From Escherichia coli (GTDB taxonomy: Bacteria > Pseudomonadota > Gammaproteobacteria > Enterobacterales > Enterobacteriaceae), in NCBI RefSeq assembly GCF_003018255.1, contig NZ_CP027440.1: DNA of 64,000 nucleotides. One strand, written 5' to 3'. Made by a program: the position numbers and the translations under genes. This document shows positions 1 through 64,000 of the stretch, in pieces. The notes under the pieces were generated by a model, which worked only from the letters and a program-made list of their open reading frames with translations, made no database searches and was not told the origin of the DNA. How positions within the stretch are numbered: position 1 is the first letter of the stretch; the number at the start of each line of letters is the position of its first letter.

Positions 1-225
1 GACAGTAATACTGCCTGGTTCAGCGTTGTCATCTCCAGTATCTAACCAACTCTGAACCAGCAATGGGTTATTGCCTTTATTTTCCAGACGCACATTGACG
101 CTTTTTTGTTCGCTTTTATAAACTACGCGTGTACCTGAAATTACGATGTCTGCAATAGCTGATGAGCTAAAAGCCATACAGCTCGCTAAGCACAATGCTG
201 CGGTATGTTTAGTATTAAAAAACAT
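1..225 (-). CDS. yadV: Fimbrial periplasmic chaperone (PapD-like), N-terminal 75 codons only; gene continues beyond the window start
   Basis: Hand translation of minus strand from ATG at 223-225: MFFNTKHTAALCLASCMAFSSSAIADIVISGTRVVYKSEQKSVNVRLENKGNNPLLVQSWLD...; signal peptide plus chaperone N-domain. Absent from ORF track because truncated by window edge. Confidence 0.8.
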   Translation of the reverse strand, partial: MFFNTKHTAALCLASCMAFSSSAIADIVISGTRVVYKSEQKSVNVRLENKGNNPLLVQSWLDTGDDNAEPGSITV

Positions 226-333
226 AAACCGTTCCTCACAGAGTTAATTAAAACAGGGAATAACGTTCAAAAATAAATATGTTTGATGTTATTCCCTATA
301 TATATTCACCCAATCAATTTAGGTGGCTGATAT

Positions 334-924
334 TTACTGGTAAGTAATGGTATATGCTGAGTTAGTTTTTACATAACCGGCAGTTGCTGCTTTGCTTGCA
401 TCAGCACGAACATAGGATGCTTTAAAATCGTAGGTTGCAGTTTTAGACGTTGCATCCAGAGTTTTGCTGTAAACATCACCCGGATTATTAACCTGAACCT
501 GCTTAATAGTGGAACCTTCAATATTATGCAGGGCAATATTCACACCATCAGATGGATTATTGATAGACATATCGTTATTCAGAGTACCTTTGCTATTGCT
601 AAAGAACACGGAACCGAAAGTCATTTTTGCAGTAGTACCCGGAGCCGGGTTAGCTTTGCTGCAGTCAATAGTAATGCTGAATGGCTTAGCTTTAGCACCT
701 ACGGTGGTATCCAGTACACCATCGGTGATTTCAGCAACAGTAGCGGTTTGCAGCAGGATCAAACCATCTTTGTTACCGCCATCAACACGAGCTTCACAGG
801 TGTTATCAACGACCAGGCCGCTAATATTTAACTGACCACCGTCCATATCGTTAGCAGCAAATGCAGTACCAGCAGCCATTGCCAACATAATACCAGACAG
901 CGCAAAACCTAATTTTTTAGACAT
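334..924 (-). CDS. yadN: Fimbrial major subunit-like protein (chaperone-usher pilin)
   Basis: ORF track 334..990 (-); start placed at internal ATG 922-924, giving signal peptide [23 protein letters not shown]; pilin-like C-terminus ...YTITYQ; first gene of the yad fimbrial operon. Confidence 0.85.
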
Positions 925-1099
925 AAAAATCCTTGAATAATATTCCATAGAGAGATAACCGCACCGCATGACGATAAGAGTCTGCTGCAATGCTGCGTAA
1001 CAAAATCGTTACTGTGTTAATGATGTTTGTCTGTTGTTTACCAACTATTACATTCATTCATCATCGGGATGGCTATTTTGCATAATGTGATAGCATATG

Positions 1100-1142
1100 C
1101 AATTTAATTTTACTAAAAATAAAAGTTAGTAAAATTAAATTT
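1100..1142. promoter_or_regulatory. Perfect 17-bp inverted repeat (caatttaattttactaa / ttagtaaaattaaattg, 9-nt spacer) in the AT-rich yadN upstream region; candidate regulator-binding site or hairpin
   Basis: Read directly from sequence; about 180 bp upstream of yadN start codon and about 145 bp downstream of folK stop. Confidence 0.35.
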
Positions 1143-1285
1143 GAAAGCTAAGAGGGATAGTGTATGGCGTGAGAATTACGGGAAGGTATATTATATTTTC
1201 TAAAATTTTATTTATCTTAATGATATTGTTTTGGCAATAACTTGAGGTTGTTTTCAGAATATATTTATATTCACACGAATAATAA

Positions 1286-1765
1286 TTACCACTTATCTAA
1301 TTCATTAAAGCCTTTTGCCTGTAGAGCTTCAACTAATGATAAGCCATCAGGAAATAGCAATTCCGGCGCAATTTCAAACAGTGGCCACAGCATAAAGCCG
1401 CGATTTTTCATATCGTAGTGCGGAACGGTCAGACGTTCGGTATTTATTACTTCATTACCAAACAGCATGATGTCGAGATCCAGCGTGCGCGGTCCCCAGC
1501 GTTCAGCTTTACGGACGCGACCTTGCTGCAATTCGATACGCTGTGTGTGATTGAGTAGCTCTTCAGGGGCAAGAGTGGTTTTCAGCGCGACGGCTGCATT
1601 TAAGTAATCGGGTTGATCTTGCGGCCCCAGCGGTGGGGTGCGGTAAAACGAAGAAACAGCAAGAATGCGGCTTTCTGGAATATCGCCTAATGCTTTCAGG
1701 GCAGCATTGACCTGCTCCAGCGGAGAGGCCAGATTGCTGCCGATGGCAATATACGCCACTGTCAT
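1286..1765 (-). CDS. folK: 2-amino-4-hydroxy-6-hydroxymethyldihydropteridine pyrophosphokinase (HPPK)
   Basis: ORF track 1286..1765 (-), 159 aa, [12 protein letters not shown]...; recognised HPPK sequence; start overlaps pcnB stop by 4 nt. Confidence 0.95.
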
Positions 1766-3159
1766 GCGGTACCCTCACGACGCGGTGCGCGTTTGCGTGG
1801 ACGACGAGTACGGCGACGCGGTGACGGTTCTTCATCCAGTTCGTTAAGCATCCCTTTTTGGTCTGGTGGCGCGGAAACCTGGAACTCACCCCACCATTTC
1901 ACCAGACGTTGCAGTTCAGCGTTACGCTCAACTTCGGCTCGTAAGGCCAACAGGTCGTATGCCGCACGGAACTTAGGATGCTCCAGCAGTTTCCAGGCGC
2001 GTTTACCCTGACGTCGGGACATACGCAACTGCAACTGCCAGATATCGCGGGTTAACGTCGTCAGACGTTTCGGGATCGCCAGTGAACGACAGGCTTCGTC
2101 CAGCACGTCGTTCATCGCCAGCGCGAAAGCGTCGTGATAGGTCAGGCCGCTTTCCTGGGCGATCTTCTGTGCCGTCTCCAGCAGTGGGTACCAGAACATG
2201 GCGGCAAACAGGAACGCCGGGTTCACGCGCATATCGTTATGGATACGCGTATCGGTATTCTTCAGCACCTGTTCAATGATCCGCTCCATCGGGCTGTCGC
2301 CATTTTCCGTGAAGTAGCGGGTAATGGTCGGGAACAGCGGCTGGAACAGGTGATATTCACACAGCAGCTTATAGGTTTCGTAACCGTAGCCCGCTTGCAG
2401 CAGTTTCAAAGATTCTTCAAACAGACGTGCCGGTGGAATATCGTTCAGCAGGGTAGCCAGGCGAGGGATCGGTTCTGCGGTTTCAGGACTGATACGCATA
2501 CCCAATTTGGCGGCAAAACGTACCGCGCGCAGCATCCGTACCGGATCTTCACGGTAGCGCGTTTCCGGGTTACCAATCAGACGGATAACGCCGTCCTTCA
2601 GATCCTTCATGCCGCCAACGTAATCACGGACGGTAAAATCTGCCACGCTGTAATACAGGCTGTTGATAGTGAAATCGCGGCGCTGGGCGTCTTCTTCGAT
2701 GGAGCCGAAAATGTTGTCGCGCAGCAACATGCCGTTTTGCCCGCGTTGGGAGGTCGTGCGGTCGCTGACGTTACCTTCGTGATGTCCACGGAAGGTCGCA
2801 ACTTCGATAATCTCCGGGCCAAACATCACATGAGCCAGACGGAAACGGCGACCCACCAGGCGGCAGTTACGGAACAGTTTACGTACCTGTTCAGGCGTGG
2901 CGTTAGTGGTTACGTCAAAATCTTTCGGCTTTTTGCCAAGTAACAGGTCGCGCACGCCACCGCCAACCAGCCAGGCTTCGTATCCCGCTTTATTGAGCCT
3001 GTACATTACCTTCAGGGCATTTTCACTGATATCTTTGCGGGAAATAGCATGCTGCTCACGCGGGATCACCGTCACCTGTGGACGGGCGACTGCCTGTTCA
3101 GCCTCGCTTTCCTCGCGGCTTAGCACCTTGCGGCAAAAATTAGCGACTCGGGTAAAAAT
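1762..3159 (-). CDS. pcnB: Poly(A) polymerase I
   Basis: ORF track 1762..3180 (-). Nucleotidyltransferase motifs ([10 protein letters not shown]...DFD). Start placed at the ATT codon 3157-3159 (IFTRVANF...), known to be the initiation codon in E. coli, giving 465 aa; the upstream TTG at 3178-3180 is the ORF-track alternative. Confidence 0.9.
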
Positions 3160-3218
3160 AGTACACCTCGGTAGTGTCAAACATCATTCAGGACAAAAAA
3201 ATAGCGGCTAATCATAGC

Positions 3219-4145
3219 TCAGCATGACGCATTTGAGAATGTTGAATTTACAATTGCCGACTCAGGCACGGCGGTAAGCCGCCAGTTTTTGACGGCTGAC
3301 TGAAGGATTTGCTCGACGCTGAAATCCTGCCAGTGTGCTTCTGCCTGCTGACCCAGAAATTGAAGTGCCGCGATTAGTACCGGGCGCGGATCGCCTTTCG
3401 GCAACGCAGGCGCATGATTCTGCTTGGAAAGTTTAGCGCCTTGTGTGTTAAGCGCCAGCGGTAAATGAATGTAATCTGGCACTTTCCAGCCAAAAAGCTG
3501 GTACAGCGAGATTTGCCGCACTGTCGGTTCGATCAAATCTGCCCCGCGGACAATTTCGCTCACGCCCTGGAAGTGATCATCCACCACCACCGCCAGGTTA
3601 TAGGCAAACAAACCATCACGGCGATGAATAATAAAATCTTCCCGCGCCAGTTTTTCGTTGGCGTGAATAATGCCGCGCAGCTGATCAGTAAATAGCGTGA
3701 CCGGATGCTGCTGGCGGATACGTACTGCGGCGTTGTCTGGTCCATGATGCAATTCCCGGCAATGACCGTCGTAAATACCGCCAATGCTTTGAATACGCGC
3801 GCGCGTGCAGGTGCAGTAATAACTTAGTCCTTGCTCATGTAACCAGGCGAGTGCTTCGCGATAGGCATCGTGACGTTGCGATTGCCAGAGAACGTCGCCG
3901 TCCCAGTGCAGACCGTAATGTTCCAGCTGGCGCAGGATAGTCTCTGCGGCACCGGGAACTTCACGAGGCGGGTCGATATCTTCAATGCGTACCAGCCAGC
4001 GACCTTGCCGGGCGCGAGCCTGTAAATAGCTGCCAAGCGCGGCAATCAGAGAGCCAAAATGAAGCTCGCCGGAAGGAGAGGGGGCAAAGCGGCCAATATA
4101 GTGTGTGTCTGTCATCTCGTTGAACAAAAAATAAGGCGGGAGCAT
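3219..4145 (-). CDS. gluQ: Glutamyl-queuosine tRNA(Asp) synthetase (truncated GluRS paralog)
   Basis: ORF track 3219..4145 (-), 308 aa; class I aaRS HIGH-type motif ([10 protein letters not shown]). Sits immediately downstream of dksA, as in E. coli. Confidence 0.88.
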
Positions 4146-4181
4146 TTCCCGCCTGTGGTAAACGTGATGGAACGGCTGTAT

Positions 4182-4637
4182 TTAGCCAGCCATTTGTTTT
4201 TCGCGAATTTCAGCCAGCGTTTTGCAGTCGATGCACAGATCGGCTGTCGGGCGCGCTTCCAGACGGCGAATACCAATTTCAACACCGCAGGATTCGCAGT
4301 AGCCGAAATCTTCGTCTTCCACTTTTTTCAGCGTCTTCTCGATCTTTTTGATCAGCTTACGCTCGCGATCGCGGTTACGCAGTTCGAGGCTGAACTCTTC
4401 TTCCTGGGCTGCACGGTCTACCGGGTCCGGGAAGTTGGCTGCTTCATCCTGCATATGTGTAACGGTGCGATCGACTTCATCCCTGAGTTGATTACGCCAT
4501 GCTTCCAGAATACGACGGAAGTGCGCCAGCTGGGCTTCATTCATATACTCTTCGCCCGGCTTCTCCTGATATGGTTCCACCCCAGCGATGGCGAGAATAC
4601 TCAGGGACGATGTTTTACGGTTTTGCCCTTCTTGCAT
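4182..4637 (-). CDS. dksA: RNA polymerase-binding transcription factor DksA
   Basis: ORF track 4182..4655 (-); start placed at ATG giving [19 protein letters not shown]... (151 aa); C4 zinc finger CESCGVEI...CIDC. Confidence 0.95.
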
Positions 4638-4814
4638 GTTGCTTCTCCTTAACACGCACTATCGATCCCCATGTTCGGGGGAAAAATGAGGCCGCTATAA
4701 ATAGCAGATGCTTTTCCGGATAGCAATTATCTAAACGTAACACTTGACAACTGTGTGAGGAAAAGCGTATTTGCGCACGCGACCAGAATGTAAATTAACC
4801 AGTTACATACTTTA

Positions 4815-6064
<1,250 letters not shown>

Positions 6065-6137
6065 GTGAGGCACTCGGTTATGAATTACCGCGATGCTACA
6101 ATGTGGCGCGAAGAATGTTAACCCACTGGAGCGTTTT

Positions 6138-8567
6138 GTGTCGTCGTTGCCCGTTGCTGCCGTCTTACCTGAGTTACTTGCTGCTCTCGATTGTGCATCG
6201 CAGGTGTTATTAAGTGCGCCGACCGGGGCCGGGAAATCAACCTGGCTGCCGCTGCAACTGCTGGCGCATCCCGGCATTAACGGGAAAATTATCCTGCTGG
6301 AGCCGCGTCGTCTGGCGGCGCGTAACGTTGCGCAACGACTGGCGGAGCTGCTTAACGAAAAGCCAGGCGATACCGTTGGCTACCGGATGCGTGCGCAAAA
6401 CTGCGTCGGGCCGAATACCCGCCTGGAAGTGGTTACCGAAGGCGTGCTGACGCGGATGATCCAGCGTGACCCGGAACTGAGCGGTGTTGGATTGGTGATC
6501 CTTGATGAATTTCATGAGCGCAGCTTGCAGGCGGATTTGGCGTTGGCGCTGTTACTCGATGTGCAACAAGGTCTGCGTGATGACCTTAAACTGCTGATTA
6601 TGTCGGCTACGCTGGACAACGACCGCTTGCAGCAAATGCTGCCAGAAGCGCCCGTCGTCATCTCAGAAGGGCGCTCGTTTCCGGTTGAACGCCGTTATTT
6701 GCCGCTGCCCGCTCATCAGCGTTTTGACGAAGCCGTCGCGGTTGCCACCGCCGAAATGCTGCGTCAGGAAAGTGGATCATTACTGTTATTTTTACCTGGC
6801 GTCGGAGAAATTCAGCGTGTGCAGGAACAACTGGCTTCACGCATCGGCAGTGATGTGTTGCTCTGCCCGCTGTATGGCGCGTTGTCGCTGAACGATCAGC
6901 GAAAAGCGATCCTCCCGGCACCGCAAGGGATACGTAAAGTGGTGCTGGCGACCAATATTGCTGAAACCAGTTTAACCATCGAAGGTATTCGTCTGGTGGT
7001 GGATTGTGCCCAGGAGCGTGTGGCGCATTTTGATCCGCGTACAGGGCTTACGCGGCTGGTTACTCAACGCGTTAGTCAGGCGTCGATGACGCAACGTGCC
7101 GGGCGTGCCGGGCGTCTGGAGCCGGGTATCTGCCTGCATTTAATCGCCAAAGAACAAGCAGAACGCGCTGCCGCGCAAAGTGAACCGGAGATCTTACAAA
7201 GCGATCTTTCCGGTTTGCTGATGGAATTACTGCAATGGGGATGCAGCGATACGGCGCAGATGAGCTGGCTGGATCAACCGCCAACGGTGAATCTACAGGC
7301 CGCGAAACGGCTGTTACAAATGCTGGGGGCGCTGGAGGGTGAACGGCTTAGCGCACAAGGGCAAAAAATGGCAGTGCTGGGTAGCGATCCGCGTTTAGCG
7401 GCAATGCTGGTTAGCGCGAAGAACGACGACGAAGCTGCTACCGCGGCAAAAATTGCCGCCATTCTCGAAGAGCCGCCACGGATGGGCAATAGTGACCTGG
7501 GCGTGGCGTTTTCGCGCAATCAACCCGCCTGGCAGCAACGTAGTCAGCAACTGTTAAAACGCTTAAACGTACGCGGCGGTGAGGCAGACAGTTCGCTTAT
7601 CGCGCCGCTACTTGCCGGGGCGTATGCCGATCGCATTGCTTGTCGCCGTGGGCAAGATGGACGCTATCAACTGGCAAACGGCATGGGGGCGATGCTCGAT
7701 GCCGACGATGCGCTAAGCCGCTACGAATGGTTGATCGCACCGTTATTATTGCAGGGCAGCGCCTCGCCGGATGCGCGGATTTTACTGGCGCTACCGGTCG
7801 ATATCGATGAATTAGTACAACGCTGTCCGCAGCTGGTACAGCAGTCGGACACCGTGGAATGGGATGACGCGCAAGGCACGCTGAAAGCCTGGCGTCGGCT
7901 GCAAATCGGTCAGTTGACGGTGAAAGTGCAGCCACTGGCGAAACCCTCGGAAGACGAGTTGCATCAGGCGATGCTTAACGGCATCCGTGATAAAGGTTTA
8001 AGCGTGCTCAACTGGACGGCGGAAGCGGAACAGCTACGCTTGCGTTTGTTATTCGCCGCAAAGTGGTTGCCGGAATATGACTGGCCAGCGGTTGATGATG
8101 AGAGTTTGTTGGCGACGCTGGAAACGTGGCTACTGCCGCATATGAGCGGCGTGCATTCACTACGCGGCCTGAAATCACTCGACATTTATCAGGCGCTACG
8201 CGGATTACTTGATTGGGGAATGCAGCAACGTCTGGATAGTGAATTGCCTGCGCATTACACTGTGCCGACGGGAAGCCGGATCGCCATTCGTTATCATGAA
8301 GATAAACCGCCCGCGCTGGCGGTGAGAATGCAGGAGATGTTTGGTGAGGCCACCAATCCGACGATCGCCCAGGGGCGCGTGCCGCTGGTGCTGGAGTTGC
8401 TTTCCCCTGCCCAAAGGCCATTACAAATCACACGAGATTTGAGCGCCTTCTGGAAAGGAGCGTACCGTGAGGTGCAAAAAGAGATGAAAGGGCGTTATCC
8501 CAAACATGTCTGGCCGGACGACCCGGCAAATACTGCACCGACGCGACGGACGAAAAAGTATTCGTGA
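6138..8567 (+). CDS. hrpB: ATP-dependent RNA helicase HrpB (DEAH-box)
   Basis: ORF track 6093..8567 (+). Walker A APTGAGKST and DEFHER motif. Start placed at GTG 6138 (MSSLPVAAVLPELL..., 809 aa); the upstream ATG at 6093 is the alternative. Confidence 0.88.
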   Translation: MSSLPVAAVLPELLAALDCASQVLLSAPTGAGKSTWLPLQLLAHPGINGKIILLEPRRLAARNVAQRLAELLNEKPGDTVGYRMRAQNCVGPNTRLEVVTEGVLTRMIQRDPELSGVGLVILDEFHERSLQADLALALLLDVQQGLRDDLKLLIMSATLDNDRLQQMLPEAPVVISEGRSFPVERRYLPLPAHQRFDEAVAVATAEMLRQESGSLLLFLPGVGEIQRVQEQLASRIGSDVLLCPLYGALSLNDQRKAILPAPQGIRKVVLATNIAETSLTIEGIRLVVDCAQERVAHFDPRTGLTRLVTQRVSQASMTQRAGRAGRLEPGICLHLIAKEQAERAAAQSEPEILQSDLSGLLMELLQWGCSDTAQMSWLDQPPTVNLQAAKRLLQMLGALEGERLSAQGQKMAVLGSDPRLAAMLVSAKNDDEAATAAKIAAILEEPPRMGNSDLGVAFSRNQPAWQQRSQQLLKRLNVRGGEADSSLIAPLLAGAYADRIACRRGQDGRYQLANGMGAMLDADDALSRYEWLIAPLLLQGSASPDARILLALPVDIDELVQRCPQLVQQSDTVEWDDAQGTLKAWRRLQIGQLTVKVQPLAKPSEDELHQAMLNGIRDKGLSVLNWTAEAEQLRLRLLFAAKWLPEYDWPAVDDESLLATLETWLLPHMSGVHSLRGLKSLDIYQALRGLLDWGMQQRLDSELPAHYTVPTGSRIAIRYHEDKPPALAVRMQEMFGEATNPTIAQGRVPLVLELLSPAQRPLQITRDLSAFWKGAYREVQKEMKGRYPKHVWPDDPANTAPTRRTKKYS

Positions 8568-8660
8568 AGACCAAAGCAAATTTGAGAGATATCTTCTTCT
8601 GTCTTGCAACAGAAGAACAGAAAATCGGGCTTTTGCGCCTGAATATTGCGGAGAAAAAGC

Positions 8661-11192
8661 ATGGCCGGGAATGACCGCGAGCCAATTGGACGCAAAGGGA
8701 AACCGACGCGTCCGGTCAAACAAAAGGTAAGCCGTCGTCGTTACGAAGATGACGATTACGACGATTATGATGACTATGAGGATGAAGAACCGATGCCGCG
8801 CAAAGGTAAGGGCAAAGGCAAAGGGCGTAAGCCTCGTGGCAAACGCGGCTGGCTATGGCTGCTGCTAAAACTGGCTATCGTTTTTGCCGTGCTGATCGCC
8901 ATTTACGGCGTTTATCTCGATCAAAAAATTCGCAGCCGTATTGATGGCAAGGTCTGGCAATTGCCCGCGGCAGTTTATGGCCGAATGGTCAACCTTGAGC
9001 CAGACATGACCATCAGCAAGAACGAAATGGTGAAGCTGCTGGAGGCGACCCAGTATCGTCAGGTGTCGAAAATGACCCGTCCTGGCGAATTTACCGTGCA
9101 GGCCAACAGCATTGAGATGATCCGCCGTCCGTTTGATTTCCCGGACAGTAAAGAAGGGCAGGTGCGTGCGCGTCTGACCTTTGATGGCGATCATCTGGCG
9201 ACGATCGTCAATATGGAGAACAACCGTCAGTTTGGTTTCTTCCGTCTTGATCCGCGCCTGATCACCATGATCTCCTCGCCAAACGGTGAGCAGCGTTTGT
9301 TTGTGCCGCGCAGTGGTTTCCCGGATTTGCTGGTGGATACTTTGCTGGCGACAGAAGACCGCCATTTCTACGAGCATGATGGGATCAGTCTCTACTCCAT
9401 CGGACGTGCGGTGCTGGCAAACCTGACCGCCGGACGCACGGTGCAGGGTGCGAGTACGCTGACGCAACAGCTGGTGAAAAACCTGTTCCTCTCCAGCGAG
9501 CGCTCTTACTGGCGTAAAGCGAACGAAGCTTACATGGCGCTGATCATGGACGCGCGTTACAGCAAAGACCGTATTCTTGAGCTGTATATGAACGAGGTGT
9601 ATCTCGGTCAGAGCGGCGACAACGAAATCCGCGGCTTCCCGCTGGCGAGCTTGTATTACTTTGGTCGCCCAGTAGAAGAATTGAGCCTCGACCAGCAGGC
9701 GCTGTTGGTGGGTATGGTGAAAGGGGCGTCCATCTACAATCCGTGGCGTAACCCGAAACTGGCGTTGGAGCGACGTAATCTGGTACTGCGTCTGCTGCAA
9801 CAGCAACAGATTATTGATCAAGAACTCTATGACATGTTGAGTGCACGTCCGCTGGGGGTTCAGCCGCGCGGTGGGGTGATCTCTCCACAGCCAGCCTTTA
9901 TGCAACTGGTGCGTCAGGAGCTGCAGGCAAAACTGGGCGATAAGGTAAAAGATCTCTCCGGCGTGAAGATCTTCACTACCTTTGACTCGGTGGCCCAGGA
10001 CGCGGCAGAAAAAGCCGCCGTGGAAGGCATTCCGGCACTGAAGAAACAGCGTAAGTTGAGCGATCTTGAAACCGCGATTGTGGTCGTCGACCGCTTTAGT
10101 GGTGAAGTTCGTGCGATGGTTGGAGGTTCTGAGCCGCAGTTTGCGGGCTACAACCGTGCGATGCAGGCGCGTCGTTCGATTGGTTCCCTTGCAAAACCAG
10201 CGACTTATCTGACGGCCTTAAGCCAGCCGAAAATCTATCGCCTGAACACGTGGATTGCGGATGCGCCAATCGCGCTACGTCAGCCGAATGGCCAGGTCTG
10301 GTCACCGCAGAACGATGACCGTCGTTATAGCGAAAGCGGCAGAGTGATGCTGGTAGATGCGTTGACCCGTTCGATGAACGTGCCGACGGTGAATCTGGGC
10401 ATGGCGTTGGGGCTGCCTGCGGTTACGGAGACCTGGATTAAACTGGGTGTGCCGAAAGATCAACTGAATCCAGTTCCAGCAATGTTGTTGGGGGCGTTGA
10501 ACTTAACGCCAATCGAAGTGGCGCAGGCGTTCCAGACCATCGCCAGCGGTGGTAACCGTGCTCCGCTTTCTGCACTGCGTTCGGTAATCGCGGAAGATGG
10601 CAAGGTGCTGTATCAGAGCTTCCCGCAGGCGGAACGCGCTGTTCCGGCGCAGGCGGCGTATCTGACACTATGGACCATGCAGCAGGTGGTACAACGTGGT
10701 ACGGGGCGTCAGCTTGGGGCGAAATACCCGAACCTGCATCTGGCAGGGAAAACAGGGACTACCAACAATAACGTAGATACCTGGTTTGCGGGCATTGACG
10801 GCAGTACGGTGACCATCACCTGGGTAGGCCGTGATAACAACCAACCGACCAAATTGTATGGAGCCAGCGGGGCAATGTCGATTTATCAGCGTTATCTGGC
10901 TAACCAGACGCCAACACCGCTGAATCTTGTTCCGCCAGAAGATATTGCAGATATGGGCGTGGACTATGACGGCAACTTTGTTTGCAGCGGTGGCATGCGT
11001 GTCTTGCCGGTCTGGACCAGCGATCCGCAATCGCTGTGCCAGCAGAGTGAGATGCAGCAGCAGCCGTCAGGCAATCCGTTTGATCAGTCTTCTCAGCCGC
11101 AGCAACAGCCGCAACAGCAACCTGCTCAGCAAGAGCAGAAAGACAGCGACGGTGTAGCCGGTTGGATCAAGGATATGTTTGGTAGTAATTAA
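8661..11192 (+). CDS. mrcB: Penicillin-binding protein 1B (bifunctional glycosyltransferase/transpeptidase)
   Basis: ORF track 8646..11192 (+); start at [13 protein letters not shown]...; acidic [14 protein letters not shown] tract, TM helix [29 protein letters not shown] and SxxK motifs, Q/P-rich C-terminus. Confidence 0.93.
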
Positions 11193-11208
11193 CGTCTAAG
11201 CGTGACAT

Positions 11209-11233
11209 ACCGGATGGCGAGTAGCCATCCGGT
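11209..11233 (+). terminator. Perfect 10-bp stem hairpin (accggatggc-gagta-gccatccggt) just downstream of mrcB stop; no U-tract
   Basis: Read from sequence; followed by A-rich not T-rich sequence, so function as intrinsic terminator is uncertain. Confidence 0.3.
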
Positions 11234-11340
11234 AAAATAACATCCCACCCAAAGTATTAACCCTTTCTTTTCATCTGGTTGTTTATTAACCCTTCAGGAA
11301 CGCTCAGATTGCGTACCGCTTGCGAACCCGCCAGCGTTTC

Positions 11341-11390
11341 GAATATTATCTTATCTTTATAATAATCATTCTCGTTTACGTTATCATTCA
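11341..11390 (+). promoter_or_regulatory. Fur-box-like AT-rich repeats (gaatattatcttatc / tttataataatcattctcg / ttatcattc) in the fhuA promoter region
   Basis: About 14/19 match to the GATAATGATAATCATTATC consensus, 20-70 bp upstream of fhuA start; fhuA is a classical Fur-repressed gene. Confidence 0.5.
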
Positions 11391-11411
11391 CTTTATATCA
11401 GAGATATACCA

Positions 11412-13601
11412 ATGGCGCGTTCCAAAACTGCTCAGCCAAAACACTCACTGCGTAAAATCGCAGTTGTAGTAGCCACAGCGGTTAGCGGCATGTCTGTTTA
11501 TGCACAGGCAGCGGTTGAACCGAAAGAAGACACTATCACCGTTACCGCTGCACCTGCGCCGCAAGAAAGCGCATGGGGACCGGCTGCAACTATTGCGGCG
11601 AAGCACTCTGCTACTGCGACTAAAACGGATACACCAATTGAAAAAACGCCGCAGTCTATTTCGGTTGTGACAAATGAAGAGATGCAGATGCATCAATTTC
11701 AGTCTGTAAAAGAAGCATTAGGTTATACACCTGGCGTTACGGTTAGCAGTCGTGGTGCTTCTAATACATATGATTTTGTTATTATTCGTGGTTTCTCATC
11801 TGTTGGTCTGAATCAAAATAATTACCTTGATGGACTAAAACTTCAGGGCAACTTTTATAACGATGCTGTGATTGATCCTTACATGCTCGAGAGGGTTGAA
11901 CTGATGCGCGGGCCGACGTCTGTTCTCTATGGGAAAAGTAATCCTGGTGGGATTATTTCTATGGTGAGTAAGCGTCCGACAACTGAACCCCTGAAAGAAA
12001 TTCAGTTTAAAATGGGGACGGATAATCTGTTTCAGACCGGATTCGATTTCAGTGATGCGCTGGATGATAACGGTGAGTTCTCCTACCGTTTGACTGGCCT
12101 CGCACGCTCAACAAACGAACAGCAGAAAAACTCTGAATCTCAGCGTTATACCATTGCTCCATCATTCTCATGGCGTCCAGACGACAAAACCAATTTTACT
12201 TTCCTGTCCTATTTTCAGAACGAACCAGAAACGGGTTATTACGGTTGGTTGCCGAAAGAGGGGACCGTTGAGCCATTGCCTAATGGTAAGCGTCTACCGA
12301 CTGACTTCAATGAAGGTGCATCGAATAATACATACTCCCGTAACCAGAAAATGGTGGGATATAGTTTTGAACATGGTTTTAATGACACCTTCACCGTGCG
12401 TCAGAATCTGCGTTTCAGTGAAATGAAAACCTCACAGAAAAGTGTTTATGGCACAGGGATTGCCAGCGATGGTCATACCCTAAACCGCGGGACAGTGGTG
12501 GATAATGAGCGTCTGCAAAACTTTAGCGTTGATACCCAACTTGAAAGTAAATTTGCTACAGGTGAAGTCGAGCATACTTTGCTGACAGGGGTAGACTTCA
12601 TGCGTATGCGCAATGATATCAATGCCAGCTTTGGATCTGCACCATCCATCGATCTTTATAACAAATATCATCCTGAATACTTTGCATTTGGTAACGCAGA
12701 GCCATACCAAATGAATGAAAGCAAACAAACAGGTATTTATGTTCAGGATCAGGCGGAATGGAATAAATGGGTATTCACTCTGGGGGGACGCTACGATTGG
12801 TCTAAGCAAGCGACCACTGTTCGTGAAAACTCTTATACGCCGACTGAAGGTTATATTGAGCGTAATGATCATCAGTTCACCTGGCGCGGTGGTGTAAACT
12901 ACTTATTCGATAATGGTATTTCACCTTACTTTAGTTATAGCCAGTCCTTTGAACCGAGTGCTTTCGATCTGTGGAGCAACCCGCGCGTTTCCTATAAGCC
13001 ATCGAAAGGTGAACAGTATGAAGCTGGCGTAAAATATGTTCCGAATGATATGCCGGTCGTTGTTACGGGCGCAGTCTATCAATTGACGAAAACAAATAAC
13101 CTGACAGCAGACCCAACAAACCCGTTAGCGCAAGTCCCAGCAGGTGAGATTCGCGCTCGTGGTGTGGAACTTGAAGCAAAAGCGGCGTTAAATGCCAATA
13201 TTAACTTGACGGCTTCTTATACCTACACAGATGCGGAATACACCAAAGACACCAATCTCAAAGGTAAAACTCCAGAACAAGTACCGGAGCATATGGCATC
13301 TCTCTGGGGGGATTATACCTTCAATGAAGGGCCGCTTTCTGGTTTAACATTGGGAACAGGTGGTCGTTTTATTGGTTCCAGCTATGGTGATCCGGCGAAC
13401 ACTTTTAAAGTGGGTAGCGCAGCTGTAATGGATGCTGTTGTAAAATATGATCTGGCACGCTTTGGTATGGCGGGATCCAGCCTTGCTGTGAACGTCAACA
13501 ATTTGCTCGATCGTGAGTATGTTGCCAGTTGCTTCCAGACCTATGGCTGCTTCTGGGGCGCAGAACGTCAGGTCGTTGCAACCGCAACCTTCCGTTTCTA
13601 A
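11412..13601 (+). CDS. fhuA: Ferrichrome outer-membrane transporter / phage receptor FhuA (TonB-dependent), divergent allele
   Basis: ORF track 11412..13601 (+), 729 aa; signal peptide MARSKTAQPKHSLRKIAVVVATAVSGMSVYAQA, TonB box DTITVTA, C-terminal ...CFWGAERQVVATATFRF. Confidence 0.93.
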   Translation: MARSKTAQPKHSLRKIAVVVATAVSGMSVYAQAAVEPKEDTITVTAAPAPQESAWGPAATIAAKHSATATKTDTPIEKTPQSISVVTNEEMQMHQFQSVKEALGYTPGVTVSSRGASNTYDFVIIRGFSSVGLNQNNYLDGLKLQGNFYNDAVIDPYMLERVELMRGPTSVLYGKSNPGGIISMVSKRPTTEPLKEIQFKMGTDNLFQTGFDFSDALDDNGEFSYRLTGLARSTNEQQKNSESQRYTIAPSFSWRPDDKTNFTFLSYFQNEPETGYYGWLPKEGTVEPLPNGKRLPTDFNEGASNNTYSRNQKMVGYSFEHGFNDTFTVRQNLRFSEMKTSQKSVYGTGIASDGHTLNRGTVVDNERLQNFSVDTQLESKFATGEVEHTLLTGVDFMRMRNDINASFGSAPSIDLYNKYHPEYFAFGNAEPYQMNESKQTGIYVQDQAEWNKWVFTLGGRYDWSKQATTVRENSYTPTEGYIERNDHQFTWRGGVNYLFDNGISPYFSYSQSFEPSAFDLWSNPRVSYKPSKGEQYEAGVKYVPNDMPVVVTGAVYQLTKTNNLTADPTNPLAQVPAGEIRARGVELEAKAALNANINLTASYTYTDAEYTKDTNLKGKTPEQVPEHMASLWGDYTFNEGPLSGLTLGTGGRFIGSSYGDPANTFKVGSAAVMDAVVKYDLARFGMAGSSLAVNVNNLLDREYVASCFQTYGCFWGAERQVVATATFRF

Positions 13602-13651
13602 TTTTTTCTTTGGGGCACGGATTTCCGTGCCCGCTTCACAAGTTGGCTGTT

Positions 13652-14449
13652 ATGCAGGAATACACGAATCATTCCGATACCACTTTTGCACTGCGTAATA
13701 TCTCCTTTCGTGTGCCAGGGCGCACGCTTTTGCATCCGCTGTCGTTAACCTTTCCTGCCGGGAAAGTGACTGGTTTGATTGGTCACAACGGTTCTGGTAA
13801 ATCCACTCTGCTCAAAATGCTTGGCCGTCATCAGCCACCGTCGGAAGGCGAAATTCTTCTTGATGCCCAGCCGCTGGAAAGCTGGAGCAGCAAAGCGTTC
13901 GCCCGCAAAGTGGCTTATTTGCCGCAGCAGCTTCCTCCGGCAGAAGGGATGACCGTGCGTGAACTGGTGGCGATTGGTCGTTACCCGTGGCATGGCGCAC
14001 TGGGGCGCTTTGGTGCGGCAGATCGCGAAAAGGTCGAAGAGGCGATTTCGCTGGTTGGCTTAAAACCGCTGGCGCATCGGCTGGTCGATAGTCTCTCTGG
14101 CGGCGAACGTCAGCGGGCGTGGATCGCTATGCTGGTGGCGCAGGATAGCCGTTGTCTGTTGCTCGACGAACCGACCTCGGCGCTGGATATCGCCCACCAG
14201 GTTGATGTGCTGGCGCTGGTGCATCGTTTAAGTCAGGAACGTGGTCTGACGGTCATTGCCGTGCTGCACGATATTAATATGGCTGCGCGCTACTGTGATT
14301 ATCTGGTCGCCCTGCGCGGTGGTGAAATGATTGCTCAGGGAACGCCTGCGGAAATTATGCGCGGCGAAACCCTCGAAATGATTTATGGCATCCCGATGGG
14401 TATTCTGCCGCATCCGGCGGGTGCTGCACCTGTGAGTTTTGTTTATTGA
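13652..14449 (+). CDS. fhuC: Iron(III)-hydroxamate ABC transporter ATP-binding protein
   Basis: ORF track 13529..14449 (+); start at ATG 13652 (MQEYTNHSDTTFALRN..., 265 aa); Walker A GHNGSGKST, signature LSGGERQRA. Confidence 0.93.
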   Translation: MQEYTNHSDTTFALRNISFRVPGRTLLHPLSLTFPAGKVTGLIGHNGSGKSTLLKMLGRHQPPSEGEILLDAQPLESWSSKAFARKVAYLPQQLPPAEGMTVRELVAIGRYPWHGALGRFGAADREKVEEAISLVGLKPLAHRLVDSLSGGERQRAWIAMLVAQDSRCLLLDEPTSALDIAHQVDVLALVHRLSQERGLTVIAVLHDINMAARYCDYLVALRGGEMIAQGTPAEIMRGETLEMIYGIPMGILPHPAGAAPVSFVY

Positions 14450-15339
14450 TGAGCGGCTTACCTCTTATTTCGCGCCGCCGACTGTTAACGGCGATGGCGC
14501 TTTCTCCGTTGTTATGGCAGATGAATACCGCCCACGCGGCGATTATTGATCCCAATCGTATTGTGGCGCTGGAGTGGTTGCCGGTGGAATTACTGCTGGC
14601 GCTCGGCATCGTGCCTTACGGCGTGGCGGACACCATCAACTATCGCCTGTGGGTCAGCGAACCGCCATTGCCGGACTCAGTGATTGACGTTGGTTTGCGT
14701 ACAGAACCCAACCTTGAACTGCTGACCGAAATGAAACCGTCGTTTATGATCTGGTCGGCAGGATATGGCCCTTCACCAGAAATGCTGGCACGTATTGCGC
14801 CGGGGCGCGGATTTAACTTCAGCGACGGCAAACAGCCGCTGGCGATGGCGCGTAAATCACTGACGGAAATGGCAGATTTACTTAACCTGCAAAGCGCAGC
14901 AGAAACGCATTTAGCGCAATATGAAGACTTTATCCGCAGCATGAAACCCCGCTTTGTGAAGCGTGGTGCACGCCCGTTATTGCTGACGACGCTTATCGAT
15001 CCGCGCCATATGTTGGTCTTCGGTCCAAACAGCTTGTTCCAGGAAATTCTTGATGAGTACGGCATCCCAAATGCCTGGCAAGGGGAAACCAACTTCTGGG
15101 GCAGTACCGCCGTCAGTATCGATCGTCTGGCGGCGTATAAAGACGTTGATGTGCTCTGTTTTGATCACGACAACAGCAAAGACATGGATGCGCTAATGGC
15201 AACCCCGCTGTGGCAGGCCATGCCGTTTGTCCGTGCAGGACGTTTTCAGCGCGTTCCGGCGGTCTGGTTCTATGGCGCGACGCTTTCGGCAATGCACTTT
15301 GTGCGTATTCTGGATAACGCCATCGGAGGTAAAGCGTGA
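14449..15339 (+). CDS. fhuD: Iron(III)-hydroxamate periplasmic binding protein
   Basis: ORF track 14446..15339 (+); ATG 14449 overlaps fhuC stop by 1 nt; MSGLPLISRRRLLTAMALSPLLWQ (Tat-like signal). Confidence 0.92.
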   Translation: MSGLPLISRRRLLTAMALSPLLWQMNTAHAAIIDPNRIVALEWLPVELLLALGIVPYGVADTINYRLWVSEPPLPDSVIDVGLRTEPNLELLTEMKPSFMIWSAGYGPSPEMLARIAPGRGFNFSDGKQPLAMARKSLTEMADLLNLQSAAETHLAQYEDFIRSMKPRFVKRGARPLLLTTLIDPRHMLVFGPNSLFQEILDEYGIPNAWQGETNFWGSTAVSIDRLAAYKDVDVLCFDHDNSKDMDALMATPLWQAMPFVRAGRFQRVPAVWFYGATLSAMHFVRILDNAIGGKA

Positions 15340-17318
15340 GTAAACGAATTGCGCTTTTTCCGGCGTTATTGCTGGCGCTGCTGGTGATTGTCGCTACGGC
15401 GCTCACCTGGATGAACTTCTCGCAGGCGTTGCCGCGCAGCCAGTGGGCGCAGGCCGCCTGGTCGCCGGATATTGACGTCATCGAGCAGATGATTTTTCAC
15501 TACAGCTTGTTGCCGCGTCTGGCGATTTCGCTGCTGGTGGGCGCGGGCCTGGGGCTGGTGGGCGTGCTGTTTCAGCAAGTGCTGCGTAACCCGCTGGCGG
15601 AACCGACGACGTTGGGCGTTGCAACAGGCGCGCAACTGGGGATTACCGTCACTACGCTCTGGGCGATCCCAGGTGCTATGGCGAGCCAGTTTGCTGCGCT
15701 GGCAGGGGCTTGCGTTGTTGGCTTAATTGTCTTTGGCGTCGCGTGGGGGAAACGGCTGTCGCCGGTAACGCTGATCCTCGCGGGGCTGGTAGTGAGCCTT
15801 TATTGTGGGGCAATCAATCAGTTACTGGTTATCTTCCATCACGACCAGCTACAAAGCATGTTCCTGTGGAGCACCGGAACGCTGACGCAAACCGACTGGG
15901 GCGGCGTTGAGCGTTTATGGCCGCAGCTGCTGGGCGGCGTGATGCTGACGTTATTGCTACTTCGCCCGTTAACCCTGATGGGGCTTGATGATGGCGTGGC
16001 GCGCAATCTCGGTCTGGCCTTGTCGCTGGCGCGTCTGGCGGCGCTGTCGCTGGCGATAGTCATCAGTGCGCTGCTGGTGAATGCAGTGGGGATTATCGGC
16101 TTTATCGGGTTGTTCGCGCCGCTGCTGGCAAAAATGCTGGGGGCGCGGCGTCTGCTGCCACGGTTAATGCTGGCGTCGCTGATTGGTGCGTTAATTCTGT
16201 GGCTTTCTGATCAAATCATCCTCTGGCTGACTCGCGTGTGGATGGAAGTTTCCACCGGTTCGGTCACTGCGTTGATCGGTGCGCCGCTGCTACTGTGGCT
16301 GCTGCCGCGTTTACGCAGCATTAGCGCGCCGGATATGAAGGTCAACGATCGTGTCGCGGCTGAACGCCAACATGTGCTGGCGTTTGCCCTCGCGGGCGGC
16401 GTGCTGCTGTTGATGGCTGTGGTAGTGGCGCTGTCGTTTGGTCGTGATGCGCACGGCTGGACGTGGGCGAGCGGGGCGTTGCTCGAGGATTTAATGCCCT
16501 GGCGCTGGCCGCGAATTATGGCGGCGCTGTTTGCGGGCGTCATGCTGGCGGTGGCGGGCTGTATTATTCAGCGGCTGACCGGAAACCCGATGGCAAGCCC
16601 GGAAGTGCTGGGGATTAGCTCCGGCGCGGCGTTTGGCGTGGTGTTGATGCTGTTTCTGGTGCCGGGTAATGCCTTTGGCTGGCTGTTACCTGCAGGCAGT
16701 CTCGGCGCGGCGGTGACGCTGTTGATCATTATGATCGCCGCCGGACGCGGTGGATTTTCCCCACACCGCATGTTACTGGCGGGGATGGCGTTAAGTACCG
16801 CGTTCACCATGCTTTTGATGATGTTGCAGGCAAGTGGTGACCCGCGAATGGCGCAAGTGCTGACCTGGATCTCCGGTTCGACCTACAACGCGACCGATGC
16901 GCAGGTCTGGCGCACGGGAATTGTGATGGTAATTTTGCTGGCGATTAACCCGCTGTGCCGCCGCTGGCTGACCATTTTACCGCTGGGCGGTGATACCGCA
17001 CGAGCCGTAGGAATGGCGCTGACGCCGACGCGAATTGCGCTGCTGCTATTAGCGGCTTGCCTGACGGCGACCGCGACGATGACTATTGGACCGTTGAGTT
17101 TTGTTGGTTTAATGGCACCGCATATTGCGCGGATGATGGGTTTTCGACGGACGATGCCACACATCGTAATTTCGGCGCTGGTGGGTGGTTTACTGCTGGT
17201 GTTCGCTGACTGGTGTGGGCGGATGGTATTGTTTCCATTCCAGATCCCGGCGGGGCTGCTGTCAACCTTTATCGGCGCGCCATATTTTATCTATTTGTTG
17301 AGAAAGCAGAGCCGTTAA
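15336..17318 (+). CDS. fhuB: Iron(III)-hydroxamate ABC transporter permease (fused duplicated domains)
   Basis: ORF track 15336..17318 (+), 660 aa; GTG start overlapping fhuD stop by 4 nt; two homologous halves, highly hydrophobic. Confidence 0.93.
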   Translation: MSKRIALFPALLLALLVIVATALTWMNFSQALPRSQWAQAAWSPDIDVIEQMIFHYSLLPRLAISLLVGAGLGLVGVLFQQVLRNPLAEPTTLGVATGAQLGITVTTLWAIPGAMASQFAALAGACVVGLIVFGVAWGKRLSPVTLILAGLVVSLYCGAINQLLVIFHHDQLQSMFLWSTGTLTQTDWGGVERLWPQLLGGVMLTLLLLRPLTLMGLDDGVARNLGLALSLARLAALSLAIVISALLVNAVGIIGFIGLFAPLLAKMLGARRLLPRLMLASLIGALILWLSDQIILWLTRVWMEVSTGSVTALIGAPLLLWLLPRLRSISAPDMKVNDRVAAERQHVLAFALAGGVLLLMAVVVALSFGRDAHGWTWASGALLEDLMPWRWPRIMAALFAGVMLAVAGCIIQRLTGNPMASPEVLGISSGAAFGVVLMLFLVPGNAFGWLLPAGSLGAAVTLLIIMIAAGRGGFSPHRMLLAGMALSTAFTMLLMMLQASGDPRMAQVLTWISGSTYNATDAQVWRTGIVMVILLAINPLCRRWLTILPLGGDTARAVGMALTPTRIALLLLAACLTATATMTIGPLSFVGLMAPHIARMMGFRRTMPHIVISALVGGLLLVFADWCGRMVLFPFQIPAGLLSTFIGAPYFIYLLRKQSR

Positions 17319-17324
17319 TAGAAT

Positions 17325-17345
17325 GCCTCGCCCGGTGGGCGAGGC
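17325..17345. terminator. Hairpin gcctcgcc-cggtg-ggcgaggc between convergent fhuB and hemL (candidate bidirectional terminator)
   Basis: Read from sequence; occupies most of the 34-nt fhuB-hemL spacer. Confidence 0.4.
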
Positions 17346-17352
17346 AAAATCA

Positions 17353-18633
17353 TCACAACTTCGCAAACACCCGACGTGCAGCATCGATGGTGTTATTGAT
17401 ATCTTCCATGCTGTGCGCCACGGACATAAAGCCCGCTTCAAACGCTGACGGTGCCAGATAAACACCTTCGTCCAGCATCATATGGAAGAAACGCTTAAAG
17501 CGTTCCACGTCACAGGCCATCACATCCTGATAGCACGTCACGGACTCGGCGTCGGTAAAGAAAATACCGAACATGCCGCCAACGTGGTTTACCACCAGCG
17601 GAATTCCGGCTTCTTCTGCCGCTTCCAGCAGACCTTCTGCCAGACGTGTTGTCAGCTCATCCAGCGTCTCGTGAACGCCCGGCTGTGCGACTTCATTCAG
17701 ACAGGCGAAACCAGCTGCCATCGCAATCGGGTTACCGGAAAGCGTACCCGCCTGATAGACCGGACCAGTCGGGGCCAGCGCATCCATTACATCACGACGA
17801 CCACCGAATGCGCCTACCGGCATTCCACCGCCGATGATTTTGCCGAGGCAGGTTAAATCTGGCACTACGCCGTAATAATCCTGTGCGCCAGCTAGCGCTA
17901 CGCGGAAACCGGTCATCACTTCATCGATGATCAGCAACGCGCCAAATTCGTCACACAGCGCACGCAGACCTGGCAGGAACTCTGGCAGCGGTGGAACGCA
18001 GTTCATATTGCCTGCCACCGGCTCGACGATAATACAGGCAATCTCATGCGGGTACTGTTCGAACGCGGCGCGTACAGAGGCCAGATCGTTATAAGTACAG
18101 GTTAAGGTATGTTTGGCGAAATCTGCCGGAACACCCGGCGAGTTTGGCTGGCCTAACGTGAGTGCGCCAGAACCGGCTTTCACCAGCAGGCAGTCAGCGT
18201 GACCGTGGTAACAACCTTCAAATTTAATGATTTTGTCGCGACCGGTAAAACCACGGGCCAGGCGGATTGCGCTCATGGTCGCTTCAGTGCCGGAGTTCAC
18301 CATGCGCACCATATCCATGGTCGGGACCAGTTCGGTCACCAGTTGCGCCATTTTCACTTCCATTTCGGTCGGTGCACCAAAGCTTAAACCACGCTCGGCG
18401 GCTTCAATCACGGCATTGCGGATCGCCGGATGGTTATGGCCCAGCACCATCGGCCCCCAGGAACCGACATAATCGATATAGGCTTTGCCATCAACATCGT
18501 ACAGATAAGCGCCGTCCGCTTTTTCGATAAACAGTGGAGTGCCGCCCACGCCAGTAAAGGCGCGAACAGGGGAGTTCACACCGCCAGGGATCAGCTCGCG
18601 CGCTGCGCTGTAAAGATTTTCAGACTTACTCAT
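17353..18633 (-). CDS. hemL: Glutamate-1-semialdehyde 2,1-aminomutase
   Basis: ORF track 17353..18633 (-), 426 aa, [26 protein letters not shown]...; class III aminotransferase. Confidence 0.96.
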
Positions 18634-18839
18634 GGAGGGTTCCTGATTCGTAGAAAAAGTGAATGGCTGCTATTCTATGTTATTCATAACAAGTTAAATA
18701 CTCGTCAAACATCAGGCTGCTTGTACTGGTGCAATCCTGATTTCTTAGAGTATAAAAGTTTTGTGCATTTGAAACATTACGCTTTGCAAAGGATTTTCAT
18801 GGAACGTGCGAGTAAAATGCCGTCATCTTATTTGTATGA

Positions 18840-20279
<1,440 letters not shown>

Positions 20280-20360
20280 ACGAAATACCAGGGTATTAGA
20301 TAATGGCGATTATTATTGGGTTAGAATTTGCCCAATTGCCGATGTCGTTTGGAGCAAAAT

Positions 20361-20705
20361 ATGAGTGATGACGTAGCACTGCCGCTGGAGTTTACCGACG
20401 CAGCAGCCAACAAAGTTAAAAGCCTGATCGCTGACGAAGATAACCCGAATCTGAAATTACGCGTGTATATTACCGGTGGCGGTTGCAGCGGCTTCCAGTA
20501 TGGTTTCACCTTTGATGATCAGGTGAACGAAGGCGATATGACCATCGAAAAACAGGGCGTTGGCCTGGTGGTTGATCCGATGAGCCTGCAATATCTGGTC
20601 GGCGGTTCCGTTGACTATACCGAAGGTCTGGAAGGTTCTCGTTTCATCGTGACCAACCCGAACGCGAAAAGCACCTGCGGTTGCGGTTCTTCCTTTAGCA
20701 TCTAA
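20361..20705 (+). CDS. erpA: Fe-S cluster insertion protein ErpA (A-type carrier)
   Basis: ORF track 20328..20705 (+); start at ATG 20361 ([13 protein letters not shown]..., 114 aa); C-terminal CGCGSSF. Confidence 0.92.
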
Positions 20706-20717
20706 TCTGTTGTTCAT

Positions 20718-20740
20718 GTGCCGGATAAACTATCCGGCAC
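20718..20740. terminator. Hairpin gtgccggata-aac-tatccggcac between convergent erpA and yadS
   Basis: Perfect 10-bp stem read from sequence; T-rich tract follows on plus strand. Confidence 0.45.
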
Positions 20741-20751
20741 ATCTTCTCTCT

Positions 20752-21375
20752 TCAACGCCCATTCTCATCCAGCGCAAACGTCGGTAGCTTAAGATGCCAA
20801 CGAATAGCCGCCAGCCGAATCAATAGCGTCACGACCATGCCCATCATACTGGCTGTTTCCAGTGGTACGGAAAATGTGTAATAAGCCGTAGCGTGGACAA
20901 TACCGCCGATAATACAGGCTGTTGCGTAGATTTCTGTACGTAAAATCATGGGGATCTCGCGGGCAAGTACATCACGAATGATCCCGCCGCCAACGCCAGT
21001 AATGACGCCCATACAAACCGCGATTAACGGACCGGCTTCCGCATTAAAGGCTTTATTCACGCCAATGCCGACAAACACTGCCAGACCAACGGCGTCCAGC
21101 ACCGGCAACATCCATTTTGGTAAGCGTCTTGGCTGGCGCACCAGCACGATGGTCAGCATGCTGGTGACCATTGCAACGACCAGATCGGTGGGATCTTTCA
21201 CCCAAAATACCGGGCCGTGATCCAGCGCCATGTCGCGAATTGTTCCGCCGCCTACTGCGGTAACCACGCCCAATACCAGAACACCAAAAGGGTCCATACG
21301 CAATTTTCCGGCTAACAAAACGCCAGAGATAGCAAATACCGCTGTGCCGACTATATCCAGCCAATAGACGAGCAT
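20752..21375 (-). CDS. yadS: UPF0126 family inner-membrane protein
   Basis: ORF track 20752..21375 (-), 207 aa; duplicated glycine-rich membrane repeats (GGGTIRD, GGGIIRD). Confidence 0.88.
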   Translation of the reverse strand: MLVYWLDIVGTAVFAISGVLLAGKLRMDPFGVLVLGVVTAVGGGTIRDMALDHGPVFWVKDPTDLVVAMVTSMLTIVLVRQPRRLPKWMLPVLDAVGLAVFVGIGVNKAFNAEAGPLIAVCMGVITGVGGGIIRDVLAREIPMILRTEIYATACIIGGIVHATAYYTFSVPLETASMMGMVVTLLIRLAAIRWHLKLPTFALDENGR

Positions 21376-21412
21376 TGTTCAATCCCCACTGAGCACCTGA
21401 AAAGGTCAGGCA

Positions 21413-22213
21413 TTAATCTACCTGTGAAAGCGCATTACAGAGCTGTTGTGCAGCGAGGATAATACGTGGGCTTGCACGTTCAAACCAGTCACTCGTGAGA
21501 GGAATAACGGGAATTTTGAGCTGTTCACCCCAGTATTGTTTGATTTTAGGAATTTGGTCCGGTCCGCCTGTAATGACAATCGCCTGTGGCGCGCGTGCTA
21601 ACACCTGTTCGCGGCTAACTTGCGGCCAGGGAACCCGGCTGTCTTTAAAGATGTTTTCTCCGCCACAAACTTCGAGTACCTGGTTTTGAATCGACTCTTT
21701 TCCACTAGTAAATGGCGGATTAATGCCGAATTGCAGAAAAACACGTTTTTTAGGTTTATCAGCATATTGCGCTTTCAATTGCGCGTACTGGTCCAGCAGG
21801 GATTGCGCGGCTTGTTCGGCCTTATCCGGTTGCGGACTCCAGGGGACCAGTTGACGTAACGCATTGGCAATTTGTTCAATGCTTGTCGCATCGACCCACA
21901 TCACTTTTATTCCCAGAGAAGCCAGCTGGTCAACCTGCCGCTCGGCATTACCTCCACGCCAGGCAATCACCAGATCGGGTTTCAGCGCCACAATGCGTTC
22001 CAGATTCATCCCCTGCCAGGTGGAAACCTGCTCAATTTTTTGCGCTTGTGGAGGATAGTCGGAATAGCTGCTGACCCCAACCGGCGTGATCCCGGCGGCA
22101 AAGGCAAGTTCAGTGTTGGCGGGAGAAAGCGTGATGACGCGCGGCGCGGCGTTGAGCCACAGCGGCGCGAGAAAAGACAGGGCGACCAGCGCCCTGAACA
22201 GTGACTTAGCCAT
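21413..22213 (-). CDS. btuF: Vitamin B12 periplasmic binding protein
   Basis: ORF track 21413..22240 (-); start at ATG 22211-22213 ([22 protein letters not shown] signal peptide, 266 aa). Confidence 0.9.
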
Positions 22214-22904
22214 GTGCCAGTTTCTGCACCAGTGACTCAACCATCAGGCTGGACTGTTTAGCGGCAACAGCCAGGAACTCATCGAAGCTAAGATGAGACT
22301 GTTGATCGGCCACGTCGGAAATGGCGCGTACGACAACAAACGGGACGTTGAAATTGTGGCAGACATGGGCGATTGCCGTCGCTTCCATCTCTACAGCAAT
22401 GGCCTGTGGGAAGTTGTGGCGGATTTTCGCCAGACCAACAGAACCATTGATGAAAGCGTCGCCGCTGACAATCAGGCCACGTACAGCGTTTAGATTCAGT
22501 TCGGCAATGCAGGCCTCAGCGGCAGCGATCAGTTTATCGTCAGCTTTAAAGCCTGCCGGGCAGCCTGGTAACTGGCCGTATTCATAACCAAATGCCGTGA
22601 CATCCGCGTCGTGATAACGCGCTTCGTCCGAGACAACGATATCGCCCACTTTCAGTGTTGGTGCCAGGCCACCGGCAGAACCGGTGTTAATAATCACATC
22701 TGGCTTGCAGTGTTCCAACAGCAAAGTGGCACCCAGCGCCGCAGCGACTTTACCGATGCCCGATTTCAGAAGCGCAACCTCGGTTCCATTCAGTTGGCCG
22801 GTATAGATTTCGCAACCGCCGAGACTGATAGTTTGACGGTTTTCGATTTTGTCACGCAGTAGCGTAACTTCTTCTTCCATTGCACCAATGATGCCGATTT
22901 TCAT
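22206..22904 (-). CDS. mtnN: 5'-methylthioadenosine/S-adenosylhomocysteine nucleosidase
   Basis: ORF track 22206..22904 (-), 232 aa, [13 protein letters not shown]...; 8-nt overlap with btuF start. Confidence 0.95.
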
Positions 22905-22987
22905 AGATTTACTCGCGATAAGCCCGATTTGAAGGCATAGTTTACCATGCGCTTACGGGGAAGCGTATTTCTCACGCGGGAGAGGAC

Positions 22988-37292: not shown

Positions 37293-38489
37293 ATGAAGCA
37301 ACTCACCATTCTGGGCTCGACCGGCTCGATTGGTTGCAGCACGCTGGACGTGGTGCGCCATAATCCCGAACACTTCCGCGTAGTTGCGCTGGTGGCAGGC
37401 AAAAATGTCACTCGCATGGTAGAACAGTGCCTGGAATTCTCTCCCCGCTATGCTGTAATGGATGATGAAGCGAGTGCGAAACTTCTTAAAACGATGCTAC
37501 AGCAACAGGGTAGCCGCACCGAAGTCTTAAGTGGGCAACAAGCCGCTTGCGATATGGCAGCGCTTGAGGATGTTGATCAGGTGATGGCAGCCATTGTTGG
37601 CGCTGCTGGGCTGTTACCTACGCTTGCTGCGATCCGCGCGGGTAAAACCATTTTGCTGGCCAATAAAGAATCACTGGTTACCTGCGGACGTCTGTTTATG
37701 GACGCCGTAAAGCAGAGCAAAGCGCAATTGTTACCGGTCGATAGCGAACATAACGCCATTTTTCAGAGTTTACCGCAACCTATCCAGCATAATCTGGGAT
37801 ACGCTGACCTTGAGCAAAATGGCGTGGTGTCCATTTTACTTACCGGGTCTGGTGGCCCTTTCCGTGAGACGCCATTGCGCGATTTGGCAACAATGACGCC
37901 CGATCAAGCCTGCCGTCATCCGAACTGGTCGATGGGACGTAAAATTTCTGTCGATTCGGCTACCATGATGAACAAAGGTCTGGAATACATTGAAGCGCGT
38001 TGGCTGTTTAACGCCAGCGCCAGCCAGATGGAAGTGCTGATTCACCCGCAGTCAGTGATTCACTCAATGGTGCGCTATCAGGACGGCAGTGTTCTGGCGC
38101 AGCTGGGGGAACCGGATATGCGTACGCCAATTGCCCACACCATGGCATGGCCGAATCGCGTGAACTCTGGCGTGAAGCCGCTCGATTTTTGCAAACTAAG
38201 TGCGTTGACATTTGCCGCACCGGATTATGATCGTTATCCATGCCTGAAACTGGCGATGGAGGCGTTCGAACAAGGCCAGGCAGCGACGACAGCATTGAAT
38301 GCCGCAAACGAAATCACCGTAGCTGCTTTTCTTGCGCAACAAATCCGCTTTACGGATATCGCCGCGTTGAATTTATCCGTACTGGAAAAAATGGATATGC
38401 GCGAACCACAATGTGTGGACGATGTGTTATCTGTTGATGCGAACGCGCGTGAAGTCGCCAGAAAAGAGGTGATGCGTCTCGCAAGCTGA
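37293..38489 (+). CDS. dxr: 1-deoxy-D-xylulose 5-phosphate reductoisomerase
   Basis: ORF track 37293..38489 (+), 398 aa; NADPH motif ILGSTGSIG. Confidence 0.96.
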
Positions 38490-38593
38490 GGATAATCCGG
38501 CTACAGAGAGTCGCGCTATTTGTTAGCGTAGGGCTTCAGTGATATAGTCTGCGCCATCTGATCGTAAGTAGTTGGCTTTATAAGGTCAGGTAT

Positions 38594-38619
38594 GCCGTGG
38601 TTTTACACGGCTTTTTTTT
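38594..38619 (+). terminator. Intrinsic terminator after dxr (gccgtg-gtttta-cacggc + TTTTTTTT)
   Basis: Read from sequence in the dxr-ispU spacer. Confidence 0.6.
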
Positions 38620-38674
38620 GTATAGGCTTCAGTATTCCTGAGTACCGTAAACCCTGTCAGGGAATAAGAAACGC

Positions 38675-39436
38675 GTGATGTTGTCTGCTACTCAACCACT
38701 TAGCGAAAAATTGCCAGCGCATGGCTGTCGTCATGTTGCGATCATTATGGACGGCAATGGTCGCTGGGCAAAAAAGCAAGGGAAGATTCGTGCCTTTGGG
38801 CATAAAGCCGGGGCAAAATCCGTCCGCCGGGCTGTCTCTTTTGCGGCCAACAACGGTATTGAGGCGTTAACGCTGTATGCCTTTAGTAGTGAAAACTGGA
38901 ACCGACCAGCGCAGGAAGTCAGTGCGTTAATGGAACTGTTTGTGTGGGCGCTCGATAGCGAAGTAAAAAGTCTGCACCGACATAACGTGCGTCTGCGTAT
39001 TATTGGCGATACCAGTCGCTTTAACTCGCGTTTGCAAGAACGTATTCGTAAATCTGAAGCGCTAACAGCCGGGAATACCGGTCTGACGCTGAATATTGCG
39101 GCGAACTACGGTGGACGTTGGGATATAGTCCAGGGAGTCAGGCAACTGGCTGAAAAGGTGCAGCAAGGAAACCTGCAACCAGATCAGATAGATGAAGAGA
39201 TGCTAAACCAGCATGTCTGTATGCATGAACTGGCCCCTGTAGATTTAGTAATTAGGACTGGGGGGGAGCATCGCATTAGTAACTTTTTGCTTTGGCAAAT
39301 TGCCTATGCCGAACTTTACTTTACAGATGTTCTCTGGCCCGATTTCGATGAACAAGACTTTGAAGGGGCGTTAAATGCCTTTGCTAATCGAGAGCGTCGT
39401 TTCGGCGGCACCGAGCCCGGTGATGAAACAGCCTGA
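38675..39436 (+). CDS. ispU: Undecaprenyl diphosphate synthase
   Basis: ORF track 38675..39436 (+), 253 aa; GTG start; cis-prenyltransferase motif IIMDGNGRWA. Confidence 0.93.
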   Translation: MMLSATQPLSEKLPAHGCRHVAIIMDGNGRWAKKQGKIRAFGHKAGAKSVRRAVSFAANNGIEALTLYAFSSENWNRPAQEVSALMELFVWALDSEVKSLHRHNVRLRIIGDTSRFNSRLQERIRKSEALTAGNTGLTLNIAANYGGRWDIVQGVRQLAEKVQQGNLQPDQIDEEMLNQHVCMHELAPVDLVIRTGGEHRISNFLLWQIAYAELYFTDVLWPDFDEQDFEGALNAFANRERRFGGTEPGDETA

Positions 39437-39448
39437 TGGGGGTCGCTT

Positions 39449-40306
39449 TTGCTGAAGTATCGCCTGATATCTGCTTTTGTGTTAATACCCGTTGTCATCG
39501 CGGCGTTGTTTCTGTTGCCGCCGGTGGGGTTCGCCATTGTAACGCTGGTGGTCTGCATGCTGGCAGCGTGGGAATGGGGACAGCTTAGCGGTTTTACCAC
39601 TCGTTCGCAGCGAGTATGGTTGGCGGTGTTATGCGGGTTATTGTTGGCGCTGATGCTTTTTCTGTTGCCGGAATATCACCGAAATATTCATCAACCGCTG
39701 GTTGAAATCTCACTTTGGGCTTCGCTGGGTTGGTGGATTGTCGCGCTATTGCTGGTGCTGTTTTACCCTGGTTCCGCAGCAATCTGGCGTAACTCTAAAA
39801 CATTGCGCCTTATTTTTGGCGTGCTAACCATTGTTCCCTTCTTCTGGGGCATGCTGGCGTTACGGGCCTGGCACTACGACGAGAATCATTACAGTGGCGC
39901 AATATGGCTGCTCTATGTCATGATCCTGGTATGGGGCGCTGACTCTGGCGCATATATGTTTGGCAAATTGTTTGGTAAACATAAGCTGGCACCGAAGGTT
40001 TCTCCGGGTAAAACCTGGCAAGGCTTTATAGGTGGACTCGCGACCGCAGCGGTAATCTCATGGGGTTATGGCATGTGGGCGAATCTCGACGTCGCTCCCG
40101 TCACCTTACTCATTTGCTCTATTGTCGCAGCGTTAGCCTCAGTGCTCGGCGATCTGACCGAGAGTATGTTTAAGCGTGAAGCAGGAATTAAGGACAGCGG
40201 TCATTTAATTCCAGGACACGGTGGTATTTTAGATCGTATTGATAGCCTGACGGCTGCGGTACCGGTCTTTGCTTGCTTGTTGTTACTGGTATTCAGGACG
40301 CTTTAA
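39449..40306 (+). CDS. cdsA: CDP-diglyceride synthase (phosphatidate cytidylyltransferase)
   Basis: ORF track 39449..40306 (+), 285 aa; TTG start ([16 protein letters not shown]...); polytopic membrane protein. Confidence 0.9.
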
Positions 40307-40317
40307 CGGAAGGTAAT

Positions 40318-41670
40318 ATGCTGAGTTTTCTCTGGGATTTGGCTTCGTTCATCGTTGCACTGGGTGTACTTATCACCGTGCATGAATTTGGTCATTTCTG
40401 GGTTGCCCGGCGTTGTGGTGTTCGCGTTGAGCGTTTCTCAATAGGGTTTGGTAAGGCGCTCTGGCGGCGAACTGATAAGCTCGGCACCGAATATGTTATC
40501 GCCCTGATCCCGCTGGGCGGTTATGTCAAAATGCTGGATGAGCGCGCAGAACCGGTCGTTCCGGAACTCCGCCACCATGCCTTCAATAATAAATCTGTCG
40601 GCCAACGAGCGGCGATTATTGCCGCAGGTCCGGTTGCAAACTTCATTTTTGCTATCTTTGCCTACTGGCTGGTTTTTATTATTGGTGTGCCTGGCGTACG
40701 TCCGGTGGTTGGCGAAATAGCAGCCAATTCGATAGCTGCGGAAGCACAAATTGCACCAGGTACGGAACTAAAAGCCGTAGATGGTATCGAAACGCCTGAT
40801 TGGGATGCCGTGCGTTTGCAGTTGGTCGATAAAATTGGCGATGAAAGCACCACCATTACGGTAGCGCCATTTGGCAGCGACCAACGGCGGGATGTAAAGC
40901 TCGATTTACGTCACTGGGCGTTTGAGCCTGATAAAGAAGATCCGGTAACTTCGCTGGGGATTCGTCCTCGTGGGCCGCAAATTGAACCTGTACTGGAAAA
41001 TGTGCAGCCAAACTCGGCGGCAAGCAAGGCAGGTTTGCAAGCAGGCGACAGGATCGTTAAAGTCGATGGTCAGCCCTTAACGCAGTGGGTGACCTTTGTG
41101 ATGCTTGTCCGGGATAACCCGGGTAAATCCTTAGCGTTAGAAATCGAAAGGCAGGGGAGTCCCTTGTCTTTGACATTAATCCCGGAGAGTAAACCGGGTA
41201 ATGGTAAAGCGATTGGTTTTGTCGGTATTGAGCCGAAAGTCATTCCTTTGCCAGATGAGTATAAAGTTGTACGCCAGTATGGGCCGTTCAACGCCATCGT
41301 CGAAGCCACGGACAAAACGTGGCAGCTGATGAAGCTGACGGTCAGTATGCTGGGAAAATTGATCACCGGTGATGTGAAACTGAACAACCTCAGTGGGCCG
41401 ATCTCTATCGCCAAGGGGGCTGGGATGACAGCGGAACTCGGGGTTGTTTATTACCTGCCGTTTCTTGCGCTTATTAGCGTGAACTTAGGGATAATTAACC
41501 TGTTTCCGTTGCCCGTACTTGACGGGGGGCATCTGCTGTTCCTTGCGATCGAAAAGATCAAGGGCGGACCGGTATCCGAGCGGGTTCAAGACTTTTGTTA
41601 TCGCATTGGCTCGATTTTGCTGGTGCTGTTAATGGGGCTTGCACTTTTCAATGATTTCTCTCGGTTATGA
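40318..41670 (+). CDS. rseP: Site-2 intramembrane zinc metalloprotease RseP (sigma-E pathway)
   Basis: ORF track 40273..41670 (+); start at ATG 40318 ([16 protein letters not shown]..., 450 aa); HEFGH zinc motif, PDZ region, LDGG motif. Confidence 0.93.
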
Positions 41671-41681
41671 GAGTTAGTTAG

Positions 41682-44132
<2,451 letters not shown>

Positions 44133-44253
44133 GTGTTCTCCACAAAGGAATGTAGTGGTAGTGTAGCGATGACTTTAGGCGATCAATATAAGATCGCCGG
44201 GCCACGCAAAGAACTGCACCCTCCGGTGCAAATGGGATGGTAAGGAGTTTATT

Positions 44254-44739
44254 GTGAAAAAGTGGTTATTAGCTGCAGGTCTCGGTTTAGCACTGGCAAC
44301 TTCTGCTCAGGCGGCTGACAAAATTGCAATCGTCAATATGGGCAGCCTGTTCCAGCAGGTAGCGCAGAAAACCGGAGTTTCTAACACGCTGGAAAATGAG
44401 TTCAAAGGCCGTGCCAGCGAACTGCAGCGTATGGAAACCGATCTGCAGGCTAAAATGAAAAAGCTGCAGTCCATGAAAGCGGGCAGCGATCGCACCAAAC
44501 TGGAAAAAGACGTGATGGCCCAGCGCCAGACTTTTGCTCAGAAAGCGCAGGCTTTTGAGCAGGATCGCGCACGTCGTTCCAACGAAGAACGCGGCAAACT
44601 GGTTACTCGTATCCAGACTGCTGTGAAATCCGTTGCCAACAGCCAGGATATCGATCTGGTTGTTGATGCAAACGCCGTTGCTTACAACAGCAGCGATGTA
44701 AAAGACATCACTGCCGACGTACTGAAACAGGTTAAATAA
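44254..44739 (+). CDS. skp: Periplasmic chaperone Skp
   Basis: ORF track 44254..44739 (+), 161 aa; GTG start; signal peptide [20 protein letters not shown]. Confidence 0.95.
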
Positions 44740-44742
44740 GTA

Positions 44743-45768
44743 ATGCCTTCAATTCGACTGGCTGATTTAGCGCAGCAGTTGGATGCAGAACTACACGGTG
44801 ATGGCGATATCGTCATCACCGGCGTTGCGTCCATGCAATCTGCACAAACAGGTCACATCACGTTCATGGTTAACCCAAAATACCGTGAGCATTTAGGCTT
44901 GTGCCAGGCGTCCGCGGTTGTCATGACCCAGGACGATCTTCCTTTCGCGAAAAGTGCCGCGCTGGTAGTGAAGAATCCCTACCTGACTTACGCGCGCATG
45001 GCGCAAATTTTAGATACCACGCCGCAGCCCGCGCAGAACATTGCACCCAGTGCGGTGATTGACGCGACGGCGAAGCTGGGTAACAACGTATCGATTGGCG
45101 CTAACGCGGTGATTGAGTCCGGCGTTGAACTGGGCGATAACGTGATTATCGGTGCCGGTTGCTTCGTAGGTAAAAACAGCAAAATCGGTGCAGGTTCGCG
45201 TCTCTGGGCGAACGTAACCATTTACCATGAGATCCAGATCGGTCAGAATTGCCTGATCCAGTCCGGAACAGTGGTAGGCGCAGACGGCTTTGGTTATGCC
45301 AACGATCGTGGTAACTGGGTGAAGATCCCACAGATTGGTCGCGTAATTATTGGCGATCGCGTGGAGATCGGTGCCTGCACTACCATTGATCGTGGCGCGC
45401 TGGATGACACTGTTATTGGCAATGGTGTGATCATTGATAACCAGTGCCAGATTGCACATAACGTCGTGATTGGCGACAATACGGCAGTTGCCGGTGGCGT
45501 CATTATGGCGGGCAGCCTGAAAATTGGTCGTTACTGCATGATCGGCGGAGCCAGCGTAATCAACGGGCATATGGAAATATGCGACAAAGTGACGGTTACG
45601 GGCATGGGTATGGTGATGCGTCCCATCACTGAACCAGGCGTCTATTCCTCAGGCATTCCGCTGCAACCCAACAAAGTCTGGCGCAAAACCGCTGCACTGG
45701 TGATGAACATTGATGACATGAGCAAGCGTCTGAAATCGCTTGAGCGCAAGGTTAATCAACAAGACTAA
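44743..45768 (+). CDS. lpxD: UDP-3-O-(3-hydroxymyristoyl)glucosamine N-acyltransferase
   Basis: ORF track 44743..45768 (+), 341 aa; left-handed beta-helix hexapeptide repeats. Confidence 0.96.
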
Positions 45769-45872
45769 CGTTCCATCTTTTGTTCGCCAAACTTTACGGC
45801 CTGTCTCATTCTTACGATTGCGGCAGGCCGTGTTATTATTGTCGTTTCTTATATTTTGACAGGAAGAGTATC

Positions 45873-46328
45873 TTGACTACTAACACTCATACTCTGCAGA
45901 TTGAAGAGATTTTAGAACTTCTGCCGCACCGTTTCCCGTTCTTACTGGTGGATCGCGTGCTGGATTTTGAAGAAGGTCGTTTTCTGCGCGCAGTAAAAAA
46001 TGTCTCTGTCAATGAGCCATTCTTCCAGGGCCATTTCCCTGGAAAACCGATTTTCCCGGGTGTGCTGATTCTGGAAGCAATGGCACAGGCAACAGGTATT
46101 CTGGCGTTTAAAAGCGTAGGAAAACTGGAACCGGGTGAGCTGTACTACTTCGCCGGTATTGACGAAGCGCGCTTTAAGCGCCCGGTCGTGCCTGGCGATC
46201 AAATGATCATGGAAGTCACTTTCGAAAAAACGCGCCGCGGCCTGACCCGTTTTAAAGGGGTTGCTCTGGTCGACGGTAAAGTAGTTTGCGAAGCAACGAT
46301 GATGTGTGCTCGTAGCCGGGAGGCCTGA
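45873..46328 (+). CDS. fabZ: 3-hydroxyacyl-ACP dehydratase FabZ
   Basis: ORF track 45780..46328 (+); start placed at TTG 45873 ([27 protein letters not shown]..., 151 aa), matching the known non-AUG start. Confidence 0.9.
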
Positions 46329-46331
46329 TAC

Positions 46332-47120
46332 GTGATTGATAAATCCGCCTTTGTGCATCCAACCGCCATTGTGGAAGAGGGCGCGTCGATTGGCGCGAAC
46401 GCTCACATTGGTCCTTTTTGTATCGTTGGACCCCATGTCGAAATTGGTGAGGGTACCGTACTGAAATCTCACGTTGTCGTGAATGGTCATACTAAAATTG
46501 GCCGCGACAATGAGATTTATCAGTTCGCCTCCATCGGCGAAGTCAACCAGGATCTTAAATATGCTGGCGAACCGACCCGTGTGGAAATCGGCGATCGTAA
46601 CCGCATTCGCGAAAGCGTCACCATTCATCGTGGCACAGTCCAGGGCGGTGGATTGACGAAGGTGGGCAGCGACAACTTACTGATGATCAACGCGCACATT
46701 GCGCACGATTGTACGGTAGGTAACCGCTGTATTCTCGCCAACAACGCAACGCTGGCGGGTCACGTATCGGTTGACGACTTCGCGATCATCGGCGGCATGA
46801 CCGCAGTCCATCAGTTCTGCATCATTGGTGCGCACGTGATGGTTGGCGGCTGCTCCGGTGTGGCGCAGGACGTCCCTCCTTATGTCATTGCGCAGGGTAA
46901 CCACGCAACGCCGTTCGGTGTCAATATCGAAGGGCTGAAGCGCCGCGGATTCAGCCGTGAGGCGATTACCGCTATCCGCAATGCGTATAAGCTGATTTAT
47001 CGTAGCGGTAAAACGCTCGATGAAGTGAAACCGGAAATTGCTGAACTGGCGGAAACATATCCGGAAGTGAAAGCCTTTACCGATTTCTTTGCACGCTCAA
47101 CGCGCGGTCTGATTCGTTAA
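46332..47120 (+). CDS. lpxA: UDP-N-acetylglucosamine O-acyltransferase
   Basis: ORF track 46332..47120 (+), 262 aa; GTG start; hexapeptide repeats. Confidence 0.96.
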
Positions 47121-48268
47121 TGACTGAACAGCGTCCATTAACGATTGCCCTGGTCGCCGGAGAAACCTCCGGCGATATCCTGGGGGCCGGTTTAATCCGC
47201 GCTCTGAAAGAACGTGTGCCCAACGCCCGCTTTGTTGGTGTTGCCGGGCCACGAATGCAGGCTGAAGGCTGCGAAGCCTGGTACGAAATGGAAGAACTGG
47301 CGGTGATGGGCATTGTTGAAGTGCTCGGTCGTCTGCGTCGCTTACTGCATATTCGTGCCGATCTGACAACGCGTTTTGGCGAACTGAAGCCAGATGTTTT
47401 TGTCGGTATTGATGCGCCTGACTTCAATATTACCCTTGAAGGTAACCTTAAAAAGCAGGGTATCAAAACCATTCATTATGTCAGTCCGTCCGTCTGGGCG
47501 TGGCGACAGAAACGCGTTTTCAAAATAGGCAGAGCCACCGATCTGGTGCTCGCATTTCTGCCTTTCGAAAAAGCGTTTTATGACAAATATAACGTGCCGT
47601 GCCGTTTTATCGGTCACACCATGGCTGATGCCATGCCGTTAGATCCAGATAAAAACGCCGCGCGTGATGTGCTGGGGATCCCTCACGATGCCCACTGTCT
47701 GGCATTGTTGCCGGGAAGCCGTGGCGCGGAAGTGGAGATGCTTAGCGCCGATTTCCTGAAAACGGCCCAGCTTTTGCGCCAGACGTATCCTGATCTGGAG
47801 ATCGTGGTGCCGCTGGTAAATGCCAAACGCCGTGAGCAATTTGAACGCATCAAAGCTGAAGTCGCGCCAGACCTTTCGGTTCATATGCTGGATGGAATGG
47901 GCCGTGAGGCGATGGTCGCCAGCGATGCGGCGCTATTGGCGTCGGGTACGGCTGCACTGGAGTGCATGCTGGCGAAATGCCCGATGGTGGTGGGGTATCG
48001 CATGAAGCCTTTCACCTTCTGGTTGGCGAAGCGGCTGGTGAAAACCGATTATGTCTCGCTGCCAAACCTGCTGGCGGGCAGAGAGTTAGTTAAAGAATTA
48101 TTGCAGGAAGAGTGTGAGCCGCAAAAACTGGCTGCGGCGCTGTTACCGCTGTTGGCGAACGGGAAAACCAGCCACGCGATGCACGATACCTTCCGTGAAC
48201 TGCATCAGCAGATCCGCTGCAATGCCGATGAGCAGGCGGCACAAGCCGTTCTGGAGTTAGCACAATGA
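47120..48268 (+). CDS. lpxB: Lipid-A-disaccharide synthase
   Basis: ORF track 47120..48268 (+), 382 aa; 1-nt overlap with lpxA stop. Confidence 0.96.
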
Positions 48269-48861
48269 TCGAATTTGTTTATCCGCACACGCACCTGGTT
48301 GCGGGTGTGGATGAAGTCGGACGCGGGCCGTTAGTTGGCGCGGTCGTCACCGCTGCGGTGATCCTCGACCCGGCGCGCCCGATTGCCGGGCTGAATGATT
48401 CCAAAAAGCTGAGCGAAAAACGCCGTCTGGCGCTCTGCGAAGAGATCAAAGAGAAAGCGTTGAGCTGGAGTCTGGGCCGAGCGGAACCTCACGAAATCGA
48501 CGAACTGAATATTTTACACGCGACCATGCTGGCGATGCAGCGTGCCGTCGCTGGGCTGCATATTGCGCCGGAATATGTGTTGATTGATGGTAACCGCTGC
48601 CCGAAATTACCGATGCCTGCGATGGCTGTGGTGAAAGGCGATAGCCGCGTACCGGAAATCAGTGCCGCGTCTATCCTGGCGAAAGTGACGCGTGACGCCG
48701 AAATGGCGGCGCTGGATATTGTTTTCCCGCAATATGGTTTTGCCCAACATAAAGGGTATCCAACCGCTTTTCATCTGGAAAAACTGGCTGAATATGGCGC
48801 GACTGAACATCATCGTCGCAGCTTTGGGCCTGTCAAACGCGTACTGGGACTTGCGTCCTGA
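48265..48861 (+). CDS. rnhB: Ribonuclease HII
   Basis: ORF track 48265..48861 (+), 198 aa; [11 protein letters not shown] motif; 4-nt overlap with lpxB. Confidence 0.95.
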
Positions 48862-48897
48862 TTCTTGTGTCGAGATTAAGTAAACCGGAATCTGAAG

Positions 48898-51800
48898 ATG
48901 TCTGAACCACGTTTCGTACACCTGCGGGTGCACAGCGACTACTCGATGATCGATGGTCTGGCCAAAACCGCACCGCTGGTAAAAAAGGCGGCGGCGTTGG
49001 GTATGCCAGCACTGGCGATCACCGATTTCACCAACCTTTGCGGTCTGGTGAAGTTCTACGGAGCGGGACATGGCGCAGGGATTAAGCCTATCGTCGGGGC
49101 AGATTTTAATGTCCAGTGCGACCTGCTGGGTGATGAGTTAACCCACCTGACGGTGCTGGCGGCGAACAATACCGGCTATCAGAATCTGACGTTGCTGATC
49201 TCAAAAGCGTATCAGCGCGGGTACGGTGCAGCTGGGCCGATCATCGATCGCGACTGGCTTATCGAATTAAACGAAGGGTTGATCCTTCTTTCCGGCGGGC
49301 GCATGGGCGACGTCGGACGCAGTCTTTTGCGTGGTAACAGCGCGCTGGTAGATGAGTGTGTCGCGTTTTATGAAGAACACTTCCCGGATCGCTATTTTCT
49401 CGAGCTGATCCGCACTGGAAGGCCGGACGAAGAAAGCTATCTGCACGCTGCGGTGGAACTGGCGGAAGCGCGCGGTTTGCCCGTCGTGGCGACCAACGAC
49501 GTGCGCTTTATCGACAGCAGCGACTTTGACGCACACGAAATCCGCGTCGCGATCCACGACGGCTTTACCCTAGATGATCCTAAACGCCCGCGTAACTATT
49601 CGCCGCAGCAATATATGCGTAGCGAAGAGGAGATGTGCGAGCTGTTTGCCGACATCCCCGAAGCCCTTGCCAACACCGTTGAGATCGCCAAACGCTGTAA
49701 CGTAACTGTGCGTCTTGGTGAATACTTCCTGCCGCAGTTCCCGACCGGGGACATGAGTACCGAAGATTATCTGGTCAAGCGTGCAAAAGAGGGCCTGGAA
49801 GAGCGTCTGGCATTTTTATTCCCTGACGAGGAAGAACGTCTTAAGCGTCGTCCGGAGTATGACGAACGTCTGGATACTGAACTTCAGGTTATCAACCAGA
49901 TGGGCTTCCCGGGCTACTTCCTCATCGTTATGGAATTTATCCAGTGGTCGAAAGATAACGGCGTACCGGTAGGGCCAGGCCGTGGCTCCGGTGCGGGTTC
50001 ACTGGTGGCCTACGCGCTGAAAATCACCGACCTTGATCCGCTGGAATTTGACCTGCTGTTCGAACGTTTCCTTAACCCGGAACGTGTCTCCATGCCTGAC
50101 TTTGACGTTGACTTCTGTATGGAGAAACGCGATCAGGTTATCGAACACGTGGCGGACATGTACGGTCGTGATGCGGTATCGCAGATCATCACCTTCGGTA
50201 CGATGGCGGCGAAAGCGGTGATCCGCGACGTAGGTCGCGTGCTGGGGCATCCGTACGGCTTTGTCGATCGTATCTCGAAACTGATCCCGCCCGATCCGGG
50301 GATGACGCTGGCGAAAGCGTTTGAAGCCGAGCCGCAGCTGCCGGAAATCTACGAAGCGGATGAAGAAGTTAAGGCGCTGATCGACATGGCGCGCAAACTG
50401 GAAGGGGTCACCCGTAACGCCGGTAAGCACGCCGGTGGGGTGGTTATCGCGCCGACCAAAATTACCGATTTTGCGCCGCTTTACTGCGATGAAGAGGGCA
50501 AACATCCGGTCACCCAGTTTGATAAAAGCGACGTTGAATACGCCGGACTGGTGAAGTTCGACTTCCTTGGTTTGCGTACGCTCACCATCATCAACTGGGC
50601 GCTGGAGATGATCAACAAGCGGCGGGCGAAGAATGGCGAGCCGCCGCTGGATATCGCCGCGATCCCGCTGGATGATAAGAAAAGCTTCGACATGCTGCAA
50701 CGCTCGGAAACCACTGCGGTATTCCAGCTTGAATCGCGCGGCATGAAGGACCTGATCAAGCGTCTGCAACCTGACTGCTTCGAAGATATGATCGCACTGG
50801 TGGCACTGTTCCGCCCCGGTCCGTTGCAATCAGGGATGGTGGATAACTTTATCGACCGTAAACATGGTCGCGAAGAGATCTCCTATCCGGACGTGCAGTG
50901 GCAGCATGAAAGCCTGAAACCGGTACTGGAGCCAACCTACGGCATCATCCTGTATCAGGAACAGGTCATGCAGATTGCCCAGGTGCTTTCTGGTTATACC
51001 CTCGGTGGCGCAGATATGCTGCGTCGTGCGATGGGTAAGAAAAAGCCGGAAGAGATGGCTAAGCAGCGTTCTGTATTTGCTGAAGGTGCAGAAAAGAACG
51101 GAATCAACGCCGAACTGGCGATGAAAATCTTCGACCTGGTGGAGAAATTCGCGGGTTACGGATTTAACAAATCGCACTCTGCGGCCTATGCTTTGGTGTC
51201 ATATCAAACGTTATGGCTGAAAGCGCACTATCCGGCAGAGTTTATGGCGGCGGTAATGACCGCCGATATGGACAATACCGAGAAGGTGGTGGGCCTGGTG
51301 GATGAGTGCTGGCGGATGGGGCTGAAAATCCTGCCACCAGATATAAACTCCGGTCTTTACCATTTCCACGTCAACGACGACGGCGAAATCGTGTATGGTA
51401 TTGGCGCGATCAAAGGGGTAGGTGAAGGTCCGATTGAGGCCATCATCGAAGCCCGTAATAAAGGCGGCTACTTCCGCGAACTGTTTGATCTCTGCGCCCG
51501 AACCGACACCAAAAAGTTAAACCGGCGGGTGCTGGAAAAACTGATCATGTCCGGGGCGTTTGACCGTCTTGGGCCACACCGTGCGGCGCTGATGAACTCG
51601 CTGGGCGATGCGTTAAAAGCGGCAGATCAACACGCGAAAGCGGAAGCTATCGGTCAGGCCGATATGTTCGGCGTGCTGGCCGAAGAACCGGAACAAATTG
51701 AACAATCCTACGCCAGCTGCCAACCGTGGCCGGAGCAGGTGGTATTAGATGGGGAACGTGAAACGTTAGGTCTGTACCTGACGGGACACCCTATCAACCA

Positions 51801-52380
51801 GTATCTAAAAGAGATTGAGCGTTATGTCGGAGGCGTAAGGCTGAAAGACATGCACCCGACAGAACGTGGTAAAGTCATCACGGCTGCGGGGCTCGTTGTT
51901 GCCGCGCGGGTTATGGTCACCAAGCGCGGCAATCGTATCGGTATCTGCACGCTGGATGACCGTTCCGGGCGGCTGGAAGTGATGTTGTTTACTGACGCCC
52001 TGGATAAATACCAGCAATTGCTGGAAAAAGACCGCATACTTATCGTCAGCGGACAGGTCAGCTTTGATGACTTCAGCGGTGGGCTTAAAATGACCGCTCG
52101 CGAAGTGATGGATATTGACGAAGCCCGGGAAAAATATGCTCGCGGGCTTGCTATCTCGCTGACGGACAGGCAAATTGATGACCAGCTTTTAAACCGACTC
52201 CGTCAGTCTCTGGAACCCCACCGCTCTGGGACAATTCCAGTACATCTCTACTATCAGAGGGCGGATGCACGCGCGCGGTTGCGTTTTGGCGCGACGTGGC
52301 GTGTCTCTCCGAGCGATCGTTTATTAAACGATCTCCGTGGCCTCATTGGTTCGGAGCAGGTGGAACTGGAGTTTGACTAA
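48898..52380 (+). CDS. dnaE: DNA polymerase III alpha subunit
   Basis: ORF track 48898..52380 (+), 1160 aa; PHP domain [20 protein letters not shown]..., polymerase core. Confidence 0.97.
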
Positions 52381-52392
52381 TACAGGAATACT

Positions 52393-53352
52393 ATGAGTCT
52401 GAATTTCCTTGATTTTGAACAGCCGATTGCAGAGCTGGAAGCGAAAATCGATTCTCTGACTGCGGTTAGCCGTCAGGATGAGAAACTGGATATTAACATC
52501 GATGAAGAAGTGCATCGTCTGCGTGAAAAAAGCGTAGAACTGACGCGTAAAATCTTCGCCGATCTCGGTGCATGGCAGATTGCGCAACTGGCACGCCATC
52601 CACAGCGTCCTTATACCCTGGATTACGTTCGCCTGGCATTTGATGAATTTGACGAACTGGCTGGCGACCGCGCGTATGCAGACGATAAAGCTATCGTCGG
52701 TGGTATCGCCCGTCTCGATGGTCGTCCGGTGATGATCATTGGTCATCAAAAAGGTCGTGAAACCAAAGAAAAAATTCGCCGTAACTTTGGTATGCCAGCG
52801 CCAGAAGGTTACCGTAAAGCACTGCGTCTGATGCAAATGGCTGAACGCTTTAAGATGCCTATCATCACCTTTATCGACACCCCGGGGGCTTATCCTGGCG
52901 TGGGCGCAGAAGAGCGTGGTCAGTCTGAAGCCATTGCACGCAACCTGCGTGAAATGTCTCGCCTCGGCGTACCGGTAGTTTGTACGGTTATCGGTGAAGG
53001 TGGTTCTGGCGGTGCGCTGGCGATTGGCGTGGGCGATAAAGTGAATATGCTGCAATACAGCACCTATTCCGTTATCTCGCCGGAAGGTTGTGCGTCCATT
53101 CTGTGGAAGAGCGCCGACAAAGCGCCGCTGGCGGCTGAAGCGATGGGTATCATCGCTCCGCGTCTGAAAGAGCTGAAACTGATCGACTCCATCATCCCGG
53201 AACCGCTGGGCGGCGCTCATCGTAACCCGGAAGCGATGGCGGCATCGTTGAAAGCGCAACTGCTGGCGGATCTGGCCGATCTCGACGTGTTAAGCACTGA
53301 AGATTTAAAAAATCGTCGTTATCAGCGCCTGATGAGCTACGGTTACGCGTAA
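52393..53352 (+). CDS. accA: Acetyl-CoA carboxylase carboxyltransferase alpha subunit
   Basis: ORF track 52393..53352 (+), 319 aa. Confidence 0.97.
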
Positions 53353-53368
53353 TTCGCAAAAGTTCTGA

Positions 53369-53397
53369 AAAAGGGTCACTTCGGTGGCCCTTTTTTA
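53369..53397 (+). terminator. Intrinsic terminator after accA (gggtcac-UUCG loop-gtggccc + TTTTTT)
   Basis: Read from sequence; UUCG tetraloop and U-tract. Confidence 0.65.
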
Positions 53398-53450
53398 TCG
53401 CCACGGTTTGAGCAGGCTATGATTAAGGAAGGATTTTCCAGGAGGAACAC

Positions 53451-55592
53451 ATGAACATCATTGCCATTATGGGACCGCATGGCGTCTTTTATAAAGATGA
53501 GCCCATCAAAGAACTGGAGTCGGCGCTGGTGGCGCAAGGCTTTCAGATTATCTGGCCACAAAACAGCGTTGATTTGCTGAAATTTATCGAACATAACCCT
53601 CGAATTTGCGGCGTGATTTTTGACTGGGATGAGTACAGTCTCGATTTATGTAGCGATATCAATCAGCTTAATGAATATCTCCCGCTTTATGCCTTCATCA
53701 ACACCCACTCGACGATGGATGTCAGCGTGCAGGATATGCGGATGGCGCTCTGGTTTTTTGAATATGCGCTGGGGCAGGCGGAAGATATCGCCATTCGTAT
53801 GCGTCAGTACACCGACGAATATCTTGATAACATTACACCGCCGTTCACGAAAGCCTTGTTTACCTACGTCAAAGAGCGGAAGTACACCTTTTGTACGCCG
53901 GGTCATATGGGCGGCACCGCATATCAAAAAAGCCCGGTTGGCTGTCTGTTTTATGATTTTTTCGGCGGGAATACTCTTAAGGCTGATGTCTCTATTTCGG
54001 TTACCGAGCTTGGTTCGTTGCTCGACCACACCGGGCCACACCTGGAAGCGGAAGAGTACATCGCGCGGACTTTTGGCGCGGAACAGAGTTATATCGTTAC
54101 CAACGGAACATCGACATCGAACAAAATTGTGGGTATGTACGCCGCGCCATCCGGCAGTACGCTGTTAATTGACCGCAATTGTCATAAATCGCTGGCGCAT
54201 CTGTTGATGATGAACGATGTAGTGCCAGTCTGGCTGAAACCGACGCGTAATGCGTTGGGGATTCTTGGTGGGATCCCGCGCCGTGAATTTACTCGCGACA
54301 GCATCGAAGAGAAAGTCGCTGCTACCACGCAAGCACAATGGCCGGTTCATGCGGTGATTACCAACTCCACTTATGATGGCTTGCTCTACAACACCGACTG
54401 GATCAAACAGACGCTGGATGTCCCGTCGATTCACTTCGATTCTGCCTGGGTGCCGTACACCCATTTTCATCCGATCTACCAGGGTAAAAGTGGTATGAGC
54501 GGCGAGCGTGTTGCGGGAAAAGTGATCTTCGAAACGCAATCGACCCACAAAATGCTGGCGGCGTTATCGCAGGCTTCGCTGATCCACATTAAAGGCGAGT
54601 ATGACGAAGAGGCGTTTAACGAAGCCTTTATGATGCATACCACCACCTCGCCCAGTTATCCCATTGTTGCTTCGGTTGAGACGGCAGCGGCGATGCTGCG
54701 TGGTAATCCGGGCAAACGGCTGATTAACCGTTCAGTAGAACGAGCGCTGCATTTTCGCAAAGAGGTCCAGCGGCTGCGGGAAGAGTCTGACGGCTGGTTT
54801 TTCGATATCTGGCAACCGCCGCAGGTGGATGAAGCCGAATGCTGGCCCGTTGCGCCAGGCGAACGATGGCACGGCTTTAACGATGCGGATGCCGATCATA
54901 TGTTTCTCGATCCGGTTAAAGTCACTATTCTGACACCGGGGATGGACGAGCAGGGCAATATGAGCGAGGAGGGGATCCCGGCGGCGCTGGTGGCAAAATT
55001 CCTCGACGAACGTGGGATCGTAGTAGAGAAAACCGGCCCGTATAACCTGCTGTTTCTTTTTAGTATTGGCATCGATAAAACCAAGGCAATGGGATTATTG
55101 CGTGGGTTGACGGAATTCAAACGCTCTTACGATCTCAACCTGCGGATCAAAAATATGCTACCCGATCTCTATGCTGAAGATCCCGATTTCTACCGCAATA
55201 TGCGTATTCAGGATCTGGCGCAAGGGATCCATAAGCTGATTCGTAAACACGATCTTTCCGGTTTGATGTTGCGGGCATTTGATACCTTGCCGGAGATGAT
55301 CATGACGCCACATCAGGCATGGCAGAGACAGATTAAAGGCGAAGTGGAAACCATTGCGCTGGAACAACTGGTCGGTAGAGTATCGGCAAATATGATCCTG
55401 CCTTATCCACCTGGCGTACCGCTGCTGATGCCAGGAGAAATGCTGACCAAAGAGAGCCGCACGGTACTCGATTTTCTACTGATGCTTTGTTCCGTAGGGC
55501 AACATTACCCCGGTTTTGAAACGGATATTCACGGCGCGAAACAGGACGAAGACGGCGTTTACCGCGTACGAGTCCTAAAAATGGCGGGATAA
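53451..55592 (+). CDS. ldcC: Constitutive lysine decarboxylase
   Basis: ORF track 53451..55592 (+), 713 aa; Orn/Lys/Arg decarboxylase fold-type I PLP enzyme; location after accA identifies it as ldcC rather than cadA. Confidence 0.95.
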   Translation: MNIIAIMGPHGVFYKDEPIKELESALVAQGFQIIWPQNSVDLLKFIEHNPRICGVIFDWDEYSLDLCSDINQLNEYLPLYAFINTHSTMDVSVQDMRMALWFFEYALGQAEDIAIRMRQYTDEYLDNITPPFTKALFTYVKERKYTFCTPGHMGGTAYQKSPVGCLFYDFFGGNTLKADVSISVTELGSLLDHTGPHLEAEEYIARTFGAEQSYIVTNGTSTSNKIVGMYAAPSGSTLLIDRNCHKSLAHLLMMNDVVPVWLKPTRNALGILGGIPRREFTRDSIEEKVAATTQAQWPVHAVITNSTYDGLLYNTDWIKQTLDVPSIHFDSAWVPYTHFHPIYQGKSGMSGERVAGKVIFETQSTHKMLAALSQASLIHIKGEYDEEAFNEAFMMHTTTSPSYPIVASVETAAAMLRGNPGKRLINRSVERALHFRKEVQRLREESDGWFFDIWQPPQVDEAECWPVAPGERWHGFNDADADHMFLDPVKVTILTPGMDEQGNMSEEGIPAALVAKFLDERGIVVEKTGPYNLLFLFSIGIDKTKAMGLLRGLTEFKRSYDLNLRIKNMLPDLYAEDPDFYRNMRIQDLAQGIHKLIRKHDLSGLMLRAFDTLPEMIMTPHQAWQRQIKGEVETIALEQLVGRVSANMILPYPPGVPLLMPGEMLTKESRTVLDFLLMLCSVGQHYPGFETDIHGAKQDEDGVYRVRVLKMAG

Positions 55593-55648
55593 CTTGCCAG
55601 AGCGGCTTCCGGGCGAGTAACGTGCTGTTAACAAATAAAGGAGACGTT

Positions 55649-56038
55649 ATGCTGGGTTTAAAACAGGTTCACCATATTGCGATTATTGCGACGGATTATG
55701 CGGTGAGCAAAGCGTTTTACTGCGATATTCTTGGTTTCACGCTGCAAAGCGAAGTCTATCGCGAAGCGCGCGACTCGTGGAAAGGGGATTTGGCGCTTAA
55801 TGGGCAATATGTGATTGAGCTTTTCTCATTTCCGTTCCCGCCGGAGCGCCCCAGCCGACCGGAAGCTTGCGGCCTGCGTCATCTGGCTTTTAGCGTTGAT
55901 GATATCGATGCGGCAGTGGCGCACCTTGAAAGCCATAACGTGAAGTGTGAAGCCATCCGTGTCGATCCATACACGCAAAAACGCTTCACGTTCTTTAACG
56001 ATCCGGACGGGCTGCCGTTGGAACTGTATGAGCAGTAA
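55649..56038 (+). CDS. yaeR: VOC (glyoxalase/bleomycin resistance) family protein
   Basis: ORF track 55622..56038 (+); start at ATG 55649 (MLGLKQVHHIAIIATDY..., 129 aa). Confidence 0.85.
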   Translation: MLGLKQVHHIAIIATDYAVSKAFYCDILGFTLQSEVYREARDSWKGDLALNGQYVIELFSFPFPPERPSRPEACGLRHLAFSVDDIDAAVAHLESHNVKCEAIRVDPYTQKRFTFFNDPDGLPLELYEQ

Positions 56039-56102
56039 GGCTTGTCATCGCCGCATTTGCCCGGTAACGTGCCGGGCATTGCTACTGTAAAATCGCATCA
56101 TC

Positions 56103-57401
56103 ATGACACTCACGCTCAATAGACAACTTCTCTCCTCACGCCAGATTCTGGTGGCCTTTAGCGGCGGGCTTGACTCCACCGTTCTGCTGCATCAGTTGGT
56201 GCAGTGGCGGATGGAAAATCCGGGCGTCACTCTGCGCGCTATCCATGTGCATCACGGTTTAAGTGCTAATGCCGATGCCTGGGTTAGGCATTGCGAGAAC
56301 ATCTGCCAACAGTGGCAGGTGCCGCTGGTGGTCGAGCGCGTGCAACTTGCGCAAGAAGGACTGGGCATTGAGGCCCAGGCGCGGCAGGCACGTTATCAGG
56401 CATTTGCCCGCACCTTGTTACCCGGTGAAGTGCTGGTCACCGCGCAACATCTCGACGATCAATGTGAAACCTTTCTGCTGGCGCTAAAACGCGGTAGCGG
56501 CCCTGCCGGGCTTTCGGCTATGGGGGAAGTTTCGGAGTTTGCCGGAACACGGCTTATCCGCCCGTTGCTCGCCCGCACGCGGGGAGAACTGGTGCAGTGG
56601 GCGCGTCAGTATGATTTACGCTGGATTGAAGACGAAAGTAATCAGGATGATAGCTACGATCGTAACTTCCTGCGCCTGCGCGTGGTGCCGTTATTGCAGC
56701 AGCGTTGGCCGCATTTTGCCGAAGCAACGGCCCGCAGCGCTGCGCTTTGCGCTGAACAAGAGAGCCTGTTGGATGAACTGCTGGCGGATGATATAGCACA
56801 CTGTCAAACGTCGCAGGGGACGCTGCAGATTGCGCCAATGCTGGCGATGAGTGATGCCCGCCGCGCGGCGATTATCCGCCGCTGGCTGGCAGGGAAGAAT
56901 GCACCGATGCCTTCCCGCGACGCGTTGGTGAGGATCTGGCAGGAAGTGGCGCTGGCGCGGGAAGATGCTTCCCCCTGTTTACGCCTGGGCGCGTTTGAAA
57001 TCCGCCGCTATCAGTCGCAACTGTGGTGGATTAAATCCGTCACTGGGCAAAGCGAAACCATTGTGCCGTGGCAGACGTGGCTACAACCGCTGGAATTACC
57101 GGCGGGACTGGGAAGTGTACAGCTTACTGCGGGAGGCGATATTCGCCCTCCGCGTGCAGACGAAGCGGTCAGCGTGCGTTTCAAAGCGCCAGGATTGCTG
57201 CATATTATCGGGCGCAACGGCGGACGTAAGCTGAAGAAAATCTGGCAAGAGCTGGGTGTGCCGCCGTGGCTACGTGACACCACGCCACTGCTGTTTTATG
57301 GCGAAACGTTGATTGCGGCGGCAGGGGTATTTGTGACGCAAGAAGGTGTGGCTGAAGGTGAGAATGGCGTCAGTTTTGTCTGGCAGAAAACGCTTAGTTA
57401 A
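56103..57401 (+). CDS. tilS: tRNA(Ile)-lysidine synthetase
   Basis: ORF track 56103..57401 (+), 432 aa; PP-loop SGGLDS. Confidence 0.93.
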
Positions 57402-57407
57402 GTGAAA

Positions 57408-57440
57408 GCCGGATAAGACGCTTCAAACGTCGCATCCGGC
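57408..57440. repeat. REP-like palindromic unit (minus-strand reading gccggatgcgacg-tttgaag-cgtcttatccggc) between convergent tilS and rof
   Basis: Read from sequence; matches the general REP pattern GCCGGATG...CTTATCCGGC. Confidence 0.5.
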
Positions 57441-57449
57441 GAAAGTCAA

Positions 57450-57704
57450 TCAGGACTCGCTCACCACCACCGTACCGATTTCCGGGTGGCTAAAGCTGGT
57501 AATTTTATCCAGACGCAGCTCGCGGGTTGTACCAGCGGCCTCGACGACCAGATACTCCACATTTTTGCGGGAGACTAAATCGCTGGCCTTCGCCTGCAAT
57601 TTTTCGCCATCTTTCAGCTCAAGTGTCAGCATTAAATGATGCTGGCAGGCGAGCTCAAGATTATCGTAATCATCACAATTGATTGGTTGATACGTATCAT
57701 TCAT
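57450..57704 (-). CDS. rof: Rho-specific inhibitor of transcription termination (Rof/YaeO)
   Basis: ORF track 57450..57710 (-); start at second ATG ([23 protein letters not shown]..., 84 aa). Confidence 0.88.
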
Positions 57705-57897
57705 TGACATAATCGCTCACCAGTAAGTTTGCCGCAGCGTATGCTGCTTTTTCCCTGACAGCCTCAGAAAGGGCGTCGTCGGCAGCCATTTCATTCAGCA
57801 CTTTCAAAACGCAGCCCAGCGCGTCCGGAACGTATCCTAAGTCTCCGCTGGCGATTTCCGCGTACCGCTTGCGTATTAACTCACAATATTTTTCCAC
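57697..57897 (-). CDS. yaeP: Small conserved protein of unknown function (UPF0253 family)
   Basis: ORF track 57697..57915 (-); start tentatively at the GTG giving [24 protein letters not shown]... (66 aa); 8-nt overlap with rof start. Confidence 0.75.
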
Positions 57898-58062
57898 ATG
57901 CCCTCCTGTCAGCACTCTGACTTAACCGTGGATGCAAGTCTAAGCCTACGAAGATAAACTCTGTTTCGCAAGGTGACTATACCACACTCATTTCTGCAAT
58001 ATCAGCGCCGCAACTGCACGTATTCCGTTACAATGGCCTCCTGATTCGAAAGGAGTTTTCTT

Positions 58063-58608
58063 ATGGCGCTTAAAGCGACAATTTATAAAGCGACGGTTAA
58101 TGTGGCCGATCTCGACCGCAACCAGTTTCTCGATGCCTCTCTGACGCTGGCGCGCCACCCTTCAGAAACCCAGGAGCGCATGATGCTGCGCCTGCTGGCG
58201 TGGCTGAAATATGCTGATGAACGTCTGCAATTTACCCGCGGTTTGTGTGCCGATGATGAGCCGGAAGCGTGGCTGCGTAACGATCATTTGGGCATTGATT
58301 TGTGGATTGAACTGGGGCTGCCGGATGAGCGGCGGATTAAGAAAGCCTGCACCCAGGCCGCAGATGTGGCACTGTTTGCCTATAATAGTCGGGCGGCGCA
58401 AATCTGGTGGCAGCAAAATCAGAGCAAATGTGCGCAGTTTGCCAATCTTTCCATCTGGTATCTGGACGATGAACAACTGGCGAAAGTAAGCGCCTTTGCC
58501 GATCGTACCATGACGCTGCAGGCAACGATTCAGGATGGCGTGATCTGGTTATCGGATGATAAGAATAATCTGGAAGTGAACTTAACCGCCTGGCAACAAC
58601 CTTCATGA
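58063..58608 (+). CDS. yaeQ: YaeQ family protein (function unknown)
   Basis: ORF track 58063..58608 (+), 181 aa. Confidence 0.88.
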
Positions 58609-59027
58609 TTGTGATTTCCCGACATGTTGCTATTCCCGATGCTGAGCTTGAGATCACCGCCATTCGTGCGCAGGGCGCGGGCGGGCAGCATGTTAATAAG
58701 ACCTCAACGGCTATTCATCTGCGTTTTGACATTCGGGCGTCCAGCCTGCCAGAGTATTACAAAGAGCGTCTGCTCGCCGCCAGCCATCATTTGATCAGCA
58801 GTGACGGAGTGATTGTCATTAAGGCACAGGAATACCGCAGTCAGGAACTGAACCGCGAAGCGGCTCTGGCCCGGCTGGTGGCAGTGATTAAAGATTTAAC
58901 AACAGAACAAAAAGCCCGACGACCCACGCGCCCCACCCGTGCATCGAAAGAGCGCAGGCTGGCATCGAAAGCACAAAAATCAAGCGTGAAGGCGATGCGC
59001 GGCAAAGTGCGCAGCGGTCGGGAATAA
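58605..59027 (+). CDS. arfB: Alternative ribosome-rescue factor B (peptidyl-tRNA hydrolase, RF-like)
   Basis: ORF track 58605..59027 (+), 140 aa; GGQ motif ([12 protein letters not shown]), basic C-terminal tail; 4-nt overlap with yaeQ. Confidence 0.92.
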
Positions 59028-59040
59028 AAAGAAGGAATGG

Positions 59041-59751
59041 ATGGTGAAAAAAGCGATAGTGACAGCGATGGCTGTAATCAGCCTCTTTACTCTGATGGGT
59101 TGTAATAATCGGGCCGAAGTCGATACGCTTTCTCCGGCGCAGGCTGCCGAACTGAAACCGATGCCGCAAAGTTGGCGCGGCGTGCTGCCGTGTGCTGATT
59201 GCGAAGGAATCGAAACCTCTCTGTTCCTCGAAAAAGACGGAACATGGGTGATGAATGAGCGTTATCTCGGTGCTCGTGAAGAACCTTCCTCCTTCGCTTC
59301 CTACGGTACATGGGCGCGAACCGCTGACAAGCTAGTATTAACCGACAGCAAAGGTGAAAAGTCATATTATCGGGCGAAAGGCGATGCGCTGGAGATGCTC
59401 GATCGTGAAGGCAATCCGATTGAATCGCAGTTCAACTATACGCTAGAACCGGCACAATCCAGTTTACCTATGACGCCGATGACCCTGCGGGGCATGTATT
59501 TTTATATGGCTGATGCGGCGACCTTCACTGATTGCGCGACCGGAAAACGTTTCATGGTAGCGAATAACGCAGAGCTGGAGCGTAGCTACCTGGCTGCGCG
59601 CGGTCACAGTGAAAAACCGGTGTTATTGTCAGTAGAAGGTCACTTTACGCTTGAGGGTAATCCGGATACCGGTGCGCCGACTAAAGTATTGGCACCCGAT
59701 ACGGCGGGTAAATTTTATCCGAACCAGGATTGCAGTAGTTTGGGGCAGTAA
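59041..59751 (+). CDS. nlpE: Outer-membrane lipoprotein NlpE (Cpx-pathway sensor)
   Basis: ORF track 59041..59751 (+), 236 aa; lipobox LMGC, CxxC motif PCADCEG. Confidence 0.93.
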   Translation: MVKKAIVTAMAVISLFTLMGCNNRAEVDTLSPAQAAELKPMPQSWRGVLPCADCEGIETSLFLEKDGTWVMNERYLGAREEPSSFASYGTWARTADKLVLTDSKGEKSYYRAKGDALEMLDREGNPIESQFNYTLEPAQSSLPMTPMTLRGMYFYMADAATFTDCATGKRFMVANNAELERSYLAARGHSEKPVLLSVEGHFTLEGNPDTGAPTKVLAPDTAGKFYPNQDCSSLGQ

Positions 59752-59754
59752 TTG

Positions 59755-59778
59755 AAAGCCGGAGCATTCTCCGGCTTT
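59755..59778. terminator. Bidirectional terminator hairpin (aaagccgga-gcattc-tccggcttt) between convergent nlpE and yaeF
   Basis: Read from sequence; A-tract before and T-tract after the stem. Confidence 0.55.
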
Positions 59779-59780
59779 TA

Positions 59781-60605
59781 TCACTGAGTCAGCCCAACAA
59801 AGCGACCCGCCTTGATATAAATCCCTGGCTTCAGGTGCCCAACATACTGTAACTGCGTTTCTGGCTTAAACGCAGAGACATCACCAATACGCATATGCAT
59901 CAGATCGGCAGGGCTAATCCAGCCCGATTGCGCCAGTGTAAGCGGATGCCCGGCTTTGGCAAATGCATCAGTGACAAATTCCGAACAAAACCACGACTTT
60001 TTGTCTCCTTCGCCCACACTGCTTAACTGCGCTTTCGCCAGGCCGCTGACGCACTGTTGACGAAAATCCTCGGAGAACGGATTCAGTGAGCACACCTGGC
60101 GAGTCACCATAAAGGGAATAAATTCGACAATGCCGCGATAGTTATAACCGCTATCTTTGATTTTATTAGCAAACGCGGTGATATCTGTGGCTTGTTGCGG
60201 GGTAAGATCCGGGACTCGTAAGACGAAAAGCTTATCACTGTGCTTCATCGCTTTTTTAAGGGAAACGATCTGGACGCCAGCGCCTGTCGCTTCTGCAACG
60301 TTATTATCACCCAGAAAGATTGCAACGTGACTCACAGAGGAAGTGCTGAAGACGCGGATTCCAAATGAGGTTACCCCAAGGCTTGAGGAGAACAGCAAAT
60401 CGCCGGGTTTGAGATCAGGTGCCGTTATTTCTTTTATTGATTGTTCGGTGAAAGAGCTTTGATGCTGGAATTTGACTACCCATGTTTTTGCCTCGACATC
60501 TACCGCTGTGGCAGAGGAGTCTGGCTGGCTGATATCAACGGTACAGGCCGAAAGTAAAAGAAAGCAGGGGAGAAGCAGGCGGTAGTACGCCTTTGGTTTA
60601 TCCAT
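59781..60605 (-). CDS. yaeF: Predicted lipoprotein, permuted papain-fold (NlpC/P60-like) peptidase family
   Basis: ORF track 59781..60614 (-); start at ATG 60603-60605 (MDKPKAYYRLLLPCFLLLSAC lipobox, 274 aa). Confidence 0.85.
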   Translation of the reverse strand: MDKPKAYYRLLLPCFLLLSACTVDISQPDSSATAVDVEAKTWVVKFQHQSSFTEQSIKEITAPDLKPGDLLFSSSLGVTSFGIRVFSTSSVSHVAIFLGDNNVAEATGAGVQIVSLKKAMKHSDKLFVLRVPDLTPQQATDITAFANKIKDSGYNYRGIVEFIPFMVTRQVCSLNPFSEDFRQQCVSGLAKAQLSSVGEGDKKSWFCSEFVTDAFAKAGHPLTLAQSGWISPADLMHMRIGDVSAFKPETQLQYVGHLKPGIYIKAGRFVGLTQ

Positions 60606-60621
60606 TTTATACAATCCATGT

Positions 60622-60650
60622 AAAAAAGGGCCCTGAAATTCAGGACCCTT
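60622..60650 (-). terminator. Intrinsic terminator after proS (minus-strand stem gggtcctg/cagggccc, one mismatch, + TTTTTT)
   Basis: Read from sequence between proS stop (60658) and yaeF start (60605). Confidence 0.6.
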
Positions 60651-60657
60651 TCTGGCA

Positions 60658-62376
60658 TCAGCCTTTAATCTGTTTCACCAGATATTCGACGATGTCACCA
60701 GTCTTAATTAACTGTTTCTCGCCGTTGCGACGATATTTATATTCGATATCGTCGTTGTCGAGGTTACGGTCGCCCAGCACAATAGTGTGCGGAATACCGA
60801 TCAGTTCCATATCAGCAAACATCACGCCCGGACGCTCTTTGCGGTCATCCAGCAGCACTTCGATACCTTGTGCACGCAGTGCGCTGTACAGTTTCTCAGC
60901 AAGCTCCTGTACGCGGAAGGATTTGTGCATGTTCATCGGCAGAATCGCCACCTGGAACGGCGCGATAGCGTCAGGCCATACGATGCCGCGCTCGTCATAG
61001 TTCTGCTCAATCGCCGCAGCTACTACACGCGTTACCCCGATACCGTAGCAACCCATCGTCAGGATTTGGTTACGGCCATCTTCACCCTGTACGGAGGCTT
61101 TCAGTGCTTCGGAGTACTTGGTACCCAGCTGGAAGATGTGACCAACTTCGATACCACGTTTGATCAGCAGCGTACCCTGACCATCCGGGCTTGGATCGCC
61201 AGCCACCACGTTGCGGATATCAGCAATTTCCGGGGTAGCGACATCGCGATCCCAGTTGATACCGAAGTAGTGTTTACCATCGATGTTAGCACCAGCAGCG
61301 AAATCACTCATCGCCGCAACGGTACGGTCAATCACCACCGGAATTGGCATGTTTACCGGACCCAGTGAGCCAGGGCCGGCTTTAACCACGGCACGAATTT
61401 CTTCTTCGGTCGCGAAAGTCAGCGGGCTTGCAACCTGCGGCAGTTTTTCTGCTTTAACTTCGTTCAGCTCGTGGTCACCGCGCACCAGCAGCGCAACCAG
61501 CGGGAAGCTACTGCCTTCAACCGCTTTAACCAGCAGGGTCTTAACCGTTTTCTCAATCGGCAGATTGAACTGTTCAACCAGTTCCGCGATGGTCTTCGCG
61601 TTCGGCGTATCAACCAGCGTCATTTCCTGGGTAGCAGCAGCGCGCGGTTCTTTCGGCGCGATAGCTTCTGCCAGTTCAATGTTCGCTGCATAGTCAGAGG
61701 TGTCGGAGAAGACCACATCGTCTTCACCGCTTTGCGCCAGCACCTGGAATTCGTGAGAGGCGCTACCGCCGATAGAACCGGTATCGGCCTGTACGGCGCG
61801 GAAATCCAGCCCCATGCGGCTGAAGATTTTGCTGTAGGCCGCATACATTGCATCGTAGGTTTCCTGCAGGGATTCCTGAGAGGTATGGAAAGAGTAAGCA
61901 TCTTTCATCAGGAATTCGCGGGAACGCATGACGCCGAAACGCGGGCGCACTTCATCACGGAACTTAGTCTGGATCTGATAGAAGTTCAGCGGCAGCTGTT
62001 TGTAAGAGCTCAGCTCGTTACGAATCAGGTCGGTAATCACTTCTTCATGAGTTGGGCCAAGTACGAACGGACGGTCACCACGGTCAGCAATACGCAGCAA
62101 TTCCGGGCCATACTGTTCCCAACGACCACTCTCTTGCCACAGTTCAGATGGCTGAACCACCGGCATTAACACCTCAATCGCACCGGCGTTGTTCATCTCT
62201 TCACGCACGATGTTTTCGACTTTTTTCAGAACGCGCACGCCGGTCGGCAGCCAGGTGTATAACCCGGAGGCCAGCTTGCGGATCATCCCGGCGCGCAGCA
62301 TCAGCTGATGGCTGATCACCTCGGCGTCGGCAGGTGTCTCCTTGAGAGTGGAGAGCAGGTATTGGCTAGTACGCAT
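60658..62376 (-). CDS. proS: Prolyl-tRNA synthetase
   Basis: ORF track 60658..62430 (-); start at ATG giving [20 protein letters not shown]... (572 aa). Confidence 0.96.
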
Positions 62377-62486
62377 GTTGTTACGGTTCCAGTTGGAAGG
62401 TAGAACAGGCTCAAGGTGAGCCTGGGACAAAAAAAGTGATTTAGTTTACCAGTGCAAAAGAAATGTCAAAAGAGAAGGGCGTGAAT

Positions 62487-63194
62487 TTAACGCGGTTCCA
62501 GCGCAAAGACTTCAAAACCTGCGTCGGTGACGCGCCAGCGAACGTTAAAATCATGCAGCCAGACGGCATAGGTTTTGCCCGTTTCCTCACCTTTACGATA
62601 GGCCGGGCGCGGGTCCTGCGCTAGTACTTCGCGGATAAACAGCGTTAACTGCGGATAACGCTTCTCCAGCGTCAAAAGCTGCTTTTCGACCTCTGCGGTA
62701 AAACTCACCGCCATCTCTGCAGCTGGCGCACTTTGCGCATAGCTGGCACTGGCATTTGGAAGCGATTCGGCAAAGGGGAGATACGGTTTGATATCCACTA
62801 CCGGCGTACCATCGACCAGATCCAGACTGCCGAGCTTCAGAATCACGCTGTCTTTATGGCAAACAACCTCTTTCAGCTCTACCAGCGACATACCAATTGG
62901 GTTAGGGCGAAAAGTGGAGCGTGTTGCGAAAACCCCCATTCTGGCATTACCGCCAAGACGAGGCGGACGCACAGTCGGACGCCAGCCGCCTTCCATCGTT
63001 TGATGAAAGACGAAAAGTATCCATAAATGGCTGAACGCTTCCAGGCCGCGAACGGCGTCGGCTTGGTTGTAGGGAGCAATGAGATGCAGTTCGCCGTTGG
63101 CGCTTTTTACCAGACCTGGTTGGCGCGGAACGGCGAATTTTTCTTTATAGGGCGAGCGAATAACGCCTATTTGCTCGAACTGGAAACTGCTCAT
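62487..63194 (-). CDS. tsaA: tRNA (adenine37-N6)-methyltransferase TsaA (YaeB)
   Basis: ORF track 62487..63194 (-), 235 aa. Confidence 0.92.
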   Translation of the reverse strand: MSSFQFEQIGVIRSPYKEKFAVPRQPGLVKSANGELHLIAPYNQADAVRGLEAFSHLWILFVFHQTMEGGWRPTVRPPRLGGNARMGVFATRSTFRPNPIGMSLVELKEVVCHKDSVILKLGSLDLVDGTPVVDIKPYLPFAESLPNASASYAQSAPAAEMAVSFTAEVEKQLLTLEKRYPQLTLFIREVLAQDPRPAYRKGEETGKTYAVWLHDFNVRWRVTDAGFEVFALEPR

Positions 63195-63595
63195 TTCGCC
63201 GTAATGTTAAGCGCAGAACCGATACATACAGCCTGACGATAGCAGCCTGGCGTACCGCTGGTGACTTCGCAGCTATGCAGTAATACCGCATTGGCTTTCA
63301 TTTTCGAGGCGTTGATTTGCATCCGCTTACGCGCGGTTGGAATGCTCGGCGGAGAGTCCTGATTAGAGGCCTGGCAAGAGTCGCCACTGACTTCACCGAG
63401 ATCGCGGAACGGTTTGCCGACTAATTCTTCTGCATTGGTATAAATTCGGACCGGCGTGGCGCGCGGCACTTTCGGTTTTGCAGACTCCGCTTTCGGCTGG
63501 GGTGCAGTGCTTTGAACGGGTTCGACAGGGGATCTGCTTAACATGGAACAGCCGCTTAGCATGAGTGCTACTAAACAGATCGGTAAAGCACGCAT
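63191..63595 (-). CDS. rcsF: Outer-membrane lipoprotein RcsF (Rcs phosphorelay sensor)
   Basis: ORF track 63191..63595 (-), 134 aa; lipobox LSGC, Pro-rich linker, four conserved Cys; 4-nt overlap with tsaA. Confidence 0.93.
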   Translation of the reverse strand: MRALPICLVALMLSGCSMLSRSPVEPVQSTAPQPKAESAKPKVPRATPVRIYTNAEELVGKPFRDLGEVSGDSCQASNQDSPPSIPTARKRMQINASKMKANAVLLHSCEVTSGTPGCYRQAVCIGSALNITAK

Positions 63596-63644
63596 AGTAT
63601 TTCCTCAATGTATGATCAAAACGTCAATATTGAATCAGGAGCTT

Positions 63645-63675
63645 GTAAAAATGACAAGACGGGCAAGCGCCCGTC
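63645..63675 (-). terminator. Intrinsic terminator after metQ (minus strand: gacgggc-gctt-gcccgtc + TTGTCATTTTT)
   Basis: Read from sequence between metQ stop (63713) and rcsF start (63595). Confidence 0.55.
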
Positions 63676-63712
63676 CTGAATGATATTACAAATTGTGGAA
63701 ACAGCCTAAAAA

Positions 63713-64000
63713 TTACCAGCCTTTAACAGCGCCGCCGTTAAACACTTTGTTTGCTGCTTCGTAAACTTCGTCAGACTGATAAGCCTGGACGAATTTCTTC
63801 ACGTTCTCGGCGTCTTTGTTATCTTCACGCGTTACGATCAGGTTTACGTACGGGGACTCTTTATCTTCGACAAAGATACCGTCTTTCGCCGGAGTCAGGC
63901 CAATCTGGCTGGCATAGGTGGTATTGATAACTGCCAGAGCGATTTGCGCGTCGTCCAGAGAACGCGGCAGCTGCGGTGCTTCCAGCTCAACAATTTTCAG
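63713..64000 (-). CDS. metQ: D-methionine ABC transporter substrate-binding lipoprotein, C-terminal 95 codons only; gene continues beyond window end
   Basis: Hand translation of minus strand: ...LKIVELEAPQLPRSLDDAQIALAVINTTYASQIGLTPAKDGIFVEDKESPYVNLIVTREDNKDAENVKKFVQAYQSDEVYEAANKVFNGGAVKGW*; stop TAA at 63713-63715. Confidence 0.9.
   Translation of the reverse strand: MKIVELEAPQLPRSLDDAQIALAVINTTYASQIGLTPAKDGIFVEDKESPYVNLIVTREDNKDAENVKKFVQAYQSDEVYEAANKVFNGGAVKGW

Follow-up and report, generated by a model that had tools for sequence, protein, structure and literature searches.

The perfect inverted repeat between folK and yadN in the Escherichia coli DNA analysed here is, we find, one lineage's form of a 41-bp quasi-palindrome that holds a fixed position in spacers of the yad type and has stayed self-complementary in the majority of E. 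coli lineages, though not in all. Its arms diverge more slowly than the sequence around them, and some of their differences between lineages fall on both partners of a pair, so that complementarity is kept. From these sequence comparisons, the element is probably a modest cis-acting hairpin or operator. Our preference, which we hold tentatively and would not yet call probable, is for a weakly selected hairpin carried in the sense transcript of the spacer, with the window lineage possessing its perfect copy (the window being the whole 64-kb stretch of DNA under study). The element is not described in the literature that we searched, where its kind is nonetheless familiar: a cis-acting inverted repeat or hairpin in the promoter region of an H-NS-silenced operon.

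A perfect inverted repeat between folK and yadN

The window starts within yadV and then runs through yadN, the intergenic spacer, folK and pcnB, all on the minus strand (Table 1). Its YadN shares 86% amino-acid identity with the K-12 protein, and its folK 89% nucleotide identity with the K-12 gene. The repeat lies 177–217 bp upstream of the yadN ATG and 145–185 bp downstream of the folK stop codon, which bears out the earlier note in placing it about 180 bp upstream of yadN, in an AT-rich intergenic region of some 360 bp. Sequence identical to the window is present in about 78 of 5426 complete E. coli genomes, with mostly poultry isolates among the matches listed. One strain sharing the window's spacer, APEC O2-211 (L026 2700-2880), has a DDE_Tnp_1 transposase gene directly downstream of yadN, and its yad operon appears to be interrupted after the first gene. 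In E. coli AHM9C68I (L012 1090-1236), the interval from panB to folK holds an IS1 and lacks the yad genes; this strain keeps only the folK-proximal ~130 bp of the spacer, and the palindrome is thus deleted.

Table 1. Features of the folK-yadN region, in window coordinates; promoter-like elements are candidates
Feature	Position	Strand	Description
yadN-type major fimbrial subunit gene, first of the yad operon	334–924	−	RefSeq 'fimbrial protein' beside yadV in identical sequence
folK-yadN intergenic spacer	925–1285	−	361 bp, 29.6% G+C; holds the yad regulatory region
Alternative promoter-like pair	1075–1102	−	−35 TTGCAT (1097–1102), 16-nt spacer, −10 CAAAAT (1075–1080)
Left arm of the repeat	1101–1116		AATTTAATTTTACTAA; downstream (3′) arm on the yadN/folK sense strand
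Loop (spacer of the repeat)	1117–1125		AAATAAAAG, 9 nt
Right arm of the repeat	1126–1141		TTAGTAAAATTAAATT; upstream (5′) arm on the sense strand
C-rich, G-poor stretch just upstream of the hairpin	1141–1220	−	C 23%, G 6%; resembles a Rho utilisation (rut) site
Candidate −10	1190–1195	−	Perfect TATAAT; partly conserved block (nATAAT in most alleles)
folK, upstream gene, same strand	1286–1765	−	

All 16 bases of one arm pair with the other. The repeat had previously been described as a perfect 17-bp inverted repeat; it is indeed perfect and its gap is indeed 9 nt, but the arms measure 16 bp, since the next pair outward fails (C1100 against T1142). The letters at 1126–1143 are TTAGTAAAATTAAATTTG, and the right-arm string given earlier was one T short.

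How unusual is a repeat of this length? Among perfect inverted repeats with spacers of up to 30 nt, it is the longest of the window, and the runner-up has arms of 12 bp. Arms in 3000 dinucleotide-preserving shuffles grew no longer than 13 bp for the folK-yadN spacer and 14 bp for its AT-rich core—none attained 16 bp—and the number of 16-bp repeats expected analytically in the core is ~4e-5. As it exceeds both its competitors in the window and the shuffled sequences, the repeat is real and not a by-product of AT-richness, and the view that its length is out of the ordinary was well founded. The second-longest repeat of the window, at 20716–20742, consists of 12-bp arms (ATGTGCCGGATA) around a 3-nt spacer, and its GCCGGAT core looks REP-type.

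Several classes of element were considered and rejected. A repeat family of the REP/BIME, ERIC or MITE kind is rejected because the sequence is single copy per genome and per window: it occupies a median of one place per genome across 5426 genomes, and no other copy with up to three mismatches exists in the window. A scan of window positions 1–4000 against Rfam at a permissive threshold gave chance-level matches only, and the one Rfam 15 family overlapping the repeat was emrB-Lactobacillus, at 21.3 bits against a gathering threshold of 60.8 (E = 6.9). An invertible phase switch of the fimS type would involve a segment of hundreds of base pairs; here, the arms lie just 9 nt apart, and yad is reported not to be phase variable (PMC13245861).

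A fixed 41-bp element in divergent alleles

The conservation check across E. coli that had been proposed for the palindrome was run on 12 distinct alleles, taken from RefSeq genomes, assemblies and metagenomes. Each of the 12 has a conserved CCATACAC block, from which the element is 27 nt away, and in each the element measures 41 bp, a total length that stays constant while the loop varies in sequence between lineages (Table 2). Wider sampling of alleles, through genome contigs, metagenomes and the exact FolK sequence, yielded the known classes plus one CE10-like loop variant. The approximate frequencies of the main classes among the 5426 genomes are 78 for the window type, ~770 for the B2 types, ~1180 for the K-12 type and ~1770 for the B1 type, the last being the commonest E. 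coli allele (~1768/5426).

Table 2. Alleles of the element and the predicted stability of the sense-strand hairpin. Sequences are given as upstream arm / loop / downstream arm on the strand that is sense for folK and yadN, with positions numbered along it from the outside of the stem inwards; pairs are counted in a common 16+9+16 frame
Allele	Element	Pairs formed	Predicted energy (kcal/mol)	z
Window	AATTTAATTTTACTAA / CTTTTATTT / TTAGTAAAATTAAATT (sense strand)	16/16	−12.0	about −5.7 to −6.0
BY68	AATTTAAATTTACTTAA / CCCTGAT / TTAAGTAAATTTAAATT; perfect but different sequence	17/17	−13.3	−5.4
CE10		15/16	−11.8	−4.3
2022H048	Pair 3 is G-C; mismatch gained at pair 14	15/16	−11.4	−5.2
B2 (UTI89, CFT073-like)	Like window, G.A mismatch at pair 3	15/16	−9.8	−4.0
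K-12 type	Perfect 11-bp inner stem, 3-nt loop	13/16	−8.5	−3.1
B1 type	Pair 12: both partners changed, to G.A	12/16	−4.9	−0.7
Type 3	Downstream arm without its distal half (10-nt deletion; TTAAGTGGAT...), upstream arm retained	Inner stem only	−3.8 to −4.8	about 0
E. fergusonii	Same loss as in type 3, upstream arm retained	Inner stem only	−2.7	about 0

The alleles are far apart from one another. Spacers of B2 strains are 81–84% identical to that of the window, and those of the K-12-like and B1 types are too divergent for a direct spacer search to detect. This extreme allelic divergence (examined over 700–1765 of the window), which covers the spacer (~53% identity between allele groups) and extends into folK, suggests old, recombining haplotypes around the yad operon.

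The outcome of the conservation check was mixed. Yad-type alleles share the fixed 41-bp element, but the palindrome itself is degenerate in B1, in type 3 and in E. fergusonii, whose spacer is homologous to the yad-type spacer. Such degeneracy in relatives is part of what the earlier note had named as counting against a role, and any function must therefore be dispensable or lineage-specific. In E. albertii and in E. coli of the O157 type, this position is taken by another fimbrial operon and an unrelated spacer, and these spacers, being non-homologous, are uninformative as outgroups. The remnant ACTTAA..TTAGT followed by T8 in the O157-type spacer gave no stable fold.

Conserved arms and paired changes

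Identity between allele groups amounts to 0.53 over the whole spacer, 0.76 in the arm that lies upstream on the sense strand (the right arm) and 0.47 in the loop. This right arm ranks third in conservation among the 16-mers of the spacer, and even E. fergusonii has kept it. When the two main allele groups are compared, the arms stand at 0.81 and 0.79 (left arm 0.79), while the spacer as a whole has 0.55 and the loop 0.46. Conservation peaks in a separate block of the spacer, at 1257–1272 (flanks 1251–1275), with 0.91 identity between groups and a presence extending to E. fergusonii. On the minus strand, this block begins 14 nt past the folK stop and reads as a small near-palindrome, GAATATA-AA-TATATTC, then TGAAAA; it is missing from the O157-type spacer.

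Beyond being conserved, the arms have changed together. The differences between the window and BY68 fall on positions 8 and 15 in one arm and, in the other, on exactly the bases that pair with them, 9 and 2; were each arm of a perfect palindrome to receive two substitutions at random, it would remain perfect with a probability of 0.0015. A third covarying pair is T-A in the window, G.A in B2 and G-C in 2022H048. Altogether, five of the 16 pairs have changed on both sides, with pairs 3, 8 and 15 being the ones relied on here. Neutral divergence at the rate of the spacer would leave ~6 of the 16 pairs intact, with a probability of 6.5e-4 of keeping at least 13, and the alleles of groups 1 and 2 keep 12–16. 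Across the 12 aligned alleles, standard pairs make up 82.3% of cells, a level that none of 500 shuffles attained, and the covariation score of 0.197 was equalled or exceeded in three of 500; if the partners are slid by one column, pairing falls to 52–55%. These shuffle controls overstate the significance, because the 12 alleles are related, and the constraint is only partial, with uncompensated mismatches outnumbering compensated pairs across alleles.

Taken together, the fixed position and length, the conserved arms and the paired changes support the reading of the 41 bp as a constrained cis element of the yad regulatory region. The paired substitutions in addition favour base pairing, or templated correction of one arm by the other, over a plain protein operator. 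The earlier note had raised three options for the repeat without committing itself: an operator, an H-NS site or an RNA hairpin. Its interpretation is partly supported, in that the paired changes speak for a base-pairing element, and the sequence comparisons confirm no one mechanism.

A predicted hairpin on the sense strand

What might a constrained quasi-palindrome do at this site? When the sense strand of the spacer is folded in silico, the hairpin is the dominant structure, and on its own it has an energy of −12.0 kcal/mol in the window allele (Table 2). As folK and yadN are encoded on one strand, a hairpin RNA would sit in the folK 3′ UTR, in the yadN leader, or in both. Its 16-bp stem, almost all A-U, would fold as RNA on the folK/yadN sense strand and would serve as a transcript-end or stability element. 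In such a position, it could limit or mark read-through from pcnB-folK into the H-NS-silenced yad operon; alternatively, it could stabilise a long yadN leader. Transcription across the repeat, the importance of its RNA rather than its DNA form and the role just outlined are what we infer from the excess over chance, the pairing pattern and the sequence around the hairpin.

Two further observations concern the sense strand. In every allele, the flank upstream of the hairpin is rich in C and poor in G (C 20–33%, G 5–10%), and in none of the spacer types scanned is folK followed by a canonical intrinsic terminator. Moreover, the inner-stem changes in type 3 and E. fergusonii leave G.U pairs on the sense strand and C.A mismatches on the other strand, a hint as to the strand that rests on just two or three events. 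A mapped transcription start or 3′ end for the spacer was not found in the accessible papers and supplementary files, the SMRT-Cappable-seq supplements make no mention of folK, pcnB or yadN, and neither the palindrome nor start-site mapping features in PMC13245861, PMC3661553 or PMC5797941 (a text search of the first for 'palindrom' or 'inverted repeat' returned nothing).

Several features speak against a hairpin. The fold is unstable in the commonest allele, B1, as well as in type 3 and E. fergusonii; only one pair of the stem is G-C, an unusual composition for an RNA structure with a function; and the sequence folds equally well on both strands and as DNA. Finally, the upstream arm is conserved where its partner is deleted, which suggests a role at the level of sequence, independent of pairing.

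Promoter-like signals and candidate regulators

The position of the element relative to a yadN transcript depends on which promoter is used. With the TATAAT at 1190–1195, the hairpin would lie at about +42 to +82 in a leader of ~259 nt; with the alternative pair at 1075–1102, the palindrome would fall at about −36 to −76. Both are candidates only. The second arrangement, TTGnnn/16/CA(C/A)AAT, is conserved in position in B2, CE10, K-12, B1 and BY68. A scan with position weight matrices gave many weak promoter-like candidates in every allele, none of them clearly best, and a consensus scan at the tool's threshold called no minus-strand promoter in the yad-type spacers of the window and K-12. The palindrome holds promoter-like sequences of its own (1109–1136): a −35 TTTACT and a −10 TAAAAT, 15 nt apart, which owing to the symmetry of the repeat read on both strands. 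Such a symmetric, bidirectional promoter-like arrangement is typical of promoter islands. Between the palindrome and yadN, at 1015–1063, lie two more conserved blocks, TGATGAATGAATGTAA and ACAAACATCATTAACA on the sense strand, with 0.73–0.74 identity between groups; these may be the real yadN promoter or regulator sites.

That the repeat is a DNA operator, at which a dimeric or tetrameric regulator or a nucleoid protein (an H-NS antagonist, ArcA, SlyA or H-NS itself) would occupy symmetric half-sites and control the yadN promoter, is possible, if in our judgement doubtful. The arms are conserved in sequence around a spacer that varies in sequence and is constant in length, and the arm lying upstream on the sense strand survives in E. 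fergusonii and type 3, where the other is truncated. The element also abuts the TTGnnn/16/CAnAAT pair, and the −36 to −76 interval is a usual position for a regulator. The serum response of yad persists in an hns mutant, and a serum-sensing H-NS antagonist has been proposed (PMC13245861); ArcA is implicated in K-12 yad regulation by work that the same paper cites. H-NS binding at yadN is reported in three K-12 data sets, and overproduction of SlyA raises yadN 2.4-fold (PMC5797941). The evidence for H-NS documents the region as a whole rather than the palindrome site (PMC5797941, PMC13245861).

Against an operator stand the matched changes in both half-sites, which are unexpected in that two non-consensus half-sites do not restore binding. 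Nor does any consensus at the palindrome beat shuffled controls: in scans for ArcA, SlyA, the H-NS motif, Lrp, Fur, IHF, CRP and FNR, all scores were reached by shuffled spacers. The high-affinity nucleation motif of H-NS is 10 bp long, TCGATAAATT; each arm matches it at 7 of 10 positions, which 299 of 300 shuffles equalled. The ArcA box (GTTAATTAAATGTTA, direct TGTTA repeats at 11-bp spacing) was rejected, with a best match of 11–12/15 that 185 of 300 shuffles equalled and a repeat that here is inverted, as was the SlyA/MarR operator (TTAGCAAGCTAA or TTA-N6-TAA), for which the arms give TTA-N7-TAA and the best match inside the repeat is 8–9/12. Directly abutting the right arm, at 1140–1151, TTTGAAAGCTAA matches the SlyA sequence TTAGCAAGCTAA at 10/12; it occurs in the window lineage only, and 20 of 300 shuffles did as well. 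In addition, the window holds no further occurrence of the motif, neither yadN nor folK is named in the supplementary text of the ArcA ChIP work that was searched, and LmiA does not bind the (non-homologous) O157 yadN promoter. The papers on LmiA and C.Csp231I both name yadN, and neither bears on the palindrome site. Likewise, yadN is among the promoters of the Reg-Seq preprint, whose text reports nothing on it.

The paired changes that weigh against an operator have another possible source. Hairpin-templated correction, by template switching, is an established mechanism for E. coli quasi-palindromes. We considered whether the element might be a neutral, AT-rich quasi-palindrome that replication errors of this kind have repeatedly perfected, its arms being conserved only through overlapping promoter-island signals, and regard this as rather unlikely. 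Arm-to-arm correction would account for both the paired changes and the existence of two different perfect versions. The palindrome decays freely in B1, K-12, type 3 and E. fergusonii, B1 has changed both partners of one pair without restoring pairing, and the perfect form occurs in just ~78 of 5426 genomes. The K-12 yadN/folK spacer is, moreover, listed as an H-NS-associated 'promoter island' (PMC3661553), in keeping with the many weak promoter-like candidates per allele. Templated correction does not, however, lower the substitution rate, and yet identity is 0.79–0.81 in the arms, 0.55 in the spacer and 0.46 in the loop. Mismatched states persist in large clades (B2, ~770 genomes; K-12 type, ~1180), so correction is not fast here, and position and length are fixed across very divergent alleles.

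Pairing could also matter in a conditional manner. It is conceivable, if improbable, that the AT-only palindrome is a selected switch, dependent on temperature or supercoiling and taking the form of an RNA hairpin or a cruciform, that sits at the border between pcnB-folK and the silenced yad operon and gates transcription or the spread of H-NS filaments into yad. Were this so, the perfect, mismatched and lost alleles would set lineage-specific thresholds for yad in the APEC-associated window type, B2 and B1. In its DNA form, as a cruciform or melting element coupling yad silencing to supercoiling, temperature or oxygen, we judge the idea decidedly improbable. For either strand as single-stranded DNA, the predicted folding energy is about −10.8 to −10.9 kcal/mol (z near −6), the arms are nearly pure A/T, and selection appears to act on complementarity. 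In K-12, yad expression is said to respond to temperature and oxygen, according to work cited in PMC13245861. Against a cruciform, the element is lost in common alleles, and its loop is long: a 9-nt spacer disfavours extrusion relative to palindromes with short spacers.

Least probable, and very unlikely in our view, is a Rho-independent terminator of the pcnB-folK transcript: the hairpin is the sole strong one downstream of folK on the sense strand, and the 11-bp inner stem of the K-12 type is followed by UUUAAUUUGUU, yet this tail counts as U-rich only when the stem is restricted to those inner 11 bp, one pair of 16 in the stem is G-C, the window allele is without a U-tract (the bases after the stem are GCAUAUGC, the continuation on the sense strand being GCAUAUGCUAUC), 145 nt separate the folK stop codon from the hairpin, and a scan requiring at least three G-C pairs found no terminator in the window, K-12 or O157-type spacers.

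Implications for yad control

Yad fimbriae are serum-induced and aid the colonisation of tissue by extraintestinal and avian pathogenic E. coli, and repression by H-NS is the only control of yad established so far. In ExPEC, H-NS lowers the activity of the yad promoter more than 100-fold and the promoter responds to serum, and the authors of that 2026 study state that the factor counteracting H-NS at yad is unknown (PMC13245861). A constrained 41-bp element within a very divergent promoter region is an obvious place to seek such control. The natural perfect, mismatched and lost alleles provide ready-made variants for asking how yad escapes silencing by H-NS. And if the element should prove neutral, it would represent a clean natural case of a quasi-palindrome kept complementary by paired changes.

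Relation to known systems

The element shares features with several known systems and departs from each. As in the hotspots of template switching in E. coli, we see an imperfect inverted repeat with a short spacer and allele changes that create or preserve complementarity; unlike there, the yad arms change at a lower rate than the sequence around them and large clades keep mismatched alleles, neither of which a purely mutational process would predict. The symmetric operators of winged-helix or response-regulator proteins such as SlyA and ArcA at H-NS-silenced promoters resemble it in being AT-rich and in its placement as a symmetric element upstream of a silenced fimbrial operon. They differ in layout, with CTAA-N9-TTAG here in place of the TTAG-N4-CTAA of SlyA, and with direct repeats in the case of ArcA. 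Promoter islands silenced by H-NS (PMC3661553) are the nearest in location, the locus being the same: an AT-rich region, bound and repressed by H-NS, with overlapping weak promoter-like signals. Such islands are, however, defined by the density of promoter sites, whereas here a single 41-bp quasi-palindrome sits at a fixed position and shows paired substitutions. With regard to the hairpin that we tentatively favour, the arrangement is reminiscent of the protective stem-loops at Rho-terminated 3′ ends (Dar and Sorek 2018, PMC6061677), in which a hairpin likewise follows a C-rich, G-poor stretch in place of an intrinsic terminator; the yad stem differs from these in being almost all A-U and missing in common alleles, and any Rho dependence of folK is putative.

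What the first reader, a model, noticed from the sequence alone, without database searches (positions are those of the whole stretch)
3139..3180. pcnB initiates at a non-canonical AUU codon
The ORF track opens pcnB at a TTG (3178-3180), but the codon corresponding to the known E. coli initiation site is ATT (3157-3159, ...T-I-F-TRVANF). AUU initiation is rare (infC is the other classic case) and keeps poly(A) polymerase I levels low. The sequence preserves that arrangement, with the folK stop overlapping at the 3' end.
Basis: partly seen in the sequence, partly recalled or inferred. Interest (0 to 1): 0.35.

Follow-up and report, generated by a model that had tools for sequence, protein, structure and literature searches.

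The report
Known AUU start codon of pcnB
This E. coli window carries the poly(A) polymerase I gene pcnB, whose translation starts at the rare codon AUU rather than at the nearby UUG; this is a real, conserved feature that was published in 2002, so nothing here is new.

Summary
pcnB lies on the minus strand. The mechanical ORF opens at TTG (3180-3178). The in-frame ATT at 3159-3157 is where RefSeq/PGAP and the K-12 MG1655 annotation start the 465-aa protein.

AUU initiation of pcnB was established by Binns & Masters (2002). Later papers repeat it as one of only two confirmed AUU starts in E. coli, the other being infC.

My comparative test agrees:
- In 80 Enterobacteriaceae species the ATT and a GAGGTG Shine-Dalgarno 4 nt upstream are invariant.
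- The TTG is present in only 26 of 80 species.
- 43 of 80 have no in-frame ATG/GTG/TTG between the ATT and the nearest upstream in-frame stop.
- More distant homologues (55-67% identity) keep GAGG..ATT and the encoded N-terminal peptide.

One detail needs correcting. At the 3' end it is the folK start (ATG 1765-1763) that overlaps the pcnB stop (TGA 1764-1762), not a folK stop.

One side observation may be worth a look. The 40 nt from the ATT onward are the most conserved 40-nt window in a 4.3-kb, 73-species alignment, with frozen synonymous sites, which suggests constraint on the mRNA itself.

Verdict: already known, low interest.

The parts
1762..3159 (-). pcnB coding sequence as curated (465 aa plus stop), poly(A) polymerase I, starting at ATT
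   Evidence: ORF. RefSeq/PGAP and MG1655 CDS are 1398 nt. PDB 3AQK/L/M/N match at E about 1e-284.
3157..3159 (-). ATT (AUU) initiation codon of pcnB
   Evidence: Sequence. It is the annotated start. Invariant in 80/80 Enterobacteriaceae species and kept in L083-L086. Literature.
3164..3169 (-). Shine-Dalgarno GAGGTG, 4 nt (TACT, 3160-3163) upstream of the ATT
   Evidence: Sequence. GAGGTG plus a 4-nt spacer is invariant in 80/80 species, while the spacer bases vary.
3178..3180 (-). In-frame upstream TTG where the mechanical ORF opens; not the start. It is part of a TTGACA hexamer (3175-3180).
   Evidence: Present at this position in only 26/80 species and replaced by other triplets elsewhere. 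No SD-like sequence in the 20 nt upstream.
3184..3186 (-). Nearest upstream in-frame stop (TGA), 9 codons before the ATT
   Evidence: Translation.
3120..3169 (-). Ultra-conserved translation-initiation region: SD through codon 13
   Evidence: +1..+40 is the most conserved 40-nt window of a 4.3-kb, 73-species alignment (mean column entropy 0.086 vs 0.57). Synonymous entropy of codons 1-10 is 0.145 bits vs a gene mean of 0.94. An overlapping 81-nt stretch (3125-3205) is identical in 5404/5424 E. coli genomes.
3211..3239 (-). Sigma-70 promoter-like site TTCTCA-17-TATGAT, probably the published pB promoter; the implied TSS near 3204 puts both TTG and ATT on the mRNA
   Evidence: 1 site found vs 0.2 expected. 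pB is described in PMC2939334. Equating this site with pB is my inference, because the figure is not held.
3124..3126 (-). In-frame GTG, codon 12; chosen as the start by some automatic gene calls; rival start
   Evidence: Sequence. Invariant GTG in 78/78 species. P0002 begins here.
3004..3006 (-). In-frame ATG (Met52) preceded by GAAGG; probably the ATG originally proposed by Liu & Parkinson 1989 and reachable from the internal sigma-S promoter pS1
   Evidence: Sequence. Discussion and the PS1.rev primer in PMC2939334. The identification with Met52 is my inference.
1762..1765 (-). ATGA overlap: pcnB stop TGA (1764-1762) and folK start ATG (1765-1763)

Best explanation
pcnB (poly(A) polymerase I) is translated from the AUU codon at window 3159-3157 on the minus strand. 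A well-placed Shine-Dalgarno sequence, GAGGUG (3169-3164), positions the 30S subunit there. Initiator fMet-tRNA reads AUU with a third-position mismatch, so the protein starts Met-Phe-Thr-Arg-Val. Such complexes form poorly and IF3 discriminates against them, so translation is inefficient. That keeps PAP I, which is toxic when overproduced, at a few tens of molecules per cell. The upstream in-frame UUG that opens the mechanical ORF is an accident of the Escherichia/Citrobacter 5' UTR and is not the start. Shown here: the sequence, the annotation, and conservation of ATT and SD. Established in the literature: start-site mapping and translational limitation. Inferred by analogy with infC and with in-vitro AUU mRNAs: that IF3 is the discriminating factor for pcnB in vivo.
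For: The sequence and frame are. Curated CDS starts at the ATT in PGAP and MG1655. Across 80 species of Enterobacteriaceae, ATT is 80/80 and GAGGTG plus a 4-nt spacer is 80/80. In 43/80 there is no in-frame ATG/GTG/TTG between the nearest upstream stop and the ATT, so the conserved peptide [10 protein letters not shown] can only be reached from the ATT. Other Ile codons in the gene vary freely (codon 32: ATC 42 / ATT 34; codon 39: ATT 63 / ATC 15), whereas codon 1 is ATT in 78/78. Homologues at 55-67% identity keep SD-ATT and the peptide, with conservative and synonymous changes: L083 IFSQIANFCRK, L084 IFTRVSNFYRH (NCBI annotates it from the ATT), L085 ILKRITQLYRS, L086 IITKVINLYHR. A 45%-identical homologue has a canonical ATG at the equivalent position, ATG ATT CGA AAA, so the N-terminus is homologous. 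Literature: AUU start and translational limitation; IF3 represses AUU mRNAs; PAP I is at 30-50 molecules per cell and toxic when raised.
Against: I could not read the primary paper, so the experimental details are second-hand. Two papers from one laboratory still write 'UUG translation start codon' for pcnB. ATT invariance alone is not specific to start function, because codons 2-9 are also nearly invariant at the nucleotide level. Several papers call the RBS 'poor', whereas the sequence shows a 6-nt anti-SD match at good spacing. No initiation-profiling data for pcnB turned up in the searchable library.
Confidence: 0.93

Rival explanations
1. Translation starts at the canonical in-frame UUG (3180-3178), giving a 472-aa protein that begins [12 protein letters not shown]; the ATT is then an ordinary internal isoleucine codon.
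For: UUG is an accepted start codon and opens the mechanical ORF. The probable pB transcript start near 3204 includes it. Two papers refer to a 'UUG translation start codon' of pcnB.
Against: There is no SD-like sequence in the 20 nt upstream of the TTG. The invariant GAGGTG would lie inside the coding sequence, at the right distance for the ATT instead. The TTG is present in only 26/80 species, and 43/80 have no upstream in-frame canonical start at all. The bases between the TTG position and the SD vary without any codon-like pattern (column entropy up to 1.2 bits at -20..-11). Curated annotation uses the ATT, and the literature maps the start to AUU.
Confidence: 0.04
2. The main product starts further downstream, at GTG codon 12 (3126-3124) or at Met52 (ATG 3006-3004, the start originally proposed in 1989). 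The conserved block around the ATT would then be untranslated regulatory sequence.
For: Automatic gene calls pick GTG-12 (P0002) or its equivalent (L085). GTG-12 is invariant in 78/78 species. Met52 has a GAAGG 3 nt upstream. PMC2939334 reports an internal sigma-S promoter, pS1, and two anti-PAP I bands on westerns, and raises a possible shorter isoform.
Against: Codons 2-11 behave as coding sequence in more distant homologues: in frame, no indels, with conservative and synonymous changes. Distant homologues with canonical ATG starts begin at the equivalent position. GTG-12 has no usable SD spacing, since AAGG abuts it. pS1 is active only in stationary-phase cells lacking ppGpp. A minor shorter isoform is not excluded, but it would exist alongside the AUU start rather than replace it.
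Confidence: 0.03

Closest known systems
E. coli K-12 pcnB AUU start (Binns & Masters 2002, Mol Microbiol 44:1287; pmid 12068810)
   Same: This is the same gene and the same codon. The 221 nt of K-12 read across the start region (L002 2540-2760) match the window except for one base, in gluQ about 80 nt upstream of the ATT, so the TTG, SD, ATT and first 29 codons are identical. The CDS boundaries are the same.
   Different: Nothing of substance. The window comes from another E. coli strain (100% match to strain 104 and others).
infC (IF3) AUU start with IF3 autoregulation
   Same: A non-canonical AUU start that limits expression and is conserved phylogenetically. AUU mRNAs are repressed by IF3.
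   Different: infC forms a feedback loop because its own product discriminates against its codon. For pcnB no feedback is known, so AUU acts as a constitutive brake, possibly coupled to IF3 level. infC uses AUU or AUC in essentially all bacteria. The pcnB AUU is seen here in Enterobacteriaceae and some more distant homologues, but at least one distant homologue has ATG.
Enterococcus faecalis ebpA ATT start
   Same: A rare ATT start that attenuates expression of the protein.
   Different: An unrelated gene in an unrelated organism; only the principle is shared.

Membership tests
E. coli pcnB (poly(A) polymerase I) locus | Orthology and synteny: dksA-gluQ-pcnB-folK, with a protein identical to K-12 PAP I | tested here: met
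   100% DNA match to E. coli genomes, with pcnB, gluQRS and folK annotated under the match. The gene order is shown. PDB PAP I entries 3AQK-3AQN match at E about 1e-284.
AUU-initiated bacterial genes (infC / pcnB class) | In-frame AUU preceded by a Shine-Dalgarno sequence at functional spacing | tested here: met
   GAGGTG-TACT-ATT at 3169-3157 on the minus strand. The arrangement is invariant in 80/80 species.
AUU-initiated bacterial genes (infC / pcnB class) | No conserved canonical start codon that could account for the conserved N-terminal peptide | tested here: met
   43/80 species have no in-frame ATG/GTG/TTG upstream before a stop, and the TTG is present in only 26/80. Codons 2-11 are conserved as coding sequence in distant homologues.
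AUU-initiated bacterial genes (infC / pcnB class) | Experimental mapping of the start (N-terminal sequence or mutagenesis) and higher expression with AUG | not testable with these tools
   Reported by Binns & Masters 2002 according to its title and citing papers. The primary paper is not held.
AUU-initiated bacterial genes (infC / pcnB class) | Sensitivity of initiation to IF3 level | not testable with these tools
   General IF3 repression of AUU mRNAs has been shown in vitro. I found nothing specific to pcnB.

The most novel reading that the evidence does not exclude
The block from the Shine-Dalgarno sequence to about codon 10 of pcnB (window 3169-3120) may be a cis-regulatory RNA element in its own right. 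It is the most conserved 40-nt stretch of the whole dksA-gluQ-pcnB-folK locus across 73 species, and its synonymous sites are frozen, including an invariant rare CGA codon. It could be a context that AUU initiation requires, or a binding site for a trans-acting regulator of PAP I synthesis, rather than only the first codons of the protein.
Probability: 0.25. Interest if true: 0.35.

Novelty: already known. Interest (0 to 1): 0.1.

Why it matters
PAP I adds the poly(A) tails that mark bacterial RNAs for decay and that set ColE1 plasmid copy number. Too much of it polyadenylates tRNAs and kills the cell. The weak AUU start is part of how the cell keeps the enzyme scarce. For genome annotation the case is a useful reminder: ORF finders and gene callers that allow only ATG/GTG/TTG misplace this start. 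I saw calls at the upstream TTG, at GTG codon 12, and at unrelated upstream codons. Scientifically nothing new follows from finding it again in another E. coli strain.

Tried and rejected
1. SD-sequestering hairpin. ViennaRNA pairs CCGAGGUG with UACCCG.GU, leaving the AUU in a 9-nt loop, in E. coli and most Enterobacteriaceae. However, the 37-nt hairpin (-4.7 kcal/mol) is no more stable than shuffles (z = -0.15, 79/200 shuffles fold as well). The 106-nt leader is less structured than shuffles (z = +1.12). The pairing is lost in L083, L085 and L086. I rejected it as an explanation of the conserved block.

2. Known RNA family over the region. An Rfam scan of 2900-3400 at E<=1 found nothing.

3. 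Solved structures as evidence for the native N-terminus. The deposited chains start at residue 28-29 of the 465-aa protein, which I take to be a truncated construct, so they are uninformative.

4. Initiation-profiling or sRNA-interaction data for pcnB. Literature searches found nothing usable.

5. The primary paper (pmid 12068810) is not in the held library.

6. Promoter scan. Only one sigma-70-like site was found. I could not place the published p1, p2 and pS1 promoters because the figure is not held.

Full report
**What is in the sequence**

The window is E. coli chromosome. Window 1700-3300 is 100% identical to many complete E. coli genomes and matches 5424 of 5426 genomes, with pcnB, gluQRS and folK annotated under the match.

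pcnB lies on the minus strand. The mechanical ORF list gives 1762..3180, 472 aa, opening at TTG 3180-3178. Read on the minus strand, the start region is TTG ACA CTA CCG AGG TGT ACT ATT TTT ACC CGA GTC GCT AAT.

- The in-frame ATT is at 3159-3157, seven codons after the TTG.
- GAGGTG (3169-3164) lies four bases upstream of the ATT.
- An in-frame TGA stop (3186-3184) lies two codons before the TTG.

One remark in the finding is misworded. At the 3' end, the pcnB stop TGA (1764-1762) overlaps the folK start ATG (1765-1763), forming ATGA. It does not overlap a folK stop.

**What annotation and the literature say**

RefSeq/PGAP for a 100%-identical strain, and the curated K-12 MG1655 record (b0143, 157729..159126), both give a 1398-nt CDS of 465 aa that begins at this ATT.

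[quoted passage not shown] It is not held in the library. Papers I could read cite it for exactly this claim:

[quoted passage not shown] It describes the pB promoter and control at translation initiation.
- Hecht et al. state that only infC and pcnB have confirmed non-canonical starts in E. coli, both AUU.
- PMC5499595, PMC4447247, PMC9764084, PMC2830850 and PMC9410913 say the same.
- PMC3561954 adds that PAP I is present at about 30-50 molecules per cell and is toxic when raised. It also says that phylogenetic evidence in the 2002 paper suggested AUU starts in many Proteobacteria.
- IF3 discrimination against AUU-initiated mRNAs is documented.

So the feature, its rarity, its pairing with infC and its role in limiting expression are all already published.

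**Independent test by comparison**

One scan of the species-representative genome collection returned 80 Enterobacteriaceae loci. These included Escherichia, Citrobacter, Salmonella, Klebsiella, Raoultella, Enterobacter, Kluyvera, Kosakonia and Leclercia, at 86-100% protein identity.

- The codon aligned with the ATT is ATT in 80/80.
- GAGGTG followed by a 4-nt spacer is present in 80/80, while the spacer bases themselves vary.
- The TTG at -7 codons is present in only 26/80.
- In 43/80 species there is no in-frame ATG, GTG or TTG between the nearest upstream in-frame stop and the ATT. In those species the conserved N-terminal peptide cannot be made from a canonical upstream start.
- Other isoleucine codons in the same gene drift freely between ATT and ATC (codons 32 and 39), whereas codon 1 is ATT in 78/78 distinct sequences.

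A search of 1.84 billion representative proteins, followed by DNA look-ups, gave more distant homologues.

| Locus | Approx. identity | Start region | Encoded N-terminus |
|---|---|---|---|
| L083 | 67% | GAGGTG-TACC-ATT | IFSQIANFCRK |
| L084 | 62% | GAGGTG-TCCT-ATT | IFTRVSNFYRH (annotated by NCBI from the ATT) |
| L085 | 62% | GAGGTG-TATT-ATT | ILKRITQLYRS |
| L086 | 55% | GAGGAT-AGAGTT-ATT | IITKVINLYHR |
| L088 | 48% | GAGG...ATT ATT | – |
| L087 | 48% | AGGTG-AACACA-ATC | possibly an AUC start |
| L089 | 45% | canonical ATG ATT CGA AAA | – |

The differences in the 55-67% group are conservative or synonymous and stay in frame. Codons 2-11 are therefore translated, which argues against GTG codon 12 or Met52 as the main start. 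The canonical ATG in L089 sits at the homologous position, so the protein N-terminus is homologous even where the start codon is canonical.

**Rivals**

The upstream UUG is still called the start in two papers from one laboratory. But it has no SD upstream and is not conserved. It would also place the invariant SD inside the coding sequence.

GTG-12 and Met52 are picked by automatic gene callers or by the 1989 proposal. At most they could give a minor isoform from the internal sigma-S promoter pS1 under special conditions.

**Mechanism, with basis**

- Shown here: an SD with a 6-nt match to the anti-SD sits at good spacing before an invariant AUU.
- Shown here: the leader is AU-rich and not more structured than shuffled controls.
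- Shown here: a sigma-70-like promoter, TTCTCA-17-TATGAT at 3239-3211, would start the mRNA near 3204. That it is the published pB promoter is my inference.
- Established in the literature: initiation at AUU limits PAP I synthesis.
- Inferred: IF3 is the factor that discriminates against this start in vivo, by analogy with infC and with in-vitro AUU mRNAs.

**Side observation**

Nucleotide conservation around the start is extreme.

- Synonymous-site entropy for codons 1-10 is 0.145 bits against a gene-wide mean of 0.94. This is the lowest 10-codon window in the gene.
- In a MAFFT alignment of 73 whole loci of 4.3 kb, +1..+40 is the most conserved 40-nt window: mean column entropy 0.086 against 0.57, with 33/40 columns invariant. 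It is more conserved than the best windows in the upstream flank, which I take to be dksA coding sequence.
- Within E. coli, the 81 nt from 3205 to 3125 are identical in 5404 of 5424 genomes. The surrounding 1.6 kb is mostly 95-99% identical.

A predicted hairpin that would pair the SD with codons 2-5 is not more stable than shuffled sequence and is not kept in distant homologues. No Rfam family matches the region. The cause of this constraint is open. The most likely explanation is a strict context requirement for initiation at a weak codon. A regulator binding site is not excluded.

**Verdict**

Interest is low. The only residual novelty is the unexplained nucleotide-level constraint on the initiation region.

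Noticed in passing
window 3120-3169 (minus strand): The block from the SD to about codon 13 of pcnB is the most conserved 40-nt window in a 73-species, 4.3-kb alignment of the dksA-gluQ-pcnB-folK locus. Synonymous sites in codons 2-9 are frozen, including a rare CGA Arg codon in 78/78 sequences. A hairpin explanation was tested and not supported.
   Followed up: partly
window 3008-3047 (minus strand; pcnB codons ~38-51): There is a second zone of low synonymous variation, with an 11-nt invariant run (CGCAAAGATAT, window 3029-3039), just upstream of Met52. This is near where the published internal sigma-S promoter pS1 and the 1989 alternative start should lie.
   Followed up: no
L022 and L023 (Salmonella enterica subsp. 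diarizonae / arizonae), 21 nt upstream of locus position 1501: Where E. coli has the in-frame TTG, these Salmonella loci have an in-frame ATG (GTATGACACTACCGAGGTG), again without an SD. It could mislead gene callers or allow a low level of a 7-residue-longer protein.
   Followed up: no
window 3175-3180 (minus strand): The in-frame TTG is the first half of TTGACA, a perfect sigma-70 -35 hexamer. It is conserved in the Escherichia/Citrobacter group and several other genera, but in only about a third of the 80 loci. It may belong to one of the minor published pcnB promoters (p1/p2) rather than to any coding function.
   Followed up: no
literature (PMC3561954, PMC3378859, PMC9764084, PMC8496165): The published descriptions are inconsistent. 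Two papers call the pcnB start 'UUG', one of them also 'AUU' in the same text. Several repeat 'poor ribosome binding site', although the sequence has an invariant 6-nt anti-SD match (GAGGTG) 4 nt before the ATT.
   Followed up: partly
P0002, P0003, P0005, P0141; loci L083, L085, L086: Automatic gene calls misplace the pcnB start in public data. I saw calls at GTG codon 12, at an upstream in-frame TTG 13 codons before the ATT, and at an upstream ATG 27 codons before it in L086 (about 55-70 extra N-terminal residues relative to the E. coli alignment in P0003 and P0005). Only the NCBI record behind P0001 starts at the ATT.
   Followed up: partly
L087 positions ~596-625: A 48%-identical PcnB homologue has AGGTG-AACACA-ATC ATC ACA TTT ATT AAA AAG immediately after a stop codon. 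This suggests an AUC start. The called GTG start overlaps the SD-like AGGTG.
   Followed up: partly
window 3219-4145 (minus strand), gluQ / gluQRS: The start of the upstream gene differs between annotations. MG1655 gives 927 nt (308 aa, the ATG at 4145 found by the ORF listing), while PGAP gives 897 nt (298 aa) for the identical strain.
   Followed up: no
window 3073-3075 (minus strand; pcnB codon 29): Codon 29 is GTG (Val) in E. coli but ATG (Met) in 71 of 78 other Enterobacteriaceae sequences. This is probably just a Val/Met replacement in a variable linker.
   Followed up: no
window 1762-1765 (minus strand): The pcnB stop and the folK start overlap as ATGA, an arrangement typical of translational coupling. 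The finding's wording ('folK stop') is wrong.
   Followed up: yes

Follow-up and report, generated by a model that had tools for sequence, protein, structure and literature searches.

The presence or absence of BoxC and REP/BIME elements in the intergenic spacers of Escherichia coli is textbook variation, and stabilising hairpins are known from the leaders of enterobacterial mRNAs, for example that of ompA. Holder et al. (2015) equate the repeats that they call TMECO with the older names BoxC and PIT (PMC4666352). They list 23 TMECO copies in total in MG1655 and report that BoxC loci are polymorphic for presence and absence among E. coli strains, with pairs that collapse to single hairpins (PMC4666352). 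Intrastrand triplex formation by BoxC was shown in vitro in that paper by CD and NMR. A BoxC unit is recognised by three consecutive blocks, in the order CCCTCNCCC, loop, GGGAGAGGG, loop (CCG or TTA) and GGGTGAGGG. REP/BIME elements (Stern 1984, Gilson 1984 and Bachellier 1994, as reviewed in PMC3184786) are imperfect extragenic palindromes of about 35 nt, of the type GCC(G/T)GATG...CATC(C/A)GGC with a CTAC tail, that occur in many dispersed copies.

Here we describe two compact spacers, between hrpB and mrcB and between fhuB and hemL, in a window of 64,000 nt from an E. coli genome. Over 25 kb the window matches two human isolates from Japan at 100% identity, and it matches at ~99% a group of isolates, mainly from poultry, humans and other animals, that includes APEC O2-211. 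Both spacers were aligned with those of K-12 MG1655 (NC_000913.3), their alleles were counted in 5,426 complete E. coli genomes, and for the wider comparison the hrpB-mrcB locus was collected from 80 species with PBP1b as the query (E. fergusonii is absent from these 80 loci). We conclude, with a probability of about 90%, that both spacers represent the alleles without repeats at two sites of ordinary intergenic insertion/deletion polymorphism in E. coli. One of them, hrpB-mrcB, also contains a conserved hairpin that does not belong to the polymorphism and that most likely forms part of an RNA element in the mrcB leader.

Results

Two compact spacers and their counterparts in K-12

The hrpB-mrcB spacer of the window measures 93 nt between the gene ends at 8567 and 8661, and the fhuB-hemL spacer 34 nt between fhuB, ending at 17318, and hemL on the minus strand, ending at 17353 (Table 1). 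The translated ends that flank the first spacer agree with HrpB (...TRRTKKYS*) and PBP1b. Both lengths had been given in a preliminary description of this DNA, and the gene ends bear them out. The same description put the K-12 spacers at some 100-120 nt longer, and this estimate agrees with the MG1655 genome: there the hrpB-mrcB spacer occupies 164535-164729 (195 nt, 102 nt longer than in the window) and the fhuB-hemL spacer 173445-173601 (157 nt, 123 nt longer). Far from being the same in K-12 in length and sequence, both spacers differ in the alignment.

The description further suggested, with low confidence, that small intergenic repeats, present in some strains and absent from others, account for the difference. 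The alignment with K-12 supports this, as it reveals discrete repeat blocks in K-12 and none in the window. At hrpB-mrcB a BoxC pair is missing. A simple absence of repeats does not describe fhuB-hemL, where one allele replaces another and the two have no common sequence. No repeat_region feature is annotated in either spacer in the RefSeq feature table of K-12.

Table 1. Features of the two spacers and their surroundings (positions in the window)
Feature	Position	Strand	Remarks
String identical to the 51-nt K-12 mrcB promoter/TSS sequence	8218-8268	+	0 mismatches; PMC3415461 supplementary file 2
hrpB stop codon TGA	8565-8567	+	TAA in all BoxC-bearing 131/132/195-nt alleles
hrpB-mrcB spacer, 93-nt allele without BoxC	8568-8660	+	Same length in CFT073 and IAI39
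14-nt variable slot AGACCAAAGCAAAT, directly after the hrpB stop	8568-8581	+	From the comparison of 80 species; position of the BoxC pair in K-12
79-nt block in the distal mrcB leader: TTGAGAGAT, hairpin, GAAAATC, small hairpin, GGAG, ATG	8582-8660	+	Conserved across Enterobacteriaceae
Hairpin noted in the preliminary description, arms 8594-8602 and 8609-8617	8594-8617	+	Family-wide helix 8594-8603 with 8608-8617
Second small conserved hairpin, CGGGC/GCCTG	8626-8641	+	Nearly invariant; sole variation one G-U to A-U
mrcB Shine-Dalgarno GGAG (8650-8653) and start ATG (8661-8663)	8650-8663	+	GGAGA invariant in the alignment
fhuB-hemL spacer, compact 34-nt form, single-copy, not a repeat	17319-17352		3,707 genomes, one place each
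GC-rich hairpin followed by UUCUAUUA on the minus strand, candidate hemL intrinsic terminator	17324-17346	-	Terminator-like call and fold

K-12 carries a BoxC pair between hrpB and mrcB

At hrpB-mrcB, the extra block of K-12 consists of BoxC (PIT/TMECO) triplex-hairpin repeats that form an inverted pair of ~102 nt. It starts within the hrpB stop codon, which is TAA in K-12 and TGA in the window, and reads GGTTGGTTTTCT-CCCTCTCCCTGTGGGAGAGGGCCGGGGTGAGGGC-ATCAGCGCGCACGTTC-ACCCTCACCCTAACCCTCTCCCTCAAGGGAGAGGG-GACCGATCGAGCAC. Its two units are TMECO 1 (164547-164580, sense, type B) and TMECO 2 (164631-164597, antisense, type A) of Table 1 in PMC4666352, and were catalogued as HPGQ 5 and 6 by Kaplan et al. 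2016 (PMC5100583); the pair is one of five such inverted pairs in MG1655. Only the Watson-Crick hairpin was folded in our analysis, and this gave one long hairpin of -73.9 kcal/mol (z = -8.3). Whereas K-12 has the three-block sequence of the unit, the BoxC core pattern has no match in the whole 64-kb window, including the spacer at 8568-8660, and the window carries an empty or scar allele with no unit. The RU-3 element (103 bp, Delihas 2007) was also considered as the 102-nt insert of K-12 and was rejected; its published sequence is a REP pair (tatgccggatgcggcg...; PMC2759123 Table 1b) and the similar length is coincidental.

The K-12 allele is intergenic and multicopy, and at megablast stringency a 95-nt query from it finds 2 places in the median genome and at most 5. 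A single-hairpin BoxC unit with the same flanks also occurs between phnE and phnD in another strain. Two further alleles at hrpB-mrcB contain one hairpin each, the 131-nt allele retaining the GT loop and the 132-nt allele the CAA loop. Both appear to be collapse products of the pair, given that a deletion between the two copies of GGGAGAGGG or the two copies of CCCTCTCCCT would leave exactly these forms. Holder et al. termed such collapse the 'palindrome effect' (PMC4666352).

A BIME and a terminator-like hairpin alternate between fhuB and hemL

Between the stop codons of fhuB and hemL, the alleles of the window and of K-12 have nothing in common in the alignment. The 157-nt spacer of K-12 is a cluster of three REP-like palindromes (BIME), including TGCCCGATGCGACGC..GCGTCTTATCGGGCCTAC and GTAGGTCGGATAAGGCGT..ACGCCGCATCCGACA, in the classic BIME location between convergent genes. 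Parts of this spacer are found at 9 places in the median genome, with 84-91% identity across roughly half of the query, and are therefore repeat DNA. In contrast, there is no REP unit in the window spacer 17319-17352, which consists almost wholly of a unique hairpin; a 73-nt query from the window finds exactly one place in each genome that carries the compact allele.

The preliminary description did not mention this hairpin, although it is much stronger than the one at 8594-8617 that it did mention. The stem has 10 bp, of which 8 are G-C pairs, and closes a 3-nt loop (-20.6 kcal/mol, z about -5 to -5.4), with an energy equalled by none of 200 shuffles. The stem is invariant in the three sampled variants, where SNPs are confined to the loop and flanks. 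Like described intrinsic terminators, it combines a predicted G+C-rich stem-loop with an immediate U-rich tract, the tract being imperfect (5 U in 8), and the scan that covered it found 2 terminator-like sites where 0.5 were expected. Its most probable role, in our view, is that of an intrinsic terminator for hemL. Read on the fhuB strand, the hairpin precedes AAAAUCA, so that the predicted terminator would work in one direction at best. Kosakonia, Pluralibacter, Buttiauxella and others likewise have single-hairpin fhuB-hemL spacers, of 35-45 nt, between these convergent genes. K-12, which does not have the hairpin, is reported to have Rho-dependent termination regions at 173376(+) and 173016(-), in or near the fhuB end (PMC7815308 supplementary file 2). 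In a search at permissive E-values, the best Rfam 15 match in the region 17100-17600 scored 16.9 bits (E = 1.2), far below the gathering score.

Two Escherichia lineages outside E. coli also have the 157-nt BIME allele (89% and 96% identity), which is therefore old and not a novelty of K-12. The compact allele may be the derived state, a polarity read from these two non-coli lineages; the E. albertii contig stops short of this spacer.

Allele frequencies in E. coli

Among the 5,426 complete genomes, the 93-nt hrpB-mrcB junction of the window occurs in 1,883-1,902 (about 35%) and the BoxC-pair junction in 3,235 (60%). The 132-nt allele was counted in 68 genomes, and other forms, including the 131-nt allele, amount to about 220 by subtraction; collapsed (131/132-nt) or other forms together make up about 5% (about 287 genomes, likewise by subtraction). 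A count of the 131-nt allele by a 35-mer returned 582 matches, which is an overcount because the unit is also present at phnE-phnD in some genomes. At fhuB-hemL, the compact 34-nt form prevails (3,707 genomes, 68%) over the 157-nt form of K-12 (1,701 genomes, 31%). The window therefore has the minority form at hrpB-mrcB but the majority form at fhuB-hemL, and K-12 is not the norm at the latter.

The combination seen in the window (93 nt at hrpB-mrcB, 34 nt at fhuB-hemL) is exactly that of CFT073 and IAI39. IAI1 and O157:H7 Sakai have 195 and 34 nt, and MG1655 has 195 and 157 nt. We take CFT073 to belong to phylogroup B2, IAI39 to F, MG1655 to A, IAI1 to B1 and Sakai to E. By these usual assignments of five reference strains, the 93/34 combination goes with B2 and F; strains of A, B1 and E are distinguished by the BoxC pair, and those of A also by the BIME.

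A repeat slot shared by the Enterobacteriaceae

Across the 80 species the spacers span 78-509 nt at hrpB-mrcB and 34 to >500 nt at fhuB-hemL. The length variation at hrpB-mrcB lies entirely in one slot, which extends from the hrpB stop codon to an invariant TTGAGAG. In Buttiauxella, Citrobacter youngae and Trabulsiella the slot is reduced to 1-3 nt. It has 14 nt in the window, E. albertii and Escherichia sp. MOD1-EC7003, and also in CFT073 and IAI39. Salmonella and most Citrobacter have one or two REPs in this position, while BoxC units, often followed by a canonical terminator, fill it in Enterobacter, Leclercia, Lelliottia, Pseudocitrobacter, Cedecea and two further Escherichia lineages (L010 and L011). 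The slot thus has the appearance of a family-wide landing or retention site for different small repeats.

The polarity of the E. coli polymorphism can be read in two ways. The short allele could be ancestral and never occupied, the BoxC pair having entered by a single insertion in the ancestor that phylogroups A, B1 and E share. This history, to which we give slightly under even odds, agrees with the sharing of the 93-nt allele and its TGA stop by E. albertii, Escherichia sp. MOD1-EC7003, CFT073 (B2) and IAI39 (F), and with the 195-nt allele in MG1655 (A), IAI1 (B1) and Sakai (E), the phylogroups being those assumed above. However, BoxC occupies the same slot in all of the genera and Escherichia lineages just listed for it, and adding an insert to the short allele does not yield the long one, since the private filler of the short allele, AGACCAAAGCA, is missing from the long one. 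Within this filler, 8 of the 10 bases of GACCAAAGCA can be aligned to the right-hand end of the BoxC unit, GACCGATCGAGCACA, and likewise to the flank after BoxC in Escherichia L010. That this right-hand end is part of the repeat itself is shown by its recurrence at ygfF-gcvP, lldD-trmL and phnE-phnD. When the short allele is compared with the L010 allele, a clean 48-nt BoxC indel is seen right after the TGA. These features suggest the opposite polarity, in which the short allele would be an old deletion scar of a BoxC unit that had been in the slot since the ancestor of the family. At both spacers the direction of evolutionary change is something that we infer from such sequence comparisons.

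The hairpin upstream of mrcB is a conserved and covarying element

The preliminary description had reported a hairpin in the hrpB-mrcB spacer with the arms ttcttctg and cagaagaa. The hairpin is present, with these arms at 8594-8601 and 8610-8617, but its loop is tcttgcaa, of 8 nt and not 7; pairing of T8602 with A8609 gives a 9-bp stem and a 6-nt loop. This AT-rich hairpin is not part of the polymorphism and is not strain-specific. On the window sequence alone it folds no better than chance (-10.1 kcal/mol, z = -1.56, with 18 of 200 shuffles folding as well), and it gains significance only from the comparison with other genera. As it has no U-tract, it is not a canonical terminator of hrpB either.

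The 79-nt block that precedes the mrcB ATG is conserved in all genera sampled, with 28 invariant columns in 74 distinct sequences. The outer stem, TTCTT/AAGAA, hardly varies. The inner stem is fully replaced between genera yet remains complementary (CTGTC/GACAG, TCACC/GGTGG, CCTCC/GGAGG, TCGGC/GCCGA), and the 74 sequences contain 48 distinct inner-stem haplotypes. In the helix 8594-8603/8608-8617, 92.7% of cells are paired, versus 49-57% in controls that slide the 3' partner by 1-3 columns; double-change cells number 82 versus 11-49 in the slid controls, and the covariation score is 0.295 versus at most 0.145. Four pairs of the helix have 12-24 double changes each, 6 pair types occur at one position, and RNAalifold independently predicts the inner six pairs. 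Invariant single-stranded purine-rich tracts flank the hairpin.

Within the stem, G.T pairs outnumber A.C pairs by 77 to 21, and this asymmetry indicates selection on the plus-strand RNA. As in conserved structured RNAs, compensatory changes have arisen in independent lineages and on the transcribed strand. A covariance model built from the alignment has exactly one match per locus, always abutting mrcB, also in Klebsiella and Raoultella. In K. pneumoniae, hrpB and mrcB are 15 locus tags apart (PMC3415461 supplementary file 6), so the element belongs to mrcB and not to hrpB. The 79-nt block therefore most likely acts as RNA. Rfam 15 matches in the region 8300-8900 reached at best 13-18 bits (E 5-10), far below the gathering scores, and a literature search for sRNA or Hfq control of mrcB found nothing relevant.

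Conservation of the block could alternatively come from coding or translational coupling rather than from RNA structure, if it encoded a short uORF. A 30-codon, TTG-initiated frame at 8582-8674 overlaps the mrcB start, and it is open in the window and in Enterobacter sp. In Salmonella, however, this frame has an in-frame stop at codon 13, and 1-nt indels fall within the block in Buttiauxella, Cedecea and related sequences. Its TTG is not preceded by a Shine-Dalgarno sequence, and the variation in the block is concentrated at paired stem positions, where it preserves complementarity and not codon position. We reject the uORF as highly improbable.

The block and the slot lie within the mapped mrcB leader

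In K-12 MG1655 the mrcB TSS was mapped to 164235, inside hrpB, which gives a leader of 495 nt, and in K. pneumoniae to 191247, with a leader of 296 nt (PMC3415461 supplement). The K-12 promoter string is identical in the window (Table 1), which places the equivalent TSS at 8268 and implies a leader of 393 nt, as opposed to 495 in K-12. The Klebsiella mrcB promoter is 215 nt upstream of the conserved block (locus L046). Since the TSSs of both E. coli and Klebsiella are mapped upstream, the block and the repeat slot are inside the mapped leader. The supplements of Mendoza-Vargas 2009 contain only an antisense intragenic site for mrcB, and those of SMRT-Cappable-seq contain no mrcB entry.

The mrcB hairpin thus resembles structured 5' UTR elements of the ompA type in that it is located in a transcribed leader, with an inner stem conserved in structure rather than in sequence. 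Unlike them, it lies away from the mapped 5' end, 326 nt beyond the equivalent TSS.

A different explanation for the hairpin at 8594-8617 is that it is a DNA promoter feature, never fully transcribed, and not an RNA element. TTGAGA would be the -35 element of the main mrcB promoter, the stem would be its 17-bp spacer, and the loop would contain the -10 element (TGCAAC in the window, TGTAAC in K-12). Genomic SELEX detected in vitro binding of the RpoD holoenzyme to this spacer, with TTGAGA-17-TGTAAC as the predicted promoter (PMC3946193), and RpoH, RpoF and RpoE holoenzymes also bind at map position 164658 (PMC5493296). TTGAGA is invariant in 74/74 sequences and marks the upstream edge of conservation. 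Yet the hexamer 17 bp downstream of it does not resemble a -10 element in Salmonella (CCTGGC) or Enterobacter (TTCGGT), so that such a promoter fits Escherichia only; scans of 8300-8900 for sigma-70 promoters and for terminators found nothing; and the mapped E. coli and Klebsiella TSSs are 215-420 nt upstream of the block. Nor does a promoter explain the compensatory changes that keep the stem paired, and the excess of G.T over A.C pairs has no explanation at the level of DNA. We therefore regard the promoter explanation as unlikely, and the action of the block as RNA as the better account.

Discussion

The location of the slot, within a long mrcB leader and at the 3' end of hrpB, could give the BoxC polymorphism a consequence for transcription. 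Term-seq of K-12 detected RNA 3' ends closely behind BoxC units, one at 164636(+), which is 5 nt beyond the BoxC pair, and one at 3781065(+), which is 4 nt beyond TMECO 17, downstream of lldD (PMC7815308 supplements). BoxC hairpins thus coincide with RNA 3' ends at two sites, either by termination or by a block to exonucleases. As Holder et al. relate, Maher and colleagues had earlier seen no promoter or terminator activity of PIT/BoxC elements (PMC4666352), so the 3' end in K-12 may reflect exonuclease trimming and not termination. By its position, the BoxC hairpin of K-12 would create an RNA 3' end that the allele of the window cannot form. In strains with the window-type allele, transcripts from hrpB and from the hrpB-internal promoter would run on more freely into the leader and mrcB. 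At the compact fhuB-hemL spacer, hemL transcripts would end intrinsically at the window hairpin followed by UUCUAUUA on the hemL strand. Terminator function and an effect on mrcB expression are what we infer from the positions of these elements. If most mrcB transcription starts downstream of the slot, from a promoter near 164658, the polymorphism would not affect mrcB. That the block is a cis-regulatory RNA controlling PBP1b synthesis, and that the BoxC pair, in ~60% of E. coli, is in addition a 3'-end-forming barrier in the leader, is a doubtful proposal that we put forward only tentatively.

Presence or absence of BoxC and REP/BIME elements is an already documented kind of variation, and the BoxC pair of K-12 had already been catalogued. 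The compactness of the two spacers as such matters little, beyond the useful caution that K-12 is not equivalent to a reference state. To this our analysis adds the allele frequencies, a slot that holds different repeats across 80 species, the association of the alleles with the hrpB stop codon, and the placement of the slot inside the mapped mrcB leader. It also adds that the spacer hairpin is a conserved, covarying mrcB leader element without a described function, and this is the only lead worth following.

The gene downstream, mrcB, encodes PBP1b, a major cell-wall synthase and beta-lactam target. In one transcriptome study mrcB mRNA was somewhat higher in B2 strains (PMC10580932), which is compatible with an effect of the allele but not specific, because most peptidoglycan synthesis genes were also higher there. 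If the leader RNA and the BoxC barrier both operate as proposed, expression of a major peptidoglycan synthase would differ between phylogroups through a small repeat polymorphism. Should either the hairpin or the repeat polymorphism affect PBP1b levels, it would represent a new layer of cell-wall gene control.

Repeat units in the hrpB-mrcB and fhuB-hemL spacers

The stop codon of hrpB (window positions 8565-8567) goes with the allele of the hrpB-mrcB spacer. The 93-nt alleles, the type present in the window, end hrpB with TGA, as does the 137-nt allele of the Escherichia lineage L010, and all alleles with a K-12-type BoxC unit (131, 132 and 195 nt) have TAA. Because the choice of TGA or TAA tracks the spacer allele, the stop codon either contains the boundary of the repeat or sits directly at it.

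BoxC and BoxC-like units were also seen at other sites. E. coli CFSAN018748 carries a single-hairpin unit in the phnE-phnD spacer (L099, 395-435), and its flanks are the same as those in the 131-nt hrpB-mrcB allele (GTTTTCT...CCCTGTGGGAGAGGG-GACCGATCGAGCACA). Since these flanks are shared by two spacers, they are part of the repeat unit itself. The fhuB-hemL spacer of Kosakonia oryzendophytica (L036, 18682-18719) is compact, and its 38 nt form a BoxC-like hairpin (CCCCCTCTCCC-TGGT-GGGGAGAGGGG), so that in another genus, too, a BoxC-type stem is all the structure that separates fhuB from hemL.

Variants at the fhuB-hemL junction and in coding length

In the window, fhuB ends in tandem stop codons, TAA-TAG (17316-17321); CFSAN018748, with TAATTG, is the sole sampled variant that differs there. 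The query for the compact fhuB-hemL allele matched at 99% identity or above in only 614 of 3,707 genomes. E. coli FDN-24 (L090, NZ_CP158147.1 559892-561313) has a deletion across the junction, and its fhuB and hemL are each annotated as a C-terminally truncated pseudogene. The truncation of hemL is surprising; it may be an assembly error, or its loss may be compensated elsewhere.

Strains differ in 3-nt steps within the mrcB codons that encode an acidic tract (window, about 8736-8790). Matches of 690, 693 and 696 nt all have the 93-nt spacer, and these steps against a constant spacer indicate that a short repeat in the cytoplasmic N-terminal tail of PBP1b is polymorphic in length, with the reading frame kept. 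The fhuA reading frame of the window (11412-13601) has 729 codons, compared with 747 in K-12 and 752 in CFT073, and is a length variant of the receptor for ferrichrome and phages T1 and T5.

A conserved block upstream of mrcB

Features of the mrcB leader region
Feature	Window coordinates	Remarks
Conserved block directly 5' of mrcB, 79 nt	8582-8660	Also in L008-L087 (80 enterobacterial species)
Hairpin within the block	8594-8617	Covaries

Across L008-L087, conservation of the block extends throughout the Enterobacteriaceae, with covariation in its hairpin. In Escherichia sp. E1V33 (L011, 9870-10000), identity to E. coli is only 84-92% over the final 600 nt of hrpB. The slot between the hrpB stop and the block (52 nt) is identical to that of the E. 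coli 131-nt allele, and 78 of 79 positions of the block match E. coli. The adjoining coding DNA is less conserved than this non-coding stretch, due to either selection or local gene conversion.

A covariance model of the block gives one match per locus, including those of Klebsiella and Raoultella, and no Rfam family matches it. Mapped 5' UTRs of mrcB contain the 79 nt, and the block may be an RNA element in the leader of the PBP1b gene that has so far gone undescribed.

Follow-up and report, generated by a model that had tools for sequence, protein, structure and literature searches.

The mrcB locus and its product

The stretch of DNA analysed here (the window) comprises 64,000 nucleotides of Escherichia coli contig NZ_CP027440.1, and the part under study carries mrcB (ponB), the housekeeping gene for the bifunctional peptidoglycan synthase PBP1b. 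An earlier note, made from the letters of this DNA, had named the gene as mrcB, and the name is upheld by the Pfam architecture and by near-identity to the solved E. coli PBP1b. In the ORF listing for the window, a single frame of 843 codons runs from the ATG at 8661 to a stop codon ending at 11192; the ORF as listed opens at a TTG five codons upstream of this ATG, and the ATG itself is the start annotated by RefSeq in identical genomes. Four Pfam matches, all exceeding the curated cut-offs, follow one another in the order PBP1_TM (PF14812, residues 1-78), UB2H (PF14814, 112-196), Transgly (PF00912, 208-378) and Transpeptidase (PF00905, 472-713). The E. coli PBP1b structures 3VMA, 3FWL and 5FGZ were matched at E=0 and are essentially identical to the translated protein, the 3VMA match extending over residues 52-803. 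The catalytic motifs are intact, namely EDRHF with E232, SLAK with S509, SMN at residues 571-573 and KTG at residues 697-699; E232 is the counterpart of E233, the catalytic Glu of the glycosyltransferase in K-12. The gene lies between hrpB (upstream) and fhuA (downstream), as it does in K-12 and CFT073, and its domain order, catalytic motifs, orthology and neighbourhood are all those of a class A PBP1b (MrcB).

The Shine-Dalgarno sequence of the main start forms a duplex of -6.6 kcal/mol with the 3' end of the 16S rRNA. A scan of positions 8350-8900 for promoters and terminators found neither. The features referred to below are collected in Table 1.

Table 1. Features of the mrcB region, with positions in the window
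Feature	Position	Strand	Basis
GGAG Shine-Dalgarno sequence of the alpha isoform, 7 nt upstream of ATG 8661	8650..8653	+	Read from sequence
mrcB (ponB) CDS, PBP1b alpha isoform, 843 aa and stop	8661..11192	+	ORF, Pfam, PDB matches
Codons 1-14, conserved alpha-only N-terminal peptide	8661..8702	+	Conservation
Acidic Asp/Glu/Tyr tract, residues 28-43, degenerate 3/9-nt periodic repeat	8742..8789	+	Sequence
Single GAT (GATGAT in K-12 and Escherichia outgroups); site of the 3-nt deletion giving 843 aa	8754..8756	+	Alignment
Shine-Dalgarno-like GAGGA of the internal start, contained in the codons GAG GAT (Glu-Asp)	8778..8782	+	Sequence
Internal in-frame ATG, codon 45 (K-12 Met46), gamma start, product of 799 aa here	8793..8795	+	Sequence and literature
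(Lys-Gly)4 (KG) array, imperfect hexanucleotide repeat with perfect unit GGCAAAGGCAAAGG; second length-polymorphic site	8802..8825	+	Tandem Repeats Finder
Transmembrane helix, residues 64-85 (boundary inferred)	8850..8915	+	Hydrophobic stretch within the Pfam PBP1_TM match
Gln/Pro-rich low-complexity C-terminal tail, residues 799-826	11055..11138	+	Sequence
9-nt unit CCGCAACAG between CAACAG direct repeats; absent in 14% of E. coli	11109..11117	+	Genome comparison

One Asp codon fewer in a degenerate acidic repeat

The mrcB gene of K-12 has 2535 nt and encodes 844 aa, and the protein in the window is one residue shorter, as the earlier note had counted. The difference lies in the Asp run of the acidic tract, which reads GAT GAC GAT TAC in the window as against GAT GAC GAT GAT TAC in K-12. 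This one Asp codon is the sole difference in length between the two genes, and H604N and I782V (K-12 numbering) are the only other differences between the two proteins.

The string gatgacgattacgacgattatgatgactatgaggatgaa (8748-8786), which had been quoted as a near-trinucleotide repeat, codes for the core of the acidic tract, residues 30-42. The repetitiveness of the tract is above chance: the self-match at a lag of three nucleotides is 62% in the 45-nt stretch 8745-8789, whereas the window averages 28% (sd 7%), and none of the other 45-nt stretches across the 64 kb attains 62%. A repeat search resolved the tract into three 17-nt copies with 76% identity and spacings of 9 and 12. Tandem Repeats Finder, run on the gene at a score of 30, did not call the acidic tract and made the KG array its sole call, so the term trinucleotide repeat fits the tract only in a degenerate sense and is rejected in the strict one. 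Synonymous codons alternate along the tract (GAT/GAC, TAC/TAT) and leave no long perfect repeat, and the GAT doublet of K-12, a single GAT in the window, is therefore the sole perfect tandem unit where the length varies. The earlier description of a D/Y repeat that changes in number holds insofar as a copy of the GAT doublet has been lost; the number of DDY units has stayed the same, apart from one divergent genome labelled E. coli (L011), in which a whole 9-nt DDY unit is lost.

Distribution of the three-Asp allele among E. coli genomes

Allele frequencies were obtained from a collection of 5,426 complete E. coli genomes, 5,424 of which contain the mrcB region. A 51-nt junction-specific query was placed across the deletion, where the four-Asp allele is unable to give a 28-nt seed, and the three-Asp junction was matched exactly in 179 genomes (3.3%). 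The exact K-12 tract was present in about 5,113 of the 5,424 genomes (~94%). Alleles were counted by BLAST identity bands with queries of 93-99 nt, which is sound for the Asp site; such queries fail at the KG site if the array is near the query end, where truncated local alignments still score 100%, and the KG count was therefore taken from a KG-centred query. A second three-Asp allele, with the codons GAT GAC GAC TAC and accompanied by EEEE and three KG units (KG3), was found in 15 genomes and gives 841 aa; with its different codon, it is independent of the allele in the window. Three Asp and KG3 are also combined in another divergent genome labelled E. coli (L010).

Three of the four outgroups, E. 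albertii and two other Escherichia species, have the K-12 tract in the same codons, and in the fourth, E. whittamii, one codon is a synonymous GAC and the residues are unchanged. Since the outgroups share the K-12 state, four Asp codons with four KG units (KG4) are the ancestral condition of the genus, and this combination also predominates within E. coli. The earlier proposal that the acidic tract is a site of length polymorphism is thus borne out by the 179 carriers, and the alignment of strains that had been suggested as a check rejects a repeat length identical everywhere: the polymorphism is real.

Low-complexity triplet repeats are prone to miscalls and the difference is just 3 nt, which would fit an error of sequencing or assembly. 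Such an error has next to no chance of being the explanation, however, given that 179 independent complete genomes, originating in several hosts and countries, have exactly this junction, which recurs in independent assemblies from different sequencing platforms. Seven carriers from different hosts are all annotated with 843 aa, and the exact 843-aa protein is already public as UniProt A0A1Q4PCE2, from 912 contigs.

The carriers diverge from one another by up to about 3% over hrpB-mrcB (5,000 ungapped columns). Among 17 genomes compared at this recombining locus, where recurrent mutation and recombination are inseparable, the deletion was found on four or more divergent local haplotypes, the carriers are not monophyletic in neighbour-joining trees of mrcB, and the four-Asp genome G12 has the same local haplotype as the three-Asp genomes ST70 and M114. 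Use of the 843-aa allele as a marker of a single clone is ruled out by this divergence and non-monophyly. The several haplotypes, together with the haplotype shared by G12, point either to more than one origin or reversion of the indel or to its transfer by recombination.

Length variation elsewhere in the gene

Two further sites in mrcB vary in length. The KG array was delimited by Tandem Repeats Finder at 8800-8824, with a period of 6 and 4.2 copies, and the KG3 form, which has one GGCAAA unit fewer and appears as a 6-nt gap, was counted in 143 of the 5,424 genomes (2.6%). KG3 alleles are also found in genomes L003 and L004 and in other genera.

The Gln/Pro-rich C-terminal tail pointed out in the earlier note is present and is the part of the gene that varies in length most frequently. 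Deletion of CCGCAACAG in 757 genomes (14%) gives a protein of 841 aa, as in ST131 strain EC958 (WP_000918160.1); EC958 and AR_0081 have one identical PBP1b protein with this deletion, and strain 538 has the same deleted tail. Rarer variants of the tail have lost 12 nt (Shigella flexneri, 840 aa) or gained 12 nt (strain elppa5, 848 aa). The earlier note had missed both the KG polymorphism and the leading length variability of this tail.

The crystallised constructs of PBP1b span residues from about 57 to 803, so that the Gln/Pro tail lies largely beyond them; the Asp run, the KG array and the Gln/Pro tail are all in tails that these constructs lack. Across genera, the N-terminal tail of PBP1b has 59-69 residues, and its acidic tract is estimated at about 12-19 residues with 9-16 acidic ones.

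The three-nucleotide periodicity of the acidic tract is the highest in the window, length variants occur at three sites in mrcB, the three-Asp state is found on several haplotypes and a DDY unit has been lost in one divergent genome, all of which might be expected if the tract were a hypermutable repeat of the contingency type, in which frequent changes of length within lineages would produce functional variants of PBP1b. We give this only a very slight chance. Contingency loci are recognised by a long perfect tract and by frequent changes of length among relatives, whereas the 3-nt unit here has just two perfect copies amid alternating synonymous codons, and a single allele accounts for about 94% of the genomes, occurs in all lineages and has the same codons in three of the four outgroups. 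The alleles found are few and all in frame, and the C-terminal deletion is unchanged between the strains that carry it (EC958, AR_0081 and, in the tail, 538). By these comparisons the tract is polymorphic but not hypermutable. The description "slippage-prone" in the earlier note is accordingly right in that the length varies and overstated in that a single allele accounts for nearly all of the genomes and for the outgroups.

Two starts in one frame and the alpha-only N-terminus

The ponB gene is reported to have two start codons, with the gamma isoform initiating at codon 46 (PMC13423804); that paper credits the gamma start to Kato 1984 and Broome-Smith 1985. Ribo-RET recovered mrcB as one of three genes with known internal initiation sites (bioRxiv 10.1101/520783). 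The Met that the earlier note had identified as the internal start is the equivalent of this documented K-12 Met46, and a GAGGA motif stands upstream of it. The literature evidence that both alpha and gamma are made comes from K-12 and BL21-type strains, and for the allele in the window the two isoforms are predicted. The 24 nt flanking the internal start do not differ from those in E. albertii, a species with the K-12-type tract.

The GAGGA motif gives a duplex of -6.1 kcal/mol against -6.6 kcal/mol for the main start. By anti-Shine-Dalgarno energy the internal ATG is fourth among 26 in-frame ATGs and seventeenth among 145 candidate starts in the gene, and prediction of the internal start from duplex energy was set aside as non-discriminating.

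Conservation of the internal start was followed in 80 Enterobacteriaceae loci taken from a contig scan, which with the window make 81 sequences that are not phylogenetically independent. The position is ATG in 70 of the 81 and GTG in eight; in one sequence a GTG lies one codon upstream in an ambiguous alignment, and two (Pseudescherichia vulneris and Kluyvera intermedia) have no start-capable codon. A Shine-Dalgarno-like core lies within 20 nt in each of the 79 sequences whose codon could serve as a start; GAGGA itself is present in 76 of them, with a spacing of 10 nt in 69. The exclusive use of GTG where Met is replaced by Val was considered as a sign of selection for a start codon and is weak, GTG being the sole Val codon that is one step from ATG; GTG makes up 61% of the Val codons in the Met-to-Val genes, and p is about 0.14 for four lineages.

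Codon choice in the acidic tract differs with position. At -5, Glu is encoded by GAG in 69 of 73 sequences, whereas at -3 and -2 it is encoded by GAA in 56 of 65 and 52 of 65, respectively. This pattern suggests a double constraint on the end of the tract, which may be maintained as a ribosome-binding site as well as a coding sequence.

Upstream of the internal start, the alpha-only segment has 39-49 residues across genera. Its first 14 residues are identical or nearly so in the 80 loci; among Enterobacterales fragments M1, D5 and R6 are invariant, and G3 and E7-G13 are at least 90% conserved. This peptide, and R6 and P8-R11 in particular, is reported to mediate septal recruitment, probably via FtsA (PMC13423804); the same paper also cites later work on the first six residues. 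The idea that the charge of the acidic tract is matched to that of the basic segment next to the membrane was considered and rejected, since the counts of acidic and basic residues in 53 distinct tails are uncorrelated (Spearman -0.09, p=0.51).

Interpretation

As a whole, the locus is very probably an ordinary mrcB with a dual start, present in a natural allele from which one GAT has been lost. One frame would give two proteins, alpha from the ATG at 8661 and gamma from the internal ATG at 8793, the latter served by the GAGGA contained in the Glu-Asp codons with which the acidic tract closes. The segment unique to alpha would be an intrinsically disordered cytoplasmic tail made up of the 14-residue peptide, a basic stretch and the acidic D/E/Y tract, and the tract itself is most likely a flexible spacer whose length is loosely constrained. 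Loss of one GAT from GATGAT, which is most simply explained by slippage or misalignment in replication, shortens this spacer by one Asp; the frame, the peptide that binds FtsA, the gamma motif with its ATG and the catalytic domains are untouched. Small in-frame indels of this kind, likewise at short direct repeats, also occur in the KG array and the Gln/Pro tail. We infer slippage as the mutational mechanism for the GAT site.

The change of one residue is probably neutral or nearly so. This is argued by the position of the deletion, 37-39 nt upstream of the internal ATG, which leaves the motif and its spacing unchanged; by the variation between genera in the length of the alpha-only segment and in the acidic count; by the omission of both tails from the crystallised constructs; and by the lack of support for the charge-matching hypothesis.

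The indel might instead be adaptive in particular lineages, the length or charge of the spacer tuning either the proportion of alpha to gamma or how far the FtsA-binding peptide can reach. The alpha N-terminus does have a specific septal function, the indels cluster in the spacer found only in alpha and in the basic segment next to the membrane, and successful clones, ST131 among them, are fixed for some of the alleles. Fixation in clones is nevertheless what hitch-hiking would lead one to expect, and tuning of this kind is difficult to reconcile with a GAGGA and spacing left intact, with a spacer whose length varies freely between genera and with acidic and basic counts that do not covary; the chance that the indel is adaptive is accordingly small. 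A slim chance is likewise all that we allow the broader proposal that the indels at the Asp run, the KG array and the Gln/Pro tail are non-neutral and recur because they tune septal recruitment of alpha or the alpha:gamma ratio, with lineage-specific effects on the envelope, for instance in ST131 or in the 843-aa lineages.

The preferred reading, a natural and near-neutral allele of an ordinary gene, has modest practical consequences for comparison between strains. In about 3% of E. coli the numbering of PBP1b shifts by one, so that Met46, E233 and S510 become Met45, E232 and S509, and the whole protein is 840-848 aa long, depending on the strain. Variation in length is confined to the two tails missing from the crystal structures, which fits the view of these tails as disordered spacers. 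The internal start and GAGGA are kept in most Enterobacteriaceae, which agrees with maintenance of the gamma isoform; their conservation complements the recent finding that alpha alone is recruited to the septum. The gene, its isoforms (since the 1980s) and the exact 843-aa protein were already known, and the finding is correct but ordinary; small additions made here are the allele frequencies, two further sites of length polymorphism, the finding that the three-Asp allele is not distributed clonally and the observation that the internal start and its GAGGA are conserved throughout the family.

Comparison with known systems

The closest known system is PBP1b of K-12 (MrcB/PonB, UniProt P02919; PDB 3VMA, 3FWL and the 5FGZ/5HL9 series), with which the window shares the gene, its neighbours, its domains and its catalytic motifs. 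The internal start and its Shine-Dalgarno-like motif are nucleotide-identical in the two, the internal Met being residue 46 in K-12 and 45 in the window. The spacer between hrpB and mrcB differs, with 93 nt in the window and 195 nt in K-12.

The contingency loci of pathogens resemble mrcB in that length changes at a short coding tandem repeat, most plausibly through slipped-strand mispairing. They differ from it in repeat number, mrcB having only two copies of GAT or about 2.3 perfect copies of GGCAAA, and in outcome, as the changes in mrcB are all in frame and produce no on/off switching, and one allele dominates the species.

The genes with internal starts that were recovered by Ribo-RET, infB, clpB and mrcB (bioRxiv 10.1101/520783), each encode two isoforms in one frame, with a Shine-Dalgarno-like sequence for each start. 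The mrcB of the window does not differ in kind from this class, of which mrcB is itself a textbook case; its peculiarity is that the Shine-Dalgarno-like motif is built of codons of the acidic tract.

Length polymorphisms and substitutions within mrcB

In its commonest length polymorphism, mrcB had lost a 9-nt unit from the C-terminal Q/P tail; this deletion was carried by 757 E. coli genomes (14%), among them the ST131 strain EC958. Other length variants of this tail were of -12 nt and +12 nt. The (Lys-Gly) array was also polymorphic in length: of the 5,424 E. coli genomes, 143 carried a three-unit version. Three units were found in almost every other Enterobacteriaceae genus, and the four-unit form was found in Escherichia and in a small number of the other species sampled (Silvania spp. 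and Enterobacteriaceae RIT691).

Apart from the one-Asp deletion, the PBP1b of the window differed from that of K-12 by two substitutions, H604N and I782V. Position 604 was His in all six of the other 843-aa carriers that were compared, and Asn604 is therefore specific to the haplotype shared by the window and strain JNE112863.

Features in and around mrcB in the window and in the compared loci
Feature	Sequence	Position	Remark
hrpB-mrcB spacer	window	8568-8660	93 nt
hrpB-mrcB spacer	K-12 locus (L103)	2391-2585	195 nt
hrpB-mrcB spacer	EC1515 locus (L105)	2395-2588	194 nt
Perfect 9-bp inverted repeat	window	8594-8617	27 nt past hrpB stop
(Lys-Gly)4 hexanucleotide array	window	8802-8825	shortly 3' of internal Met
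H604N codon (K-12 numbering)	window	10467-10469	
I782V codon (K-12 numbering)	window	11001-11003	
9-nt unit of Q/P tail	window	11109-11117	CAACAG direct repeats on both sides
fhuA	window	11412-13601	729 aa
Fimbrial operon (major subunit, chaperone, usher)	EC958 (ST131) locus (L091)	20725-25001	

Regions flanking mrcB

The hrpB-mrcB spacers of K-12 and EC1515 carry an additional GC-rich palindromic repeat of approximately 100 nt, of the type CCCTCTCCC...GGGAGAGGG, which is missing from this spacer in the window and in the B2 strains. The inverted repeat within the window spacer, TTCTTCTGT-cttgca-ACAGAAGAA, is AT-rich and without a T-run, and the terminator scan made no call on it. Elsewhere in the window, Rfam matches at gathering score were obtained for the HtrA 5' UTR thermometer (24595-24640), t44 RNA (33532-33618) and the CssrA sRNA (34457-34566).

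Immediately 3' of mrcB lies the fimbrial operon in EC958, and fhuA in the window, K-12 and CFT073. FhuA, a phage and siderophore receptor, is 729 aa long in the window and in strain G12; the K-12 protein has 747 aa and that of CFT073 has 752 aa, indicating that fhuA, like mrcB, has length alleles.

Follow-up and report, generated by a model that had tools for sequence, protein, structure and literature searches.

Is the run of AT-rich repeats in front of fhuA in this stretch of Escherichia coli DNA an operator for the iron regulator Fur, and is it still intact at a locus where the receptor gene itself has diverged from that of K-12? The window analysed here, that is, the whole stretch of 64,000 nucleotides, holds the mrcB-fhuACDB-hemL segment of the E. 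coli chromosome. A first-pass annotation made from the sequence alone had described overlapping Fur-box-like repeats at positions 11341-11390 and placed them at the fhuA promoter. We conclude, at a probability of roughly 95%, that this element serves as the Fur operator at the sigma-70 promoter that drives fhuACDB, the operon for uptake of ferrichrome and hydroxamate siderophores. The promoter is a textbook case of Fur regulation, and the finding is correct and already known.

The open reading frames around the element encode MrcB upstream (8646-11192), FhuA, FhuC, FhuD and FhuB downstream, and HemL on the opposite strand. All six products exceed their NCBIfam equivalog cut-offs, FhuA being assigned with 1411 bits, and the gene order mrcB-fhuA-fhuC-fhuD-fhuB, with hemL facing the other way, is the K-12 layout and that of an fhuACDB operon. 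The fhuA gene occupies 11412-13601 on the plus strand and is followed on the same strand by fhuC, fhuD and fhuB (13652-17318), which are co-transcribed with fhuA from one Fur-controlled promoter; the transcription unit is given as fhuACDB in a published Fur ChIP-exo table (PMC10164565 supplement). A spacer of 219 bp separates mrcB from fhuA and is present in 5,421 of 5,426 complete E. coli genomes. Just 3' of the mrcB stop codon lies a hairpin with a 9-bp stem, CCGGATGGC-GAGTA-GCCATCCGG (11211-11233), which is not followed by a T-run, received no call from the terminator scan and may be a structure of the mrcB 3' end. An Rfam scan of 11000-11800 returned no RNA family, and hence no riboswitch or known sRNA in the fhuA leader.

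How far does the divergence of fhuA extend? The encoded FhuA protein has 729 residues and is 74% identical to that of K-12, 95% to that of Salmonella enterica and 94% to that of a Citrobacter sp. It is 18 residues shorter than K-12 FhuA, and the gaps include one of 17 residues at about positions 354-370 of the K-12 precursor, within which lies the Cys pair of a surface loop. This loop is L4, a contact for phages and colicin. At the DNA level, identity to K-12 is 95-100% on both flanks and drops to 46-85% solely within ~11598-13541. By this alignment, fhuA is a mosaic of a native E. coli 5' end and a recombined body of Salmonella/Citrobacter type (~11601-13541), and native E. coli DNA makes up the promoter as well as the part that encodes the signal peptide and the first ~60 codons. 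The Salmonella-type allele is found in 562 of the 5,426 complete genomes, with no intermediates seen, and four sampled carriers have the promoter in common as well as both junctions, the 5' one at 11583-11601 and the 3' one at ~13541-13605. A paper on ST410 reports the same dimorphism, in the form of two FhuA alleles whose nucleotide identity is <74% (PMC6715731), and WP_000124383.1, encoded by one sampled carrier, is one of the two. With regard to the source genome, 11150-11480 and 11600-13601 are 100% identical to NZ_AP025214.2, while the yaeF-proS stretch at 60500-61000 has no match of at least 99% in the 5,426 complete genomes, the best listed match being 98.8%. For this reason, either the collection lacks the genome of the window or this genome is locally mosaic.

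The promoter can be laid out in detail, with every feature on the plus strand. The promoter scan places a -35 hexamer TTGCGA at 11320-11325 (-36 to -31) and a -10 hexamer TATTAT at 11344-11349 (-12 to -7), separated by an 18-nt spacer. The start predicted from this conserved layout is 11356, 6 nt downstream of the -10 hexamer, and it is the same base to which the K-12 Cappable-seq start at 167428 (score 31.4) maps in identical sequence. The resulting 5' UTR is 56 nt long and carries a Shine-Dalgarno-like CAGAGA (11399-11404) that ends 7 nt before the ATG. The fhuA start of K. pneumoniae, taken from the TSS profiling data of Kim 2012, in which the E. coli sheet has no fhuA entry, precedes the ATG by 55 nt, follows TATTAT at a distance of 8 nt and aligns with window 11356. 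A weak second Cappable-seq start is present in K-12 at 167477, equivalent to window 11405 and 7 nt before the ATG. A perfect TATAAT at 11358-11363 was considered as the -10 and rejected: it reads CATAAT in most genera, no conserved -35 is found at the right distance, and the mapped start at 11356 lies upstream of it. This hexamer is not the -10 and belongs to the Fur box.

From 11255 to 11395 the window is base-for-base identical to K-12 MG1655, and the sole nearby difference is a T in place of C at 11396, which lies in the 5' UTR at +41, outside the operator. The divergent tract lies wholly inside the open reading frame, and the promoter is intact because recombination stayed within that frame and never replaced the promoter. 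The earlier statement that the iron-regulation module is intact despite a divergent fhuA is therefore true, although unsurprising.

The identity to K-12 brings a body of published work to bear on this promoter. Chen et al. 2007 (PMC2189734) defined a Fur cluster at K-12 167439 consisting of three sites over 31 bp (19.5 bits) and obtained a gel shift with 150 nM Fur. This coordinate maps to window 11367, the central C of AATAAT-C-ATTCTC. When three 19-bp sites are placed 6 bp apart around this base, a placement of our own, the 31-bp span is 11352-11382, or about -4 to +27, and the operator so defined overlaps the core promoter and start, with the -10 at 11344-11349 and the TSS at 11356. In a Fur pan-regulon study, ChIP-exo peaks were reported at 167456-167466 in MG1655 and 167456-167468 in W3110 (PMC10164565 supplement); these map to window 11384-11394 and, with W3110, out to 11396, 10-20 bp off the core box. 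The MG1655 peaks P2 (window 11146-11182) and P4 (11569-11600) were rejected as operators, neither being among the top consensus or weight-matrix matches of the window. Deletion of fur derepressed fhuA in eight of nine E. coli strains, with log2FC of 1.07-5.0, and the derepression reported for K-12 MG1655 was just ~2-fold (PMC10164565). Given this small effect and a moderate 14/19 match to the consensus, repression of fhuA by Fur may be leaky. Moreover, a PfhuA-lacZ fusion is repressed by Fur (PMC4676285), and RT-qPCR shows higher fhuA transcript levels in delta-fur (PMC7315122). A paper on a PfhuA expression vector (PMC3621691) was discarded as evidence because it used the PfhuA of Vibrio cholerae and not that of E. 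coli. In K-12, whose sequence is identical here, Fur has thus been demonstrated to bind both in vitro and in vivo, expression to depend on Fur and transcription to start at the mapped base, and shared sequence predicts that the same Fur control would operate in the source strain.

Could the box be intact and fhuACDB nevertheless be effectively free of iron and Fur regulation in this strain, whether through a defective Fur, a dominant second regulator, the C>T change at 11396 or the foreign coding block? The fur gene lies outside the window, and 11396 is T here and C in K-12 and in three other carriers of the Salmonella-type allele. In addition, fhuA is classed as an 'accessory', not a 'core', member of the Fur regulon, since a single strain of the nine fell short of the threshold and the fold-changes range from 2x to 32x (PMC10164565). 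However, the cis element, the -35, the -10 and the TSS region are all identical to K-12, the change at +41 falls outside both the conserved Fur block and the Shine-Dalgarno sequence, and the foreign block starts ~190 nt into the reading frame. To our knowledge, Fur is also nearly universal in E. coli. Loss of regulation in this strain is accordingly very improbable, and regulation by Fur through the operator at fhuA is preferred.

How well does the element stand as a Fur box on its sequence? The consensus scored was the 19-bp GATAATGATAATCATTATC, and the best match is CTTTATAATAATCATTCTC at 11355-11373, the classical Fur box of this promoter, which agrees at 14 of 19 positions, as had been claimed. 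The three quoted strings also lie where they had been reported, gaatattatc at 11341-11350, ttataataatcattctc at 11357-11373 and ttatcattc at 11381-11389, such that the element extends from 71 to 23 nt upstream of the fhuA ATG (11412), over the mapped transcription start, and its location at the fhuA promoter is confirmed. As Fur-box repeats the three fare differently: the second is the core operator and the third a conserved downstream extension of it, but the first is mainly the -10 hexamer TATTAT.

A lone 14/19 match is weak. Matches at this level or better occur at 6 places in the 64 kb, including coding sites within clcA and proS, where ~1 would be expected from dinucleotide shuffles; a single match is not exceptional by itself, and the count alone is unconvincing. 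The sites at fhuA are, in addition, phased. Scores taken every 6 bp at 11349, 11355, 11361, 11367 and 11373 are 12, 14, 13, 11 and 10 of 19, and this run of at least three overlapping sites ranks first in the window and agrees with the published K-12 cluster of three sites over 31 bp. The shuffles attain its 3-site sum of 39 in 2% of cases and its 5-site sum of 60 in 0 of 200.

An independent measure was provided by a position weight matrix (PWM) built from 11 DNase-footprinted K-12 Fur operators (fepA-fes, fepD-entS, fepB, entC, fur, tonB, cirA, sodA, fecA, fhuF1 and fhuF2), with operator coordinates from Table 3 of Chen et al. 2007 (PMC2189734) and with fhuA excluded. The best match to this matrix in the whole 64-kb window is AATAATCATTCTCGTTTAC at 11361-11379, with 15.6 bits and a consensus score of 13/19. 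This second Fur box overlaps the first and lies 6 bp downstream of it, and the first box, at 11355, scores 12.4 bits and ranks fifth in the window. Both values fall inside the range of the training operators (12.2-22.6 bits). Two other matches in the window were observed. At 20299-20317, in the clcA-erpA spacer and 45-63 nt upstream of the erpA ATG (20362), GATAATGGCGATTATTATT matches the consensus at 14/19 and is third-best in the window by PWM (13.9 bits); it might be a Fur-like site at the Fe-S carrier gene erpA. At 60732-60750, GATATTTATATTCGATATC has 14/19 and 15.1 bits and lies within the proS coding region on the opposite strand, where it is probably a chance palindrome.

The element is also conserved well beyond E. 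coli. FhuA relatives were drawn from GTDB representative genomes, amounting to 80 loci from ~30 genera, and all 80 carry a Fur box of 13-15/19 located 48-71 nt upstream of the start codon. An alignment of the promoter across 24 genera, which covers Enterobacteriaceae, Hafnia, Ewingella, Rahnella and Erwinia, resolves four conserved islands, namely the -35, the -10, the Fur block and CAGAGA. Within the -35 the TTG (11320-11322) is invariant, as are T1, A2, A5 and T6 of the -10 hexamer, and the spacer between the two is always 18 nt; within CAGAGA the AGAGA is invariant and the leading C nearly so. The Fur block, ATAATAAT(A/C)ATT(C/A)TCGTTTAC and then GTTATCATTC (11357-11389), is almost invariant. 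In the downstream extension, GTTATCATTCACTTT (11380-11394), which is also the position of the ChIP-exo peak, TT at 11381-11382 and TT at 11387-11388 are invariant and CA at 11385-11386 is nearly so. The AT-rich stretch between the -10 and the core box is found only in the two Escherichia sequences and in Hafnia.

Within the species, 4,182 of the 5,426 complete E. coli genomes carry the 54-nt span 11341-11394 at 100% identity, and 1,232 more have 1-2 changes in it. The stretch 11353-11394 is invariant in seven diverse strains, some of which have a fimbrial operon between mrcB and fhuA. In DA33135 and WL297, in which a fimbrial gene cluster is inserted at this place, homology to the window resumes at ~11319-11333, that is, at the -35, and the strains with a fimbrial operon keep the -35 as TTGCGA or TTGCTA, with the -10 and the Fur box unchanged. 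Such a fimbrial insertion is the probable reason why identity over 11150-11480 is just 80-90% in 564 genomes.

These comparisons bear on whether the resemblance to the Fur consensus could be accidental, the repeats being generic promoter sequence (a -10 and an AT-rich initial transcribed region) to which Fur does not bind. The first repeat really is the -10 hexamer, and 14/19 is attained at six places in the window, some of them coding, as at proS 60732. Furthermore, the region encoding the N-terminal part of MrcB (8742-8790), a run of GAT/GAC/TAT codons for an acidic Asp/Tyr-rich repeat, yields a phased cluster with a 5-site sum of 59 as compared with 60 at fhuA, and this cluster is clearly a false positive of consensus counting. 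Because of these six places and the near-equal mrcB score, consensus counting alone is insufficient. Against an accidental resemblance stand three other lines of evidence: the independent PWM ranks no site of the window above the one at fhuA, 24 genera share an unvarying block 3' of the TSS, which promoter function alone would not demand, and gel shift, ChIP-exo and delta-fur data are published for the identical K-12 sequence. We therefore regard chance likeness as barely credible and retain the identification of the repeats as a Fur operator. Least credible of all is the proposal that another AT-tract-binding regulator (e.g. H-NS or an OmpR/RstA-type protein) is the main one to act at the repeats, with Fur secondary, for although the tract is AT-rich and the states of envZ/OmpR and RstA change fhuA expression (PMC7315122), the effect of envZ(R397L) on fhuA needs Fur and acts via intracellular Fe2+, not direct binding (PMC7315122), no OmpR or RstA motif was noted, and the 6-bp phasing and PWM fit are specific to Fur.

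How would the Fur operator silence the promoter? The array has two to three overlapping sites for Fur dimers in 6-bp phase over about -4 to +27 (11352-11382), and weaker AT-rich hexamers flank it across the -10 and as far as +34. With iron in sufficient supply, Fe2+-Fur dimers would fill the array, and bound Fur would keep RNA polymerase from making a productive open complex or from moving off the start site, presumably by steric occlusion. When iron is scarce, Fur would leave and fhuACDB would be transcribed as one unit.

A further suggestion concerns the upstream edge of the array. The AT-rich hexamers ATTATC and CTTATC lie on and just past the -10 (11341-11355), where the consensus scores are 12/19 at 11349 and 11352 and the PWM scores 5.3 and 5.1 bits, and judged from these letters they might take part in Fur binding as an upstream extension of the array. 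One could imagine that Escherichia extended an ancestral Fur array upstream through the AT-rich ATCTTT, which forms these hexamers with the -10, and we consider this doubtful. If it were true, Fur in E. coli would block access to the -10 hexamer as well as to +1, and the tightness of repression or the iron threshold could differ from those of other enterics; the extension would also have been kept unchanged even with the receptor body swapped for the Salmonella type.

For the strain itself, the cis-acting iron control of ferrichrome uptake is unchanged although a Salmonella-like body has taken the place of the native one in FhuA, a receptor that phages, colicin and albomycin also use. The result is of use for annotation and for the reading of receptor-allele swaps, and it adds nothing new on Fur regulation.

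The closest known system is the K-12 fhuACDB operator (fhuAp), which has the same -35, -10, TSS, Fur cluster, distance to the ATG and downstream operon as the window; the window differs from it in the SNP at 11396 and in the Salmonella-type body of fhuA downstream. The fhuA promoters of other Enterobacterales, including Klebsiella, Citrobacter, Enterobacter, Kosakonia, Rahnella, Erwinia and Hafnia, share the -35 TTGC, the -10 TAnnAT, the core, the Shine-Dalgarno sequence and a 13-15/19 box at -48 to -71 relative to the start codon, and in K. pneumoniae transcription starts at the equivalent base. Most of them differ from Escherichia in having A for the central C (11367) and, between the -10 and the box, GC-rich bases in place of ATCTTT. 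Among footprinted Fur operators of E. coli (fepA-fes, fepB/entC, fepD-entS, cirA, fur, tonB, sodA, fecA and fhuF), the design is the same as at fhuA, with overlapping 19-bp boxes or GATAAT hexamers in 6-bp phase lying over a sigma-70 promoter. The fhuA array differs from these in that most of it lies past the -10, over +1 to +27, and its match to the consensus is in the middle-to-lower part of their range.

Follow-up and report, generated by a model that had tools for sequence, protein, structure and literature searches.

An Escherichia coli fhuA mosaic with ordinary ends around a divergent, AT-rich core

FhuA of Escherichia coli K-12 is the docking site for phages T1, T5 and phi80, many newly isolated coliphages, colicin M, microcin J25, albomycin and the rifamycin CGP 4832. 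K-12-type FhuA (class E1) has been solved alone (1BY3, 2FCP, 1QFF) and in complexes with T5 pb5 or Llp (8A60, 8A8C/8B14), and none of the solved structures is of the type described here. In the T5 complex, 23 of the 27 hydrogen bonds between pb5 and FhuA are made via EL4, EL5 and EL8, with EL8 being important for pb5 (PMC9586334), and T1 has been reported to depend on L4 while T5 and phi80 depend on L8 (PMC10373560). According to papers citing Endriss and Braun (2004), T5 tolerates the deletion of most single FhuA loops, with the exception of L8.

Natural variation in fhuA has been described as mosaic and recombining, with variability at the loop tips (Wang, Chen, Hu, Zhu, White and Koster 2018, Infect Immun 86:e00573-18; preprint 10.1101/320069). 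In that work, the E. coli cluster E3 is sister to the Salmonella cluster S2, lacks the inserts in L4 (Indel 3) and L5 (Indel 4) that are both present in E1, S1 and E2, and carries insertions in L6 (Indel 5) and L7 (Indel 6), and the authors favour an exchange of types after speciation. Similar observations exist for E. coli ompC, ompF, ompA, lamB and other outer-membrane protein genes, which occur as a few discrete loop types shuffled by local recombination, with variability located at the extracellular loop tips bound by phages (Chen et al. 2022 AEM; PMC12175518, 2025). Allele classes and loop-tip variation have thus been known since 2018 and were extended in 2022 and 2025, and the gene described below adds nothing conceptually new in that respect.

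We analysed a window of 64,000 nucleotides from E. coli contig NZ_CP027440.1 (assembly GCF_003018255.1), in which fhuA, with a probability that we put at roughly 0.85, encodes an intact, Fur-regulated TonB-dependent ferrichrome transporter of the published E3 class and is a mosaic with an ancient core of a different type (Table 1). The reading frame comprises 729 codons plus a stop, and the product starts with MARSKTAQPKHSLRK and ends in ATFRF. A preliminary description of this DNA had given its length as 729 amino acids against 747 in K-12, in agreement with the K-12-type reference used here (FhuA of strain CY598, WP_000124438.1). An identical gene is present in the complete genome NZ_AP025214.2, where the product is labelled 'ferrichrome porin FhuA' (WP_001561436.1), and 652 recorded contigs encode exactly this protein. 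Residues 34-729 matched residues 1-714 of solved E. coli FhuA (1BY3, 8A8C and others) in phmmer with E = 0, and the representative sequence of its protein cluster at 90% has PF07715 (Plug) and PF00593 (barrel) as recorded Pfam domains. An AlphaFold2 model, used solely to separate strands from loops, showed the successive barrel strands at moderate confidence (mean pLDDT 64, approximately 70-85 in the barrel, with the plug poorly modelled).

The window gene shares with K-12 its locus, promoter, signal peptide, TonB box and the fold of a plug in a 22-strand barrel. It is the first gene of the fhuACDB operon and is flanked, in the same order as in K-12, by mrcB and hemL, and the nucleotide identity of fhuC, fhuD and fhuB to K-12 is 95-99%, with a synonymous divergence (pS) of 0.11-0.12. 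Only a few bases of the upstream region (11193-11411) deviate from K-12. A strict search for a Fur box with at most 3 mismatches gave no match, and the site listed in Table 1 came from a subsequent, looser scan; its bases are the same in K-12. Because the promoter and the Fur-box-like site are K-12-like, we infer that iron regulation of the gene is unchanged relative to K-12. An Rfam scan of positions 10500-14500 gave no match. An antisense open reading frame within fhuA (12480-12872, 130 aa) was without support and was taken as a by-product of the AT-rich sequence.

Table 1 Features of the fhuA locus, with positions in the window.
Feature	Position	Strand	Basis and remarks
Fur-box-like site, fhuA promoter region	11355..11373	+	CTTTATAATAATCATTCTC; Fur consensus match 14/19
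fhuA CDS	11412..13601	+	Open reading frame; phmmer match to solved FhuA; annotation in identical genome
E. coli-specific 5' segment (signal peptide, TonB box, plug start; codons 1-63)	11412..11600	+	Nucleotide and protein identity
Type-specific core of putative class E3 (rest of plug, whole 22-strand barrel, all surface loops)	11601..13540	+	Identity, informative sites, GC
L4 (residues 351-355, ASDGH), tight turn	12462..12476	+	17 residues shorter than in K-12, both Cys lost; alignment, AlphaFold2
L5 (residues 415-430)	12654..12701	+	7 to 8 residues shorter than in K-12, 5/16 identical; alignment, AlphaFold2 map
L6 (residues 471-479)	12822..12848	+	5-residue insertion relative to K-12; alignment, AlphaFold2 map
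L7 (residues 515-530)	12954..13001	+	2 residues longer than in K-12, 3/16 identical; alignment, AlphaFold2 map
L8 tip (residues 567-573)	13110..13130	+	DPTNPLA vs DPEGSFF in K-12, 2/7 identical; alignment, AlphaFold2 map
Conserved fhuA 3' end (last beta-strand), E. coli-like onward	13541..13601	+	Nucleotide comparison
fhuC, fhuD, fhuB (remaining operon)	13652..17318	+	Intact open reading frames, ordinary E. coli alleles

Pairwise alignment of the window FhuA with K-12-type FhuA, a check that the preliminary description had proposed, gave 559 identical residues in 754 aligned columns (74%) and 32 gap columns, with the loops both substituted and gapped. DNA identity to K-12 along the gene was 95-100% up to position ~11580, 45-85% at 11600-13540 and 95-99% from ~13550 onward. 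Over the 1.94-kb core as a whole it was 70.3%, and the flanks of the core were 97-100% identical to K-12, in line with the recombined segment in a conserved neighbourhood that had been suggested earlier. Informative sites placed the junctions at 11583-11600 and 13541-13604, and the outermost informative core sites, at 11601 and 13538, were common to six other E3 alleles compared; identity of the core to other E3 alleles was 98.1-99.3%. The 5' segment was 98.9-100% identical to K-12 and other E. coli at the nucleotide level and ~82-90% identical to Salmonella. At the protein level, the earlier impression of a K-12-like N-terminus and extreme C-terminus held, since residues 1-63, which include the signal peptide and the TonB box (...EDTITVTA...), and residues 711-729 are identical to K-12. 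The divergent block had been placed at roughly 11.65-13.45 kb and is real, but it extends slightly wider (11601-13540), and the divergence that had been located in the barrel and loops does replace the loops but also takes in almost all of the plug, where identity to K-12 is 78% and divergence starts at codon 64. The boundaries of the core lie at most a few tens of bases from those that separate the two Salmonella types, and the ends of the gene are not type-specific, consistent with the mosaic reading. These results show that the window gene is a mosaic, with ordinary E. coli ends around a divergent core.

The window allele lacks the inserts of Indel 3 and Indel 4 (17 residues in L4, 7+1 in L5) and has those of Indel 5 and Indel 6 (L6 +5, L7 +2), as Wang et al. 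define E3, and the protein groups with Salmonella S2 apart from E1/S1/E2 and from E4, with the S. arizonae FhuA (747 aa) grouping with K-12. Based on their description of the indels and on the relation to S2, the allele appears to belong to class E3. Nothing essential differs between the published E3/S2 pair and the window allele, which share the shortened L4 and L5, the lengthened L6 and L7, a sister relation to the type that contains Typhimurium, and the conservation of cork, strands and fhuCDB neighbourhood. The preprint text gives no DNA junctions, synonymous divergence or base composition, and what is added here beyond it are the junctions at 11601/13540, the saturation of pS in the E3-S2 comparison, and the shift of the E3 core towards AT. 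Compared with the ompC, ompF, ompA and lamB mosaics, the window fhuA likewise represents one of a few loop types with variation at phage-bound tips, but it differs in one contiguous 1.94-kb block that includes plug and strands, whereas the omp mosaics consist of short variable regions shuffled independently.

We found the E3 loop region in 562 of 5,426 complete E. coli genomes, always chromosomal, in single copy and at 97.4-100% identity, and alleles at least 95% identical to the window fhuA were likewise present in 562 complete genomes. The allele is therefore not specific to one strain: it is carried by ~10% of complete E. coli genomes, many of them poultry and urinary isolates, and has already been published. 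The loop-region search matched solely these 562 genomes, giving no further E. coli class with E3-type loops. A band of 81 genomes at 80-90% identity, considered as a third E. coli class with such loops, did not have them.

Loops and strands were assigned from the K-12 alignment and the AlphaFold2 strand and loop map. Identity to K-12 was 61% in predicted extracellular loops, 77% in strands and 78% in periplasmic turns. L3 and L10 are almost as in K-12 (30/31 and 14/15 identical), while L5-L8 are replaced and the Cys318-Cys329 disulfide is absent. L4 lacks PANAYSKQCAALAPADK, which spans mature residues 321-337 in K-12, and has Ala in place of Cys318, so that both disulfide cysteines are gone, and the region reads ...YGTGIASDGHTLNRG..., much as the preliminary description had it when noting that the K-12 Cys-Cys loop is replaced by a shorter, cysteine-free segment. 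The residues missing from L5 correspond to mature 411-417 and 425, the L6 insertion follows mature residue 469, and the L6 and L7 insertions both fall in predicted extracellular loops. In L8, K-12 residue F557 is Ala. Matches to Salmonella S2 in L5, L6, L7 and L8 were 14/16, 7/9, 15/16 and 7/7, respectively, compared to 5/16, 1/9, 3/16 and 2/7 for K-12.

The similarity to Salmonella extends over the whole protein. A 729-aa S. enterica FhuA of type S2 aligned without gaps at 689 identical positions of 729 (95%), the Typhimurium and Infantis proteins share the 90% cluster of the window FhuA, and the representative of that cluster is a Salmonella sequence. Equal length and gapless 95% identity would fit a fhuA gene that this E. 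coli lineage had lately acquired horizontally from Salmonella enterica, but the core DNA is 79.7% identical to S2, which is no higher than for mrcB or fhuCDB, and GC3 differs by 15 points (41% in E3, 56% in the Salmonella counterpart). Synonymous divergence between E3 and S2 (pS 0.741, pN 0.040) was at saturation, with 0.54-0.68 in the flanking genes, which excludes a recent import from Salmonella; we consider such a transfer refuted and give it next to no probability. A scan covering representatives of 100,044 species, from which 80 loci were kept, gave no donor among these loci: the highest value for core DNA outside E. coli was 80.5% identity, in Citrobacter sp. Res13. Two proteins 91% identical to the window FhuA were rejected as donors, as they derive from an enterobacterial MAG with 57.7% GC and a core DNA identity of ~74-83%. 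Neither Salmonella nor any of the species representatives sampled is therefore a recent source of the core.

We also considered whether a K-12-type gene had diverged in place by point mutation under diversifying selection, or whether the allele is an artefact of assembly or contamination. Synonymous divergence between E3 and E1 was 0.64 in plug, strands and loops alike, compared with 0.10-0.12 in the flanks of the same genomes, and the core resembles the FhuA sequences of other genera more than that of K-12, both of which contradict mutation in place, while an artefact is contradicted by the recurrence of the allele in 562 complete genomes. Both explanations are refuted by these values and can be regarded as exceedingly improbable. 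The window FhuA is 82-87% identical to FhuA of several other genera, among them Scandinavium, Kluyvera, Klebsiella aerogenes and Cronobacter, compared to 74% for K-12, so that across the Enterobacteriaceae the window type is the more typical one; its earlier characterization as a divergent allele is correct relative to K-12 but does not extend to the family.

Comparison of the two core types within each genus bears on the age of the mosaic. One possible reading, which we hold with reservation, is that the two types, E1/S1 and E3/S2, already coexisted before Escherichia and Salmonella split, as an ancient polymorphism maintained in both lineages by balancing, frequency-dependent selection through phages and colicins, with recombination within species keeping the ends species-specific. 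Divergence is at species level in both pairs (pS 0.74 for E3-S2 and 0.59 for E1-S1, against the values above for the flanks), little protein change has accumulated within a type (pN 0.04-0.06), the core boundaries match between E. coli and Salmonella, and the 5' end is species-specific in both genera. A neighbour-joining tree of 81 FhuA proteins is also consistent with this reading, with E3 and Salmonella S2 as sisters and Citrobacter branching next in the type-B clade. Saturation, however, blurs the distinction between types as old as the split and older types that were later exchanged, the presence of several types in each of many other genera fits lateral exchange equally well, and Wang et al. 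favour exchange after speciation.

Base composition argues in a different direction. GC content was 44.6% and GC3 40.6% in the core, compared to 50.8% and 54.6% in the homologous K-12 core and 55.0% and 61.7% in mrcB, confirming the AT-rich centre with atypical codons relative to flanking genes noted in the preliminary description, and none of the 86 enterobacterial fhuA genes in the comparison had a lower GC3 than the E3 core. On the E3 branch, synonymous changes were biased from GC to AT (82 vs 32 in the opposite direction), with 35 vs 67 on the Salmonella branch. The E3 lineage has therefore undergone a derived AT shift at synonymous sites. Long residence in E. coli does not explain the low GC3 of the core, and under an ancient polymorphism neither this GC3 nor the derived excess would be expected after ~100 million years in a genome with 51% GC.

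Both would be easier to accommodate if an ancestral E. coli had acquired the core in a single event, by crossovers in the conserved ends of fhuA, from a relative of the Salmonella/Citrobacter group that is lower in GC and unsampled, and homologous recombination had later spread it between E. coli lineages. The junctions are sharp and identical across all seven E3 alleles compared, and core diversity within E3 (0.7-2.8%) is comparable to, and among the same strains lower than, that of the flanks. Conversely, divergence of up to 2.8% within E3 means that any import must be old, the best match outside E. coli among the loci kept is as low as given above, the close protein relatives all come from genera with at least 50% GC, and the same junctions separate the two Salmonella types, such that they may mark the end of conservation rather than one crossover. 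We regard this single import as conceivable and no better than tentative. A more speculative proposal, which we consider rather doubtful, is that the core types are a balanced polymorphism older than the Escherichia-Salmonella split, kept in both genera by pressure from phages and colicins, in which the minority E3 type drifted towards AT because its divergence blocked recombination with the majority allele. Under such recombination isolation, less recombination would lead to less GC-biased gene conversion or to weaker selection on codon usage.

Regarding function, the window protein retains R81, G99, Y116, Y244, W246, Y313, F391 and F693 among the positions that we take to contact ferrichrome in K-12 FhuA (these and Q100 and Y315, a list said to go back to the K-12 structures that Ferguson and Locher described in 1998), and it carries the changes Q100L and Y315T, both of which are also present in Salmonella S2 FhuA. 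The Salmonella FhuA that is nearly identical to the window protein is functional. Given the conserved fold, TonB box and operon, most of these contact residues and a functional Salmonella relative, the window FhuA probably still transports ferrichrome, although kinetics could differ from K-12 owing to Q100L and Y315T.

FhuA of S. Typhimurium serves phage ES18 and is not known to serve T1, T5 or colicin M. At the level of sequence, K-12-like surfaces for phage and colicin binding on L4, L5 and L8 are absent from the window FhuA, which strongly suggests a changed susceptibility to T1, T5, phi80 and colicin M. With L4 lost, T1 would be expected to have no site, and T5 pb5 would be expected to bind poorly or not at all given the altered L4, L5 and L8; since T5 tolerates most deletions of single loops, loss of its binding is likely, with some uncertainty. 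A natural precedent is FhuA of E. coli Nissle 1917, which was compared as a T1 and T5 receptor with the DH10B protein, to which it is 89% identical: the phages infect DH10B and not Nissle, and expression of DH10B FhuA renders strains susceptible (PMC13226779, 2026). Like the window allele, the Nissle protein is a natural E. coli variant, but it belongs to another class (~753 aligned residues, 89% identity to K-12), and the window allele, at 74%, is far more divergent. On the phenotype of Salmonella-type receptors, the literature gave confounded results for whole Salmonella and Shigella strains, in the T5 structure preprint, and nothing decisive in the Innolysin paper.

A receptor surface remodelled across L4-L9 would alter the set of phages and colicins able to dock, and it is probably frequency-dependent selection, exerted by phages and colicins, that maintains the allele classes, with homologous recombination through the conserved ends expected to carry cores between genetic backgrounds. 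E3 E. coli could in principle be recognised by phages using the Salmonella S2 receptor, whose surface is similar, and phages of Salmonella-type receptors could pass from one genus to the other as far as adsorption is concerned. Roughly a tenth of sequenced E. coli genomes encode a receptor surface far nearer to FhuA of Salmonella Typhimurium than to that of K-12, such that predictions of phage host range need the fhuA allele class, and phage cocktails, as well as pb5-based and siderophore-conjugate antibacterials calibrated on K-12, may miss E3 strains. The junctions, the old synonymous separation of E3 and S2 and the AT shift bear on whether such diversity reflects long-lived balanced polymorphism or serial imports. 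If the polymorphism did predate the split, it would contradict the published exchange of types after speciation, and if E3 is isolated from recombination, fhuA would provide a natural test case for the role of recombination in maintaining bacterial GC content.

We compared the window FhuA with the 747-aa K-12-type protein (strain CY598, WP_000124438.1) by pairwise alignment and found 74% identity with 32 gap columns and indels in loops L4-L7, while residues 1-63, which include the signal peptide and TonB box, and residues 711-729 were identical to K-12. At the DNA level, flanks were 95-100% identical to K-12, compared to 70% in the core of the gene. These results bear out the preliminary description, which had proposed a divergent, mosaic allele with a K-12-like N terminus and extreme C terminus, embedded as a recombined segment in a conserved neighborhood; informative sites located both junctions of that segment (see table). 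In L4, the K-12 segment PANAYSKQCAALAPADK is absent and Cys318 is replaced by Ala, such that the L4 disulfide is lost, in agreement with the earlier claim that a shorter cysteine-free segment replaces the K-12 Cys-Cys loop. Relative to K-12, L5 is 7-8 residues shorter, L6 is 5 longer and L7 is 2 longer.

Coordinates of fhuA and other stretches of the window that differ from K-12
Feature	Position	Strand	Description
fhuA	11412-13601	+	729-codon ORF; 'ferrichrome porin FhuA' WP_001561436.1 in a genome with an identical gene
fhuA type-specific core	11601-13540		
5' junction of core	11583-11600		
3' junction of core	13541-13604		
yadN-like fimbrial major-subunit gene and upstream	1-1489		56-83% identity to K-12; AT-rich (38% GC); 'fimbrial protein' WP_001317621.1 in the genome with the identical fhuA
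cdaR 3' end, yaeH, yaeI	27300-28900		78-93% identity to K-12, ~98% around; 46.7% GC
hrpB-mrcB intergenic	8390-8687		Indel
fhuB-hemL intergenic	17200-17476		Indel
nlpE-yaeF intergenic	59568-59897		Indel

Gene order in the window (yadV/yadN-folK-pcnB-dksA-hrpB-mrcB-fhuACDB-hemL-...-metQ) was colinear with K-12, and the Fur-box-like site in the fhuA promoter was the same as in the K-12 promoter. The complete genome NZ_AP025214.2 carries an identical fhuA, and the exact protein is recorded as E. coli FhuA on 652 contigs. No RNA families were matched across 10.5-14.5 kb, and no support was found for an antisense ORF at 12480-12872 within fhuA. The 90%-identity protein cluster holding window FhuA (the cluster of P0001, represented by a Salmonella sequence) also has 265-aa FhuC proteins among its members, which presumably is an artefact of how the collection was clustered and may stem from fused or read-through gene calls. 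Elsewhere in the window, the yadN-like stretch is a further variable surface-protein locus amid conserved neighbors, and the cdaR-yaeI stretch may be a second recombined block. The three intergenic stretches had 17-63% identity to K-12 in 200-bp windows, differences taken to be presence or absence of repeat elements.

The window fhuA is a real feature that is already in the literature. The text of Wang et al. 2018 (10.1101/320069; Infect Immun 86:e00573-18) describes four E. coli clusters, E1 (K-12) through E4, and two in Salmonella, S1 and S2, of which S2 groups with E3; it presents fhuA as a mosaic gene whose tree conflicts with those of fhuCDB and of housekeeping genes, and proposes selection by phages. 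Assigned from that text description, the window allele shows all of the E3 features defined there. Later papers extended 'mosaic evolution' to ompA, ompC, ompF, lamB and 21 outer-membrane protein families (Chen et al. 2022 AEM; PMC12175518). GC content, synonymous divergence and breakpoints are not mentioned in the searched text of the 2018 preprint, and our additions to the E3 description concern age, junctions, diversity and composition.

Among complete E. coli genomes, 5,424 of 5,426 had fhuA, and the window type (≥95% identity over the gene, with the loop region 12400-12900 at 97.4-100%) occurred in 562 (10.4%) of these, always chromosomal and in single copy; the remaining genomes, K-12-like and other classes, matched window fhuA at ~76%. 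Hosts of carriers included many poultry/APEC, human urinary and fecal, dog, horse and wild-bird isolates. Divergence of E3 cores was 0.7-1.9% across five E. coli strains and rose to 2.3-2.8% against a GTDB representative labelled E. coli, a diversity similar to or under that of the flanks, which indicates that E3 has long been resident in the species. One species-representative genome (SCPM-O-B-8794; core 97.7%) had no alignment to mrcB upstream of its E3 fhuA and fhuCD only ~94-95% identical to other E. coli, which could reflect a divergent lineage or a rearrangement. E3-type fhuA was annotated as a frameshifted pseudogene in O1:H42 CLSC36 and in Br_112_kylling, the latter also with an internal deletion, showing that FhuA loss occurs on the E3 background too.

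The nearest protein cluster was a 729-aa Salmonella enterica FhuA, including those of Typhimurium and Infantis, with 689/729 residues identical and no gaps. FhuA of Scandinavium, Kluyvera, Klebsiella aerogenes, Cronobacter and others (82-87%) were also nearer than K-12. A neighbor-joining tree built from the FhuA of species-representative genomes (81 proteins) contained several deep types, and many genera (Citrobacter, Kosakonia, Buttiauxella, Trabulsiella, Kluyvera, Lelliottia, Salmonella and Escherichia) fell into more than one of them; S. enterica FhuA was sister to the window allele, and K-12 FhuA grouped with E. whittamii, near S. arizonae. Nei-Gojobori estimates for the window allele against Salmonella S2 were pS 0.741 and pN 0.040, compared to 0.54-0.68 and 0.06-0.12 in flanking hrpB, fhuC, fhuD and fhuB, such that the likeness reflects protein conservation on an old split. 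Recent import from Salmonella is ruled out by this pS and by core DNA identity of at most 80.5% to any non-E. coli species representative among the matches listed (80 loci). K-12 and S. arizonae fhuA (E1 vs. S1) had pS 0.593 and pN 0.056. Divergence in place by point mutation is refuted by E3-E1 pS of 0.641 (pN 0.140) against ~0.11 in the flanks, and by the presence of the type in 562 genomes.

The switch from K-12-like to E3-like sequence fell at the same informative sites in six other E3-bearing genomes. The identity profile of Salmonella S2 vs. S1 fell and recovered at ~11570-11600 and ~13500-13560, nearly the E. coli positions. A S2-type S. enterica and a S1-type S. arizonae locus were mosaic as in E. 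coli over the equivalent of ~11570-13560, with ends 95-100% identical, a core at ~70% and nearly the same boundaries. The 5' end is specific to the species, and the core to the type, in Escherichia and Salmonella alike. These common junctions lean towards an ancient polymorphism maintained in both genera, with ends homogenized within each species, a history we regard as possible and put forward tentatively.

The core is also AT-richer than its neighbors, as previously noted, with 44.6% GC and 40.6% GC3 compared to 50.8% and 54.6% in the K-12 core and 55% and 62% in mrcB; its GC3 (41%) was the lowest among 86 enterobacterial fhuA genes. Parsimony polarization assigned 82 GC-to-AT and 32 AT-to-GC synonymous changes to the E3 branch, a derived excess, vs. 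35 and 67 on the Salmonella branch. This AT shift leans towards an equally tentative account, in which the core came from an unsampled relative of lower GC in a single old import and then spread through E. coli. pS does not separate this import from ancient polymorphism because synonymous sites are saturated. In E3-type relatives from Lelliottia, Kluyvera and a metagenome-assembled genome, fhuA was 7-9 GC points under its own flanks.

Window FhuA matched solved structures of K-12 FhuA from end to end (E = 0). An AlphaFold2 model with a mean pLDDT of 64 (70-85 in the barrel, poor in the plug) served solely to tell strands from loops. On this map, identity to K-12 was lowest in the predicted extracellular loops (61%), compared to 77% in strands and 78% in both periplasmic turns and the plug part of the core. 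Predicted L3 and L10 were almost the same as in K-12, while residues shared with K-12 vs. Salmonella S2 numbered 5 vs. 14 of 16 in L5, 1 vs. 7 of 9 in L6, 3 vs. 15 of 16 in L7 and 2 vs. 7 of 7 in L8. The majority of the residues that we take to contact ferrichrome are kept; two presumed contact positions are changed (Q100L and Y315T), both also in Salmonella.

Of the 27 hydrogen bonds in the structure of T5 pb5 bound to FhuA, 23 involve EL4, EL5 and EL8, and EL7/EL8 movement blocks pb5 binding (PMC9586334); L4 is needed by T1, and L8 by T5 and phi80 (PMC10373560). T1 and T5 infect DH10B and not Nissle, which has a milder natural variant (89% to DH10B), and DH10B FhuA confers susceptibility (PMC13226779). 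Together with the fold match, loop differences and kept contact residues, this suggests, at the level of sequence, that window FhuA would retain ferrichrome and albomycin uptake, with a phage and colicin spectrum shifted in the direction of Salmonella S2 FhuA. The practical interest of E3 fhuA lies in phage host range.

Follow-up and report, generated by a model that had tools for sequence, protein, structure and literature searches.

What does a strong hairpin do when it lies inside an operon, between the gene of an outer-membrane receptor and the genes of an ABC transporter, and no run of T follows it? The question is raised by the fhuACDB operon in the 64,000-nt stretch of Escherichia coli DNA analysed here (contig NZ_CP027440.1; hereafter the window). 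A sequence-only reading of the window had described such a hairpin in the 50-nt spacer between fhuA and fhuC and had taken it for a stability or processing element more than a terminator, one that could contribute to higher expression of the receptor than of the transporter. We examined the spacer in the window, in E. coli genomes, and in related Enterobacteriaceae, and compared it with published transcript data and with hairpins of known function.

The hairpin in the fhuA-fhuC spacer

The gene order in the window is fhuA, hairpin, fhuC, fhuD, fhuB. The features referred to throughout are listed here with their window coordinates.

8646-11192: mrcB, an NCBIfam equivalog
11412-13601, plus strand: fhuA coding sequence (729-aa allele), the cistron upstream of the hairpin; NCBIfam NF007465 FhuA equivalog, 1411 bits
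13602-13612, plus strand: pyrimidine-rich 5' flank TTTTTTCTTTG, from the stop codon to the stem
13613-13620, plus strand: hairpin 5' arm GGGCACGG; 99% of stem cells paired across 65 distinct sequences
13621-13624, plus strand: loop ATTT; other species have TTCG, TTT, CTTG, or further variants here, and ATTA also occurs in E. coli
13625-13632, plus strand: hairpin 3' arm CCGTGCCC
13633-13639, plus strand: tail GCTTCAC, at the U-tract position of relatives and eroded here
13640-13646, plus strand: probable weak Shine-Dalgarno sequence AAGTTGG, 5 nt upstream of the fhuC ATG; identity 0.82 across species
13652-14449, plus strand: fhuC coding sequence, first gene of the downstream fhuCDB transporter module; NCBIfam NF007863 FhuC equivalog, 578 bits
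14446-15339: fhuD, an NCBIfam equivalog whose start overlaps the fhuC stop codon
15336-17318: fhuB, an NCBIfam equivalog whose start overlaps the fhuD stop codon
17353-18633, minus strand: hemL, an NCBIfam equivalog convergent to fhuB

The fhuA stop codon TAA occupies 13599-13601 and the fhuC ATG 13652-13654, which leaves the 50-nt spacer at 13602-13651. Arms, loop, spacer length, and coordinates were all as the sequence-only reading had given them, and it was also right that the hairpin lies inside an operon, at the receptor/transporter boundary of fhuACDB. The stem has 8 Watson-Crick pairs, 7 of them G-C, closed by a 4-nt loop, and so has the GC-rich stem-loop of intrinsic terminators. The absence of a T-run was likewise evident: the 7 nt after the stem, GCTTCAC, contain only 2 T, and the tail GCTTCACA has 2 T in 8 nt, short of a U-rich tract (~ 5 or more U in 8 nt). 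The terminator scan of the window did not call this hairpin.

The structure is more stable than its composition would predict. The spacer folds at -18.9 kcal/mol, compared with -10.9 +/- 2.6 in 200 dinucleotide shuffles (z = -3.0), none of which folded as well, and the stem alone accounts for -15.9 kcal/mol. The hairpin pattern occurred once in the 64-kb window, where 0.03 occurrences were expected, and was still a single match when two mismatches were allowed. A REP/BIME repeat was rejected as an identity for the element because it is single-copy in the window; it also occupies an orthologous position in ~ 80 species rather than being dispersed, and it is unlike what we take to be the REP consensus. 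Rfam 15 covariance models gave no match up to E = 10 on either strand of 11000-18000. A terminator of an antisense transcript was rejected as well, the minus-strand stem being followed by the A-rich CAAAGAAAAAA.

Perfect GC-rich stems of at least 8 bp are enriched in the window, with 17 entries, counted as 11 distinct hairpins, compared with 2.5 +/- 1.9 in approximate shuffles. Two further perfect hairpins lie close to the fhu operon. Between the convergent fhuB and hemL stop codons there is a perfect 10-bp hairpin at 17324-17346, TGCCTCGCCC-GGT-GGGCGAGGCA. It was called terminator-like on the hemL strand, where TTCTATTAAC comes after it, but on the fhuB strand the next bases are AAAATCATC, which leaves the end of the fhu operon likewise without a U-run. 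At 11208-11234, 16 nt past the mrcB stop codon, a perfect 11-bp palindromic hairpin, TACCGGATGGC-GAGTA-GCCATCCGGTA, precedes AAATAACATC and has a T-run on neither strand; possibly mrcB ends here in a REP-like or stabilising element.

The window is chromosomal E. coli DNA. The fhuA coding sequence is 100% identical to that of E. coli strain 104, as is the 351-nt fhuA-fhuC junction, which we used as a query and which matched on fhuA/fhuC in 5,423 of 5,426 complete genomes. The window fhuA encodes 729 aa, compared with 747 aa in K-12, and of 5,425 E. coli records only 76 were at least 99% identical to it across the junction, most being at 90-95%. These figures are consistent with the mosaic exchange of fhuA alleles that has been reported (bioRxiv 10.1101/320069). 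The spacer variant TTTTTTCTTT...GCTTCAC goes with a minority of genomes.

Conservation of the stem across Enterobacteriaceae

A FhuC scan with one genome per species yielded 80 Enterobacteriaceae loci. A perfect stem of at least 7 bp was found at the same place in all 77 loci of other species in which an intact fhuA directly precedes fhuC, or in 79 loci when the window and K-12 are included. Its position is nearly as constant: the distance from stop codon to stem was 8-11 nt in 60 of 65 distinct spacers, and that from stem to ATG was 17-19 nt in 47 of 65. In an alignment of the 65 distinct sequences (A2), 99.0% of stem cells were paired, compared with 95.1% in column shuffles, and sliding the 3' partners along the alignment lowered the pairing to 34-63%. 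At one pair (41-53), 50 sequences have A-U and the other 15 have G-C, with no unpaired intermediate, and double changes were also seen in outer and inner pairs of the stem; the observed covariation score was reached by 0 of 500 shuffles. RNAalifold recovered the same stem from the alignment. At the orthologous site of Cedecea sulfonylureivorans, a different and longer stem was observed (GGATGCGGCG/CGCCGCATCC).

Mean pairwise identity was 0.87 in the stem, 0.54 at four-fold degenerate sites of fhuC, 0.46 in the 5' flank, and 0.44 in the tail. The flank is nonetheless 56% T on average, although its sequence is poorly conserved. The fhuA-fhuC stem is thus not a chance feature but a conserved one across Enterobacteriaceae, and its identity relative to the neutral fhuC sites indicates purifying selection. 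As a negative control, we used a terminator-like hairpin within fhuC at 13709-13726 (CGTGTGC-CAGG-GCGCACG, followed by CTTTTGCATC), which was dismissed as a chance coding feature because its pairing was kept in only 2 of 69 distinct orthologs.

In one case, a fhuA-fhuC locus typical of Enterobacteriaceae, whose FhuC is 94% identical and which has the same hairpin, lies on a contig labelled 'Chryseobacterium sp. 18061'. The assembly is probably contaminated or mislabelled.

A variable U-run behind a fixed stem

The sequence that follows the stem behaves very differently from the stem itself. Across the 65 distinct spacers, the first 8 nt after the stem contained a mean of 4.2 T, against a background of 24%, and 24 of the spacers had at least 5 T there. 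Orthologs in Enterobacter, Leclercia, Pluralibacter, Superficieibacter, and Huaxiibacter have 7 T in these 8 nt. Representative tails are CCC-TTTTTATTT in Enterobacter, TTTTTTATT in Pluralibacter, and TTTTCTTT in Leclercia, the three genera in which the terminator scan called the ortholog. Citrobacter and Salmonella (S. arizonae) have the intermediate GTTTTAC. Klebsiella (for example, CTGACCAG), Raoultella, Buttiauxella, and one Cedecea have essentially no U in the tail. The tail differs even within Citrobacter, Kosakonia, Lelliottia, Pluralibacter, and Cedecea, and evolves at close to the neutral rate. A d'Aubenton-Carafa-type score was positive in 53 of 81 sequences, with values of +42 in Enterobacter, +13 in Citrobacter and Salmonella, -13 in K-12, and -28.5 in the window, which is among the lowest; these scores are only indicative, the formula having been combined with modern energy parameters.

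In Escherichia, including E. whittamii, the U-tract is eroded throughout. The E. coli tails are ATTTCAC (K-12 type), GTTTCAC, and GCTTCAC (the window). The K-12-type spacer was matched exactly over 81 nt in 2,740 of 5,423 genomes, and the exact variant of the window in 74. Among nine sampled E. coli spacer variants, changes fell in the 5' flank, in the loop (ATTA), and in the first two bases of the tail, while the only two changes in the stem were both from G-C to G-U.

The stem is equally conserved in the U-poor lineages, namely E. coli, Klebsiella, Raoultella, Cedecea, and Buttiauxella. A labile U-tract behind a stem that hardly changes indicates that the stem has a value independent of efficient termination. 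This upholds one half of the stability-over-termination contrast drawn by the sequence-only reading, since the stem matters without a U-run. The other half was drawn too sharply, given the tails with at least 5 T and the scan calls in three genera: in many species, the orthologous element looks like a canonical intra-operon terminator. Taken with these calls, the U-runs suggest a leaky intra-operon terminator whose U-tract has been eroded in Escherichia.

Might the E. coli hairpin still terminate? It could be a weak, non-canonical intrinsic terminator here too, at which a minority of transcription events stop at AUUU or CUU, perhaps aided by NusA, and differential expression would then be transcriptional rather than decay-based. 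The ortholog tails do form a continuum (TTTTTATTT, GTTTTAC, GTTTCAC, GCTTCAC), and weaker U-tracts tend to accompany stronger stems (Spearman 0.35, p = 0.004, uncorrected for phylogeny). Further, the hairpin after fecA, compared below, has only UUUUAG behind its stem, yet a 3' end has been mapped 8 nt past it. The window tail, however, not only has 2 T in 8 nt but begins with G-C, in line with the negative scan and the strongly negative d-type score, and Klebsiella has kept the stem in front of an essentially U-less tail. K-12 Term-seq data also bear on this point: the tables of Adams et al. (LB OD 0.4, LB OD 2.0, and a third sheet) list no fhuA 3' end. As the ends of the neighbouring mrcB, fhuB, and hemL are also without entries, and the two LB sheets contain nothing between 160 kb and 175 kb, the absence of fhuA from these tables counts for little. 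On this evidence, we consider residual termination in E. coli unlikely.

Loci in which fhuA is lost or displaced

Three of the 80 loci, from three different lineages, have a broken arrangement. In one (L037), fhuA has been cleanly deleted, and a Fur-box promoter is fused to the spacer; in the second (L078), fhuA is reduced to a remnant; and in the third (L079, Enterobacter sp. R1(2018)), fhuA is intact, and an insertion of ~ 85 nt separates its stop codon from the hairpin. All three stems carry disruptive mismatches, while AAGTTGG and fhuC are intact. Mismatched stems were therefore found in 3 of 3 broken arrangements and in 0 of 79 intact ones (Fisher p = 1.1e-5, from a small number of loci). 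The decay can be rapid, as the fhuC of the remnant locus is only ~ 6% diverged from that of a relative with a perfect stem. It follows that the stem is kept only while it directly follows fhuA, and its maintenance thus depends on fhuA lying directly upstream. The insertion in the third locus (2867-3000 region) contains two other strong hairpins, including CAAAGAGGGAAAG-CTGC-TTTTCCTTCTTTG; it may represent a small inserted element or a 3' structure that replaces the old one.

The fhuA promoter region of the window (11320-11395) contains a promoter-like site, TTGCGA, 18 nt, TATTAT, together with a Fur-box-like ATAATAATCATTCTCGTTTACGTTATCATT. The latter is kept in both loci that lack a full fhuA, where it lies just upstream of fhuC. 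The promoter scan of the window found no promoter-like site on the plus strand from 12329 to 14722, nor was one present in the four orthologous regions scanned, and an internal fhuCDB promoter in or near the spacer was rejected on these grounds.

The number of decay lineages, three, is small, and a role in translational coupling from fhuA to fhuC would account for them just as well. Under such a role the hairpin would serve fhuC translation, either by looping out 20 nt and so setting the distance from the terminating ribosome to the ribosome-binding site, or by masking that site until fhuA is translated. The tight distances on both sides of the stem agree with this, as does a weak fhuC Shine-Dalgarno sequence (predicted anti-SD duplex of only -3.3 kcal/mol), and the single-sequence MFE structure of the 141-nt region pairs CUAAUUU at the fhuA stop codon with AAGUUGG. 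That outer helix was rejected as unsupported across species: 82% of its cells were paired, one pair was broken in 44 of 65 sequences and another in 19 of 65, covariation was almost absent, and RNAalifold did not predict it. In addition, the Shine-Dalgarno sequence and the ATG lie outside the hairpin, a translational role would leave unexplained both the T enrichment after the stem and the canonical terminators in many genera, and the fecA counterpart is documented, in the review cited below, to act at the RNA level. We regard a role in fhuC translation as quite improbable.

The AAGTTGG motif is an observation of its own. It is conserved despite its poor match to a Shine-Dalgarno sequence, whereas the corresponding fhuB sequence, GGAGG, reaches -10.8 kcal/mol. 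The motif may be a ribosome-binding site that is weak by design, or it may serve another purpose.

The broken loci also bear on whether the E. coli stem has any function at all, or is the relic of a former terminator that has been retained for lack of time. Erosion of the U-tract all over Escherichia is what a relic would lead one to expect, and so is the missing fhuA 3' end in the Term-seq tables, with the same qualification about neighbouring genes. Against this, the stem is perfect in several unrelated U-poor lineages (Klebsiella, Raoultella, Cedecea, Buttiauxella, and some Citrobacter) in which tail and flanks evolve at close to the neutral rate; lineages without fhuA gained disruptive stem substitutions quickly, within the ~ 6% of fhuC divergence noted above; and the nine E. 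coli variants vary around the stem, touching it only by changes that preserve pairing as G-U. A functionless relic is, in our judgement, very improbable.

Transcript data and the fate of the fhuA 3' end

A full-text literature search returned no description of a fhuA-fhuC hairpin; the original sequence papers, which lay beyond the search, may have noted dyad symmetry. Data on RNA decay in K-12 come from Maes et al. (PMC5389530), who describe a fhuA 3' fragment of ~ 700 nt that accumulates only without poly(A) polymerase, in a pcnB mutant. In the same account, loss of the enzyme affects fhuC and fhuD more than it does fhuA, and structured, hairpin-ended 3' fragments are stated to need PAP I for their decay. 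The ~ 700-nt fragment would fit a fhuA fragment that ends in the hairpin.

A stem-loop could also act on the downstream side of a cut. If RNase E cleaved in the U-rich flank, the processed fhuCDB mRNA would start with the stem-loop, which could slow decay that depends on the 5' end. Stem-loops at the 5' end stabilise E. coli mRNAs such as ompA, and a single-stranded U-rich stretch does lie just upstream of the stem. In the two loci where fhuCDB is transcribed straight from the Fur-box promoter, however, the hairpin would still help and yet has decayed, and the U-runs 3' of the stem in relatives would go unexplained. The cleavage near the 3' end of fhuA in K-12 is, moreover, reported by Maes et al. 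to be independent of RNase E (PMC5389530). Protection of the fhuCDB message from its 5' end is accordingly highly improbable, and the least probable of the explanations weighed here.

Further 3' ends within the operon are given in supplementary file 2 of Adams et al. (PMC7815308), which we take to list Rho-dependent (bicyclomycin-sensitive) ends. It places one inside fhuB at K-12 position 173,376 (plus strand) and an antisense one at 173,016 (minus strand), both corresponding to the 3' part of fhuB in the window.

A probable 3'-end stem-loop that may decouple receptor from transporter

The reading that we favour, with a confidence only somewhat above even, is that the fhuA cistron ends in this stem-loop, which uncouples the expression of the receptor from that of the transporter; ancestrally it was a leaky terminator, and in E. 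coli it most likely serves chiefly to hold back decay. Where relatives have a U-run, a fraction of the polymerases would terminate behind fhuA while the others continued into fhuCDB. Such termination can only be leaky, since fhuCDB itself lacks a promoter-like site, and in the locus with the clean deletion these genes are driven by the fhuA promoter. With the U-run eroded in Escherichia (AUUUCAC in K-12, GCUUCAC in the window), little termination is expected there. The retained stem would most likely act post-transcriptionally in E. coli, by blocking 3'-to-5' exonucleases, so that the fhuA portion of the message would outlive the fhuCDB portion after the latter had been cleaved and broken down. 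Termination and protection from decay would both leave more fhuA mRNA than fhuCDB mRNA. That the hairpin would thereby yield more receptor than transporter is suggested by analogy with the fecA-fecB hairpin and, indirectly, by the pcnB-dependent fhuA 3' fragment; for the strain of the window, the effect on transcripts is a prediction.

The combination of a fixed stem with a fast-changing U-run invites a further, speculative idea, to which we give about as little credence as to residual termination in E. coli. The U-run may have come and gone repeatedly, also inside individual genera, switching the decoupling from termination to protection from decay and back. The ratio of receptor to transporter would in this way be tuned to how many other hydroxamate receptors (FhuE, IutA, FoxA) of a lineage feed the shared FhuCDB.

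If decoupling by the stem-loop is correct, it would account for how a single Fur-regulated promoter supplies, within the same operon, much of an outer-membrane receptor but little of an ABC transporter. Phages T1, T5, and phi80 also use FhuA as their receptor, as do colicin M and albomycin. For engineered fhuA (tonA) deletions, what is done with the hairpin and the spacer would bear on fhuCDB expression. The strongly selected stem with its fast-changing U-tract offers a small natural data set on the evolution of terminator strength. For annotation, it means that the counterpart of one genus's textbook terminator can, in a species of a neighbouring genus, be an orthologous hairpin that lacks a U-run.

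Comparison with known systems

Hairpins inside operons, both terminators and stabilisers, are textbook elements. The fhu hairpin resembles intrinsic (Rho-independent) terminators in its GC-rich 8-bp stem, its 4-nt loop, its stability of ~ -16 kcal/mol, and its position just past a stop codon. It differs from them, in the window, in having no U-tract (2 T in 8 nt), and because it lies inside an operon whose downstream genes need to be expressed, it cannot be an efficient stop. With intra-operon stabilisers that block 3' exonucleases, it shares a stable stem-loop placed 3' of the cistron that is needed in larger amounts, for which no U-run is required. Such stabilisers include the hairpin of Rhodobacter pufBA/LMX and, reportedly, the malE-malF REP described by Newbury et al. 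in 1987.

That a hairpin without a U-run can define a 3' end inside an operon is indicated by the treB-treC spacer (TAATTTTCTTCGGGGCGCAATTGCGCCCCCTCGC), which resembles the fhu spacer in placing a U-less GC hairpin between two genes of an operon. In K-12 Term-seq (PMC7815308), a very strong primary 3' end is listed there, at 4,464,728 on the minus strand.

The closest counterpart is the fecA-fecB hairpin of K-12, which likewise lies between the gene of a TonB-dependent receptor and the ABC-transporter genes of the same operon. Its spacer reads TGA, 9 nt, GCCCGG-CTTG-CCGGGC, TTTTAG, with the fecB ATG 19 nt after the stem. The two spacers thus have almost the same geometry, with 9-11 nt between the stop codon and a GC-rich hairpin, a loop of 4 nt, and 19 nt from the stem to the ATG, although the fec stem has 6 bp followed by UUUUAG and the fhu stem has 8 bp followed, in the window, by GCUUCAC. 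As the two hairpins have no sequence similarity, the relation is one of analogy rather than homology. The primary fecA 3' end listed in the Term-seq data (4,514,320; Adams et al., PMC7815308, supplementary file 1) falls 8 nt after the fec stem by our placement. Braun, Hartmann and Hantke (2022, PMC9249621), citing Enz et al. 1995, describe a 2.5-kb fecA mRNA on northern blots, a 6-kb fec transcript that is trimmed to this more stable 2.5-kb mRNA, and a hairpin downstream of fecA that lowers transcription of fecBCDE, genes that are poorly transcribed.

Two properties of the fecA type are found at the fhu locus. A stable hairpin stands directly after the upstream cistron, within the operon and before genes that are needed at a lower level, and the structure is under selection that depends on the upstream cistron, as seen in its pairing, its identity, and the mismatches in 3 of 3 broken loci. 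As a second case beside fecA, the fhu hairpin suggests a general receptor-hairpin-transporter design in iron-uptake operons. With fecA already known as a direct analogue, what is added here is modest, namely the comparison across species, which shows the stem fixed and the U-tract changing fast.

Follow-up and report, generated by a model that had tools for sequence, protein, structure and literature searches.

Orientation of Chi sites, gene direction and replication polarity in a 64-kb segment of the Escherichia coli chromosome

Chi sites in the window and their host genes

The DNA analysed here (hereafter the window, 64,000 nt of Escherichia coli sequence read on one strand) carries, among other genes, the fhu transport genes, hemL, clcA, dapD, glnD, cdsA and ldcC. 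Plus-strand genes cover 40.7 kb of it and minus-strand genes 18.6 kb. A sequence-only reading of the window had appealed to the orientation of 'ribosomal genes'; this stood in part, as rpsB is present, with the translation-factor genes tsf and frr next to it, but the window holds no rRNA or tRNA gene, and rrnH starts approximately 3.4 kb past its end (K-12 coordinates).

Chi (crossover hotspot instigator), the recombination-hotspot octamer GCTGGTGG, is a regulatory cofactor sequence of RecBCD. An exhaustive search of both strands of the window recovered 14 copies on the plus strand and two on the minus strand (Table 1), a split with a two-sided binomial p of 0.004. Dinucleotide-preserving shuffles gave an expected total of 2.22 ± 1.40 against the 16 observed, and at least 16 copies were reached in none of 100 shuffles. 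Three of the sites, at 14131, 15533 and 17177, had been named in the sequence-only reading and assigned to fhuC (13652–14449) and fhuB (15336–17318); all three coordinates proved exact and both gene assignments right, although a further site at 15554–15561, inside the interval 14131–17184 that the reading described, had been passed over. The reverse complement, far from being equally or more dense on the plus strand, is outnumbered 14 to 2.

Table 1 Chi octamers in the 64,000-nt window, with the number of eight comparator genomes that keep each site
Position	Strand	Gene	Strand of gene that carries Chi	Codons or residues	Comparators	Remark
9329..9336	+	mrcB	sense	TTG-CTG-GTG-GAT (Leu-Leu-Val-Asp)	8/8	
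14131..14138	+	fhuC	sense	ATG-CTG-GTG-GCG (Met-Leu-Val-Ala)	8/8	invariant
15533..15540	+	fhuB	sense	CTG-CTG-GTG-GGC	7/8	GCAGGTGG in O16:H6
15554..15561	+	fhuB	sense	GGG-CTG-GTG-GGC	6/8	21 bp past the 15533 site
17177..17184	+	fhuB	sense	GCG-CTG-GTG-GGT	8/8	
17592..17599	-	hemL (minus-strand gene)	sense	CCG-CTG-GTG-GTA	3/8	opposite orientation
19225..19232	+	clcA	sense	CGC-TGG-TGG-CGT (Arg-Trp-Trp-Arg)	8/8	sole site in this frame
23914..23921	+	dgt	sense	TCG-CTG-GTG-GTT		
29394..29401	+	dapD (minus-strand gene)	antisense	CCA-CCA-GCG on the sense strand (Pro-Pro-Ala)	7/8	sole Chi off the sense strand
30775..30782	-	glnD (minus-strand gene)	sense	CAG-CTG-GTG-GCG	0/8	opposite orientation
37388..37395	+	ispC/dxr	sense	Ala-Leu-Val-Ala		
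39544..39551	+	cdsA	sense	Thr-Leu-Val-Val		followed by the 14-kb Chi-free stretch
53525..53532	+	ldcC	sense	Ala-Leu-Val-Ala		
54986..54993	+	ldcC	sense	Ala-Leu-Val-Ala		GCTGGTAG in K-12 and CUVET20-416
56324..56331	+	tilS	sense	Pro-Leu-Val-Val		
58874..58881	+	arfB	sense	Arg-Leu-Val-Ala		kept in K-12

With one Chi per 4.0 kb the window comes near the average density of the K-12 genome, for which 1008 copies in 4.64 Mb are quoted in 10.1101/2021.07.08.451572. The 14 plus-strand sites have a mean spacing of 3.8 kb and a widest gap of 14 kb. Neither extreme of the spacing stood out: the four sites within 3,054 bp of fhuC–fhuB are not an unusual cluster by the scan statistic (P = 0.22), and the Chi-free stretch of 14 kb between 39.5 and 53.5 kb is not special (P = 0.38). 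The gene fhuB has three sites against 0.56 expected; it encodes a hydrophobic permease with nine Leu-Val dipeptides. We also considered the cluster as the recombination boundary of a divergent fhuA allele block and rejected this, no clean boundary being found at any Chi. The divergence from K-12 is centred on fhuA itself (11–14 kb), and the break between BLAST segments at 17319/17352 is an intergenic indel.

Fifteen of the 16 sites are carried by the sense strand of the host gene, and 14 are read in the frame xxG-CTG-GTG-Gxx, that is, as Leu-Val. The clcA site is read as Arg-Trp-Trp-Arg and is therefore largely fixed by the protein sequence. The two minus-strand sites vary between lineages. 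In the comparators that lack the hemL site the octamer is GCTGGTCG or a variant, a synonymous GTC/GTG polymorphism at the valine codon. At the glnD position the eight comparators have GCTGGTCG, GCTGGTTG or GTTGGTCG, so that this Chi is specific to the lineage of the window.

Chromosomal placement and the leading strand

The window aligned with K-12 positions 155,977–220,400, all BLAST segments being plus/plus and in order, at 97% identity. Its identity to strain JNE112863 (154,930–218,929) was approximately 99.9%, with approximately 70 substitutions and one indel in the first kb. The leftmost 2.5 kb of the window is identical in APEC-type strains, and three human isolates from Japan share the stretch from 13 to 18 kb without a difference. 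Seven further, diverse E. coli genomes were inspected for gene order, and the gene tables of nine genomes showed the same order and strand throughout. In the eight other genomes, which share this gene order, the corresponding segment has 13–15 plus-strand and 0–1 minus-strand Chi.

In JNE112863 we placed oriC in the mnmG–mioC gap, at approximately 3.9715–3.9719 Mb of 4.795 Mb, on the basis of a cluster of three DnaA boxes spanning no more than 190 bp. No match to GATCTNTTNTTTT, the strict consensus of the 13-mers, was present at this locus, the real 13-mers deviating from it. The interval 4.055–4.095 Mb of the same genome was tried as oriC and discarded, as it is the recQ–rrnA region. The segment homologous to the window (0.155–0.219 Mb) thus lies 0.98–1.04 Mb clockwise of oriC on the 4.79-Mb circle, and dif lies at 1,590,750–1,590,777 in K-12 coordinates. 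With oriC taken from JNE112863 and dif from K-12, the window falls between the two on the clockwise side, and its plus strand is therefore the leading strand.

The base composition agrees with this placement. GC skew is positive along the whole plus strand and its cumulative curve rises monotonically. At third codon positions the skew was +0.114 in plus-strand genes and −0.041 on the sense strand of minus-strand genes, the latter equal to +0.041 on the plus strand, so that G exceeds C on the plus strand in both gene orientations. The KOPS motif GGGNAGGG, of which the window has few sites, was found three times on the plus and once on the minus strand (p = 0.63), and RGNAGGGS showed a split of 16:7 (p = 0.09).

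We give virtually no credence to the idea that the Chi asymmetry is a small-sample accident carrying no information about replication direction. It is true that there are only 16 sites, and that KOPS, which is polar, splits non-significantly at 3:1 in the same window, but the binomial probability of 14:2 is low, the other eight genomes repeat the asymmetry (their sites are homologous, so not independent), and Chi points the same way as the GC3 skew, the gene orientation and the positions mapped for oriC and dif. Chance is effectively refuted by these concordant independent polarity markers. An origin of the segment, in whole or in part, by inversion or horizontal transplantation, which would make the Chi orientation a relic of another context, is likewise extremely improbable. 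Sub-regions at fhuA, at the yad fimbrial genes (1–2 kb) and at yaeH–yaeI (27–29 kb) are unusually divergent from K-12, which shows that recombination has replaced alleles here, but these stretches are in situ allelic variants and not rearrangements. The constancy of gene order and orientation in nine of nine genomes also opposes a rearrangement, as does the presence of the fhu segment in 5420 of 5426 genomes, at a median of one place per genome, and no gene block in the window has an inverted skew beyond what its coding strand explains. It is the collinearity data and not the Chi count that rule out an old inversion, for which the 64-kb sample alone is insufficient. A native clockwise-replichore segment with the plus strand leading, as the sequence-only reading had proposed, is thus backed by collinearity, the positions of oriC and dif, GC3 skew and synteny.

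Gene direction, codon choice and selection as possible sources of the skew

We consider it very probable that these are ordinary E. coli Chi sites on the native clockwise (right) replichore, with the plus strand leading, and that their skew reflects mainly gene direction and codon choice. The 14:2 ratio would come mainly from the approximately 70% of coding DNA whose transcription runs with replication; a second cause would be the encoding of Leu-Val by its two commonest codons (CTG-GTG), which make up Chi when the codon before ends in G and the codon after begins with G. This is in line with a by-product model based on codon usage and ORF orientation (Colbert 1998, Biaudet 1998 and Uno, as far as the summary given within 10.1101/2021.07.08.451572 goes), and the window agrees with that model in the 14 sites with CTG in frame, in the 15 on the sense strand and in the direction of the skew under synonymous shuffling. 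The shuffle, which preserves the proteins, the per-gene codon usage and the gene orientation, gave an expectation of 5.75 plus-strand and 1.79 minus-strand Chi (approximately 3:1), so that the plus strand comes out ahead even when no force specific to Chi is at work.

The per-gene codon model falls short in number, since it under-predicts the leading-orientation count approximately 2.4-fold (14 vs 5.75, P about 0.0005), and the minus-strand count is not raised (2 vs 1.79). The residual plus-strand excess is common to other CTGG-rich octamers: against the same null, CGCTGGCG occurred 22 times vs 5.5 expected and TGCTGGCG 28 times vs 10.7, and Chi ranked 21st of 141 frequent octamers by excess. 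Since further octamers built from preferred codons are under-predicted as well, the shortfall is better traced to codon-pair context than to Chi. We infer that any extra Chi-specific selection beyond the by-product lies below detection at the scale of the window.

The main competing explanation is Chi-specific, orientation-specific selection, acting through RecBCD rescue of collapsed forks, which would chiefly account for the excess as well as for the 14:2 polarity and leave codon usage a secondary part; correctly oriented Chi would be maintained and wrongly oriented Chi purged. We regard this as possible but unlikely. The excess over the synonymous shuffle, which is confined to the plus strand, speaks for it, and so does conservation: 13 of 14 plus-strand Chi but neither of the two minus-strand Chi are kept in K-12 (hypergeometric P = 3/120 = 0.025), nine of 13 sites in the right orientation are invariant across eight genomes, the minus-strand sites, present in 0/8 and 3/8, being young or polymorphic, and the plus-orientation sites have a conservation of 0.942 vs 0.803 for random octamers matched for gene and frame (P = 0.025). 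Polarisation and core-genome over-representation have, moreover, been treated as hallmarks of Chi (PMC8022716). Against it, Chi is no outlier for frequency under the same null, as its rank shows, nor for conservation (12th of 60), and its conservation of 0.943 does not differ significantly from the 0.866 of the CTG-GTG dicodon in non-Chi flanks (P = 0.14). Sense-strand enrichment in lagging-strand genes (2 vs 1.40 expected) could, at such small numbers, statistically equal that of leading-strand genes (13 vs 4.85), and with a single antisense Chi among the 16 the orientations of replication and transcription are almost never decoupled in the window. An analysis from the Smith laboratory also found genome-wide, frame-specific Chi frequencies near the codon-based expectation (10.1101/2021.07.08.451572). 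A version of selection at the population level, namely orientation-specific purifying selection on Chi, seems to us more doubtful still. It supposes that wrong-orientation Chi would arise repeatedly through synonymous GTC-to-GTG changes at valine codons in lagging-strand genes and stay young and rare, as in the 0/8 and 3/8 comparators above, and that right-orientation Chi would persist, as in the nine of 13 invariant sites; if true, mis-oriented Chi would carry a cost that could be measured and told apart from codon usage.

Whichever weight is given to selection, in a window of this size gene orientation can hardly be separated from the strand on which Chi falls: all but one of the 16 sites are on sense strands, and Leu-Val dicodons make up 14 of them. 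Chi polarity therefore does not constitute independent evidence for replication polarity beside gene direction, the very evidence with which the sequence-only reading had paired it; the approximately 3:1 ratio from the synonymous shuffle leads to the same view. Once gene orientation is known, the Chi skew contributes little more. Polarity is more cleanly tested by computing GC3 skew separately for plus- and minus-strand genes, and by checking collinearity against complete genomes.

Relation to RecBCD function and to known Chi architecture

The recBCD genes themselves lie outside the window. A RecBCD that loads at a double-strand end, such as that of a collapsed clockwise fork, and runs right to left toward oriC would reach plus-strand GCTGGTGG from the 3′ side, where degradation would give way to RecA loading. 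From this knowledge of RecBCD, the 14 plus-strand sites are predicted to protect and repair origin-proximal DNA, and the two minus-strand sites would be inert for an enzyme heading toward oriC. Recognition of the top-strand octamer by RecBCD moving from right to left has been described (PMC5638614). Chi is over-represented and polarised towards the leading strand (PMC8022716; PMC10025158), and both its frequency and its orientation have been argued to follow from codon usage plus ORF orientation (10.1101/2021.07.08.451572).

The sites of the window share with the E. coli Chi/RecBCD system the exact octamer, the host, over-representation relative to composition and a density of approximately one per 4 kb, as well as their location mostly in ORFs with CTG in frame and their leading-strand polarity (10.1101/2021.07.08.451572, PMC8022716, PMC10025158). 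There is no difference in kind; 14/16, or 87.5%, is a polarity drawn from a small sample, and the two sites in the wrong orientation vary between lineages. The window also shares the wider strand asymmetry of bacterial replichores, described for GC skew and for G-rich oligomers such as KOPS, in its positive plus-strand GC skew and its excess of G at third codon positions in both gene orientations. Many G-rich CTGG octamers are skewed as Chi is, for example TGCTGGCG at 28:3. Among skewed octamers, Chi and KOPS have defined protein partners (RecBCD and FtsK, respectively), which most of the others lack. The Chi pattern of the window belongs to textbook knowledge of how the E. coli genome is organised. 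The result confirms an unrearranged piece of the right replichore with a typical Chi landscape, and its import is largely that of quality control.

Number and strand distribution of Chi

An exhaustive two-strand search of the whole window revealed 16 copies of the crossover hotspot instigator (Chi) octamer GCTGGTGG, 14 on the plus strand and two on the minus strand (binomial p = 0.004). Dinucleotide-preserving shuffles gave an expected total of 2.2, and 16 copies were attained in 0/100 of them. The density of 1 per 4.0 kb is similar to the K-12 genome average (1008 Chi per 4.64 Mb, quoted in 10.1101/2021.07.08.451572). The sequence-only reading had listed plus-strand copies at 14131 in fhuC and at 15533 and 17177 in fhuB; all three were exact and the gene labels were correct, but a fourth copy at 15554, 21 bp past 15533, had been overlooked. 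It had also stated that a reverse complement equally or more dense on the plus strand would speak against its interpretation, and the count was 14 versus 2. The four-site cluster at 14131–17184 was not exceptional (scan statistic, P = 0.22), and neither was the largest gap free of Chi in either orientation, 14 kb in length (P = 0.38). This gap covers rseP, bamA, skp, lpxD, fabZ, lpxA, lpxB, rnhB, dnaE and accA; dnaE contains 11 Leu-Val dipeptides, none encoded as Chi.

Chi sites and other features of the window
Feature	Window position	Remark
Chi, plus strand	9329, 14131, 15533, 15554, 17177, 19225, 23914	exact octamer match
Chi, plus strand, continued	29394, 37388, 39544, 53525, 54986, 56324, 58874	exact octamer match
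Chi, minus strand	17592 and 30775	exact octamer match
Chi in dapD	29394	sole antisense-strand site among the 16
Chi in clcA		frame CGC-TGG-TGG-CGT, Arg-Trp-Trp-Arg
Near-Chi positions	10349, 15380, 15785	GCTGGTAG, GCTGGTGA, GCTGGTAG; one synonymous step short of Chi
Largest Chi-free gap	39552-53524	
yadV/yadN-like fimbrial region	1-2000	ORF 334-990, minus strand, intact, 218 aa
fhuA	11412-13601 (flanks 8577-17319)	highly divergent from K-12 allele; 2190 bp (2244 bp in K-12)
fhuC	13652-14449	
fhuB	15336-17318	
HtrA 5'UTR thermometer, upstream of degP	24595-24640	Rfam gathering-level match, expected at locus
yaeI	28030-28842 (region 27001-29000)	presence/absence polymorphism
t44 RNA, upstream of rpsB	33532-33618	Rfam gathering-level match, expected at locus
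rpsB-tsf intergenic	34457-34566	Rfam CssrA sRNA family, 136 bits
pyrH-frr intergenic	36353-36643	~292 bp in some strains, ~150 bp in others

Chromosomal position of the segment

Sequence comparison identified the window as E. coli chromosome. Of 5426 complete E. coli genomes, 5424 contained the fhu segment, with a median of one location each. The near-identical strain JNE112863 (NZ_AP045072.1) matched the window at 154,930–218,929 on the plus strand, differing by an indel-shifted first kb and ~70 substitutions. At coordinates transferred from this strain, 57/57 complete CDSs were intact. The gene order extended from yadV, via fhuACDB, rpsB and dnaE, to metQ; K-12 MG1655 (155,977–220,400) was collinear with every segment plus/plus, and gene order and orientation were the same across the homologous ~50 kb in seven further diverse genomes (O111:H8, E600003, CUVET20-416, GPEC403-625, F765, O16:H6 and APEC O78). 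No rRNA or tRNA gene lies within the window, and therefore the 'ribosomal genes' of the sequence-only reading can only mean rpsB, with tsf and frr; rrnH starts ~3.4 kb beyond the window end in K-12 coordinates. Three plasmid-labelled records among the E. coli genome matches contain the core chromosomal region of the window; possible explanations are an F-prime-like element, a chromid or a mislabelled replicon.

In JNE112863, the mnmG–mioC intergenic gap (record positions ~3,971,505–3,971,882) has the expected context (atp-rsmG-mnmG/mioC-asnC-asnA) and contains three DnaA boxes (TTATCCACA, TTATACACA and TTATCCACA) inside 190 bp. With oriC in this gap and a circular chromosome of 4.79 Mb, the window therefore lies 0.98–1.04 Mb from oriC in the clockwise direction. 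The placement uses dif of the collinear K-12 genome (1,590,750–1,590,777), far past the span homologous to the window. From these two positions, the window belongs to the clockwise replichore and its plus strand is replicated as the leading strand. Third-codon-position GC skew (GC3 skew), an independent compositional test, was +0.114 in plus-strand genes and −0.041 in minus-strand genes on the sense strand; thus G exceeds C on the plus strand for both gene orientations, in agreement with the clockwise placement. The cumulative GC skew rose monotonically over the whole window, and dips of the skew to approximately zero matched blocks of minus-strand genes. KOPS (GGGNAGGG), the polar motif partnered by FtsK, was skewed 3:1, with sites too few and sparse for a polarity marker. 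The earlier interpretation of a native segment on the clockwise replichore, with the plus strand leading, is correct: the features of a native right-replichore segment, namely collinearity, oriC/dif placement and GC3 skew, were all found, the Chi count being redundant with gene orientation.

Per-kb identity to K-12 was 0.87, 0.45 and 0.84 over 11–14 kb (fhuA) and ~0.98 elsewhere; the 13–18 kb stretch was at least 99% identical in only 3/5424 genomes and 90–95% identical in 3392. The fhuA divergence fits diversifying selection acting on a phage/colicin receptor, as well as allelic replacement by recombination. Positions 1–2000 were 70–78% identical to K-12, the 80–90% band holding 3588/5424 genomes, and the leftmost 2.5 kb was 100% identical to APEC-type strains; the annotation of JNE112863, otherwise near-identical, marks the yadN-like fimbrial subunit ORF as frameshifted. 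yaeI was present in the window, K-12, O111:H8, E600003 and CUVET20-416, and missing from the yaeH–dapD interval in GPEC403-625, F765, O16:H6 and APEC O78. The rpsB–tsf spacer is ~258 bp in the window versus ~135 bp in CUVET20-416 and O16:H6, and its length differences, with those of pyrH–frr, suggest insertion/deletion of a repeat-like element.

Codon context and gene orientation

The sense strand of the host gene carried 15/16 Chi, and 14/16 were in the register xxG-CTG-GTG-Gxx, which is Leu-Val in the two commonest codons. Coding coverage was 40.7 kb for plus-strand versus 18.6 kb for minus-strand genes. A synonymous-codon shuffle that keeps all protein sequences, per-gene codon usage and gene orientation gave 5.75 plus and 1.79 minus Chi, a 3.2:1 ratio in the same direction as observed. 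The 14 plus-strand copies were 2.4-fold over this expectation (P ~0.0005), and the two minus-strand copies showed no excess. Under the same null, Chi ranked 21st among the 141 octamers that occur eight or more times, and CGCTGGCG (22 observed versus 5.5 expected), TGCTGGCG (28 versus 10.7), GGCGCTGG, GCTGGCGC, GCTGGCGA and others equalled or surpassed it in extremity. The residual plus-strand excess thus does not appear to be Chi-specific, and points to general codon-context bias together with a G-rich leading strand. Sense-strand counts were 2 versus 1.40 expected in lagging-strand genes and 13 versus 4.85 in leading-strand genes; the two enrichments are statistically compatible, and replication- and transcription-linked effects are inseparable in the window. 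The Chi skew adds very little information beyond gene orientation.

Other octamers were also strand-skewed (TGCTGGCG, 28:3; GCTGGCGG, 16:3; CGCTGGCG, 22:10 and 4-fold above the synonymous-shuffle expectation). Chi was neither the most skewed nor the most abundant, and the (C/T)GCTGGCG Leu-Ala family dominated the strand-biased vocabulary.

Conservation and predicted activity of Chi

Every one of eight comparators (other E. coli genomes) had 13–15 plus and 0–1 minus Chi. K-12, with 14 plus and 0 minus Chi in its homologous span, was identical at 13/14 plus sites and 0/2 minus sites, where it reads GCTGGTCG at both. Minus site 30775 was found in 0/8 comparators and is unique to the lineage of the window, and 17592 was found in 3/8; 9/13 plus sites within the shared span were invariant. 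Most gains and losses came from synonymous substitutions at the third position of a Val or Leu codon (GTG to GTA/GTC, CTG to CTA). The three near-Chi positions are full plus-orientation Chi in other strains (10349 in 6/8 comparators), indicating that such gain and loss is ongoing. Conservation of plus-orientation Chi was 0.942 versus 0.803 for gene- and frame-matched random octamers (P = 0.025), ranking 12th among the 60 most abundant octamers, and did not differ significantly from that of in-frame CTG-GTG dicodons flanked by non-Chi sequence (0.943 versus 0.866, P = 0.14). These values are compatible with, and do not demonstrate, a modest orientation-specific selective contribution.

RecBCD enters at a double-strand end and recognizes Chi when approaching GCTGGTGG from its 3' side. 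Top-strand 5'-gctggtgg-3' is described in PMC5638614 as recognized by RecBCD moving right to left. At a one-ended break from a collapsed clockwise fork, RecBCD would head back to oriC, leftward through the window, so that the 14 plus sites are predicted to be in the active orientation, ending degradation and loading RecA within ~4 kb on average, and the two minus sites to act only on RecBCD moving terminus-ward. Whether the Chi bias reflects selection or follows as a side effect from codon usage and gene/replication co-orientation is debated in print (10.1101/2021.07.08.451572); the leading-strand bias itself has long been known (PMC8022716; PMC10025158). With the exact octamer in an E. coli host, over-represented and of leading-strand polarity, the pattern in the window is textbook E. 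coli genome architecture, already known.
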